From assembly GCA_040954595.2 (NCBI GenBank), contig CM082594.2, positions 8,501,573-8,565,572 on the forward strand: a stretch of 64,000 nucleotides of DNA, given 5' to 3'. A program made the position numbers and the translations under genes. The notes below the pieces were generated by a model that saw only the letters and a program-made list of their open reading frames with translations, was not told where the DNA came from and ran no database searches. The stretch's first letter is position 1. The number at the start of each line of letters is the position of its first letter. The DNA comes from Balanoglossus misakiensis (lineage: Eukaryota; Animalia; Hemichordata). Of the stretch, positions 1 to 64,000 are shown piece by piece.

Positions 1-1094
1 ATACATGCTTATTTAGCCGAGGAGGAAACGGTGATGAGATAGTGGGAGAGAGTGAAGGCCAACTTATGCTGTAGTCATTAGGAATAATGAGCAAGTTAGT
101 TAAAACTGGCATTTCATTACACATGATTATTACCACGGCGTCAAGTCATCATTCTTATCGGGCTCATCTCGTCTCTATCATTAGAGATGTGTAGGACATC
201 CATCATTACCTGGAGGAGAGGAACAGGCAGCGTCTGTGTATGCTGCTGTGACTCAAAATTTTTTTTCTTCTTCGAATATCCCTTGCAAGTCGGCATTATT
301 GACAAAACAGTCTGTCTGGCAAAATCGTGTCAGATCTTGTCTTACACCGGTCACATCATTGTAGTTATTCATGTCATACATTCAATTCAATCAGCACTGT
401 TTATCCCTCATCTCAGCTGTGTGTACACTTCAACAACCCTTCTCCCTTTCAACTCAGTTGTGACATCATCATTTCCCTTCATCAATGTCAGCATATTTAA
501 AAGTCACCATCAGAAAAGATTTCCAGCGTACTAAACAAAGATGTTCATTTTCCAATGTAATTTGGCCGACTTCCTTAAGTCAATATTGTATTCCACTTTA
601 ATTGAGTCCAAATTGATCCCAAATTTCGTATTAATACAGAAAATGTGGCAACTGGAACATTCAATTCCTACAGGAGGATAGTGTATAATTAAAACCATAC
701 AATTTATTGGCACTTAAACAGTTTTGCTTTATACGACTCGAAATCGCTAATGTGATTTTCATCTTCACTTGTAGGAGTTGAGATTAGATTGAGGAAGTGG
801 GAACAGATGAGGTCACAGTTGATGATTATTTATTTGGTGCCCTTTCGTAGACTTTGCCAACAAAAAAGTATGACATGGCTGCTACAGGATGTCACCACAA
901 AAAGATGGATAATTTCTAGGCATCTACGTTGGTTCATTAAGTTTTACAAAATGTTAACATTGAAAATTACAAAAAATAAATGTGAATAGCAATAGTACAG
1001 GTGTTTTCGCAGCTGAGCTAGGTGCCATACATCTATGATTGTATAATACAAATATTAAGAATTATCTAAATATTTGTATTAACACAATTAGGAG

Positions 1095-1095
<1 letters not shown>

Positions 1096-1134
<39 letters not shown>

Positions 1135-1183
1135 ATTTATGTATGTATGTATGTATGTGTGTATGTGCATGTATGTATGCATG
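1096..1183. repeat. Compound microsatellite (TG)n-(TATG)n
   Basis: Direct reading: tgtgtgtg... followed by tatgtatgtatg... with degenerate tail. Confidence 0.9.
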
Positions 1184-2418
1184 TAAGTTCCAACAGGATC
1201 TGTTAAATCACTATTCAAAGCTTACAAATACTCAAAAATTTAATTTGTCAAAAGAGACCCTTTAAGATGTTCAATTCACTATACAGAATAATTGGATATC
1301 ATTGCTTTGAATTGGTAAACACAGCACCACTATGCTCTACTGACTCGTAACACAGTGTTACAGAGACAAACATGACCTGTACATACAAACTGTATTACTT
1401 CCTACAAGTGTGGTCAAATTTGCAAATGAAAATCCTTGTGAAGTTTCACAGTTAGATTAAAAGTAGAAGTCGGGACATCAATTTCTGTTGGTCGATAAAT
1501 TACAGGAGATCGCGAGTTAATACAAGAGACAAAACAAAGGAGAGAAAGGGATAGTATCTGATTTGAAGTGGAGCATATAAAATGTAGACATGGGGTCATG
1601 AATGCAAGTTGTGAACTGACAAGTTTGCAGATTAAACTGGGCTTGTAAATAAATGAAGAGTTGATGAAATAGCCGGCGTAATCAGCTGTAACTTGCGCTG
1701 ATCAGGCGGTAATTGGAACTGTGCTCCGTGAAGAGGCCCCGAGTAATTTGCCATTGGAAATTTAATTGTACCACTGTTCATGTTGGAAAAGTTAAATAGT
1801 GGTGTGCGGCGATGAGGGGAATGAAATCACCCAGACGCGCTCGTTAATCTCCGCGCGAAGAGCAATCGCTGGCAAATCAAATTGACTTCTGTTTGGATAT
1901 TCCTGTTATATATTTGACGACATTTCCACTCTCTTGCCGTCGGGGTCAGATAAATTGTCAATACACTTTTTATGACGTGGCAGCTTTTTTTTTCCTCGAC
2001 TGCACTGATGAAATTGATACTCGAAAATGTATTATCTGTATGAGGGGGCTGCCCTTTTATTCGTTTGAAGAAAAAAAATGACTGTGTGTGTCTGTGTGTG
2101 TGGTTATGAGCGAGAGGGTTGTTTACAGTGTTGGTGGCATCCAGACATGGTTGAACAAATTATCCAACAAATAGTGTATTGAAGCCAACTTTGTTCGGCT
2201 GTCAACAGGTTTTATGCCTGGCTTGATTGATAGCGTCATAACTTGAGCAGCTTTCTTTTAGCGAGGAAATGGTTCATTGCAATGTTTAGCTCTTCTCATA
2301 TTTCATGCTCACCAATTCTTTTGTCTTTTCCCTTTTGTTTCTCCTCCCGGGATGTCTGTGGCCACAATCACCGGAACACTCGACTGACTGTGAATGACCC
2401 AACTTTAATAACCTTCAG

Positions 2419-2421
2419 TTT
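2419..2421 (+). CDS. SOWAH: Candidate 3-nt microexon (TTT, Phe) of Sowah
   Basis: ccttcAG|TTT|GTAAGT. No AG between 2290 and 2416; branch-like TGCTCAC at ~2306-2312 followed by a pyrimidine tract at ~2316-2348. It supplies the aromatic residue of the SOWAH motif G-[F/Y]-TALHWAAK directly before the phase-0 exon at 14541. Confidence 0.65.
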
Positions 2422-5400
2422 GTAAGTACATTCTTTTATTGTCTCTTTTATACCTGTCTGACTGGAATCGGGGAAGAGAGGGGGACAGGGGAGGTCTGTT
2501 TGAAACAACAAAAAATCGTACATCAAAGAGAGAGCGCTGCCGGAACAAAGTGGTCGTCAGTTAACAGGGAGGACCTCTTGTCTCTGGTGCTCGGTTACTG
2601 TAGCTGAATCAGGCAGATGCTGAAGGGGGTTTGCTAATCTAGCATGCATTGAGATTCCAATCATCCATAAAAAGTTGAAACTTTGGTGCTGGTCTTCTGT
2701 GAAGTGGACGAGTTCAGTAGGTTTGCATTTTAAGTTGATGTCAGTGGTTCAAATACAATGAGCAAGATTTCACGAATCAACCTTGCCCCTTGGACACCGT
2801 GTGTGGAACTGCCCAGGTGGTTGGGGAAATCATAGAATCGATGGATGGTATCAGAGTTTGAGAGAAAATGTAACCAGGCTTGTCAAAGTACTGTTTGCAG
2901 ATTTCTCAGTCATGTTTTTGGTAATGCCACAAGATCATTCCAAAATGTTTTGAAGATCACACAATACCTTGCATAGATACTTTTGATTTGCTTTCAAAAC
3001 TTCGAGATCATGTTTGTAAAGTGTACGACACTGTGTGTAGATATGTCAAGTGTTGTGCGACATTTTCAAAACCTGTGAGGTGACATATGTGGAGTTCAGA
3101 AGACTCTGGGGGTGATGTTTGTTGGGTTCACAACCTTGTGCTATCTGACACTTGTCATCGCCAGAACATGGTACTCGAAATGACCGTTGATGGGAATGTC
3201 CTCTGGACTGCGGCTGACGTCTCTTCAACCAGGGTGTCACGTGAAGATACCATACGTGTTGGTCAAGTCTTATCATCTTGTGATTCAAAGATGTGTATGA
3301 AAGATTTGGAAAAAAAATCCATGCTTTGTAGATGACCTGTTATCTGCTATATGCCTGTTGGTTTTCTGATGTGTGTGTGCTGAGCTTGGTCTAAAAATGA
3401 CTGTGTGTTTCCAAATGAAGTTACTTTCTATTGGCATCACCTAGCTGCCCTGCAAGCATGCACGCATGAATACATAGCATGTCAGAACAAATGGCTGGTT
3501 CTGAATGTAACGTCTCTGCTCCATTTCAACTAATTAGAGAGATGGATTCAGGATTTTCAGTTGCGGAGTGGATTCGCAGTTTTTGCTTTTGGTTTCAGTG
3601 TTGTCGCAGGGCCTGGATTTGAAGTTGTTAGGGGGCTGGTTGCAGCGTTGGGTTCATAGTTGTTGTGGGACTAAAATCAGAGTTGTTGTTGGTCTGGATA
3701 AAGCGTTTGGCCAGATTCAAAGTGGTTCTGGCTGGATCAGAGTTGTTGCAGGCTGCAATGAGGATATACAGTTGCACTCATACACACAGTAGTCACATAC
3801 TCAACACGTGATTGATCAGTAGCTGGGTTGGCTGGCTGGGACACTTGATGCCATTTACAAATTATTGATGTATATGCTCTTTAACATGTTTCCTCCTGCG
3901 TTGGTGTTCACCTGGAGTCTGTTGAGTGGGCACAGGCTTTTCCTTGGTACACATCAAAATTAGCCCACAATAGACAAAACAGCTGCATCAATTTACACTA
4001 ATGTAGAAAACATATTATCGAGAGTCAAAACACATCAATTGAAGTGTACAGCATTTAAACGCATGTAAAATATTACCATATGAAAGCTGACAAGCTCATA
4101 TTGACCGCTACTGTGTGTTAGACAAAGGAGGAAAGAAAAGCTCGCTGTTGTAGATTTGTGGATATATGTCAGAGTACACCTAATTACGATGCTTTAATCT
4201 GACATTTCAGATATATTCATGGTAAGAGATTTCAGGGTTTGATATCTGAGAGGCGGAAGGCTGGAATTTGTGATTGATGTGCGGAGACGTCTTGCAGCAC
4301 GCTGCTGCTGCCAACATGTTGTACCCGCTCCGATGTCCCAGCATGCACCGGGATGTCGGAGAAATGCCCCTAGTGATGGGGTATTTTAATTGCCCATTGG
4401 CTCATTAGCACTGCCCGGGAACCCGGCCACGTCCTTGTCAGACACCCTGTCCTACACGCAGCCGGGCTTTGGGGTCTGTTGTTTACTTTGTCCAATGTAG
4501 CATAGTCTATGTTTGGACACTGTTCGCTCCGAGAGGCTAAGTAAGAATGTGACATATACATGTCCGGGCCGGTATAGGCAGCCCAGCGCTAATTAGTTAA
4601 CCATGTGTGCATCTTGTACTATGTACATAGTCTAAATCGTCCTCTCTCTTGGGCGTCTAATTACCAATCGGGGCGAACCGAACTTCTTCCGTCCTCCGCG
4701 TCCACAGATTGTGTCAGTGACTGACCACGTCTTGGAGAATTTCTCTCGTCTGCTGGATGATGTTATTATCCGAGTGCCTGCGTGTTCACCCCTGTTGCTG
4801 GGTTGAGCCAGTGTGATCAATACAAGGTGATCTTTGAGTGTGTAATCTTCATTAAATTCTGCCGGGTCACTTAGTGCCACAGTGACAGAATGTCCAACTC
4901 CCCCACTTTTAAAGGCAAAACTCATAAAACAGCCACCGGTCATTAAGAACGGGATGATTTAAGTTTATCGAGAAAGAGGGTGCCAGCCTTCACTCTGTGC
5001 CCAGTTAGGCGGGGTTATAAATCAAAGTTTTGTTTTCATAAAAAACCTGTAAAACATGTCTTACATTCAGTGTTTTTACGGTGCAGTATATTCTATGACT
5101 TATTGAGAGCATGTTAGTACAAAATTGTAGAGCCTTAACAACCATGTCTGTGATGACGTCTCGGTCCGGGACGACCTTCAGCTGTGTGTTTATTGCATTA
5201 CAGACAATGAGAAGGTGCACAAAAGCAGGGGCTGGACAGTTTATACACTGGTGCAGTTTTTGATGGAATAGAGGATGTAAAAGTGGACGCTGCCAAATTA
5301 GGCTGATGTGAAACAGCGGAAGATGGCCCGGAGTGGTCGGAATAGATTCGGTCACGCTGGGATCTCGGTTTTTCTTCTGCTCTGTTGGGTTTGGGAAATG

Positions 5401-8400
5401 TCCCCTCACGCGTCCCGACTTCCTTTCCGACCGCGAGCCCCCCCCCCCCCACACTTTGAAAGTAAGAAGGCTGGCGGGAGGGGATAGAGAGTGGCACGCT
5501 TCTGTGCGCGTGTGGTTTTGTCGATCTCCCACACGCTTTTGAAAGTTAGAAGGCCGGGGATGCCGCGTGAGGAGGAGAAGTGCCACAATGGTGGTTTTTT
5601 TTTTCTTGTGAAAGTTTCTTTCCCTTCCCGTGTCCCGACTGGTAATAGCTTGTATCACAATATTTGGACAGCTGAAGAGTTGACTTGTAAACTGGGATAA
5701 TTGTCCCCTCTCTTCTGGTGTCCTCACAAGCACTACGTGTAATTCTCACACCCCTTCCTATTATACCAGCCCAAAGATTTGTTAGTTTGCCCGGCTAACT
5801 GTCACCTTGTAGTTGTCAAAGTAACACAACAACAAAAAAACGACTGTGATTTATTTGGTTTTACTCACACTGTGTACAGTTATGTGTCCAAACATTGTAG
5901 AAACCGCTGCTTACAAGCGTGTCAAAACCGGCCCAAGGAGTTGTATCGTGCAGCCGAGGGGATAAGAGTTGAAATCTCCGGTAATCTAATCAGAAACATC
6001 TGAAGTGTTATAACAAGTGTGCTGATTAGGGCATTCTTCAGATCTAGGGTTTCACTCATTATTCCACTCCTAAAATTTAACAGTCGCATCTTAACCTTTT
6101 ACTTGTGATGGGCAGCTGTGTCCTGGCGCCTGTAAAAGTCAGTTTTATCCATATTTTGCTCCGCAATAAATGGCCCTCTTTCCCCGGGATGGCCGCTATA
6201 AAGAAAATGAGGGTTCTCAGTTATGCCTTAAGTGTGTGTAATTGGCACACTAATGCAATTTATTATTGAAAAAGATAGCAAGTATCTGGCAGCATTTCTT
6301 AATAATCCGAAACCCGAGATGCCCAGTACAAGTGGTGTTCCGCTCACTGTGCTGCGGACTGTCTGGACAAGGCCTGTTGCTACTGTGGAAGCTTACCCTA
6401 GGAGGTAGAGAGCACTGCGATCGGCATGCACTCACAAACAAGACAATTAAACGTCAGGGGACCCCACTGTGATTTAATGCTCATTACAACCATCGGGTTC
6501 ACAAGTTCACTGTTTCTTAACTAAAAACAGTAACTGCTAGAAATTACCAAGTTGTAATGGACCAGTCTGTGCTAGGTAGATCTGGTGTCAAATGTCACCC
6601 GTCTGTTGACAGTTTTATTTCTACTCCTATGTGATGTTGGGTTTTATTACAATATAAATATTATTGTATTTTACCAATGTGCAAATATAAATCATTATTG
6701 TAGGTACATGTGTTTTTTCTCCATATGATACTAAATTCCAATTAACATTGCTGTTTGCCTGGAGATTTTTCAACTTTGATTGTACATCAAGATTTTTTTC
6801 GCAGAGAAACGCAGCAAGCAGACAAAAATGTGAAAGAGGAAATTTCAATTTGATATTGTAAGCATAAAGTCAAACCACATGGTGAAGTCAAAGTTTACAT
6901 GATGTCGGGCAGCCATATTATTTTTATATGACGGCTAAAAACCAGTTCTTGTAAACGTTCTGATTTCCAATCAATTTGGCAGATGGTTCAATTTAGAAAC
7001 AATGATAATGAAAGAAGTAAAAGTCATTAAAAGACAATAAAATAAATGAAGTATTGTCTTGGTTAGCAATTTGGAAACACAGGTGCAAAAATCTTCTAAG
7101 TCAATGTTTAACATTCATCATTTCATCTTCTGACAATAAGTAATAAGAAAATATGTGGAGAGTGTAATAGATGAAAAATGAGGCATTATGGGGGATTATT
7201 AAAGTATGTATTATTGAAGTATTAATCATCTGTTTTGATTTGAATTAAAGTAGATGATGGCTCGAAAATGTTGCTGTCATAACTTGCTCTGGAGAAAGCG
7301 GGCATAAGTGATCCATGCAAACTTCCCTAACTGAGCATGCACCAATCTGCCTAACTGTACTGCATAGCATCAGAGAGAGAGATATTTAATGAAAATATGC
7401 AAACACACCAGTACGGCTGTGTTGTTGGCGGCCTAAAACAGACATTTGTGTCTGATGTCAAACATAATGTTGTATTGATCTCCAGAAAGATAAACCCAGA
7501 TGAGTTAATTCTCTGCACTCTCTTTGACCGAAAGAAGTTTACCATATCTCTGCAGTTAACCTCTGGTTTCTATACATAGCAATAAAGCAGTGATCATGAT
7601 GTTCTTATAAAGTGGTGTAGATTATGCTCATCTCTGCAGCAGTTTAGACAAAGATAATCTGTGCAGCGATGCGGATTAAGCTAATCTGTTTATTTCTCTT
7701 GACATAATCTCCACCATTGTATGGATGTGGATTATGAAGCTTTAAGACCTTCGAAGCAGCAAATGGAGCTAATCGCGCAACTCTAGTGGATAAGCATAAT
7801 CTTTGTGACAGATTAAAAATAATCGTGTAGCAGATAGAGATGATCCCAAAGCAGATAAGGATTAGCCATCTGCAGGCAATGATTATCTGTTTAGCAGCGC
7901 GTATAAGGATAAACTGCTCTCATAGATTGATGGTGATTTTTGCCACATTGTTGATGATTACGGGAATCGCCATGGCGATACAGATGAGTGCAGCGCTCGC
8001 AGTGCAACAGATAACCTCCGCTAGTTGGATCAAAGATAATCTCGGAGATAATCTCTTGATACAGCTCATCTCTTAATTGCTGCGGGAATTAGATAAACCC
8101 TGTATATAATTGCTGTAGAGGAGTGTAAACCAGTGTATTGTACATGGAGTGTCTTTGCCATACTGGGACTGGAGTGTTGCCATAGTTACCACTTCAGTGC
8201 CTTGTCAAACACCAAAACACAACACGAAAGTTGCTGTTCCACAAATTCTCAAGTGAATCGGTACAGAAGATACGATAATTATTATTCATAATGATTATGT
8301 TTAGGATATAAATATTGTTGAACAAAAATGCTATTTTAAAGAATCTTGGTCTACATTTGGTCTGAAGTATTGCCTTGTGTTTTATCACAGTAGGTTCTCA

Positions 8401-11400
8401 TCACAGCGTATCATGATAGCCACTCACTGCCACACATATTGCCTGGAAAGCTTCAGGTACACACAGACATGCAGTAATTTGACACTTTTGGGTGATTATT
8501 TATTAACTGCACAATATTTTAGACTAATCAACCTAGAGCAAATTTTATCGGAAATACTGTATACTTTTTATTTATTAATATTTAAGTTCCATAATATTTA
8601 TAAATATTTGAGTGCTGCTGATCTAAAATACCTAATCAGGCGAGATTGCAATCTGCAGGGTGTTCTGAATTTCAGGCGAATTGGTTTACTGGGAAATGAT
8701 TCTTTTGAATAATTTTTGTGGGTTTTTTCTTCAAAAAAGCCTCAGTAATTAGCTTTGTGCAGTCTCAAATTTAGTAAAATGGCTTTAAAATGTTTAGTGT
8801 GTAGTATAGTCAGTGTAACTTTCCTCGCCATGATATAGTGTCCTTTCAACCAATCTATAAAGTAAAATAGAGTAAAGCCCACTTGAAACCTCCATCATTG
8901 TTCTGCTGTTCAAATGTTCAATAAAAACATCAATCAAGTCGGTGCTCTCTCTCCAACAAATTGCGATCTAATGACACCCTAGCAATCAGGCCGCCAAATT
9001 CATCACTATCTGCCAAAATATGCGATGTGGTGTCAACGTTTTCTTTCGGATAATGACACGTAAACAAAACGAAATCTGCCTTTATAGGTGTGATGGCAAT
9101 TCTCTTACAATAACTCCACAGGAAATAATCTAAATCATTACAAGTAGTTGTGTGTAACGTTGACAATGTTTTTTTACCCAAAGTCCAAGATGACCTTATA
9201 GAAATGTAGTTACAAGCATGATACATCTTAGTAAATCAGCTTTAGCCTACACAAAGAAGCTGTTTCATGTCGAGATCCAGGTTTGGATTGTCTGTATTAT
9301 CTAACATTGAGATTCATTTAAAATCACACTGTCTTCTTTCAAGTGGTCGAACCAGATGAAAATATTTACACTCCAAGTGCACTAGATCCCAGTGCGCTAA
9401 CCAAAAGTGTCAGTGAAATAGAAAATCTTTTGTTGTTTTTTTAATTTGAAGAACAAAGAAAAGGAAAGTGACTTTTTGCCGTGTGTTTGCGTTGAGTTTG
9501 AGACTGTTGACTTGGTGATTTTTGAAGGAGTTTGGTTGCAGGGTTCGAGCTTTTGTTACACGAATGATTGAGAGATGACATCAGCTGCTACATCAGTGAA
9601 GATGTGAACTTTCTTCGCCACTCTGTGAGCCCGTTGTCTGACTTCTATCCCAGCAAGTGCGTGGATTCTTGATGTAATTTATGCAGACGTGGGTGCAGAC
9701 AGACGAACATGATGTCAGCATTTTTGCTGTGTGATCTCTATCTATTTATTCTTATCAGTAATACAGTTATGGTTTAATCTTATCATCCAATCTGACTTCA
9801 TTGTTGACATGTTTTTGGACTTGTATCCCCCCATCCAGTTTGGTGATTCACATACTTGGTTTGCTCAGCTTCGAGAAGAGTTCAAAGGTCACGTTTCTCA
9901 ACTTTTTCGTTTAGTAACCCTCCATGTATCCTAGAAATATGCAGCAAAGAGTCAAGGGGAATATCATTGTGGAGCACACACGCTCTGAAAGGTGTTTAAT
10001 TGACCCTTTTCTGATGTTGCACTCCAAACAACAATCGGACACAGCAGGCCCCGGTTAACAAACGAGTCATGTTAATTTAACTAATTCTTCCAGCACTATG
10101 TATAAAAAATGATTTTTTTCCGAAAAAAAAGACTTGTTGAATTTTTGTACCGAGTTGAACCCAGAGGAAGTGTCAAGTCACCCGTTAAAATTGACCTGTT
10201 GTCACGGTTACAATTAGGGGATAATTGAGTCTTGTAAGGGTGACCTTCAGTCTTGTTTCCACTTGTAGATTAGCGATTGTCAGCCAGAGATCTCACACAT
10301 CAATCAAAGGGAATAAGTCAACTTCAGCCATGTCCAGCCCTCTTGGCCAATCTGGTTGTTCCCGGCAACCGTTTCTCCCCCAGTAGTAAGATGAAGTGTA
10401 TACATGTAAAGCTGTAGCTTTATTTGATGTCAATTTGAGAGCAGACTGTCAAAAACTATTGTATAATAATATATGCAAGATCGTTGATAAAGGTCTGTAA
10501 ACTCAAATTGGCAGTGTTCCAGCTTCTGAAGAAGTCGTCGGATGTCGCTCACATTTTACTTCATTTCTCAAAAAAATTTAAAATCTAATTTAGGATGGGT
10601 CTATCTATATTAGTCATTGATAAAAAGAAATTTCTGGATCTAAAACAAAATATGTAGACTGCAAGATATGTTGTAACATCAAAAGTGGTGACATTAAAAA
10701 TTTGTCCTACACGTGTCATATAGATAGGTAAAGTATTATCTCATAGACTTATGATATCTGTTTAATACACTGTTAAGATAACTACATCATTCAATTGTTT
10801 CATAATGCATGATTTATTAGAAACCTTGATAGCTTCTAAGAAGATTTCAAACAAAATTGTGCAATTTTGGATCAAGATATTCAATTTTCATATCCCAAGA
10901 AATTATTTTGCTGCAATTTTCTCAAATTTTATATTTGTGTTTAACTATTAGAATCAGACTGGAATTTGCAGTTCATTTCTAGATTTATTACTGAATAATC
11001 AGATTTTGTCAAGTAGGTTTTTTTTCTGAAACGTGATGTTGTCAGCTGTTTTCTCTCCGAAAAACATGTTGATATATTAAAGCTTGGAGTGTTTCTGTAG
11101 TGTATGTTCTAGCTCAGCCTTGTGTATACATGCATGTTGCATACAGTTTCCTGTGTTCCAGTGCTGCGGTTGGATATATTGTCGCTTATAATTCATCCGT
11201 TCTTTTCCGCCACCATGATATGAAAATTCATTTTCTCATCTGCGTGGCGCTGTGTATTTTCCTATTGTCCAATTTGAAAACGAATACAATCGTTTATTGA
11301 AGGTAAATTTTGGCTTGATTACATTTTGGCCATGAGAGGTATCATTTGTTGGTTCGCGATGATTTCTGAGATACAGTTACATCTGGGCGAGTTTATCTTG

Positions 11401-14400
11401 GCTATGTTTCATGTAGATTTTCACAATGCGCTGCAGTAATAAAAGCTCTTTACCCCCACTCCAGTCATCAGCGTGTACACACAGACTACCAAATGTAATT
11501 TAGTTTTCTAAAAACTTTGTCAACGAAAGAGCAACCGTGTTCAAACATCACTTAATAGGGGTCTTGTTGGATTTCTGTCTCTAGCTGGGGAAGTTTGCAA
11601 GCAAGTCTGGAAATGTTGCTTTTAGTTGTATACCGAGTGCAGGCAGGCTTTTGTGCCGGGGTTTACACGACTAAATGAAGGACATTTACAGACTGGTTGT
11701 CCTGTTTGCCCGGTTAGTGGAATCTCTCCAACTGTACATAAGAACTGTTTGCTTAGCCTTAACAGTTCCAATCAGGAGCGTGTACTCTCATGCAAATGAT
11801 CAGCCACGGTGATGGATGTTCATCTGTTGACATTTTGTATGTACATCGCTGATGAATGTGTTTCTAGACGTTGTAACTACAGGTATTAACAGTTATTTTT
11901 ATCTGGCCCGGGCCCCTTTCAACAGAAATTAAATAGAGAACTCGGCGGCGACAACTAAACAGTCGCTAGCCGAGTGACTCCCATTCTCTCGCAAAACACA
12001 GCCACCTTTTGTGTGAATTGCATCAATTCTGCGGTTTGCTGCGTTGAGTAGTTTCGCCCGCGCAGTCACTGAGAGATGTAACCCCCCACCCCGACCCACT
12101 CTATGCAAGTAGCACAACACACAGTGATTTGGCAATATTTGAGTGAATTGATGAAAAAAAAAGGAAATGATATGCGATCGAGTTTTCAGATATGTGCTTA
12201 TATCAGGTGTGTTCTGAAAAGTCTTGAAATACGTCGACGTTATCCTCAGACAGGTACTAGTATTTTGTATAGACTAAGTGGAGCCCAATCTGGTGATAAC
12301 GTCTCCATCAAATCCCCTCCATCTGGCGTGATTATCACCGTATTAGTAGAACTACTACCTTGCTTATTCCCGGCAGTCGTGTCTTGTTGGTTTTTTCGCT
12401 GTGTAAGTAACCTCCCACCAAATCTAGATCTCTGATAATCCAAATCTACTTAGACGAACCAAGTGCGTTATCACACAGCCCCATTGCAGCAAAACAACAT
12501 CATGATTCTGTCGTTTAATGAAAAAATCAAACATCTCGATTTAGAGTTCATTGCTTTCGTGGAGTTCTGTTCTGTGTCTGTTGCGGGATGCCCGTAACGT
12601 TGCTTGATGTCGATCAAGCAACGTGTTGGACGCCGTGTTTGCAGTTCATAGCCATGTCAATGAACTTTTTCACTGATGTTACTGCGTGATGCTTTAACCA
12701 CAGGGGCCGGGGTAACGTGTGCCTTATCATCAGTCGCACACAATAGCGACATCAACTCACATCTTGAGTTCCCCCTCCATACTTAGACTGCCAGCGTTTA
12801 ATAACTTACACAAATACAGAGTTGATCTGGGCAGTGTTTGTCTTGGACAGACTCTGACTTCAATATCTGGGCTCTTTGCCTTTTTTTTCTTCTTCACCCC
12901 TGCCATCTTTGACGAGCGGGTATTAGACGGGTCAATATTGTAATGGAGATTAAAAGTGGTGTTGTATGCATCTGGTATGGAGTCAAAGAATTGAAAACAT
13001 GTCGGACAACATTGAAATAAGCGGAGACAATGCACGCAACCAGGTTCCCGGACGCAGAGAGATACGCAGAGATTTGTCCGGACTTGTTGCTGTGTATTTG
13101 CCTTCTGGATGTGAATGTTGGAGTTGACTCAGATACTTGGACAAGAATGTGAGAAAGGGAAAAGAGACATTGGAAGGACCCAGAGCACACATAAGAAAAT
13201 GTTCTAGAGTTTATTGGGGGAAGGGTGAAAGGTTAAGAAAACAAGGCTTTTGACAAATCTGACACTCTGGGTGAGGAGTTGCGTTTCTGCCCGATGGTTT
13301 TGACATGGCAGGCTTGTATTGTCGCTGTCCACTCACGAAACATGTTAACCCCAATAAATGTCATGTACAACAGAACTCGTATTAAGACTGTCCGAAGTTG
13401 AAAAGTTACAACGTGTAAGCCGTGTAATTCTGTCAATTTCTATTGTGCCGGTTGGCATAGCTTCAAAGAAAAATAGTTGCCAAGTCATACGGCGATGTGT
13501 GACAGCCTTGCTAATATTTCATCCCAGACCCTGTTGACAGTACAATTTGTATTGCGCTCCAGTTCTGTGTTTACAATAAATATTATTTACTGCAGGGGCA
13601 CTTGGTGAGAAATGCTGGTATCACTTCCCCCCTCTGAACGAGAAAAAGTCAGTTTCGTCAGTTGCACAATCTTTTGAGGAGTTTACGAGAGTCGTCGGGC
13701 CACTTTATGACCCGCCCTGTATCCAAGGCAGTGCTTCTTGGTGGCTGAAATTTTTGGGAAGTGCCGGTCGTAGAAATTATTCGCGCCAAAAAACGTGTTA
13801 CCAGGCATTTTATTTGAGCTGGGAGACAAGAGGAAACTTTTAAATCGATTTTATTAAAGGCTGTAAACAATGTATTCCTTTGTCGCGGAAGATGTGCTTG
13901 GCTAACTTTACATTTACGTTTCTCTGAGGCTGACAATCGCGACCATATTGCTAGGTTGGGATTGTCCTCGCTTTCTATTGTGTACAAGAAACAGTTATCA
14001 TTGATTGAGGAGTCACCTTACAGGGGGAAACCATCGTATAAGCCTGGAGGCTAGCCGTGTTGTGTACGCTGTAAAGACACAATAAAAACTGACAAAGACA
14101 GTCTCATAATTCAGGAGGATGGGACCAGTTGTTGTTTAGATGTGGGCTTGCCATCATCACTACCTATTGAAATAAACCAGTCATTTTAGTCTCCACCATG
14201 TAGGACATTTACAAAGCCATTGAAATCGTAAACCGTAATTTAGTTTTATGTATGTACAACAGGCAGCAACATGTTGGTTTCCATTGTTCCGCTGAAAATG
14301 TGTAATATGGTCGAGTGGTTTATGTATCAGTATCATTTCAAACACTTCTGTTTTTGTTATTCTGCAGTTTTATAAATAGTGTAAAAATGGATGTTAATGT

Positions 14401-14540
14401 CTGTGATAAATCATAATGTCACAGCTACTGTGTCTTTTATTGTCCAGTGTCATATGGTATCTCTAGATCTCTCTTAAATACGTATTCATTTTTCTTTCGA
14501 TTGTCATGGATTTTTTTCGCTCTCTCTCTCTCTCCTGCAG

Positions 14541-17500
14541 ACAGCGTTGCATTGGGCTGCGAAACATGGGAAAAAAGAAATGGTGAAACTTCTGGCGGGG
14601 AGACGAGAGCTGGACATTAATACTAGGAGCGTAAGTGTCGTCTATATTAAAATTCCATCATGTCTGGTCGACATCGCGTAACGTGACGTGTGGTATTGAT
14701 TCTGGAATTTTTTACAGCCATCATAGAGTGTACCAGTTGACATTTATTCTGCAGATTCGATGCGACTTCATGCGTCATAATCGCTACTGATAGTCGAGCT
14801 ATCATTTTTGCCTAACTTCGTACTGCCGGACAGTACGTAGGAGAGCAGCGACTGCCTAACTGCCCATGATGAAAAATTCCTAGCTTGCCCATATTATGCC
14901 TAACTCACCACACCGGACCGAAGCTTGCTTTATACTTGGGACGAATCTGTCTCGTTTGTAATTGAAGCCTCAGAGTTGTCAGTCTACCAATAATGTTAAC
15001 TGCATGAAGGAAAAAGAGTGTTCAATTATATATTTGCAACATTTAAGTCAAACTTCCATTTTCTTTCCTTTGTTTGTTTGTTGGTTTGTTTGGACGGACT
15101 GGTGTAGCATGGGGTAAGTGTCATTTTCCTTCAGCTCTTGTAAAATATAAAACTGAAGCGCGATATTAAAGTAACACTGACATCTGCTTTCAATATTAAT
15201 ATTCCAGCAGAATCATGACAACTTCAGTATATTTCAAGAAAAGACCTTTATACTTAAAGATGGTCGGCCTGTAAGATTGTACGTCAGGGTATTAGATATT
15301 TTAGTCGAAGAAGTTTTGCGTGATGAAGAGCGCCATCAGTTGACATGCATCCTTTATACGCTTGTTTTTTCCCCAGGGTTACACTCCTCTACATATTGCA
15401 GCGATACATGGACACGATAGTGTTATACAGATGCTTGTCTCAGACTTCAGTAAGTGACGTGTATATATCTGTGTCAGACATTAGTAAGCCAATATACAAG
15501 AGAAAGGAATTTTTATGGTGACTTTTCTTACAGGTGGTTTTCATTTTGTTGCATTTTTAAACAATCGATCCCGCAATCTTGAAAAAGTGACTTGATAAGT
15601 GTCAAGTTAATTCTCAAAACTTGCTATTTCAGAGGCAGATGTAAACGTTCGTGACTACAACGGCAAGAAAGCCAAGCACCACCTGAAGAAGGGCACCCCC
15701 AACCACATCCAACGTAAGCTTGATAGTTCTCTGAGTCAAAAAGAGCGGGAAAGTCATGACACTGGCGATGGTGGCCATGACGATTTGGAATCGGATGATT
15801 TTGACGAGAAAGGTGTCAGTGGGTTTGTGAGAGCGTTGAGTTACAGGTTCTCATTCCGTACTCCGCGGAAGGGATCCATGAGGAAATCCCGGAAGAACCA
15901 GAATGGTACCACTCATTAGTTTGTGGTGCCCGTCAACTGTCATCTTCCAGAATTCATTTACACTGATCATTATATTTTCCACAGAGTTGACGTATAAATA
16001 TGTTCTAGTAAATTTTTTCAACAAGCAGCATTTTGATATTTACAATGGAAATTTAAAGTTGAAGCGATAGGATAGTGCATGGCTAGTCAATTGTATAGTG
16101 GCATGTTTAGTTGCATTTCTAGCGTTAATCCTTTAACCAGTACCAAAGTTATCAGAATTTGTCCAGAATTTCTAATTTTCTAATCTAGTTACGACATTGA
16201 TGTCCCATCGCTTGTGTGTAACATTAGAACAGCGAGTACTACTTGAATGATGGGCTATTTACATACAGTGTTAGTCTAAATGGCGATTGGCTGAATTGAT
16301 AGAATACTTACACATGATTGGCTGCCTGAGTGCATCATGGTAGACCAATCAGGATTGGTTACCTCGGTAGTCTACTTACAAGTTACAGATGATTGACTAA
16401 TTTTCCAAGAATGTATTGAATCTAAATTTGACTGGCAGTAGATGAAGATTTTCTGGCAGAGAAGTCAGTTGGAAGTGTGCAATAAGTCAGTGCGTGTATG
16501 TGTGTCCAGGCACTTTTCAAGCTGCCTGTCACAGTGCCTTACAAATCTCAACCCCCAGCTCTTTCCACATGCATGAGTGTCCAGCATCTCATGTATCTAT
16601 GAGTACTATGTTGCTGTATGTCTGTATTGTGTATATGTATGTATCATAGCTGTATTTGTGTGTATATGTCTGTCAAAATGTAAAGTAATTTTTATTATCG
16701 AGCCTCTGGGGACAGCTTTATAATTACACAAAATGAAAAGAATAAGATTTATTTGGTTGGAGAACTGTATGACCAAGTCTTTCAGTTTTGTTGTACTTGT
16801 TATAAAGACACCATCAGGAGTACACTTTTTAGAATAGCTGTATTATTTTATCAACTTTTGTCAGTTTTGATTTTTGCCGACTGTTTCAAGCACGATTGTC
16901 AGATGTGTTCCCCATGTGACTGTGTTTAGTTTTAGTGAGACCTTTTGTGAATTCTCTATTGTACATTAATCCCCAGTAAGTATTTCTGTAAAAGTGTAAT
17001 TTATTTGTCTTTTTGTTCATAAGTCCATGTTCCCTGTTTTTCAGTATCCCCAGTTGACCTAGTTTGTGATATAATTTACATTTTAACCCCGAAACCTGTT
17101 GGCTGATCATCTTCCCTGCTTTTATTTCAAAATTTAAACCAATAAAATCCAGCAGCCGAGATTGCACCTGTAACTGTGCGCTTGGTGTTGTTTCTGACAG
17201 GGCTGAAGTTGGCATTTTTGAAGCTCATTCCAGAAAGTAATGTTGATGTTGTTAAGCAGTGTGATCAGAAAAAAAGCTGGATGGTTGATGACCTGAGCAC
17301 AGGGTCACTCTCGTTGAACAGCACAGTGGTTTTAATTATTTCAGGATATTATGTTTAAAAAATATATGTTTATGCTCACAAGTTGGACGTGAGCCTTGCT
17401 GTCGTGACTACCACTTGACTATAGCACAGTTTGTACATACACTCCCCTTCACACTCACAGATAGACACACACACACACTTTTCACACATGGTGAACAGTT

Positions 17501-19274
17501 TGTGTATTTACTGTACCATACACTTGAGCACACACTCACACACATACACACACACAAAAGAAAAACTTTCTTTTTCAAAAATGGCAACTTCAGTCCTCGT
17601 ATGTATCCTTGCATGGCTAACCTGGCAGTAACTGAGTACCACCTACATGTAGGTACCATAAAAAAACTAAAACACTTTGGTGATAATACTTCAGTGCTGT
17701 GTATCTTTCCACGGTCTTCGATCTCACTGCTTAACTTGGGACAGGTCTTTCTCAACTGACAACTACAAATGGTTTCTTTCACTCTCTGTGGTTACCAGTC
17801 AGCAGAATCATTGCCTGACTTGTCCATATTTTAACAAAAGTAAAATTGCAGTGAAAACTTTGAAAGGCAAACTTCGCTCTTTAACACAGCTTTTCATAAA
17901 TAATTAGCACAAAGGGGTCAAAGTTTTGTAAAAGTGTTATGATTAAATAGTAACAATGATTTCACCCTGTGATAAGGCATAATATGTAAAATAATTTTAG
18001 GATAAAATTCCTATTCTTGATAAATGAAAAGTTGAATTTTCCCACTTTTTGTGCAGTTGATTGTTTTTTGCAGTTGATATAGATGTCCATTGCTTGGCCT
18101 CCCCATCATTCCACACCCTCATGGCACTTCCCCATGACTCCCCCGTGTTGCTATGGTGACTCACAGAGTGGTACCTCGACTTCTCTTTCAGTGTTCACAT
18201 GTTGATCTTGCTATTTTTCTTCCTTATTTTCTCCCAGAGATGTTACAGGGTAATGTCAGAGGTAAGAAGAACTTTTGCACTTTATTTTGGCTGGTGAACA
18301 GTTCTTACGATATCTTGTGATTTAATGATGTACAAACACTTAAGGGCGACGATTATCTTATGTGCATGTGCCAAACCAGAGACTCTGGTTACAAAAACTG
18401 TATACAGTCAATGCCATAAGGCAGTGTGTGCTGTGGGATGTTGTGTTAAGGTATAAGGTGTAGTGTATGGATTCCAACAGAAGATTTCATTTCACGAACA
18501 AAGTTGACGTCGATCATCATCAATTATCTTCCCATTGCCGGCAGTGTACAGCGTCAAACGCAGAACACAGAGATCCAACTCCATCGAGAAGAAGAGATCC
18601 AGCGTTCCGTTCTTCAACAAGCCTCTCAAATGGGGATCAGCTGAGAACCTGAGTCAAAGCAAGAAAGAGAAAACTCCACCTGCAACGCCGCCGTCGTCAC
18701 CAGCTCTGAGAAGACAGAATTCATCCGATGCCTTTGACAAAGAGGTGGGCATGATTTGTTAGCAATGTAATTGAACTGAAATGGTGAGCTGATAGAAATT
18801 ACACATACTATGTAATCTGGCTCTTAAGGTTTAATACATGTACAAGTAATGTGTAACAGTGTAAACTGTACATATTACTTTTATGTGAATGAAACACATT
18901 CTTAGTGTACTGCTGGATAATATGTAACATTTTTGTTTTTGGTGATTTGTATCCATACAGCTGATGCCACCCCCAAAGGCACCAGGAAGGAAAAGTAGGA
19001 AAAAGAAGACGGAATCCCTTCATGGATCTAGGTTGGTAATGAGCTATTAAAAGTGGTACTTATATCTTTGGAAAATGTGCATGCGTTGTGTGAAATAAGG
19101 ACAACTTTTATGGCAGTGGCTATACCACTTTTTGTACTGAATCAACTGATAATACACAGTTGCTCTTTAAATGAGCATCTCTTGAAGTCGTTCTTTGCAT
19201 TCTTCTTGAATAGGGAGTCACACTCTGAGGACCCAAGGAGATCACAGTCTGAACCAGACCTGCTGGCGGATTGA
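14541..19274 (+). CDS. SOWAH: Sosondowah (SOWAH)-family ankyrin repeat protein, 3' coding exons; 5' part lies upstream of the window
   Basis: Exons 14541-14630 (TALHWAAKHGKKEMVKLLAGRRELDINTRS), 15108-15113 (HG), 15377-15449 (GYTPLHIAAIHGHDSVIQMLVSDF), 15633-15713 (KADVNVRDYNGKKAKHHL...), 18238-18261, 18545-18744 (...KWGSAENL...), 18961-19031, 19214-19274 (...SEPDLLAD*). All are GT-AG with consistent phases. The two ankyrin repeats match my recollection of SOWAHA/B/C (TALHWAAK..RSHGGYTPLH..RD.SG). Confidence 0.88.
15108..15113 (+). CDS. SOWAH: 6-nt microexon (CATGGG, His-Gly) of Sowah
   Basis: ggtgtAG|CATGGG|GTAAGT after a long U-rich tract with no AG at 15048-15105. It restores INTRS-HG-GYTPLH, matching the ARSHGGYTPLH motif of SOWAH. 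Confidence 0.85.
17440..17556. repeat. Degenerate (CA)n-rich microsatellite in a Sowah intron
   Basis: Interrupted acacac runs. Confidence 0.7.
18340..18431 (+). mobile_element. Terminal fragment of an interspersed non-autonomous DNA transposon (TTAA-flanked; second copy at 37631-37721)
   Basis: ttaagggcgacgattatcttatgtgcatgtgccaaaccagagactctggttac...cagtcaatgccataaggcagtgtg aligns along its length with the reverse complement of 37631-37721; both end at TTAA. Confidence 0.65.
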
Positions 19275-20360
19275 GAGGATGACCATCACAAACTCCATAT
19301 GTGAGAAACAGTTCAGTAACTGCTGCCAGGTCAGCGTACAACACTGCCAAATCTTGATGGGAACTCGTCGATTGATATTTACCATGGCTGAGTAACAATT
19401 GCTGCAAAACTGTTGTAGAACAGGTTATTTTCCAAACTCCAGAGGACCCTGTAAGATTTCAGGTGGCTGGGCAATTTATATGGGGGACTATTTGAAACTG
19501 ACAACAGTGAGCTGACAAAAGATTAGATTATTAAGTCTTGCCATTTTGGACTCTTTGAATGTTATTCACAGAAGACAGCAACAGTGCCTTTCTACATATT
19601 CCAGTTTTTTTCAAATCACATGGTGTGCAATTCATGTTAATAATCTTTCATTTCACATAGAACTCAAAAAAGTCAAGTCTGGTGTGTGCCATGGTCACTC
19701 CACAAAGTGACTGTGTGTATACCAATGAAAACTAGTGTAATAGTTTATAACATGATCACAAGTGTAACATAATAATGAATGTCAAACTTATAATGATCAA
19801 TTATACACTTTTACAGGGTTTAATAACTAGTCATATCACTGGTAGTTTAAAATCACAGGTGGCAGAAGTAGTCTACTGCGTTCAGTTGTAAATATAAGAC
19901 CTCCTCGACAAAGTCCAAAGGAGGATTAATATGATAAATTTATCTGTAATAGATCCAGTTTCATGTGTTAAGATTCAGTCTTGTACAGGTACAGGTACAG
20001 TACACCAATGCTCTGTGACCTTTGACCATAATTGTGGAGTGCCTGCACGTGACTGAATTTTCAGTCCACATGACAGCTTGAAGACTAGAAATTTATGTTA
20101 TGATCATGTGACTTCTAGTAAAACTAGTGAAAATCCAGTGTTAACATGTCATACTGTTGTAAAATAGTATTATCGGTAATTAAGTACACGGTAGTTACTC
20201 TCGCAATGTTAGATGTGAGATATAGATATTTTTTTATACAAGCGCTGTTGATTGGATAATCAATGTGCAATATTGTTAATTTATAGAAAAGTAAAAAAAT
20301 ATCTATCACAAATTTTCTTTTGTGGTGTGTCTTGTTTTATTGCATGTTATGTCTTCACAG

Positions 20361-20673
20361 GTGCTTTTTTGAAACGATTGACAGATCCGAAAATGATTCT
20401 CAGAAAGGAGAAGACTGGGGTAGCATAGATGAGTTGAATGCTTGGAAATATGTGAAGAAGCAGTGTTGTCTTCGAGATGAAGAAATTATTCTTGGAAAAT
20501 TACACAGTTCTGTTTTATGTGCTGATCTGCTTCATGATGGAGAAGAACAGAGAACAGGAAGAGAGAGAAAAAGCGAAGTCGTTTTAAATGTACCATTCAG
20601 TCAACTGCCTGCTGGTTTTGTAATGACATCCATGTATGTTTTCGTGGAAAAGCCAGTATTGCAGTCATTGTAG
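20361..20673 (+). CDS. SOWAH: Candidate alternative terminal coding exon of Sowah
   Basis: Pyrimidine-rich acceptor ...gtcttcacAG|G. Phase 2 matches the donor at 19031; open for 103 codons and contains DWGSIDEL. Confidence 0.4.
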
Positions 20674-22278
20674 CCACAGTGGGAAACACGCTGAGTGAAA
20701 TTCAGGACTACAATGACCTAGATAATCTAAACTGGATCAAGGTTAATCACACGCTGGGCTTTTTGCATCTTCCACAAAAACCAGACAGACAAGAATTTTA
20801 ATTAAATTCATTCCTTTATTGTTATTTTCTATTTCAATTGTCATTTTCTGAAATTACTCGACTAAGTAGAATATGTGTACATAATTAAAACCAGAATATT
20901 ACCTATACAGTTCAAAGTATTTCTATATTTGCACAAAAGCAAATCATGAAGGAGGGAAAGTGAACTATTTTGGGCGGAATGATATTAAAAAATACATTCT
21001 ATAGGAAATGATACATAATATAGACTTGAAACATAAATACAACACTGTAAGAACTACTAAACTAGAAAAGTCTATAATATTTTATGACAACAAAAGAATT
21101 CAAATGTAGAGTTCAAAATTTACAAATAAGTTTCCCAAGTTTTGCTTCACACGCGTTTTGAGAGTAATTCTTTTTCCTCACAAATCAACTTTCAACCTCA
21201 AAATACAGAAAGTCTGTCAAAAACCGGTTTATGTCCTTTTCTATCTAACACTATAACTGTTGCAACATTTTGAATGTTTTTTTCTTTTAAAACTACCCTC
21301 TGATGTATCACTTTTGAAGCATAAACACACTTTCAGAAATATCACAAAAATTCTAAATGTAAAAAGGTGACAATATGCTGAATTCCATTACCTTAAATAT
21401 TATAAACAAAATGGTATGATGTGTAACGCACAATCTTGGTGAGGTCGTCTGCTGTCATGCAAATAAGTACATTATATTAATAGAGCTTATTGATCACAGC
21501 CATAGTTATTAAGTGGTCAAAGATATGTCGCCTTAACATTCTCCATAGTCAAGAAATACCCTGCATATCCCAATACCCAGACTACCATACCCTCTAATAT
21601 ACACACCAGATCACTTCACCATTTATTAAGTCTACAATAGCTTGTGCAAATAATGATCTCACATAGACAATTAAGTGTTTGTCGATGGTGACATATTTAA
21701 GTACATTGACATGGAAATAACTTTGAATTAATTAAATAGTATTGCAAGTTGCTCCGTATAATTTCGTGTACAACAGCCTTTTAAGTGTTCATCTAGTTTT
21801 AGTACTCGTATATTTTTTCATTCAGTTGTAACTTTCATATGTGCTGACCAATGCTACTGACAATCAACGTCTACTGAACTAATATCCCAAGTGCATAGTA
21901 TAATTGTTCAGATTGTTTTCTTTTCTGAACTACATGATTCGTACAAATGTAATGTTTACACCTTCCTAGCACCTAAAATTATAAGCAAAGACTAACTTTT
22001 CACATTCTTATTGTAAATCGTGCTGTAACATTTCCTTGAAACCCTCGATATTCTATCCATGTATCGTCCAAACGCTAATCAAATTAATCCTGATGTAAGA
22101 TGACCACTGATTGCATTTACATTTAATGTCAAAACTAGGCAGATGAAGATTTAGTTACAGTCTTCAATGTGCACTGGTCCCAAAACCGAAGAACTATTTT
22201 TACAAAATAATACAGTGAAGTGAAAATTACTGTGCAACATTTAAAAATCTCTCCCAAGATTTTAACAAAATGGCCAAT

Positions 22279-24848
22279 TTAGTCATCAGGTTCATATTTT
22301 CTAAGTCTTCGTCGGAGGTCCTTGATCTGTTCATTCTTCTTCTCAAGCATTTTCTTCAAATTCTTGTAGGCTCCAGTTTGACTAAACTTCTTTTCAAGTT
22401 CCTGATTGTATGACAAACATAAATTTAGTTACAGACTTCCATCAGCACTGCAGAGAAAACTTTCAATAACTGATTATCTCTCAAACGAAACTTCTTTTAA
22501 ATTTTCAAAATGATCATCCCATCCCACACAAGCGTCTGCACTGTCACAGTGGATGAGTCAAACTAAGCATTGAACCTTTCTTGTCTCACCTTTTCAGCCA
22601 TTTCCAATTGTTCTTGTATTTCCAACAATCTGTGCTTTGTGTTCGCAAGATCTCCTTCAAGCATATCATGTGTTGCTGCACTGGATTTTTTGTTCTGAAA
22701 AGTGACAAAAATATTCAGTAATGTTTCCAGTGGAAATCATTGTACACTAAATGATGTTCGGCCAAATCTGGTTGACTTGTTTGGACGAAGTCGAAGAAGA
22801 GAGATTACAATTTCTCGTACCTTTTCCATTTGCATCCTGACCGCCGACATCTGCCCTTCCAATTCTGATAAATCTGCACCTGTGTCACTGCCAGACCTTC
22901 CTTTCATTCCCCGCAGTTCGTCTTGAGTCCGATGGAGATCTGATTCCAGCTTTGACTTGTCTTGTAACATCCCAGTTGCCTGAGGATGCAAATAGAAAAA
23001 CATAGAGTTGTCTCAGTGTACATCCGTGTGAAGTTTACCCACAAAGCAAGTCTATCTAATATCATATGACACTCTACCAATGAGTAGCAAAAATTAGTTG
23101 ACATTCATCCATAGAATGACCCCAAAAATTACCACAACTATTACCATTCCGCACTTACTTTCATTTCCACAGACTTTAATCTTTCTCGGAGTTTCTCGTT
23201 TTCCTCGTTAAGTCTGTCGATTTCTTTTTGAAGCAACTCTACTCCTCCGGCTTCAAGTGGCGACAGTTTCTTCATGTCAAAATTGGGTTTTCCTGACTGG
23301 GGGGAAATCAAAAATCAAACTCATGTCTAATTACAAATACTATAGATAGTATTTAATGTCACCAGCATCATCAAATTAAACATTGAATTATACTCTAGTT
23401 AATCTTTGTCCAATACTTACTGGTTTGCCAGACACTTCTCTTTCTTCAATATCTTGAATTAATTCAATTAATTCTCTGAAACCATAATACAATATTCATA
23501 TCAGCTGTAATTGTGTTGCTATCAATATTGTATTTTTGTATTTGATCTATTCATGGGGGTCTCACTCCCACCTCGTGGGTCTACAAACTGATATTTATGG
23601 ATGAGTTTATTTCTTGATAAGATACCAACAAGACAATTCCACATATATACCTATTTTCTAATTCAGAAATATCAGCTTGTAGTTTGAGATGCCATTTTTC
23701 AGCTTGCTGGAATAGCTGCCTCAGTAGAAGGACATTAGTGTGAGTTGTGTTGATTAATTCTGTTTCCACTTCTCCTCTGACCACTGCTTCCAGACCGTCC
23801 AACATCTCGATGACCTCATCGACTGTAAATGTATCATCAGTCAACCTGGGTAGACAATCAACGATAACTTGAATAATATATGAATTGTTTTATTAAAGGG
23901 GGGACAATGTGCATAAGATTTATTAATTAATTAATCTCAATTGTATATTCATTGTCACAGTGTCTGAGCTCTGAGGATGTGAAATGCAGCCAACCTGCTC
24001 TCCTTCAGATCGTCAAAGCTTCCGTCCACCACACGCAGATTCTGTCCTCGTTTGTAGCGCGCAAATCTCATGTAATTCAAGACTGTTTGCTGGTGGTGGT
24101 CGTTCAGTCCAAGTTCCGCCTGGGAAGAAAACAAAATTAGTAATTATGATTAAGAATATCATGTAGCTGCAATAATATTTTTGGTACTATCATATCAGTG
24201 TAGGTGATATATGTGCGCAATATTCGTATTGGTATCGTGGTTGGGTTGTGCCCTCGCGATTGTGTCACGTTTCCCTGGAAACAAGGTAATTTGCATGCTA
24301 TGCATTCAATGTAGGAAGACGTTGTAATTCCCTTGGAAACCGAGTGTGCTAATGATCTTAGCACTGTAGGTGTACGATATTTCACGGGTTTCTTGGCTGA
24401 GAATAGTGCAAAGACAGCTGGAGCCAGTTATGCACCGCGCACCGACACGATTCTTCTTGATGGGCCGGGCCGGGTGGGCGGAGATCTGTTTCACGGTGCG
24501 GTCCGAGAGATGAGGCCGTGATCAAGGTGAGTAGCATCATGATCGATTTGCGTTTGAAAGCCAGAAAAAACTATAGCTATATACGATTTGCTTCTATCGA
24601 TGCACAGTTCAGACGAAATGGAAAAAAACTCAGACACATAGGTGTTTGACAGCTCCGTTAGTAACCGTACAATTACACTTCTTGAGCGATGTTGACTGTT
24701 GTTGATCGCGTTGAAATCTACACACAATACGCGCGTCACACCAAACGCCGATCTGAGATGCGAAATAAACACGATCGACATTGGTAAAAGTCAAACCCTT
24801 AGTTCATGAAACTGCCAAAGTCAACAAGCATCCTGCCATACGTACCAT
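22279..24848 (-). CDS. LZTFL1: Leucine zipper transcription factor-like 1 (BBS17), ~300 aa, 8 coding exons
   Basis: Exons (minus): 24846-24848 (ATG only), 23995-24119 (AELGLNDHHQQTVLNYMRFARYKRG...), 23651-23845 (...KWHLKLQADISELENR), 23421-23475, 23159-23296, 22821-22979, 22590-22694, 22279-22401 (ELEKKFSQTGAYKNLK...KYEPDD*). Total 903 nt, phases consistent. N- and C-termini closely match vertebrate LZTFL1. Confidence 0.95.
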
Positions 24849-25700
24849 TTTAAAATCCTGATACTCTAACCCCTCTGTCCAGATCAAATTCCCACCTAGT
24901 GCTAAGCAAAGCTGCGGTATTTCCGTCAACTGAATGGATCGAGCGCTGATGCTAACCAAGCATGCGCCAGCACCAAAAAGTTCCCGGATATAAGAGGGCA
25001 AAGGTCATGCAAGACTTTTCAACGCACTTCTCTGCGAAAAATACTCGGGGAGGGGTGTGCTTAATTCTTCACTCGTAAATCCGCTGTACTTGTTTTATAA
25101 AGGTACATTCTGCGTTTGGTTAGTTGTTTGTTTGGTTTGTCGTCTAAGGTTCTCCGTTATATAATTTTATCTGCATTTAACAAAACATCTTGAAGTCCCT
25201 CCCCTGGGTCCCTTTGGGGACGCGTGTCCTCGTCCAAATGGGCAATACTCACGTGACAAAACAACTGTCAGCTGACCTAGTACCTGGACGCCATATTGAA
25301 AGTTTGAGTGTTGACCTTACTAAGTTACTGCATTGTGTTTTTGTTGATAAATGTCGCACTAGCAAGTATTTGTGGTACGCCACATTGATGTCAACGTGTA
25401 AGCGGTAAGTAATGAAACACTTTAACACGACATAATGTTTACACGACGTAAAATCACCGATCAGTGCGCAAAGTTGTGGCTGATCAGTGATCACTGATGA
25501 CTTGGACTGGCTCCGGTGTGTTGACGTTGCCGTACCGTGTGTTAAATCGGCGATCGCCACATATGACGGACGATCGCAATATATTTATAGATTTTTAACA
25601 TCCCGGTATATAACAGGAAGTATATGTAAAGGCAGACGAAATTCAACTGGAGGTGAAATTCCGGTGGCTCAGTCACTCATCTGTATTTGATGAGGCCAGG
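24190..25700. promoter_or_regulatory. CpG-enriched bidirectional promoter region of LZTFL1/FYCO1
   Basis: Visibly higher CG density than the flanks; lies between the divergent start codons (24848 minus, 26136 plus). Possible non-coding FYCO1 exon donor at 25101/25102 (ataaag|gtacat). Confidence 0.55.
24269..24282. promoter_or_regulatory. RFX X-box in LZTFL1 intron 1
   Basis: GTTTCCCTGGAAAC fits the X-box consensus GTTNCC-N2-RGNAAC; LZTFL1 is a BBSome/cilia gene. Confidence 0.5.
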
Positions 25701-26135
25701 TCACTGAGGTCAATAGTCTGTCACATTATCAGTATGCCAAGTTTCATTGTGGCGTGATAACATTTGCAATCTTATTATGCTTTTAGCTTATATGTTGTCC
25801 CAATGTGTACTAATTTTGAAATATTCAAGTCCATGGCAAGGCTTGCATAATAGGCACCAATATACATATTTGTCATTTCTCAGTGAGTGGTGGGCAGTTG
25901 AAACTAAAAATAGGAGAAATTTACAGATGTCACTGACAGTTGGCCTGTTGGTGAATACATGTATGAGACAGCTGTATGGCCACAGCGTATGTTACGGTAA
26001 TGTATGCTGAGGCATGAATATGAATAACCGATATTTGTCCTTTTTCTGCATAGGTAGAAGTAGAAAATGGTAGGATTTGTGTAATCTTAAGTACCGCTCA
26101 ACCTGCTTTACGTCGAAAGGTGAAAGGTCAACACC

Positions 26136-29100
26136 ATGGCAGCAACACAACCTCCAAAGATTATTCACGATATCAGAGGTAATGCTGAGTAACAATATTT
26201 TATTTACACACACATATTTGCTACAATACAGTCTGCAGCACTGTTGCAGGACTGTCCTGTAAACTTTTCACATGATGTATACATCACTCTATGTATAATT
26301 CATGTTTCAGAATGCATTCAAGAGTTGAAGCGTGACTACAGAGATAGTCAGATCCCAATCAATGATGATAATACAACCTTGCATAAATTCTGTGCTAAAC
26401 TGGAATTGTTACTCAAAACCAACAGGAAAGGTGGGTAGAACACAAACTACAGAAATTCATCCGCACAATTTCAATTTTTATCTGAAATAATACAGAATTT
26501 CATGACTTTATTTCAAAGAAAGAAAAGAAGAAAATCCATACTCTGATATGTTCTGAATGTTCCCTGTTGTCTGTTTCAGAGAAAACCAGTCTGCTAGGAG
26601 GGAGGAAAGACTACTGGGATTACTTCTACAATTCTCTGTATAAAGTGAAGGGACTGAATGAAGGAATACGATTCGTCAAATCGATGCCAGAGGTAAGATA
26701 TGTGTGTCTGAATGGTTGTACAAAATGCAGTACTCATAGAGAAGTATGTGTAAATAATTGGTAAAAGCCAGTTTAGTCTACATGTATGTTCCTCATTTAA
26801 GCTCCCATTTCATTTTTTTTAGCTGCGAACTTCACTCGGGAAGGGCAGAGCATTCATCAGATACAGCCTGGTCCAACAGAGATTGGCTGATACTTTCCAA
26901 CAGTGTGTCACCAACGGTAAAGTTACCAGGTGAGTTAGGATCAATATGTAAATTTGTTGTAGTGGTCAGTTGTTAGTCTTTTAGAACCTATCATTCAATA
27001 TCCTTAATTCAAATGATTGTGAATAATTTTGACTCCCATTTGTTCACAGTGATTGGTACACACCTAAGTCAGTACTGATGAACCACAGCCACAAGTCGGC
27101 CCTGGTCAGTGACCTCTACGACCTCAACGAAATCCAGTTTGATCTTTCACCCACAGGTTATGACCTTGACAGTGATTGGCCAACTTTTGCAAGGTGAGAT
27201 TACCGGTATCATCCAGATTTGAAATGATTGACCCCTATACATCTAACAGTTGAATCCATTCGTCAGAGGGAATAGTCATATTCATAAATGACAGTGCAAT
27301 GAAAGGAATTTCTGAGTTAATTCTCACCTATGGTTACTTTTGCAGGAAATCTTTTGGAACACCGACGTATGGACTGTGGCAACCACCCAGCAGATCTTCC
27401 AGTATTAGTAGTCTTACCAGTATGACATCACAGGTAAGATCTAATTTGTAGTCTAGAAATTCAAGTATGAGTGCCTGGCAAGGTAATATGTTTTGTGTGC
27501 AGACTTCCATACAGATGGTAAAATTTTATTTCAATTATTTATGTATCTTTTTTGGCAGCAAAACGATAGCCTCAGCTTTGCACCAGGCAGCCCACATGCA
27601 AGTCTGAAACAAACAATTGACGAAGAAAAACACTCGGCCCTGCAGACCGAGTTAGACCAGTGTGAAATCAGCATACGGCATCTCCAGCAACGGAATGAAC
27701 AGCTGGAGAAAGAGCGGGAGGACATGAAGGGACTGGCCTTGGAAACGGAGACGAGGATGTCGGAGGCGACGTCGCAGATGCAGAAGAAGATACAGGAGAT
27801 GGAGTACGTGGTGTCGAGGAGCGTCAGTGAACTGGAAGAGAAGAGGAAACTTTGGGACGAAGAGAGAGGAAGTCTGAGAAGCCGTTTGGAAGACGCGGAG
27901 AGCATGAACAGTGATCTGTATCTGAGAATCGATGCGCTGAATAAACAGCACGAAAGCAGAGAGAAGGTGTTCGCTGATGTGGAGAGCGATCTGAAAGAGA
28001 GGTTACAAGCCAAGGAGGCGAGTGGCGGCGAAATGGCGATCGAGATAAAAGGTCTTCAACAGCAGTTGGAAATTCAGGAGAGCGAGGGACGAAGGAAAGG
28101 GGAGCGGATTCAAGAACTGGAGGAGAAGCTGTCGGGCACGGAGAGCAAACAGCAGGATTTGGTTGCCAGGATGGAAGGACTTGTCAACGAGAAGGACAGC
28201 AAAGCGTCCGATCATTTCGATTCAGCGAACAAAGCGCACGCGCTCGTAGAGAAAATGGTGGAGGCCGAAAGAGTGAATGCAGAGTTGAAAGGTCAGAACG
28301 ACGAGCTGAACAGGCAGCTGTTAAATTTACAAGACAAGGTTACAGAGACAGAGAATACAAAGAGCAATGAAATAAAACTTCTGCAAAATGAATCTGAGGA
28401 AAAATACAATTCTGTCGTTCAGAGTAATGAAGGTTTAAAGAAAAAGTTGGAACAAGCAGATGAGCAGCTGAGAGACTTGAAAATGCAAAATCAAAGTTTC
28501 ACTGACTCTTGTGAAAAATTTCGAAAAATTATCATTGCCAAAGATGAGGAACTTGAGGCAGCTAAAATGGAAATGCAGACAACTACAGAAACGTCAAGAA
28601 AAATTCAGGAAGAGTTAAACTGCAAAGTAAATGAAGTTATGACTGAACTGGAATCAAGCAAAGCAGCTAGTGCTACAGAAGTGGAAGCTTTGAAAACTCA
28701 AATTGCGGATTTGGAGGAGAGAAGTAAAGATTTATCTGTCCGTCAGGAGTTGCCAGTAATGGCTAGAGATGCGGAAGTTTTAGAATCAGAAGTTCAACAG
28801 ACTTGTGATGAGGTTGACAGCGCAACTCAACTTAGAACTTCAAATGAACTTGTTGAGAGTTTAGAAGCAGAACTGAGTGAAATTAGGACCGTGGTCAGTT
28901 CAGCAATTGCCTGTAGTTCTGAGCCTGAGATTCGAAAATTATCAGAAAATGTACACGATGGCAATCGGCAGACGATTGAGGCACTCGTGGCTTCTATCTC
29001 TGAGCTGCATAAGCTACGTGACAGTGCCAAGAATTTTGACAACAGTGCAGCTGAAATGAGAAAGGAAATCAAGGGATTGAAACAAGCGTGTGACGACTAC

Positions 29101-32100
29101 CAACATGAATTGAGAGATTCCAAACTGCAGCTGGCCGATTTGAAAACTTGCATCAGTAAGCTGGAAAATTCTGAAGTCACACTTCAGACAAGTTTAGAAG
29201 ACAGGGTCAGAGAGCTTGAAGATTTACGTGTGTTGTGTCAAGATTTGGAAACCCAGAAAGAGACTTTAGAAACAAGGACTAAAGAACTGCAAGAAACTGT
29301 TAGTGCAAATGAGGAAAAGTTTCATGACTTGGAGCAGCGTTACAAAACGCTTGCAAAAGAAATGTCAGGACTGAGAGATGAGAATGACGTTCTCAGGAAG
29401 GAGAAAGATGAAATGAATGAAAGTATGGCAGTTCATGAAACAGAGATTGCTGAAAAGGTTATCCAAAAGGATGCGGAAATTTATGAATTGATGACAAGGG
29501 AGGAGAAATTGCAAGAAGAGTTGAGAGAATTCCAAGAGGAGAGAGAACAAAGTGAGGGTGACATGTCAGCCATGACAGAAAAAATTGCAATGTATGAGGG
29601 TCAGCTCCAAGAACAGCAACAGAAATTTGATGCGGAGAAATCTGCTTTAGAAGGAAACGTGGAAACTCTTAGGGAAGAGTACGAACATGAGAAACAAAAT
29701 TCCCAGAAATTACAAATCACACTGGAAGATCTGCGAAGAATTCACGAAGAGGATTTGTCACACGAGGAGGTCTTTGAGGAGAGAAAGCAACAGGTCGGCA
29801 AGGAATACGAAGATAAAGTCGACTTTTTGAAACAGCAGTTCCAAATCATCAAAGAAGATTTGCAGGAGAAATTGATGGCGAAATCCAGCGAGCTTGATGC
29901 GCTGAAGGAACAATTCGATCTGTTGTTAAAGGAGAAGAATGAAATAGGCGACAAAAATGATATCTTGAATACGCAGATATCCGATCTGAATGAACAGTGT
30001 GAGTTGCTGATGTCGGAAAAGGCGGAAGTCCAGGAGAAACTGGAGCAGAGTAGTTCTGAGGCAGCGGAAAAGATAACGGATGTCTCTCTCGAATGCGACG
30101 AACTGGTCAAGAACCTCAACGCTGTCACGTTGGAGAGAGACGATGTCCATCGACAAATCACTTCCATTCAGAAATCCACGGAGGATACCGATGCATTACT
30201 GAAGAGCAAAGACGAGAAAATTCAGCAGTTGCAGGAGGATGCTAACGAGATGCGTGCAACCATGGAAACAGAAATCTCAGCTCTCCAGTTTCAGCTGAGC
30301 TCTGAAACTATGCAGTATCAACAACAGATAAACGTGAGTATCAAAATCATAAAATCATAGAATTTTTCTTATATTCCACAATGAATTTCATTTATATGTA
30401 TAAATTGATGATCTCGTAGTCTAAGGTATTTTGAATATGTCTCATTACAGGCATATGCTGACCAAGCCATTGAAATGATATCCATGAGGGATAAGGTGGC
30501 TGAAAATGAACAGTTGCTGACTCAGTTGGAGGAGACATTAGAGGTGACCAAATCAGAATGGAAACATGAGAGTGAAACGCTGAGTAAAGAGGTGAGTGAA
30601 TGGGCAGCTACTGAGATCAGTCATTTGGAGTCTGATAACTGCATTATATCAGTTAAATATATACTTGTCTAAACTGACCTCATCACCATGTGTCTGCCAT
30701 GGGTACCAATCATGTTTAGACTACATGTATCTTCATAGCAAAATGTTCCATACTTGCCTTGTGCATTTTCTCTCAAATTTAGAATTATTTAATTTTATAA
30801 AAAATGACCTGTCGATTTGTTTGCAGTTGCAAAGAGTCACGGCCATGCTGTCTGCAAAGGAATTACAATGCAAACACTTAGAAAATGATGTTGACAAGGT
30901 ATGTACATTTATCATACAATGAACGAAATCTGTCCTATTTTTGTGAATATAATTTTCTTGATCTAATTAGACATTTGTATAGTTAATTTTAATCATATGC
31001 ACATGGCATCGTGTGATATAACAATAAAACCCGCGTGGTGTTTTTTTGTGATGTTGGTCAATTTTTTTCTCCAGTTGACGACAGCAATTGAAATGGAAAA
31101 GACGGCTACCAAAGAAGAGAAGGTATGAAGTAGAAACAATGTTGATTTTATTTTCATCTTTTTTATTTATATTGCATATATGGTTGTGAAAAGGTTCAGA
31201 GGTTTGATTTGAAATCTCTGAGAAAAACATTTTTTACAAGTTTTCCTGTATTTCTTTCGGCAGACAAAGGTAGCAAGATACGAGGAACAACTTGCCAATT
31301 TTGAAAGAAAGAAAGAAGAAGAAATGGCACAGTTAGAGCAAGACAATGAAGGGTTGAAGAGAAGATTGATCAAGCTCATCAGGTAAGAAAAACGTTTCTT
31401 GCAAAACGTCAACATGTTTATTGCAAAATATCAGTTATTTGTAGCATTAACCTCTTATCTTATCTCCGATATCAGGGACAAGGATAATCTGTGGCAGAAA
31501 ACAGACTGGTTAGCACATCAACAGAAATTACAGGCAGCAGAGAGGTGGTTGGATGATAAAGAGGTAGGAATGATATACATGTAACTCATGTAGCGGGATC
31601 ATGTTACTGAATGTGTACATAGAAGCAATGCTGTACATAGTTCAAACGTGTTTACTTGACACCTAGCAGAAATTTCTATGTAAGACCTTCCCACATGCTA
31701 TCGCTTGTAATATTAAACCATGACTTTCATATCCCTGGATAGGTGTTCAATTGTATGCAGTGCAATACAGAGTTCTCTCTGACTGTCAGACGCCACCATT
31801 GCCGACTCTGTGGCAGAATTTTCTGTTACAGTTGTTCCAACAATTGGATTATGACAAAACACAGCAGGTAAGTGTCGTTTTGTTTATTTCCCATTACATT
31901 CTTTCTTCCAAATAAAACTAATGTGAACATGTCAACAATATTCTTGTCGAGAAACCAAGTCTGATGCACAATATTAGTTGCAGGTTTGTTTATTTTTTCT
32001 GATGTCGTTCCAGCAAAAAGACTCGGGCATGTTTAACCTGCTACGCCAAATATCAGCATCAGCATGAAGAAGGTGGAATCATGGACACTTCTGTTGTGGA

Positions 32101-33551
32101 CAACAGCGATGAAGACATCGATCCGGCAATCTTGAAAGGACACTTGCAGAGATTCGGAAGCCAGTCGGAAAACTCGTCGACGGCGACGTCTCCGGACGAG
32201 GAATACAGCAGCAGGAGCAACAGTCGGAATTCGTTCGTGACCGCTTCCAGTGGAATGACTTCGCCGGTCTCTGACGATCCCAAAGGTATTGTAGCGAGCA
32301 AAAGTCTGGATGGCTTGGCAGAAAACAACGAGGAATCTTCACAACTATCGGCGGGTGATGAAGAGTCTAAATCGGCTACCTCACTCCTGGATGAAGGAAG
32401 GAAAATAAACTCGGCTGCTAGCGTTGTCATGACCACAGAAGGGGATGGTGTCGGTATGGAGACGCAAGATGAAATGGACGGAAGCAGAGATGATGTGTTT
32501 GATGTGATCGGTGAGGAGGAGATCGCTCGGTCACAAGAAAGTGAGAAGAAAAATGAGGAAGAAGCAAAGAGTACACTTGGACATAGTCTGGAAGTGAGAG
32601 AGGATAGGTAAAGTTTGGCTTTATTTTCATACATGTACTGCATTTATCAGAGCAGGAAATCACCCAGCCAGTTTGTTGACTATTATCGTGACTTTGCCTG
32701 CTTATTACGAAGGGACTTGTGTATATTTACAGGAAACATGATCAGTAGATCTTGTGACCCTGAATAGTGTCTCAGTGATGTAGATAACAGGAAGTTGTAG
32801 GCAAAGAGACTGGTTACATGTTCTTACCACAACTTCTCCAATAACTTCCCCTCCCCCTTCCCCTTCCCTCCCCCACAGTTTGACCAGCAGTCTGGTGATG
32901 TCAGCCGAACATTTGGAGAGTGTCTCGGAGGAAAGCTACGAAGAGTGGATCAAAGCTGGCAAGAGTTTTGCCGTCCCTGTCAAAGTGGACAAACCCGGCA
33001 TCGTCCTGTGTTGGGAATTCACTACAGAACCAAAGGTAATAGTATCCTCAACAACAGTTGCTGAATCCAAAGAGTAGATATTTCACATTGATGTAAATCA
33101 TTTATGTATTAATGTGATCTAATGATGTCTATCTGCACTCTGTGTTTGTTTGATCAGAACATAGCATTCAGCGTGACTTACAAGGAAAATGAAGAGACAA
33201 GACTTGAAGACAGTCAAGTACTGATACCGTTGTGTCGATGCAACTCGCACAGACAGTCAGTACAGGGAGAGTTGATTGCTAAACAGCCGGGCATATACAC
33301 GCTTGTCTTCGACAACTCATTTTCAAGGTAAGGTACACTGTCTGTCTGCAATTATTTTTGCATCGTATGTATTGCAGTTTTCAAACTTACCAAGGGGGTT
33401 CTCACTGCTCAGACAAGTACAGGGACTGTTGTGTTTTCGTGAACCTAACTTGACAATTACAAGGAGTGATGAACTTCTATGCTTTGTGTGTTGCAGATTT
33501 ACTTCCAAGAAGGCGAGATACAAACTGCAAATCAAAAGACCAGGGCCGTGA
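26136..33551 (+). CDS. FYCO1: FYVE and coiled-coil domain autophagy adaptor 1 (RUN - coiled coil - FYVE - LIR - GOLD), ~1652 aa, 17 coding exons
   Basis: Exons 26136-26178, 26311-26430, 26580-26692, 26823-26929, 27050-27193, 27346-27433, 27559-30333 (2775-nt coiled-coil exon), 30451-30591, 30827-30898, 31075-31122, 31264-31382, 31476-31563, 31743-31867 ([17 protein letters not shown]), 32014-32607, 32879-33035, 33158-33327 ([15 protein letters not shown]), 33497-33551. RUN domain [23 protein letters not shown]; [15 protein letters not shown]. Confidence 0.95.
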
Positions 33552-34843
33552 ACTGAAGATCCTCCATAATGTTACCGATGGCACCTCATCCACTTATGAC
33601 TGGACGAATTTATTCAATGGACTTTATTTTCACATCAGCTGCAGTAATCTTCATTTCCTGGCTGTTGAGTATTCAAAAGACTTTATCCTCTAAAATAATG
33701 CAAATGCAGCTATCAATGGCAACTCTATTACGGACACGAAATTACATTTTCCATAGAACTTTTAAATATATGCTGCAGAATGTGACAGAATTGTAGTTTA
33801 TCAGTATTTTAATGCATTTGCACATGTGATAACAATTAAGGTATTGATATAGGGGTTAATAGAAAAAATGTTAAATCATTTTTGCTTCTATTTTACATAA
33901 AAAGTAATTGTAAAACATTTGACGTTAGTTTTCAGATATTTTTAGCAATAAGTATAAGGCCAGTTGAGAAATCAGGCAGGATATCAGAGCAAAGTCCATT
34001 GAGTTCTTCACAGCTTTGTGATTTTCTTTAAAATTTGATCAGCAGTGGCACTAACCACTGAAATAATTTGCAGATATGAATATAAAAGATTCTTGGAAGA
34101 AAGAGATTCTTCTGGTATAATAACCGAATATCATCTTCATAGAAGTGTAATTTCGTCCACTATTTATATATCATGAATATTGTGGGGATTAATTTGTGTT
34201 CCGCCCAGCTAGCTAGGATGGTGCTCACGAACACTGCCACACATTACATTGCAATATATCTCTTACCAAATATTATATGCTGATACCAAAAGATTAGACC
34301 TTCCAGTATTTTTCAGAACGATCACAACATGTAGTTTTCCTGTTTCTTAAACACTACTCTCTTCCATCAGCATTTTCATACTGAATTAAATTGTTCAGGT
34401 CTAATGTTCTGTCTGAAGCTATGTATGACTTTTTTGACCAAATCAACGTTTATCATAACATGATACATCTATATTTTATCTATTATGGAAAGTCTAAGTG
34501 TACGGAATGTCTGTTTTTGTTAAATAAAAATGTAATTATTTTATCAAAATTGGTGTGTATGTACTCTGAAGTGCTTTCAAACCAAAAACTATTTTCTTAC
34601 AAACAGATTCTGGTAGATGTTGTAGAGTGAATATCAAAAAACGTTAATTACATGAATTCATGTATTTCCATCTACATAACTTCACGTTTTGGCCAAAAAC
34701 TATGGCATGGAAATTATGGAAACTGCTTTTATATGTTTATGTCATTTTTTGAAGGTCAAAAAAGTATTGCGAAGGATGATAAAATGAAAATGTAGACTTT
34801 GACAAGCCTTTGATCAGGACAGTGTTTTATTTAGATGGGAGAA

Positions 34844-34850
34844 GAAAAAA
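34844..34850 (-). terminator. Pol III oligo-T terminator of tRNA-Gly
   Basis: A7 run on the plus strand (T7 on minus) ~10 nt downstream of the tRNA 3' end. Confidence 0.75.
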
Positions 34851-34859
34851 GTGAACCGT

Positions 34860-34931
34860 TGCGTAGGCCGGGAATCGAACCCGGGTCTAAAGCTTGGAAG
34901 GCTTCAATGCTAACCACTACACCACCTACGC
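34860..34931 (-). tRNA. tRNA-Gly (anticodon TCC)
   Basis: Reverse complement GCGTAGGTGGTGTAGTGGTTAGCATTGAAGCCTTCCAAGCTTTAGACCCGGGTTCGATTCCCGGCCTACGCA: 7-bp acceptor stem, A box, anticodon loop CT-TCC-AA, B box GGTTCGATTCC, 72 nt. Confidence 0.95.
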
Positions 34932-35246
34932 AGCTGAACGTGATGGTGCTGTTTAGCAGTAGTGGACACTATCTCTAAATCTCGATTGACTTCCTCAGGA
35001 ATAGCGTGACTTCCCAAGGGATTTCTATGTATACGAAAAGGTTTTGTCGTTAAGTAATCATGTAATATGCTAGTGTTGGTTTCTGTTTTTGTGATACGGG
35101 GGATGGAGATCTGCATATATTTATCCCGGATGTGGTGGTGAAATGGAATTCTGGGAAATAAGCTGCTTGACCTTTCACCTGAAACGGTGAGTTGGTGATG
35201 AGACGTATGTGAGGACTGACCCGGCGTGATGCGATGATACGTTGCC

Positions 35247-37926
35247 ATGGCTATGGATGATTGCTTAACCCGGCAGGTAATGTACAATACATTTGTCACA
35301 AACCACTGTTCCTTTATTTTTCCTCGTGCTGTCACAGTACTTCGTCACGCGTCGTCGTGTTTCACCCGGCACGGATCGCGGAACAGCTGGTTCCCAGCTG
35401 GCGAAGGCCTATATACACACCATCACATGCTCAGCTGGCCTGGAACACTAGAAGTTGTATTTACGGGTATGGTTTACATGATCACAGGCGCAGATCAGGC
35501 TACAGTCAGTGTGATTCCTGCGCCTGTGGTTTACATGTAATACCATAATGCAGATTTACATTGTGTAACACGGATCCCCCATTTTATTCAGATTGAAGAA
35601 ATTGAAGCCTTGTCTTCTATATATGACGAAGAATGGTGTGTTGTAGATGAGTATAATCGCATCTACTGCATTGCGATATCTGATGATAAGAAACCACCTC
35701 TATGTCAAGTTTGTTTACAGGTAATATTGTATTTGCATAAGTTACCATAGTGATGACGTATCTGACATATCTAGACCCCAATTCATATATTGTGAACAAT
35801 TTTAATATAGTACATGTATATTTGTAAGAAACTAGTTGTTGCGTATACCAAAAGTAAAAATTTCAGTATGTTTTAAAATTGATATTGCAGGTCATCCTTC
35901 AGGAAAATTATCCGAACACATCATCACCATTATATCAGGTGAAGTAAGTATCTTTCATATCATTAATTCAGACTCATGATTAATCATTGTGCCATTTAGT
36001 AATTATGCAAACATTTATCACAATATTCAAAAATATTTTTAATCTCATTTACAGTGCACCATGGTTACAAGATTCAGATAGACTTGAGATAGAAGAGAAT
36101 CTAAATCAAATCTGCAGGTAATTATTGTTTTTGAATATTTTGACATTTACAGAATAAATTCTTGTCTAAAAGTGTATACATTGGTTGTTGCATGTTAAAT
36201 AAATAGCTTTGATGAAATGGACATGTCTGGTTGAGCTGCCTCATCTTTCTACACACACGCCGATTATTTTCTATGATGATATTAAAATATGACATTTCCA
36301 TTCTAGGGACAATATTGGTGAAAGTGTGATCTACCTCATGGTTGAAAAACTGCGAGAAATTGTTGAAAGAAAATCAGAAGAAATTCAGTCAGAAGGTAAA
36401 ATCAAAATTTGCCTTTCATACTCTGAAGTACCCGTAATACATTTTTTGACAATTCTGTTTGGTTATGAAAGTGGCAAGTCATTGATTTCTGACTTTTTAA
36501 ATTCATTTCACTTCAGAGAACAGAAAGAAGGAAGAAGTTCAGACAGAAGAAGATTTTACAGAGACAGAAATAGTGCAATATGTTGTGGATTGCGTTGAGG
36601 GTACGTTACTTGCTTGTGTCACAGTCATCTCTCAACTTTGCAATTTTCAAGGTAAAAACAAACACAGAAACTGAAAAATATGTTCAAAAATGAATACTGC
36701 AGTGACAGTTGGTGATATTTATTTCAGATGATCATGATGTACCTGAGATCCACCATGCTGAACCGATCACAGAGAGGCGGTCAACATTCCAGGCACATCT
36801 TGCCAAAGTTACAACTGTGGAACAGGTAACACTTTATGCCTTATCTCCAGTCAGATGCAGAGTAATAGAATGATTAGACCAAAATATGTCTTCCCAGCCA
36901 ATGTACATAGTTCAACTAACAACTCTGTCTTTTCTTTTTATCCTCTAGGTCAAAGCAGTCATACACAAACTTCTTCAAAATAGGAAAATTGCCAATGCCA
37001 CTCATAATATTCTAGCATACAGGTAATGGACTAGAAGATCTTGATCCATGTGCACATAAGTGATAAAGATAGCAATGGAAAATCAGTTAATTTAAATGCA
37101 CATAGCAAGATTATCTCTCATATGAAATGTTTGTTGATTTGTATTTGTGTTTGGGTGTGTGTGTGACACATTTTGCCCTCACTTTGCAGAATTTACTGTG
37201 AGACGAGAAACACGTACAGAGAAGACTGCGATGATGATGGCGAAACTGCAGCTGGAGGAAGATTGTTACATTTACTTCAAGTTAGTATCATTCCCTGGAT
37301 GCATTCATGTTATGTCATTGTAGTTCAGCAGTGAATAATACACTCAGTGGGGAGAGATATCAGACTGTTTCTAGAAAATGTGATTTTCTGATCATCTTGA
37401 TCACTTACCAATTTTTGCAAAATAGTCCAAGTCAGGCTTTGTATGAAGCTGGGCACAAAGTTTTTACAAAAAATCAAACAGTGGACTGCCTTCGCTTCCT
37501 TCCATAAATCATGTGCACCGTACACATAGCCTTTAGTTTTGTCCCTTCTTTTCACCCAATTTGCTGACTCTTCCTGATCTCCGACACAGACTATGGTCGC
37601 CGCCATCTTGTCTGTTGTTAGTTTAAGACTGCACACTGCCTTCTGGCATTGACTGTGTACAATTTTAGTAACCAGAGTCTCTGGTTCGACACAAGCGCAT
37701 AAGACGATCGTTGCTCTTTAATGATTGTCGTGTGTTTGATTTGTAGATTCTAGATGTGCAGAATGTCATGGTGGTAATATCCAGATGGTATGGTGGAATA
37801 TTACTTGGACCAGACCGTTTTAAACTCATCAACAACGCTGCCAGGAGTGTGTTGGACAGTCACGGTTTTATTGAAAAGAAAGATGAAAGAACAAAGAACA
37901 AAACAAAACACAAAAAGACTAAGTAG
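35247..37926 (+). CDS. IMPACT: Protein IMPACT (RWD + UPF0029/Ancient domain; GCN1-GCN2 regulator), ~296 aa, 10 exons
   Basis: Exons 35247-35276, 35592-35720 (IEEIEALSSIYDEEWCVVD), 35891-35943, 36055-36117 (APWL), 36307-36395, 36517-36600, 36728-36825 (EPITERRSTFQAHLA), 36949-37022 (KIANATHNILAYR), 37190-37280 (DCDDDGETAAGGRLLHLLQ), 37747-37926 (VMVVISRWYGGILLGPDRFKLINN). Total 891 nt. Confidence 0.95.
37631..37721 (-). mobile_element. Terminus of an interspersed non-autonomous DNA transposon in IMPACT intron 9; may extend left to ~37330
   Basis: Reverse-complement match to 18340-18431; internal palindrome AACCAGAG-T-CTCTGGTT; ends ...gctctTTAA. Confidence 0.65.
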
Positions 37927-38386
37927 CAAATTTAACAGGAAGCAAAATGTTTATTGTAAACACTCTATCTTTGCAATCAAGGAATTTTTAAATTTAAATT
38001 ACTTGATTAATTAATTTAATTTGTACATGTTAATTGTAAATTAGAATAGCAAAGTCCTTTGCTTTTTTTTCATCAAATATCAGTCTCTTTCCTACATCTC
38101 AAATCCAACTAATTTCCTAAACTGCATTAGTTTCTCGAAACAGCTTAACAGTCTCTCGCCATTTGTAGATTATGAAAACAAGTTATCAATACCAATTGAC
38201 AAATCAAATACATTAATTGAAATAAGTTCACTGTCATGATCCCTTTACATCTTTGCCCTTGCCATTTTGAGTCTCTAAAAAATTAATGTATGTAGCAATT
38301 TTAAGTGTACATGTGTGATTTATACACTTTTACAGCCCACAACATTTTTACATGGTTACAGAACCACATTTGTAATTAATGTACAT

Positions 38387-38392
38387 AATAAA
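38387..38392 (+). promoter_or_regulatory. Putative poly(A) signal of IMPACT
   Basis: AATAAA ~460 nt after the stop, preceded by TGTA motifs and followed by a GT-rich element at ~38434-38448. Confidence 0.5.
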
Positions 38393-38479
38393 TATGTGAT
38401 TGAATTAGAGTCATGAAGTTATTATGTTTAATAGTGTGTATGTGTGTTGCCATTTATGCCAATGTATGAGCTATAATAA

Positions 38480-41400
38480 TAAAAAAATGACAATTTTTTC
38501 GACTTTGCGAATTTTCAAATTTTGGCTGATTTTTGAAAAAAATCATGGGTTATAGCTCAGGAAATCATCAAAAAATGACAATTTTTCGACTTTGCGGAAA
38601 ATCAAAATTTGGCCGATTTTTGAAAAAAATCATGGGTTATAGCTCAGGAAATCATCAAAAAATGACAATTTTTCGACTTTGCGGAAAATCAAAATTTGGC
38701 CGATTTTTGAAAAAAATCATGGGTTATAGCTCAGGAAATCATCAAAAAATGACAATTTTTCGACTTTGCGGAAAATCAAAATTTGGCCGATTTTTGAAAA
38801 AAATCATGGGTTATAGCTCAGGAAATCATCAAAAAATGACAATTTTTCGACTTTGCGGAAAATCAAAATTTGGCCGATTTTTGAAAAAAATCATGGGTTA
38901 TAGCTCAGGAAATCATCAAAAAATGACAATTTTTCGACTTTGCGGAAAATCAAAATTTGGCCGATTTTTGAAAAAAATCATGGGTTATAGCTCAGGAAAT
39001 CATCAAAAAATGACAATTTTTCGACTTTGCGGAAAATCAAAATTTGGCCGATTTTTGAAAAAAATCATGGGTTATATCTCAGGAAATCATCAAAAAATGA
39101 CAATTTTTCGACTTTGCGGAAAATCAAAATTTGGCCGATTTTTGATAAAAATCATGGGTTATAGCTCAGGAAATCATCAAAAAATGACAATTTTTCGACT
39201 TTGCGGAAAATCAAAATTTGGCCGATTTTTGAAAAAAATCATGGGTTATAGCTCAGGAAATCATCAAAAAATGACAATTTTTCGACTTTGCGGAAAATCA
39301 AAATTTGTCCGATTTTTGAAAAAAATCATGGGTTACAGCTCAGGAAATCATCAAAAAATGACAATTTTTCGACTTTGCGGAAAATCAAAATTTGGCCGAT
39401 TTTTGAAAAAAATCATGGGTTATAGCTCAGGAAATCATCAAAAAATGACAATTTTTCGACTTTGCGGAAAATCAAAATTTGGCCGATTTTTGAAAAAAAT
39501 CATGGGTTATAGCTCAGGAAATCATCAAAAAATGACAATTTTTCGACTTTGCGGAAAATCAAAATTTGGCCGATTTTTGAAAAAAATCATGGGTTATAGC
39601 TCAGGAAATCATCAAAAAATGACAATTTTTCGACTTTGCGGAAAATCAAAATTTGGCCGATTTTTGAAAAAAATCATGGGTTATAGCTCAGGAAATCATC
39701 AAAAAATGACAATTTTTCGACTTTGCGGAAAATCAAAATTTGGCCGATTTTTGAAAAAAATCATGGGTTATAGCTCAGGAAATCATCAAAAAATGACAAT
39801 TTTTCGACTTTGCGGAAAATCAAAATTTGTCCGATTTTTGAAAAAAATCATGGGTTACAGCTCAGGAAATCATCAAAAAATGACAATTTTTCGACTTTGC
39901 GGAAAATCAAAATTTGGCCGATTTTTGAAAAAAATCATGGGTTATAGCTCAGGAAATCATCAAAAAATGACAATTTTTCGACTTTGCGGAAAATCAAAAT
40001 TTGGCCGATTTTTGAAAAAAATCATGGGTTATAGCTCAGGAAATCATCAAAAAATGACAATTTTTCGACTTTGCGGAAAATCAAAATTTGGCCGATTTTT
40101 GAAAAAAATCATGGGTTATAGCTCAGGAAATCATCAAAAAATGACAATTTTTCGACTTTGCGGAAAATCAAAATTTGGCCGATTTTTGAAAAAAATCATG
40201 GGTTATAGCTCAGGAAATCATCAAAAAATGACAATTTTTCGACTTTGCGGAAAATCAAAATTTGGCCGATTTTTGAAAAAAATCATGGGTTATATCTCAG
40301 GAAATCATCAAAAAATGACAATTTTTCGACTTTGCGGAAAATCAAAATTTGGCCGATTTTTGATAAAAATCATGGGTTATAGCTCAGGAAATCATCAAAA
40401 AATGACAATTTTTCGACTTTGCGGAAAATCAAAATTTGGCCGATTTTTGAAAAAAATCATGGGTTATAGCTCAGGAAATCATCAAAAAATGACAATTTTT
40501 CGACTTTGCGGAAAATCAAAATTTGGCCGATTTTTGAAAAAAATCATGGGTTATAGCTCAGGAAATCATCAAAAAATGACAATTTTTCGACTTTGCGGAA
40601 AATCAAAATTTGTTCGATTTTTGAAAAAAATCATGGGTTACAGCTCAGGAAATCATCAAAAAATGACAATTTTTCGACTTTGCGGAAAATCAAAATTTGG
40701 CCGATTTTTGAAAAAAATCATGGGTTATAGCTCATGAAAATCGTCCAAAAATGAGAATTTTTCGACTTTGCCGAATTTTAAAATTGGCCGATTTTTGAAA
40801 AAATCATGGGTTATAGCTCATGAAAATCGTCCAAAAATGAGAATTTTTCGACTTTGCGGAATTTCAAAATTTGGCCGATTTTTGAAAAAATCATGGGTTA
40901 TAAGCTCATGAAAATCGTCCAAAAATGAGAATTTTTCGACTTTGTGGAATTTCAAAATTTGGCCGATTTTTGAAAAAATCATGGGTTATAGCTCATGAAA
41001 ATCGTCCAAAAATGACAATTTTTCGACTTTGCGGAATTTCAAAATTTGGCCGATTTTTGAAAAAATCATGGGTTATAGCTCATGAAAATCGTCCAAATAT
41101 GAGAATTTTTCGACTTTGCGGAAAATCAAAATTTGGCCGATTTTTGATAAAAATCATGGGTTATAGCTCAGGAAATCATCAAAAAACGACAATTTTTCGA
41201 CTTTGCGGAAAATCAAAATTTGGCCGATTTTTGAAAAAAATCATGGGTTATAGCTCAGGAAATCATCAAAAAATGACAATTTTTCGACTTTGCGGAAAAT
41301 CAAAATTTGGCCGATTTTTGAAAAAAATCATGGGTTATAGCTCAGGAAATCATCAAAAAATGACAATTTTTCGACTTTGCGGAAAATCAAAATTTGGCCG

Positions 41401-44400
41401 ATTTTTGAAAAAAATCATGGGTTATAGCTCAGGAAATCATCAAAAAATGACAATTTTTCGACTTTGCGGAAAATCAAAATTTGGCCGATTTTTGAAAAAA
41501 ATCATGGGTTATAGCTCAGGAAATCATCAAAAAATGACAATTTTTCGACTTTGCGGAAAATCAAAATTTGGCCGATTTTTGAAAAAAATCATGGGTTATA
41601 TCTCAGGAAATCATCAAAAAATGACAATTTTTCGACTTTGCGGAAAATCAAAATTTGGCCGATTTTTGATAAAAATCATGGGTTATAGCTCAGGAAATCA
41701 TCAAAAAATGACAATTTTTCGACTTTGCGGAAAATCAAAATTTGGCCGATTTTTGAAAAAAATCATGGGTTATAGCTCAGGAAATCATCAAAAAATGACA
41801 ATTTTTCGACTTTGCGGAAAATCAAAATTTGGCCGATTTTTGAAAAAAATCATGGGTTATAGCTCAGGAAATCATCAAAAAATGACAATTTTTCGACTTT
41901 GCGGAAAATCAAAATTTGTTCGATTTTTGAAAAAAATCATGGGTTACAGCTCAGGAAATCATCAAAAAATGACAATTTTTCGACTTTGCGGAAAATCAAA
42001 ATTTGGCCGATTTTTGAAAAAAATCATGGGTTATAGCTCATGAAAATCGTCCAAAAATGAGAATTTTTCGACTTTGCCGAATTTTAAAATTGGCCGATTT
42101 TTGAAAAAATCATGGGTTATAGCTCATGAAAATCGTCCAAAAATGAGAATTTTTCGACTTTGCGGAATTTCAAAATTTGGCCGATTTTTGAAAAAATCAT
42201 GGGTTATAAGCTCATGAAAATCGTCCAAAAATGAGAATTTTTCGACTTTGTGGAATTTCAAAATTTGGCCGATTTTTGAAAAAATCATGGGTTATAGCTC
42301 ATGAAAATCGTCCAAAAATGACAATTTTTCGACTTTGCGGAATTTCAAAATTTGGCCGATTTTTGAAAAAATCATGGGTTATAGCTCATGAAAATCGTCC
42401 AAATATGAGAATTTTTCGACTTTGCGGAAAATCAAAATTTGGCCGATTTTTGATAAAAATCATGGGTTATAGCTCAGGAAATCATCAAAAAACGACAATT
42501 TTTCGACTTTGCGGAAAATCAAAACTTGGCCGATTTTTGAAAAAAATCATGGGTTATAGCTCAGGGAATCATCAAAAAATGACAATTTTTCGACTTTGCG
42601 GAAAATCAAAATTTGGCCGATTTTTGAAAAAAATCATGGGTTATAGCTCAGGAAATCATCAAAAAATGACAATTTTTCGACTTTGCGGAAAATCAAAATT
42701 TGGCCGATTTTTGAAAAAAATCATGGGTTATAGCTCAGGAAATCATCAAAAAATGACAATTTTTCGACTTTGCGGAAAATCAAAATTTGGCCGATTTTTG
42801 AAAAAAATCATGGGTTATAGCTCAGGAAATCATCAAAAAATGACAATTTTTCGACTTTGCGGAAAATCAAAATTTGGCCGATTTTTGAAAAAAATCATGG
42901 GTTATAGCTCAGGAAATCATCAAAAAATGACAATTTTTCGACTTTGCGGAAAATCAAAATTTGGCCGATTTTTGAAAAAAATCATGGGTTATAGCTCAGG
43001 AAATCATCAAAAAATGACAATTTTTCGACTTTGCGGAAAATCAAAATTTGGCCGATTTTTGAAAAAAATCATGGGTTATAGCTCAGGAAATCATCAAAAA
43101 ATGACAATTTTTTCGACTTTGCGGAAAATCAAAATTTGGCCGATTTTTGATAAAAATCATGGGTTATAGCTCAGGAAATCATCAAAAAATGACAATTTTT
43201 CGACTTTGCGGAAAATCAAAATTTTGCCGATATTTGAAAAAAATCATGGGTTATAGCTCAGGAAATCATCAAAAAATGACAATTTTTCGACTTTGCGGAA
43301 AATCAAAATTTGGCCGATTTTTGAAAAAAATCATGGGTTATAGCTCAGGAAATCATCAAAAAATGACAATTTTTCGACTTTGCGGAAAATCAAAATTTGG
43401 CCGATTTTTGAAAAAATCATGGGTTATAGCTCAGGAAATCATCAAAAAATGACAATTTTTCGACTTTGCGGAAAATCAAAATTTGTCCGATTTTTGAAAA
43501 AAATCATGGGTTATAGCTCAGGAAATCATCAAAAAATGACAATTTTTCGACTTTGCGGAAAATCAAAATTTGGCCGATTTTTGAAAAAAATCATGGGTTA
43601 TAGCTCAGGAAATCATCAAAAAATGACAATTTTTCGACTTTGCGGAAAATCAAAATTTGGCCGATTTTTGAAAAAAATCATGGGTTATAGCTCAGGAAAT
43701 CATCAAAAAATGACAATTTTTCGACTTTGCGGAAAATCAAAATTTGGCCGATTTTTGAAAAAAATCATGGGTTATAGCTCAGGAAATCATCAAAAAATGA
43801 CAATTTTTCGACTTTGCGGAAAATCAAAATTTGGCCGATTTTTGAAAAAAATCATGGGTTATAGCTCAGGAAATCATCAAAAAATGACAATTTTTCGACT
43901 TTGCGGAAAATCAAAATTTGGCCGATTTTTGAAAAAAATCATGGGTTATAGCTCAGGAAATCATCAAAAAATGACAATTTTTCGACTTTGCGGAAAATCA
44001 AAATTTGGCCGATTTTTGAAAAAAATCATGGGTTATAGCTCAGGAAATCATCAAAAAATGACAATTTTTCGACTTTGCGGAAAATCAAAATTTGGCCGAT
44101 TTTTGAAAAAAATCATGGGTTATAGCTCAGGAAATCATCAAAAAATGACAATTTTTCGACTTTGCGGAAAATCAAAATTTGGCCGATTTTTGAAAAAAAT
44201 CATGGGTTATAGCTCAGGAAATCATCAAAAAATGACAATTTTTCGACTTTGCGGAAAATCAAAATTTGGCCGATTTTTGAAAAAAATCATGGGTTATAGC
44301 TCAGGAAATCATCAAAAAATGACAATTTTTCGACTTTGCGGAAAATCAAAATTTGGCCGATTTTTGATAAAAATCATGGGTTATAGCTCAGGAAATCATC

Positions 44401-47400
44401 AAAAAATGACAATTTTTCGACTTTGCGGAAAATCAAAATTTGGCCGATTTTTGAAAAAAATCATGGGTTATAGCTCAGGAAATCATCAAAAAATGACAAT
44501 TTTTCGACTTTGCGGAAAATCAAAATTTGGCCGATTTTTGAAAAAATCATGGGTTATAGCTCAGGAAATCATCAAAAAATGACAATTTTTCGACTTTGCG
44601 GAAAATCAAAATTTGTCCGATTTTTGAAAAAAATCATGGGTTATAGCTCAGGAAATCATCAAAAAATGACAATTTTTCGACTTTGCGGAAAATCAAAATT
44701 TGGCCGATTTTTGAAAAAAATCATGGGTTATAGCTCAGGAAATCATCAAAAAATGACAATTTTTCGACTTTGCGGAAAATCAAAATTTGGCCGATTTTTG
44801 AAAAAAATCATGGGTTATAGCTCAGGAAATCATCAAAAAATGACAATTTTTCGACTTTGCGGAAAATCAAAATTTGGCCGATTTTTGAAAAAAATCATGG
44901 GTTATAGCTCAGGAAATCATCAAAAAATGACAATTTTTCGACTTTGCGGAAAATCAAAATTTGGCCGATTTTTGAAAAAAATCATGGGTTATAGCTCAGG
45001 AAATCATCAAAAAATGACAATTTTTCGACTTTGCGGAAAATCAAAATTTGGCCGATTTTTGAAAAAAATCATGGGTTATAGCTCAGGAAATCATCAAAAA
45101 ATGACAATTTTTCGACTTTGCGGAAAATCAAAATTTGGCCGATTTTTGAAAAAAATCATGGGTTATAGCTCAGGAAATCATCAAAAAATGACAATTTTTC
45201 GACTTTGCGGAAAATCAAAATTTGGCCGATTTTTGAAAAAAATCATGGGTTATAGCTCAGGAAATCATCAAAAAATGACAATTTTTCGACTTTGCGGAAA
45301 ATCAAAATTTGGCCGATTTTTGAAAAAAATCATGGGTTATAGCTCAGGAAATCATCAAAAAATGACAATTTTTCGACTTTGCGGAAAATCAAAATTTGGC
45401 CGATTTTTGAAAAAAATCATGGGTTATAGCTCAGGAAATCATCAAAAAATGACAATTTTTCGACTTTGCGGAAAATCAAAATTTGGCCGATTTTTGAAAA
45501 AAATCATGGGTTATAGCTCAGGAAATCATCAAAAAATGACAATTTTTCGACTTTGCGGAAAATCAAAATTTGGCCGATTTTTGAAAAAAATCATGGGTTA
45601 TAGCTCAGGAAATCATCAAAAAATGACAATTTTTCGACTTTGCGGAAAATCAAAATTTGGCCGATTTTTGAAAAAAATCATGGGTTATAGCTCAGGAAAT
45701 CATCAAAAAATGACAATTTTTCGACTTTGCGGAAAATCAAAATTTGGCCGATTTTTGAAAAAAATCATGGGTTATAGCTCAGGAAATCATCAAAAAATGA
45801 CAATTTTTCGACTTTGCGGAAAATCAAAATTTGGCCGATTTTTGAAAAAAATCATGGGTTATAGCTCAGGAAATCATCAAAAAATGACAATTTTTCGACT
45901 TTGCGGAAAATCAAAATTTGGCCGATTTTTGAAAAAAATCATGGGTTATATCTCAGGAAATCATCAAAAAATGACAATTTTTCGACTTTGCGGAAAATCA
46001 AAATTTGGCCGATTTTTGATAAAAATCATGGGTTATAGCTCAGGAAATCATCAAAAAATGACAATTTTTCGACTTTGCGGAAAATCAAAATTTGGCCGAT
46101 TTTTGAAAAAAATCATGGGTTATAGCTCAGGAAATCATCAAAAAATGACAATTTTTCGACTTTGCGGAAAATCAAAATTTGGCCGATTTTTGAAAAAAAT
46201 CATGGGTTATAGCTCAGGAAATCATCAAAAAATGACAATTTTTCGACTTTGCGGAAAATCAAAATTTGTTCGATTTTTGAAAAAAATCATGGGTTACAGC
46301 TCAGGAAATCATCAAAAAATGACAATTTTTCGACTTTGCGGAAAATCAAAATTTGGCCGATTTTTGAAAAAAATCATGGGTTATAGCTCATGAAAATCGT
46401 CCAAAAATGAGAATTTTTCGACTTTGCCGAATTTTAAAATTGGCCGATTTTTGAAAAAATCATGGGTTATAGCTCATGAAAATCGTCCAAAAATGAGAAT
46501 TTTTCGACTTTGCGGAATTTCAAAATTTGGCCGATTTTTGAAAAAATCATGGGTTATAAGCTCATGAAAATCGTCCAAAAATGAGAATTTTTCGACTTTG
46601 TGGAATTTCAAAATTTGGCCGATTTTTGAAAAAATCATGGGTTATAGCTCATGAAAATCGTCCAAAAATGACAATTTTTCGACTTTGCGGAATTTCAAAA
46701 TTTGGCCGATTTTTGAAAAAATCATGGGTTATAGCTCATGAAAATCGTCCAAATATGAGAATTTTTCGACTTTGCGGAAAATCAAAATTTGGCCGATTTT
46801 TGATAAAAATCATGGGTTATAGCTCAGGAAATCATCAAAAAACGACAATTTTTCGACTTTGCGGAAAATCAAAACTTGGCCGATTTTTGAAAAAAATCAT
46901 GGGTTATAGCTCAGGGAATCATCAAAAAATGACAATTTTTCGACTTTGCGGAAAATCAAAATTTGGCCGATTTTTGAAAAAAATCATGGGTTATAGCTCA
47001 GGAAATCATCAAAAAATGACAATTTTTCGACTTTGCGGAAAATCAAAATTTGGCCGATTTTTGAAAAAAATCATGGGTTATAGCTCAGGAAATCATCAAA
47101 AAATGACAATTTTTCGACTTTGCGGAAAATCAAAATTTGGCCGATTTTTGAAAAAAATCATGGGTTATAGCTCAGGAAATCATCAAAAAATGACAATTTT
47201 TCGACTTTGCGGAAAATCAAAATTTGGCCGATTTTTGAAAAAAATCATGGGTTATAGCTCAGGAAATCATCAAAAAATGACAATTTTTCGACTTTGCGGA
47301 AAATCAAAATTTGGCCGATTTTTGAAAAAAATCATGGGTTATAGCTCAGGAAATCATCAAAAAATGACAATTTTTCGACTTTGCGGAAAATCAAAATTTG

Positions 47401-50400
47401 GCCGATTTTTGAAAAAAATCATGGGTTATAGCTCAGGAAATCATCAAAAAATGACAATTTTTTCGACTTTGCGGAAAATCAAAATTTGGCCGATTTTTGA
47501 TAAAAATCATGGGTTATAGCTCAGGAAATCATCAAAAAATGACAATTTTTCGACTTTGCGGAAAATCAAAATTTTGCCGATATTTGAAAAAAATCATGGG
47601 TTATAGCTCAGGAAATCATCAAAAAATGACAATTTTTCGACTTTGCGGAAAATCAAAATTTGGCCGATTTTTGAAAAAAATCATGGGTTATAGCTCAGGA
47701 AATCATCAAAAAATGACAATTTTTCGACTTTGCGGAAAATCAAAATTTGGCCGATTTTTGAAAAAATCATGGGTTATAGCTCAGGAAATCATCAAAAAAT
47801 GACAATTTTTCGACTTTGCGGAAAATCAAAATTTGTCCGATTTTTGAAAAAAATCATGGGTTATAGCTCAGGAAATCATCAAAAAATGACAATTTTTCGA
47901 CTTTGCGGAAAATCAAAATTTGGCCGATTTTTGAAAAAAATCATGGGTTATAGCTCAGGAAATCATCAAAAAATGACAATTTTTCGACTTTGCGGAAAAT
48001 CAAAATTTGGCCGATTTTTGAAAAAAATCATGGGTTATAGCTCAGGAAATCATCAAAAAATGACAATTTTTCGACTTTGCGGAAAATCAAAATTTGGCCG
48101 ATTTTTGAAAAAAATCATGGGTTATAGCTCAGGAAATCATCAAAAAATGACAATTTTTCGACTTTGCGGAAAATCAAAATTTGGCCGATTTTTGAAAAAA
48201 ATCATGGGTTATAGCTCAGGAAATCATCAAAAAATGACAATTTTTCGACTTTGCGGAAAATCAAAATTTGGCCGATTTTTGAAAAAAATCATGGGTTATA
48301 GCTCAGGAAATCATCAAAAAATGACAATTTTTCGACTTTGCGGAAAATCAAAATTTGGCCGATTTTTGAAAAAAATCATGGGTTATAGCTCAGGAAATCA
48401 TCAAAAAATGACAATTTTTCGACTTTGCGGAAAATCAAAATTTGGCCGATTTTTGAAAAAAATCATGGGTTATAGCTCAGGAAATCATCAAAAAATGACA
48501 ATTTTTCGACTTTGCGGAAAATCAAAATTTGGCCGATTTTTGAAAAAAATCATGGGTTATAGCTCAGGAAATCATCAAAAAATGACAATTTTTCGACTTT
48601 GCGGAAAATCAAAATTTGGCCGATTTTTGAAAAAAATCATGGGTTATAGCTCAGGAAATCATCAAAAAATGACAATTTTTCGACTTTGCGGAAAATCAAA
48701 ATTTGGCCGATTTTTGATAAAAATCATGGGTTATAGCTCAGGAAATCATCAAAAAATGACAATTTTTCGACTTTGCGGAAAATCAAAATTTGGCCGATTT
48801 TTGAAAAAAATCATGGGTTATAGCTCAGGAAATCATCAAAAAATGACAATTTTTCGACTTTGCGGAAAATCAAAATTTGGCCGATTTTTGAAAAAATCAT
48901 GGGTTATAGCTCAGGAAATCATCAAAAAATGACAATTTTTCGACTTTGCGGAAAATCAAAATTTGTCCGATTTTTGAAAAAAATCATGGGTTATAGCTCA
49001 GGAAATCATCAAAAAATGACAATTTTTCGACTTTGCGGAAAATCAAAATTTGGCCGATTTTTGAAAAAAATCATGGGTTATAGCTCAGGAAATCATCAAA
49101 AAATGACAATTTTTCGACTTTGCGGAAAATCAAAATTTGGCCGATTTTTGAAAAAAATCATGGGTTATAGCTCAGGAAATCATCAAAAAATGACAATTTT
49201 TCGACTTTGCGGAAAATCAAAATTTGGCCGATTTTTGAAAAAAATCATGGGTTATAGCTCAGGAAATCATCAAAAAATGACAATTTTTCGACTTTGCGGA
49301 AAATCAAAATTTGGCCGATTTTTGAAAAAAATCATGGGTTATAGCTCAGGAAATCATCAAAAAATGACAATTTTTCGACTTTGCGGAAAATCAAAATTTG
49401 GCCGATTTTTGAAAAAAATCATGGGTTATAGCTCAGGAAATCATCAAAAAATGACAATTTTTCGACTTTGCGGAAAATCAAAATTTGGCCGATTTTTGAA
49501 AAAAATCATGGGTTATAGCTCAGGAAATCATCAAAAAATGACAATTTTTCGACTTTGCGGAAAATCAAAATTTGGCCGATTTTTGAAAAAAATCATGGGT
49601 TATAGCTCAGGAAATCATCAAAAAATGACAATTTTTCGACTTTGCGGAAAATCAAAATTTGGCCGATTTTTGAAAAAAATCATGGGTTATAGCTCAGGAA
49701 ATCATCAAAAAATGACAATTTTTCGACTTTGCGGAAAATCAAAATTTGGCCGATTTTTGAAAAAAATCATGGGTTATAGCTCAGGAAATCATCAAAAAAT
49801 GACAATTTTTCGACTTTGCGGAAAATCAAAATTTGGCCGATTTTTGAAAAAAATCATGGGTTATAGCTCAGGAAATCATCAAAAAATGACAATTTTTCGA
49901 CTTTGCGGAAAATCAAAATTTGGCCGATTTTTGATAAAAATCATGGGTTATAGCTCAGGAAATCATCAAAAAATGACAATTTTTCGACTTTGCGGAAAAT
50001 CAAAATTTGGCCGATTTTTGAAAAAAATCATGGGTTATAGCTCAGGAAATCATCAAAAAATGACAATTTTTCGACTTTGCGGAAAATCAAAATTGGCCGA
50101 TTTTTGAAAAAAATCATGGGTTATAGCTCAGGAAATCATCAAAAAATGACAATTTTTCGACTTTGCGGAAAATCAAAATTTGGCCGATTTTTGAAAAAAA
50201 TCATGGGTTATAGCTCAGGAAATCATCAAAAAATGACAATTTTTCGACTTTGCGGAAAATCAAAATTTGGCCGATTTTTGAAAAAAATCATGGGTTATAG
50301 CTCAGGAAATCATCAAAAAATGACAATTTTTCGACTTTGCGGAAAATCAAAATTTGGCCGATTTTTGAAAAAAATCATGGGTTATAGCTCAGGAAATCAT

Positions 50401-53400
50401 CAAAAAATGACAATTTTTCGACTTTGCGGAAAATCAAAATTTGGCCGATTTTTGAAAAAAATCATGGGTTATAGCTCAGGAAATCATCAAAAAATGACAA
50501 TTTTTCGACTTTGCGGAAAATCAAAATTTGGCCGATTTTTGAAAAAAATCATGGGTTATAGCTCAGGAAATCATCAAAAAATGACAATTTTTCGACTTTG
50601 CGGAAAATCAAAATTTGGCCGATTTTTGAAAAAAATCATGGGTTATAGCTCAGGAAATCATCAAAAAATGACAATTTTTCGACTTTGCGGAAAATCAAAA
50701 TTTGGCCGATTTTTGAAAAAAATCATGGGTTATAGCTCAGGAAATCATCAAAAAATGACAATTTTTCGACTTTGCGGAAAATCAAAATTTGGCCGATTTT
50801 TGAAAAAAATCATGGGTTATAGCTCAGGAAATCATCAAAAAATGACAATTTTTCGACTTTGCGGAAAATCAAAATTTGGCCGATTTTTGAAAAAAATCAT
50901 GGGTTATAGCTCAGGAAATCATCAAAAAATGACAATTTTTCGACTTTGCGGAAAATCAAAATTTGGCCGATTTTTGAAAAAAATCATGGGTTATAGCTCA
51001 GGAAATCATCAAAAAATGACAATTTTTCGACTTTGCGGAAAATCAAAATTTGGCCGATTTTTGAAAAAAATCATGGGTTATAGCTCAGGAAATCATCAAA
51101 AAATGACAATTTTTCGACTTTGCGGAAAATCAAAATTTGGTCGATTTTTGAAAAAAATCATGGGTTATAGCTCAGGAAATCATCAAAAAATGACAATTTT
51201 TCGACTTTGCGGAAAATCAAAATTTCGTCGATTTTTGAAAAAAATCATGGGTTATAGCTCAGGAAATCATCAAAAAATGACAATTTTTCGACTTTGCGGA
51301 AAATCAAAATTTGGCCGATTTTTGAAAAAAATCATGGGTTATAGCTCAGGAAATCATCAAAAAATGACAATTTTTCGACTTTGCGGAAAATCAAAAATTT
51401 GGTCGATTTTTGAAAAAAATCATGGGTTATAGCTCAGGAAATCATCAAAAAATGACAATTTTTCGACTTTGCGGAAAATCAAAATTTGGTCGATTTTTGA
51501 AAAAAATCATGGGTTATAGCTCAGGAAATCATCAAAAAATGACAATTTTTCGACTTTGCGGAAAATCAAAATTTGGCCGATTTTTGAAAAAAATCATGGG
51601 TTATAGCTCAGGAAATCATCAAAAAATGACAATTTTTCGACTTTGCGGAAAATCAAAAATTTGGCCGATTTTTGAAAAAAATCATGGGTTATAGCTCAGG
51701 AAATCATCAAAAAATGACAATTTTTCGACTTTGCGGAAAATCAAAATTTCGTCGATTTTTGAAAAAAATCATGGGTTATAGCTCAGGAAATCATCAAAAA
51801 ATGACAATTTTTCGACTTTGCGGAAAATCAAAATTTGGCCGATTTTTGAAAAAAATCATGGGTTATAGCTCAGGAAATCATCAAAAAATGACAATTTTTC
51901 GACTTTGCGGAAAATCAAAATTTGGTCGATTTTTGAAAAAAATCATGGGTTATAGCTCAGGAAATCATCAAAAAATGACAATTTTTCGACTTTGCGGAAA
52001 ATCAAAATTTCGTCGATTTTTGAAAAAAATCATGGGTTATAGCTCAGGAAATCATCAAAAAATGACAATTTTTCGACTTTGCGGAAAATCAAAATTTGGC
52101 CGATTTTTGAAAAAAATCATGGGTTATAGCTCAGGAAATCATCAAAAAATGACAATTTTTCGACTTTGCGGAAAATCAAAATTTGGCCGATTTTTGAAAA
52201 AAATCATGGGTTATAGCTCAGGAAATCATCAAAAAATGACAATTTTTCGACTTTGCGGAAAATCAAAATTTGGTCGATTTTTGAAAAAAATCATGGGTTA
52301 TAGCTCAGGAAATCATCAAAAAATGACAATTTTTCGACTTTGCGGAAAATCAAAATTTGGCCGATTTTTGAAAAAAATCATGGGTTATAGCTCAGGAAAT
52401 CATCAAAAAATGACAATTTTTCGACTTTGCGGAAAATCAAAATTTGGCCGATTTTTGAAAAAAATCATGGGTTATAGCTCAGGAAATCATCAAAAAATGA
52501 CAATTTTTCGACTTTGCGGAAAATCAAAAATTTGGCCGATTTTTGAAAAAAATCATGGGTTATAGCTCAGGAAATCATCAAAAAATGACAATTTTTCGAC
52601 TTTGCGGAAAATCAAAATTTGGCCGATTTTTGAAAAAAATCATGGGTTATAGCTCAGGAAATCATCAAAAAATGACAATTTTTCGACTTTGCGGAAAATC
52701 AAAATTTCGTCGATTTTTGAAAAAAATCATGGGTTATAGCTCAGGAAATCATCAAAAAATGACAATTTTTCGACTTTGCGGAAAATCAAAATTTGGCCGA
52801 TTTTTGAAAAAAATCATGGGTTATAGCTCAGGAAATCATCAAAAAATGACAATTTTTCGACTTTGCGGAAAATCAAAATTTGGCCGATTTTTGAAAAAAA
52901 TCATGGGTTATAGCTCAGGAAATCATCAAAAAATGACAATTTTTCGACTTTGCGGAAAATCAAAATTTGGCCGATTTTTGAAAAAAATCATGGGTTATAG
53001 CTCAGGAAATCATCAAAAAATGACAATTTTTCGACTTTGCGGAAAATCAAAATTTGGCCGATTTTTGAAAAAAATCATGGGTTATAGCTCAGGAAATCAT
53101 CAAAAAATGACAATTTTTCGACTTTGCGGAAAATCAAAATTTGGCCGATTTTTGAAAAAAATCATGGGTTATAGCTCAGGAAATCATCAAAAAATGACAA
53201 TTTTTCGACTTTGCGGAAAATCAAAATTTGGCCGATTTTTGAAAAAAATCATGGGTTATAGCTCAGGAAATCATCAAAAAATGACAATTTTTCGACTTTG
53301 CGGAAAATCAAAATTTGGCCGATTTTTGAAAAAAATCATGGGTTATAGCTCAGGAAATCATCAAAAAATGACAATTTTTCGACTTTGCGGAAAATCAAAA

Positions 53401-56400
53401 TTTGGCCGATTTTTGAAAAAAATCATGGGTTATAGCTCAGGAAATCATCAAAAAATGACAATTTTTCGACTTTGCGGAAAATCAAAATTTGGTCGATTTT
53501 TGAAAAAAATCATGGGTTATAGCTCAGGAAATCATCAAAAAATGACAATTTTTCGACTTTGCGGAAAATCAAAATTTGGTCGATTTTTGAAAAAAATCAT
53601 GGGTTATAGCTCAGGAAATCATCAAAAAATGACAATTTTTCGACTTTGCGGAAAATCAAAATTTGGCCGATTTTTGAAAAAAATCATGGGTTATAGCTCA
53701 GGAAATCATCAAAAAATGACAATTTTTCGACTTTGCGGAAAATCAAAATTTGGCCGATTTTTGAAAAAAATCATGGGTTATAGCTCAGGAAATCATCAAA
53801 AAATGACAATTTTTCGACTTTGCGGAAAATCAAAAATTTGGCCGATTTTTGAAAAAAATCATGGGTTATAGCTCAGGAAATCATCAAAAAATGACAATTT
53901 TTCGACTTTGCGGAAAATCAAAATTTGGTCGATTTTTGAAAAAAATCATGGGTTATAGCTCAGGAAATCATCAAAAAATGACAATTTTTCGACTTTGCGG
54001 AAAATCAAAATTTGGTCGATTTTTGAAAAAAATCATGGGTTATAGCTCAGGAAATCATCAAAAAATGACAATTTTTCGACTTTGCGGAAAATCAAAATTT
54101 GGCCGATTTTTGAAAAAAATCATGGGTTATAGCTCAGGAAATCATCAAAAAATGACAATTTTTCGACTTTGCGGAAAATCAAAATTTGGTCGATTTTTGA
54201 AAAAAATCATGGGTTATAGCTCAGGAAATCATCAAAAAATGACAATTTTTCGACTTTGCGGAAAATCAAAATTTCGTCGATTTTTGAAAAAAATCATGGG
54301 TTATAGCTCAGGAAATCATCAAAAAATGACAATTTTTCGACTTTGCGGAAAATCAAAATTTGGCCGATTTTTGAAAAAAATCATGGGTTATAGCTCAGGA
54401 AATCATCAAAAAATGACAATTTTTCGACTTTGCGGAAAATCAAAATTTGGTCGATTTTTGAAAAAAATCATGGGTTATAGCTCAGGAAATCATCAAAAAA
54501 TGACAATTTTTCGACTTTGCGGAAAATCAAAATTTCGTCGATTTTTGAAAAAAATCATGGGTTATAGCTCAGGAAATCATCAAAAAATGACAATTTTTCG
54601 ACTTTGCGGAAAATCAAAATTTGGCCGATTTTTGAAAAAAATCATGGGTTATAGCTCAGGAAATCATCAAAAAATGACAATTTTTCGACTTTGCGGAAAA
54701 TCAAAATTTGGCCGATTTTTGAAAAAAATCATGGGTTATAGCTCAGGAAATCATCAAAAAATGACAATTTTTCGACTTTGCGGAAAATCAAAAATTTGGC
54801 CGATTTTTGAAAAAAATCATGGGTTATAGCTCAGGAAATCATCAAAAAATGACAATTTTTCGACTTTGCGGAAAATCAAAATTTGGCCGATTTTTGAAAA
54901 AAATCATGGGTTATAGCTCAGGAAATCATCAAAAAATGACAATTTTTCGACTTTGCGGAAAATCAAAATTTCGTCGATTTTTGAAAAAAATCATGGGTTA
55001 TAGCTCAGGAAATCATCAAAAAATGACAATTTTTCGACTTTGCGGAAAATCAAAATTTGGCCGATTTTTGAAAAAAATCATGGGTTATAGCTCAGGAAAT
55101 CATCAAAAAATGACAATTTTTCGACTTTGCGGAAAATCAAAATTTGGTCGATTTTTGAAAAAAATCATGGGTTATAGCTCAGGAAATCATCAAAAAATGA
55201 CAATTTTTCGACTTTGCGGAAAATCAAAATTTCGTCGATTTTTGAAAAAAATCATGGGTTATAGCTCAGGAAATCATCAAAAAATGACAATTTTTCGACT
55301 TTGCGGAAAATCAAAATTTGGCCGATTTTTGAAAAAAATCATGGGTTATAGCTCAGGAAATCATCAAAAAATGACAATTTTTCGACTTTGCGGAAAATCA
55401 AAATTTGGCCGATTTTTGAAAAAAATCATGGGTTATAGCTCAGGAAATCATCAAAAAATGACAATTTTTCGACTTTGCGGAAAATCAAAAATTTGGCCGA
55501 TTTTTGAAAAAAATCATGGGTTATAGCTCAGGAAATCATCAAAAAATGACAATTTTTCGACTTTGCGGAAAATCAAAATTTGGCCGATTTTTGAAAAAAA
55601 TCATGGGTTATAGCTCAGGAAATCATCAAAAAATGACAATTTTTCGACTTTGCGGAAAATCAAAATTTCGTCGATTTTTGAAAAAAATCATGGGTTATAG
55701 CTCAGGAAATCATCAAAAAATGACAATTTTTCGACTTTGCGGAAAATCAAAATTTCGTCGATTTTTGAAAAAAATCATGGGTTATAGCTCAGGAAATCAT
55801 CAAAAAATGACAATTTTTCGACTTTGCGGAAAATCAAAATTTGGCCGATTTTTGAAAAAAATCATGGGTTATAGCTCAGGAAATCATCAAAAAATGACAA
55901 TTTTTCGACTTTGCGGAAAATCAAAATTTGGCCGATTTTTGAAAAAAATCATGGGTTATAGCTCAGGAAATCATCAAAAAATGACAATTTTTCGACTTTG
56001 CGGAAAATCAAAATTTGGCCGATTTTTGAAAAAAATCATGGGTTATAGCTCAGGAAATCATCAAAAAATGACAATTTTTCGACTTTGCGGAAAATCAAAA
56101 TTTGGCCGATTTTTGAAAAAAATCATGGGTTATAGCTCAGGAAATCATCAAAAAATGACAATTTTTCGACTTTGCGGAAAATCAAAATTTGGCCGATTTT
56201 TGAAAAAAATCATGGGTTATAGCTCAGGAAATCATCAAAAAATGACAATTTTTCGACTTTGCGGAAAATCAAAATTTGGCCGATTTTTGAAAAAAATCAT
56301 GGGTTATAGCTCAGGAAATCATCAAAAAATGACAATTTTTCGACTTTGCGGAAAATCAAAATTTGGCCGATTTTTGAAAAAAATCATGGGTTATAGCTCA

Positions 56401-57365
56401 TGAAAATCGTCCAAAAATGAGAATTTTTCGACTTTGCGGAACATCAAAATTTGGCCGATTTTTGAAAAAATCATGGGTTATAGCTCATGAAAATCGTCCA
56501 AAAATGAGAATTTTTCGACTTTGCGGAATTTCAAAATTTGGCCGATATTTGAAAAAATCATGGGTTATAGCTCATGAAAATCGTCCAAAAATGAGAATTT
56601 TTCGACTTTGCGGAATTTCAAAATTTGGCCGATTTTTGAAAAAATCATGGGTTATAGCTCATGAAAATCGTCCAAAAATGAGAATTTTTCGACTTTGCGG
56701 AATTTCAAAATTTGGCCGATTTTTGAAAAAATCATGGGTTATAGCTCATGAAAATCGTCCAAAAATGAGAATTTTTCGACTTTGCGGAATTTCAAAATTT
56801 GGCCGATTTTTGAAAAAATCATGGGTTATGTCGTCCAAAAAGGAGAATTTTTCGACTTTGCGGAATTTCAAAATTTGGCCGATTTTTGAAAAAATCATGG
56901 GTTATAGCTCATGAAAATCGTCCAAAAAGGAGAATTTTTCGACTTTGCGGAATTTCAAAATTTGGCCGATTTTTGAAAAAATCATGGGTTGCTCATGAAA
57001 ATCGTCCAAAAATGAGAATTTTTCGTCTTTGCGGAATTTCAAAATTTGGCCGATTTTTGAACAAATCATGGGTTATAGCTCATGAAAATCGTCCAAATAT
57101 GAGAATTTTTCGACTTTGCGGAATTTCAAAATTTGGCCGATTTTTGAAAAAATCATGTGTTAGAGCTCATGAAAATCGTCCAAAAATGAGAATTTTTCGA
57201 CTTTGCGGAATTTCAAAATTTGGCCGATTTTTGAAAAAATCATGGGTTATAGCTCATGAAAATCGTCCAAAAATGAGAATTTTTCGACTTTGCGGAATTT
57301 CAAAATTTGGCAGATTTTTGAAAAAATCATGGGTTATAGCTCATGAAAATCATCCAAAAATGATC
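38480..57365. repeat. Satellite array, 87-bp monomer, ~217 copies, subtypes A and B with higher-order structure
   Basis: A: ATCATGGGTTATAGCTCAGGAAATCATCAAAAAATGACAATTTTTCGACTTTGCGGAAAATCAAAATTTGGCCGATTTTTGAAAAAA. B: ATCATGGGTTATAGCTCATGAAAATCGTCCAAAAATGAGAATTTTTCGACTTTGCGGAATTTCAAAATTTGGCCGATTTTTGAAAAA. B blocks at ~40735-41120, ~42040-42425, ~46390-46775 and ~56400-57365. Head-to-tail with no unique spacers. Confidence 0.98.
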
Positions 57366-57777
57366 AATGGAGATGTGTGCATGTGTCCTGGGTAATATCG
57401 TATTAAAAAAAAAAACACAAACGCAAGTACACAAAATTTCGACTACAGAGTTTGAATATTTAATTAAGAAATATGATCTACAGATCTGCTGGAATGGAAA
57501 AGTGAGTCACTGAGTGTTTTGCATTACAATTTACCAGGGCAAAAGCAACCAGATCTAGTTTTGATGCTGCGTGAGTACACTGCTATTGTTTTCCCTGATC
57601 TTTTGGGGAATACGCATTTAACAAAAATACACGCAGCGTATGCTAAATTTTTCAAGCTGTGAACGTTACACATCAGAAATATACGCACTTGCAGCACAAC
57701 AACCACTGTCTTTAATGAGGAGTGTTTCTTGACCGCCGCGCACTTGGCAAAGTGTCACTTTCATCTCGGTGCCCCAA

Positions 57778-59194
57778 TCATCTGCTGCCACTGAAGATTT
57801 CTGCAGTGGATGGCGGTTTAGATGGGCCAATGCCAGTCCATATATACCCTGCATCATGACTTGTTGGGATGACATCATAAGGCGCAGTTTTGGCTTTGTA
57901 GTACTCTGATGGAGCATGGCATACAAACTCCATGTATTCCATCTTCCTTGGTAAATCTTCTTCTGGACCTGCAATATAAAATTGTGGATAAACTCATTAA
58001 AACATAAACTACAAAGACAATCCAGATAAAATTATCTATGGCCACATAAAGCATCGTTCATTGTATAACTGTTTGCATACCCAAGAGTGTTATTTGGGCA
58101 AGTGAAGATGTGTCCCAATATCTTGACTTGTTTTCACATGACACAGCAGTAATTCAAATGAAATAATCTGACAAGATCCTGAAAATGATTGATGAATACT
58201 TAAAGCAAATCATAGCAATACCTAATATGTAAGTAGCTGGATCAAAATGATCTTTGGTCGTGGCTTGTGTGGGCAGCAACCAGGTTATGACAGCACTCTT
58301 ATCACAGTACTGGTCTTGCATAAAACCCCGGATCTGTGCATAGTATATACCACCACCTTCGTCTAGGAAGGATACAATATCACCAACTTGATAGTATAAA
58401 CCCTGAAAACAGAAAAGCAAAACTTGTTTGTTATAATCAGGAAAAAACACAGCTAACAAAATGCCAATTAAATTGCTAATAAGACAAGACATCACAGTAA
58501 AATTTACAAATACTTAAGTTAAACATGATGTATTGAAGATGATTACTAGGAAATCAAACTCTGAATAACATTTAAACAAAGATCTCTTTTTTCTTACCTT
58601 ATAAAATACACTGTTGCCTGTCACGATTGTGGCAACAGCTTCTGGACTTTTCATTGGCTGAAATTAGCAAAGATAGACATGTACATGTACCTGTTAAATG
58701 GGCACTACAATTTTCTAAAATGTGTTGACTCCGGATCTGGTAAACGCTGCCTTCCCAACGTGAACTGCATGAATTAATTTGTTATAAGGTTGGTGGGAAT
58801 GCTTCAAGACAAAATGTCATTTGAGTGAAACCATACAAACACGAACTCGTGAAAGCAAATTACCACTTACATTTCTTTTGAACACGACTCTTCTGTTCTT
58901 CCCCTTTGTTGATGCGTTACTCTTCCCAGAATGTAACATCTGTTTATATCTCATGCTCCTAGATGACCGTGATGACTTCCGAGTACCTTCCCTAGAGCGA
59001 TTTCCTGACTGACTCTCCGAATTGACAGGCTTTGCAGTCAGTTTGGAGCCATTGTTTTCGTTCGTCGGCGGAGCCGGTGGGTGCTGTTTCAGGGAACACG
59101 AATTGCACTGGATTTCTCCGGTGTCGTTCCGCCTCCACATTTGAGAATTTGTCGTCTTGCATGTTACACAGCAGGGTTTCACTCCCAGAGGCAT
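57778..59194 (-). CDS. GATAD1: GATA zinc finger domain-containing protein 1, ~251 aa, 4 exons
   Basis: Exons (minus) 58871-59194 (MPLGVKPCCVTCKTTNSQMWRR..CNSC), 58598-58657 (PMKSPEAVATIVTG), 58222-58402 (YQVGDIVS..YYAQIRGFMQDQYCDKSAVITWLLPT), 57778-57968 (GPEEDLPRKMEYMEFVCHAPSEYY...). Total 756 nt. Confidence 0.95.
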
Positions 59195-60422
59195 TGTGAT
59201 CGTCTTTATCGTCAAACTGCGTCTTATTCAGATGAAAAAAGAAATCAGATACCTTTCCATCTAGACATCCTTCATTTTCGCGGCAGTGACCTCAGTGACC
59301 CCGAATGTTTGTTTGTTATTACTTGGCTCACGAGTGTAGCGCCAGCAGCGTTCAGGGAACCAGATCTTTCTTTTAAGTTTATTGTAAGTTTCTTACATTG
59401 CCACTGTTCAATATTAATGGTCTCACAGGAAACTGCCACTGTTCAATAAATGGACTAAATTACAAATGAACTTTTTCCCAATCAATATATCTTTATTTAA
59501 AAAAAAATGGTTTGACACCTGCTTGAAAGAAAAGTGACAGCAACAAGATGGGTCTTCAATGAACTCAGGAAAATAAAGTTGTCAGTCTTTCCATGAATTC
59601 CTGTTTTCTGAAAATCCTGAAGGATCAGTTACAAAATTATGTGCAAGGATCACAATATGATGAATGCTGGTATCTAGGGATATGTCAAGCAGATGAATAA
59701 AATTAAAGTCTAAACCCTAACAAATTGGCTCCACACCCTGTCATTTGTTGTCTCAGTAAAAGCTAAAAAAAAAAAGAGTATAAACTACAGAATTGTTTGT
59801 CAAAATTTCAATTTTACAAGTATGTACAGTATTTACAAAGTTAGTCGCACTGGACTACACTCGGCAAAACTGCACTCAGCAAGTACCAGTGACATAATAT
59901 ATCTTTTGCGCAATGATACATACATTGTACAGGTACTGAGATGGCTGACTTCTTGTCAGAATACTTCAAAATCAAAAGGTCCGTTCTTTAAAAAAAAATC
60001 TGTTTTCTCTGCTGAAAAAGTACAGTTGCAACCAAGTCGCACTAAAAATCAAAAATAAACAATACTGCACCTGCTTATTTTTTAAAAAATGCAGGTGTTA
60101 TTTCTGACTGGCAGTTTCTGTAAATCACTCAAAATTTGATCCATGTTTTTTTCGATTAATATACATTTCTCCTGAAATACACCAAAGTTGTAGTGTTCTC
60201 TGAAGATGTCATGTCCTCGTAGAAATTCCATGAGATGACGAACATCCTGGTGACTTCAATGCTTTCGACCATGAACTACCATCTCAACTGAGTCGCAATC
60301 ATTTAACATACAGAAATGAAACAATATTAGTCTGTGTATGAATCATTTCTCGTGGGTTCCCGGCCATTCTTGTCAACATCCTTATGAATGGCAGACTAGG
60401 CGATCCAGTTTGATACACTCAT

Positions 60423-63397
60423 TTACATTGTCTCTTTGTGAATGTTGTTATGTCCTCGGAAGAATCTCTTGCCAAACTCGTAACTGCTAATCATGATGGC
60501 ACAGGCTGGGGCCACTTTGATAATCCTTGGTGTAATACCTGTCAATCAAAACAAACGAGTTTGTGAGTTACATGGGGAAGGTTCACATCACTGAAGAAAA
60601 GGCAGTATAGATACCACAAATGTGTTAGGCTAATAATATCACTTAGCAACAGAATACAGGTCAGTATGCAGTGAACACATCAATATTTCAGAGTTAATTG
60701 TACTGCAGGGTTACAGCCAGACTACAAAATCACCAAACCAAGTTAACCCACCTGCAAATAGTCCCCTGTACCCACTTTCCAGTCGGATCTTCTTCATGAT
60801 AGACAAAGTTGATGATGGTTTCTTCTTTTCTGTTGAATTCAAATATTACCAACATATTACTAAACACTCAATGTCCACAAAAGACACATAAAACCACACA
60901 CCACTGAATTACGAAAGACCAGTACTGGTTGGTTGACAAAAACCCAAAAGTGAGGTAGCATTACTTATCAGCCAATGAACACTTCTGTTACTTACGGTGC
61001 ATACTCTCTATTTCTCCCATTTCAATCTGTCTGCGTGTCTTCACCACATCAAATGGCAATGTTAAAACTGCTGCTATCTGTCAATAAAAAAACACCACCA
61101 CAAAACTTAAATACTGTCTTCTCTTCAGGTGAGAATAGTCTCCTGAAAATGCAGGTCTGAGGTCCTGATAATGTTGTTTTAAACGAGAAACACAAATAAT
61201 CCTACTCACTGTTCCTGAAGCAGCACCTGCTGTGAAACTCATAGAAAAGGTGGGTTCAGTGAGACCAAGTCTTGAACACAGGTAGTTCTTGAAGAGCTCA
61301 TAATTGCACCAATACATGGCTGAAAAAAGAAAAGAAAATGAGATATGTAATATCTAACAAGCTAAGATACAGTATGGCCCTCTACTGTCTATGGGCAAAG
61401 TAAAAATGCTTCACACCAGGATTCAAGTAAGGGTCTGGATCTCTTTTTCGAGATAATCATTCAAATAATTCTTACCTGAAAATGGAACATCTCTGAGAAT
61501 GGTTGGACTCCAGCCTCTCCATAGCGACAGCAAGCCATCCTGTACCAATGAAGTCCGCACACAATTTCTGAGTTCTACATAACTGAGAGATCTGGACTGC
61601 ATTTTGGTCCGTATTAACTCCAAGGGACTAATGATAGTAACAGCACCAACTGTGTAAAGATATAAGAATTTGTTATGATATTACCATTCCTAAATTAATT
61701 CCATACTATAAGTATAACATACTTGCAACGCCATAAAATGGCCTTCAGAAACTTGCAATTGAACACACGCCAGTGTATTATACAAATTGTGTATGTTATA
61801 CATGTATATACACAAGTCAAGAATATAGTATACTTACCCCTGGCAGTAGTTCCAGCCAGCAAAGGGATATACCACACTTGTGAAGGGTGTGGATTATTCA
61901 GCAATTTCCCCAAAAGAAGTTTGAGCTGATCATATGTTGTGAAATAGATCATCGTCGCTGGTACAGCCATCAATCTATGGATAGAACATTCATATTAACC
62001 ACTGGATTAATAGATTGAAGCATTAAAGCATTGAAGGAAATTACTGGCAAATCCACAACCATGCTCTCTGTTGACAGAATGGACCATGAATAGACTTACA
62101 GCGTTGGGGGCAGTCCACTCCATAATGACTTCAAGCCCTCGTGTCTTGCAATTTTCACCAAGGCATCCTGCAAATGATCAAGACAAGTTAGAATATCAGA
62201 CAGTCAGCATGGTACATGAAATCAGTTATTGCTGTGTTTAAATTGGAATAATTCCATCATATTGTCCCATTTAGCTTTTCTGAGCTCGTTTATTAACATG
62301 GCAATCTTGATTCTGTGGCAGATTAAATTACAGATATACTAATGTAAAACTCACAAAAGTGCCGTTGAAGTGACCAGGTAATTTATACCATGGTTTGATG
62401 TTTGTCTTTCCATTGATACATGTACAGAGATGATCCATCAGGCCATTGCAGTACACAAAACACTGACCTACAGAGAAAAGCAAAGAGTAACATTTTAATT
62501 CAAACATGCACAGCATGGGATATCAATTAAGCCACACCATTTAATCAATATTGAAATTTCACGCTTAGTTTTCAGAAACAGCTGAATTTTAAGGTCAGAG
62601 ATGTTACAGTTTTATTTAAAGTTCTTCAGTGTCAAGTTATATACCGGTAGGATAACAGGGTGACAGAGGTCAAAGTCTGGTCATTATTTCTGGCATGATA
62701 TGACATCACCATATTTTCTTTATCACATGCAAGTGCAATATTCAGTCAGTTTGTCTATGAAAGTGTCACACAATATAATGTTCACCAAGGTGGAAGCCTA
62801 GTTTTCTGAAGGCAGTTTGACACTGAACTTAGCAAAAGTGGAAGAAGAGAATTTGGATATGCTTACTACTGATATGTCTTGACACCACAGAACGAACTGT
62901 AACATAAAGTATAACACAAAAATCAAGTCAGATAAAGCATGCCATAAAAATATTGTCAACATGGCTATTGTCCCTTTAGTTACTTGAAGTAACTAAAGGG
63001 ACAATAGCAGTGATTATTTAATATTGTTCACAGGTTTTGTTCTGTCTTTCCATTTTTTTTTTCACTTACTATGAAAAGACACTGAAATACCCATAATGCA
63101 TTAGTCAACACATCCTGTTTGTAAGAATAGCAAGCCTGACGATTGTCCTAATAGTGCATTTTAGCGTGCATGCTAATTTCTATTGTTCATAACTGTAGAT
63201 GTAACATGTATGTACGTGTATATGCTAATATAAGATTCAGATGTTGGAATAATTTTGTGGCTGACAGAAAAGAGTTTGTGCGGCTAGAACAGACCCATTT
63301 CGACGAAAAATGGAAAGTGAGAAAAATATGTACCTACCATTGAAAAGTGGCTTCGTTTGTGCCTGCAGACGAATTTTCACAACATCCATAGGGGTCA
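60423..63397 (-). CDS. SLC25A40: Mitochondrial glutathione carrier SLC25A39/40 ortholog; first coding exon lies beyond the window
   Basis: Exons (minus) 63338-63397 ([13 protein letters not shown]), 62355-62467 ([16 protein letters not shown]), 62100-62167 (SLWSGLPPT), 61838-61974 ([14 protein letters not shown]), 61476-61649 ([17 protein letters not shown]), 61210-61319, 60996-61077 ([12 protein letters not shown]), 60752-60829, 60423-60538 ([21 protein letters not shown]). Three PxD/ExxK/R carrier signatures are present. Probably a co-ortholog of vertebrate SLC25A39 and SLC25A40. Confidence 0.92.
62867..62896 (-). CDS. SLC25A40: Candidate 30-nt cassette exon of SLC25A39/40
   Basis: Minus strand: tctgac...tttatgttacAG|TTCGTTCTGTGGTGTCAAGACATATCAGTA|GTAAGC; phase 1-1, no stop. 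Confidence 0.55.
62964..63008. repeat. Perfect inverted repeat, 22-bp arms with 1-nt spacer
   Basis: GCTATTGTCCCTTTAGTTACTT-G-AAGTAACTAAAGGGACAATAGC; the arms are exact reverse complements. Confidence 0.95.
63070..63081 (-). CDS. SLC25A40: Candidate 12-nt cassette microexon of SLC25A39/40
   Basis: Minus strand: gaCTAATGCattatgggtatttcAG|TGTCTTTTCATA|GTAAGT; consensus branch point, perfect donor, phase 1-1. Confidence 0.55.
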
Positions 63398-64000
63398 CTG
63401 AAATTAACAAAACAATTAGTAACTATAAAAAGTGGGGTTTTTATTAGAAGAATGAAAAAAGCCAACAAATGAATATGCAACGTGAGTTCTTTTGTACGAT
63501 TTGGTTTCAGGCCATAACACGTTTTTTACAAAGTACTAGGAATAAGGTAACTGGCAATATAGAAAAAGAAGCTGACCCCATCCCAACTATTGTTGAGAAC
63601 AAATGTATTTTGTTATTTATCTAAAAACACTTCCTGAATTAATTTAAAGTACTTGATGATGCGCATCATATACCAGACATTCTGGTAAACTCCATTCTAT
63701 TGTAATTGTATTGTTTGGTAAGCTGTGTGACCCCCTCCCCTGCAAAGGTCTTGACTATATGTACTTAAGTTATATTTGGTCACATGTAGCGTGATCACAT
63801 CAAACACAACACATTGCAACACTGGAAATGTTTCACGTGTTTGGCGCCCCCAATACATGTGACACCACAATAAGGCCATTGCCCAGACCCGATCAATGTG
63901 TTAGTTGTTACGCAACAATCAGCTGAAACTAGCTCTCACAATCATGTGAAGGCTTGGTCCCTGGTCCGCCATAAACTATTTGTACAAAACAGGGTTACAC

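What the first reader, a model, noticed from the sequence alone, without database searches (positions are those of the whole stretch)
2290..2430. Single-codon (3-nt) microexon with a distant branch point, 12 kb upstream of the next Sowah exon
Seen: ccttcAG|TTT|GTAAGT at 2419-2421, preceded by a 127-nt AG-free zone (2290-2416) holding a branch-like TGCTCAC and a long pyrimidine tract about 70-105 nt upstream. This distant-branch-point layout allows very small exons to be spliced. The next exon (14541) starts in phase 0 at TALHWAAK. Established: SOWAH proteins have DF-x-[S/T]-G-[F/Y]-T-A/C-LHWAAK. Inference: this one codon provides the conserved Phe at the start of ankyrin repeat 1, and gene predictors would miss it. 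Skipping it would tune the repeat by one residue.
Basis: partly seen in the sequence, partly recalled or inferred. Interest (0 to 1): 0.78.

Follow-up and report, generated by a model that had tools for sequence, protein, structure and literature searches.

The report
Ancient one-codon exon in Sowah
Three bases with strong splice signals in the Sowah ankyrin-repeat gene of what is likely an acorn worm are very likely a real one-codon exon, but the matching exon is already annotated in the fruit fly as always included, so this is likely an old fixed gene layout that gene annotation often misses, not a new tuning switch.

Summary
AG|TTT|GTAAGT lies at 2419-2421 behind a 127-nt AG-free zone. It is the best of 61 possible 3-nt exons before the phase-0 exon at 14541. 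The gene is Sowah; the nearest protein is from Ptychodera flava, whose models skip this stretch. The layout is known: FlyBase-tagged fly sowah microexons of 12, 3 (Gly), 3 (Tyr) and 6 nt are listed as constitutive (PMC8042270 supplements). 5 of 17 metagenome loci carry a matching Tyr microexon, fused to Gly in one. 17 of 17 proteins without an NCBI model keep the F/Y; 43 of 103 NCBI models lack it. Tuning by skipping is unsupported though not excluded. The distant branch point is plausible but has a rival 31 nt from the acceptor. No RNA of this species was available. This scan found the same layout before in other genomes. Real, ancient, largely known.

The parts
2290..2416 (+). 127-nt AG-free zone upstream of the microexon acceptor
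   Evidence: 0 of 1000 shuffles give such a zone before a YAG-NNN-GTRAG; 2300-2430 folds less stably than 199 of 200 shuffles
2306..2312 (+). candidate distant branch point (branch A 2311, 107 nt from the acceptor); use is inferred
2313..2349 (+). pyrimidine tract directly after the distant branch candidate
2384..2388 (+). rival branch-like site at the usual distance (branch A 2387, 31 nt), with a weak pyrimidine tract (11 of 20)
2419..2421 (+). predicted 3-nt coding microexon (Phe), the x of the ankyrin G-x-T-A-L-H motif
   Evidence: orthologous Tyr exons
2422..14540 (+). predicted 12,119-nt phase-0 intron with a consensus GTAAGT donor
   Evidence: no other good 3-, 12-, 15- or 18-nt candidate coding the missing residues
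14541..14630 (+). 90-nt Sowah exon, ankyrin helices (TALHWAAKHG ... NTRS)
   Evidence: Pfam Ank 26.8 bits; 27 of 30 residues equal to P. flava SOWAHC-like
15108..15113 (+). second predicted microexon, 6 nt (His-Gly), not in the given finding
   Evidence: GTAAGT donor, 58-nt AG-free zone; 0 of 2000 intron shuffles give an Asn/His-Gly-coding site; raises the profile score from 101.9 to 114.6 bits; matches fly ME19
15377..15449 (+). 73-nt exon, next ankyrin repeat (GYTPLH...)
   Evidence: Pfam Ank 30.5 bits
15633..15713 (+). 81-nt exon ending the ankyrin domain
18238..18261 (+). possible 24-nt frame-keeping exon (untested)
   Evidence: good splice sites; the frame is open with or without it
18545..18744 (+). 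predicted Sowah exon with the WGSA motif seen in homologues; acceptor chosen by frame
   Evidence: against homologues
18961..19031 (+). predicted Sowah exon with the MPPPK and basic motif seen in homologues
19214..19274 (+). predicted last coding exon up to the stop codon

Best explanation
The three bases at 2419-2421 carry exact splice signals and are very likely a real, likely always-included one-codon exon of a Sowah gene, predicted to supply the Phe of the G-x-T-A-L-H motif and likely inherited as the last of an ancient 12 + 3 + 3-nt exon chain. Shown: the signals, the phase fit, a companion 6-nt exon at 15108-15113, and matching exons in the fly and in metagenome loci. Inferred mechanism: the exon is too short for normal exon definition, so it likely relies on a perfect donor plus an extended, unstructured, AG-free acceptor region, probably with the branch point and pyrimidine tract moved 70-107 nt upstream so that the two splice-site complexes do not collide. 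The codon is likely kept because ankyrin folding needs the G-x-T spacing; the introns persist or are lost lineage by lineage, which fuses the pieces.
For: Unique best 3-nt candidate and shuffle controls. Fly sowah has FlyBase-tagged exons of 12, 3 (Gly), 3 (Tyr) and 6 nt (Asn-Gly) in this order, all on the sheet of 128 constitutive microexons (PMC8042270 Tables S4, S5). Loci L003, L005, L013 have Gly + Tyr + Asn-Gly microexons, L007 Tyr + Asn-Gly, L017 a fused Gly-Tyr + Asn-Gly. NCBI models drop exactly these modules: 28 of 103 complete, 32 without G, 22 without F/Y, 21 with neither (some of the 32 are natural non-Gly residues, as in spiders); 17 of 17 proteins without an NCBI model keep F/Y, as do 21 of 21 transcript-type proteins covering the junction out of 23 examined (the two sets overlap). 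In 138 other ankyrin proteins, 1517 of 2290 T[AP]L[HM] motifs have Gly at -2, and 15 have it at -1 only. In 9 of 9 pairs in the compact loci the intron before a microexon is longer than the intron after it (related loci, not independent). The residue lies in the loop before the first ankyrin helix in a predicted homologue model.
Against: No transcript of this species was seen, so neither the junction nor constitutive inclusion is shown here. The upstream Gly and 12-nt exons are outside the window. A Phe/Tyr codon between YAG and GTRAG alone arises in 83 of 1000 shuffles. 12 of 17 loci show no F/Y microexon in 0.1-9.7 kb of available upstream DNA; ten of these look like non-functional copies and two (L004, L009) may simply end too soon. 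Several NCBI gene sets list isoforms of one species with and without G or Y, which may be alignment artefacts or real skipping. Assembled contigs drop rare isoforms, and many of the 17 proteins look like copepod sequences in which the introns seem lost. Orthologous Tyr exons have branch-like sites only 11-76 nt upstream, so a 107-nt distance is not a conserved need.
Confidence: 0.8

Rival explanations
1. The exon is real but is a regulated cassette: skipping it, alone or with the Gly exon, changes the ankyrin loop by one residue in some tissue, perhaps under the neural SRRM/eMIC splicing factor.
For: Long AG-free zones and upstream-shifted pyrimidine tracts mark neural microexons (passages of PMC8797185; section 20 of PMC12871342), and long-zone exons are more often alternative (abstract of PMC1431707). 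NCBI lists same-species isoforms lacking G, Y or both. Another fly sowah exon (46 nt) is listed as eMIC-sensitive.
Against: Fly ME2, ME3, ME19 and ME119 are listed as constitutive. No UGC within 30 nt of the acceptor at 2419 or 15108, nor at 3 of 3 complete Tyr-exon acceptors in the compact loci. 21 of 21 transcript-type proteins keep the residue. Skipping breaks the G-x-T spacing and lowers a homologue's profile score from 163.0 to 153.6 bits. Fusion of Gly and Tyr exons in L017 shows that separate control can be lost.
Confidence: 0.12
2. The exon is real and constitutive but uses the near branch site at 2387; the upstream pyrimidine tract acts as an enhancer or is incidental, so there is no true distant branch point.
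For: CTGAC at the usual distance of 31 nt; orthologous Tyr exons have branch-like sites at 11-76 nt.
Against: The site at 2387 is followed by only 11 of 20 pyrimidines against 17 of 20 for 2311, and the AG-free zone reaches back just past the distant site.
Confidence: 0.35
3. The site is a chance match in a long intron; the true F/Y exon lies upstream of the window or has weak sites.
For: 83 of 1000 shuffles contain a Phe/Tyr codon between YAG and GTRAG; no RNA evidence for this species.
Against: The joint pattern with a long AG-free zone is rare (8 of 1000 at 40 nt or more; 0 of 1000 at 100 nt or more for any codon); the only other F/Y candidate (7205) has a poor donor; orthologous exons share the GTAAGT donor and long zones of 43-127 nt.
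Confidence: 0.05

Closest known systems
Drosophila melanogaster sowah (FBgn0036302) microexons ME119 (12 nt), ME3 (3 nt, Gly), ME2 (3 nt, Tyr), ME19 (6 nt, Asn-Gly); FlyBase-tagged rows in PMC8042270 Tables S4 and S5
   Same: Same gene family, same order and lengths for the two exons inside the window (3 nt aromatic codon, then 6 nt x-Gly); that ME2 sits directly before TALHW is inferred from its order, its codon and the insect protein dropouts.
   Different: Phe instead of Tyr, His-Gly instead of Asn-Gly; 12.1-kb intron after the exon, whereas ME2 and ME19 lie only 3.1 kb apart; deuterostome; not in the P. flava models.
Neural SRRM3/4 (eMIC)-dependent microexons (passages of PMC8797185, PMC10250204, 10.1101/2024.09.17.613571; section 20 of PMC12871342)
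   Same: Very short, frame-keeping, long AG-free zone, pyrimidine tract shifted upstream, unstructured acceptor region, strong donor as in mammalian cases.
   Different: No UGC near the acceptor; the fly orthologue is listed as constitutive; it encodes a core residue of a folded repeat.
Distant-branch-point exons defined by AG exclusion zones (abstract of PMC1431707)
   Same: Branch-like motif and pyrimidine tract more than 40 nt upstream, with no AG in between.
   Different: Branch use is untested here and a near rival exists; those exons are often alternative.
Conserved, mis-annotated plant microexon clusters (abstract of PMC8831610)
   Same: Ancient tiny coding exons that annotation misses, with gains and losses across lineages.
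   Different: Unrelated genes and kingdom; an analogy only.

Membership tests
Coding microexon (30 nt or less) | Length of 30 nt or less between AG and GT with usable splice signals | tested here: met
Coding microexon (30 nt or less) | Present in spliced mRNA of this species | not testable with these tools
   no RNA holder listed; no genome held
Sowah / SOWAH ankyrin family | TALHWAAKHG ankyrin repeats most similar to named Sowah proteins | tested here: met
   best hits are P. flava SOWAHC-like, 91% over the aligned part; Pfam Ank
Sowah / SOWAH ankyrin family | C-terminal WGS and MPPPK-basic motifs seen in the homologue alignment | tested here: met
   open frame over exons 15633-19274
Sowah / SOWAH ankyrin family | N-terminal winged-helix domain (PF25877) and linkage to Iroquois genes | not testable with these tools
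   the 5' part of the gene is outside the window: P. flava protein hits only 14538-14639
Orthologue of fly sowah ME2 | 3-nt aromatic codon in phase 0 as the last exon before TALHW | tested here: met
   same position in L003, L005, L007, L013
Orthologue of fly sowah ME2 | Companion 6-nt x-Gly exon between the TALHW and GYTPLH exons | tested here: met
   15108-15113
Orthologue of fly sowah ME2 | Upstream 3-nt Gly exon and 12-nt exon | tested here: inconclusive
   no good candidate in 1-2418; likely upstream of the window
eMIC/SRRM-dependent neural microexon | Long AG-free zone and upstream pyrimidine tract | tested here: met
eMIC/SRRM-dependent neural microexon | UGC close to the acceptor | tested here: not met
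   none within 30 nt
eMIC/SRRM-dependent neural microexon | Neural-specific inclusion that falls on eMIC loss | not testable with these tools
   fly orthologue listed as constitutive; it appears in no group of the PMC8797185 supplement searched, which is uninformative
Distant-branch-point exon | Branch point more than 40 nt upstream actually used | not testable with these tools
   candidates at -107 and -31; needs lariat mapping

The most novel reading that the evidence does not exclude
The one-codon exons of Sowah are a 600-million-year-old switchboard: low-level or tissue-specific skipping of single codons reshapes the ankyrin binding loop one residue at a time, and the G-less and Y-less isoforms in NCBI insect gene sets are real products of it.
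Probability: 0.12. Interest if true: 0.6.

Novelty: new member of a known kind. Interest (0 to 1): 0.3.

Why it matters
It corrects the gene model of a deuterostome Sowah, whose nearest NCBI models lose six residues and read through into an intron. It extends an annotated fly microexon chain to a likely hemichordate, which dates the layout to early bilaterians (inferred). It offers a clean natural case of one-codon exons that are likely spliced every time across a 12-kb intron, with lineage-specific fusions (Gly+Tyr fused in L017; His and Gly fused here but apparently separate in L009). That suits work on how the smallest exons are recognised and why such introns persist, but the core fact is already in FlyBase.

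Tried and rejected
No genome is held for the window. RNA search: no RNA holder listed, so no reads were laid. Maeso et al. 2012 (PMC3317147), the main paper on Sowah gene structure, is not held; it may already describe these microexons. Main-text searches for sowah or sosondowah with microexon found 0 papers; none of the rows listed (40 of 339; 15 of 145) held both kinds of term; the fly evidence came from supplements only. The profile search of 1.84 billion representatives was swamped by multi-ankyrin proteins: 12 of 150 rows were single-stretch Sowah-like hits. The ESM Atlas gave only generic ankyrin clusters. The 120 proteins listed (of 681 found) carry only arthropod names where named, so no deuterostome or mollusc transcript was checked; one search found only P. 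flava. A hairpin bringing the distant branch point close to the acceptor was rejected: 2345-2416 and 2345-2378 fold no better than shuffles (z 1.01 and -0.11). Gly, 12-, 15- or 18-nt upstream exons inside 1-14540: no convincing candidate. Separate 3-nt His and Gly exons in 14631-15376: none among 5 candidates. One search (neighbouring coiled-coil ORF against P. flava Sowah) showed no similarity. The truffle codon-sized-exon comparison was not verified: one paper listed, not read. The fold search returned generic ankyrin structures. bioRxiv supplements were not available and could list the exon.

Full report
Observation. Every coordinate given is right: AG at 2417-2418, TTT at 2419-2421, GTAAGT at 2422-2427, no AG between 2290 and 2416, TGCTCAC at 2306-2312 and a pyrimidine tract at about 2313-2349. 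Among all 61 AG-NNN-GT sites on the + strand of 1-14540 this one has the best donor score on my own simple matrix and the longest AG-free zone. In 1000 dinucleotide shuffles a YAG-NNN-GTRAG site appeared in 592, one with a Phe/Tyr codon in 83, one with such a codon and a zone of at least 40 nt in 8, and one with a zone of at least 100 nt in none. The bare motif is therefore unremarkable; the combination is not.

The gene. Exon 14541-14630 is an ankyrin repeat, and its closest proteins are Ptychodera flava SOWAHC-like models, with 27 of 30 residues equal. The window is thus likely from a related acorn worm (inferred). Exons at 15377-15449, 15633-15713, 18545-18744, 18961-19031 and 19214-19274 give an open frame with the C-terminal motifs seen in homologues. 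The 5' exons are outside the window. The P. flava models X1-X4 join ...LYKQK straight to TALHW and read through NTRS into the intron, so they lack both the six-residue loop and the His-Gly.

A second microexon. At 15108-15113 lies AG|CATGGG|GTAAGT with a 58-nt AG-free zone, which restores NTRS-HG-GYTPLH. None of 2000 shuffles of that intron gave an Asn/His-Gly-coding site (89 gave any 6-nt site). Against a profile of 13 homologues the window's exons score 99.3 bits with neither microexon, 101.9 with Phe, 111.9 with His-Gly and 114.6 with both.

It is annotated in the fly. Pang et al. 2021 (PMC8042270; I read parts 1-3 of 4 of the text and matching rows of Tables S4 and S5) list five FlyBase-tagged sowah microexons: 12 nt, 3 nt (GGC), 3 nt (TAT), 6 nt (AACGGG) and 27 nt, in that order along the gene. 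All five are on the sheet of 128 constitutively spliced microexons, defined as PSI = 1. That the TAT exon is the one before TALHW is inferred from order and codon.

Independent DNA. A scan of metagenome contigs for an acceptor directly before TALHWAAKHG gave 17 loci. Five compact ones, springtail-like by similarity, show the layout: L003, L005 and L013 have Gly and Tyr 3-nt exons and an Asn-Gly 6-nt exon; L007 has Tyr and Asn-Gly (its contig ends there); L017 has Gly-Tyr fused into 6 nt plus Asn-Gly. The other 12 show no F/Y exon in the upstream DNA held. Ten of these form one family of five distinct exon sequences with 46 non-synonymous against 17 synonymous codon differences over pairwise, non-independent comparisons, so they look like non-functional copies; L004 and L009 have 708 and 4,656 nt upstream. 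In L009 the only two YAG-NNN-GTRRG sites in 9.9 kb downstream are His and then Gly, so the 6-nt exon is apparently split there.

Proteins. Of the 120 proteins listed, 103 have an NCBI model: 28 end the loop in G + F/Y, 32 in F/Y without G (a few are natural, such as spider K-F/Y), 22 in G without F/Y and 21 in neither. All 17 without an NCBI model keep F/Y. Leaving out copepod-like sequences and adding cluster members, 21 of 21 transcript-type proteins that cover the junction keep it, out of 23 examined; their transcript origin is inferred from source and contig size, and they are redundant, about nine taxa. The dropouts fall on the 12/3/3 module borders, which confirms the modules. Against my reading: several gene sets list such dropouts as isoforms of one species, and I cannot tell alignment artefact from real skipping.

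What the codon does. In 138 other ankyrin proteins, 1517 of 2290 T[AP]L[HM] motifs have Gly two residues before the Thr and only 15 have it directly before without a second Gly. In a predicted model of a homologue (mean pLDDT 77) the residue lies in the loop just before the first ankyrin helix, and the fold matches generic ankyrin structures. Skipping would therefore likely damage the repeat rather than tune it (inferred).

How it is spliced (inferred). The donor is the full consensus here and in 4 of 4 separate Tyr exons of the compact loci. The acceptor region 2300-2430 folds less stably than 199 of 200 shuffles, which fits the open, lengthened branch-to-acceptor region reported for microexons (PMC12871342, abstract and section 20). 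In 9 of 9 pairs in the compact loci the intron before a microexon is longer than the one after (related loci). The distant site at 2311 has the better pyrimidine tract (17 of 20), but a branch-like CTGAC lies at the usual 31 nt (11 of 20), and orthologous Tyr exons have candidates at 11-76 nt. I put the distant site at about 65%. There is no UGC within 30 nt of either acceptor in the window, which argues against eMIC control; passages of PMC8797185 and PMC10250204 tie that motif to eMIC targets.

Prior work. Sowah introns are known for holding Iroquois enhancers and the gene was replaced by retrogenes in tetrapods (passages of PMC5803294, PMC12311624, PMC3342872). Maeso et al. 2012 could not be read and may describe the microexons. 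Main-text searches joining sowah and microexon found none. Seven earlier notes of this scan report the same chain in other genomes, among them octopus and cartilaginous fish, with His and Gly as separate 3-nt exons; these are unchecked AI notes, and I tested only the fly rows and the split state in L009.

Verdict. A real feature with about 95% probability, constitutive with about 85%, and a new member of a kind already annotated in the fly. The additions are the acorn-worm-like case, the second microexon and the evidence for repeated fusion of the pieces. Interest 0.3.

Noticed in passing
window 15108-15113 (+): Second microexon (6 nt, His-Gly) of the same gene, not in the given finding.
   Followed up: yes
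window 18238-18261 (+): Possible 24-nt frame-keeping exon after the ankyrin domain; the fly has a 27-nt microexon and a 46-nt eMIC-sensitive exon in this part of the gene. Homology not tested.
   Followed up: partly
L009 3521-3523 and 2781-2783 (- strand): Separate 3-nt His and Gly candidates downstream of the TALHW exon, with AG-free zones of 57 and 141 nt: the split state of the window's 6-nt exon.
   Followed up: partly
L017, 100 nt upstream of its TALHW exon: Gly and Tyr codons fused into one 6-nt exon; in L003, L005, L013 and L017 the residues of the fly 12-nt exon are reduced to three and joined to the large upstream exon.
   Followed up: partly
L001, L002, L006, L008, L010, L011, L012, L014, L015, L016: A family of similar loci holding one Sowah exon that changes mostly at amino-acid level (46 non-synonymous to 17 synonymous differences), possibly a fragment carried by a repeat element. 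Three of them have an AG|GGA|GTGAGT about 2.9 kb upstream with no Tyr exon after it.
   Followed up: partly
window 2422-14540: The 12-kb Sowah intron may hold enhancers for a neighbouring Iroquois gene, as reported for other animals; not tested.
   Followed up: no
window 38475-57368: Satellite array of 217 copies of an 87-bp unit, 98% matches.
   Followed up: no
window 22300-24100 (-): Gene with a Pfam Leu_zip (PF15294) hit at 23620-23889; the label LZIC-like is recalled.
   Followed up: partly
window 26000-33600 (+): Gene with a 2.8-kb coiled-coil exon, a FYVE-like cysteine motif near 31740-31870 and a weak GOLD_2 hit; the label FYCO1-like is recalled.
   Followed up: partly
window 34858-34932 (-): tRNA-Gly (TCC) gene.
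   Followed up: no
window 35590-37800 (+), 57700-59230 (-), 61080-62000 (-): Three further genes: IMPACT-like (label recalled, no Pfam hit obtained), a GATA zinc-finger gene and a mitochondrial carrier gene (Pfam hits).
   Followed up: no
proteins P0044, P0160, P0400: Spider Sowah has a five-residue loop with Lys in place of Gly before the F/Y, and models differing by one residue in the second loop, which hints at a split 3+3 exon there.
   Followed up: no
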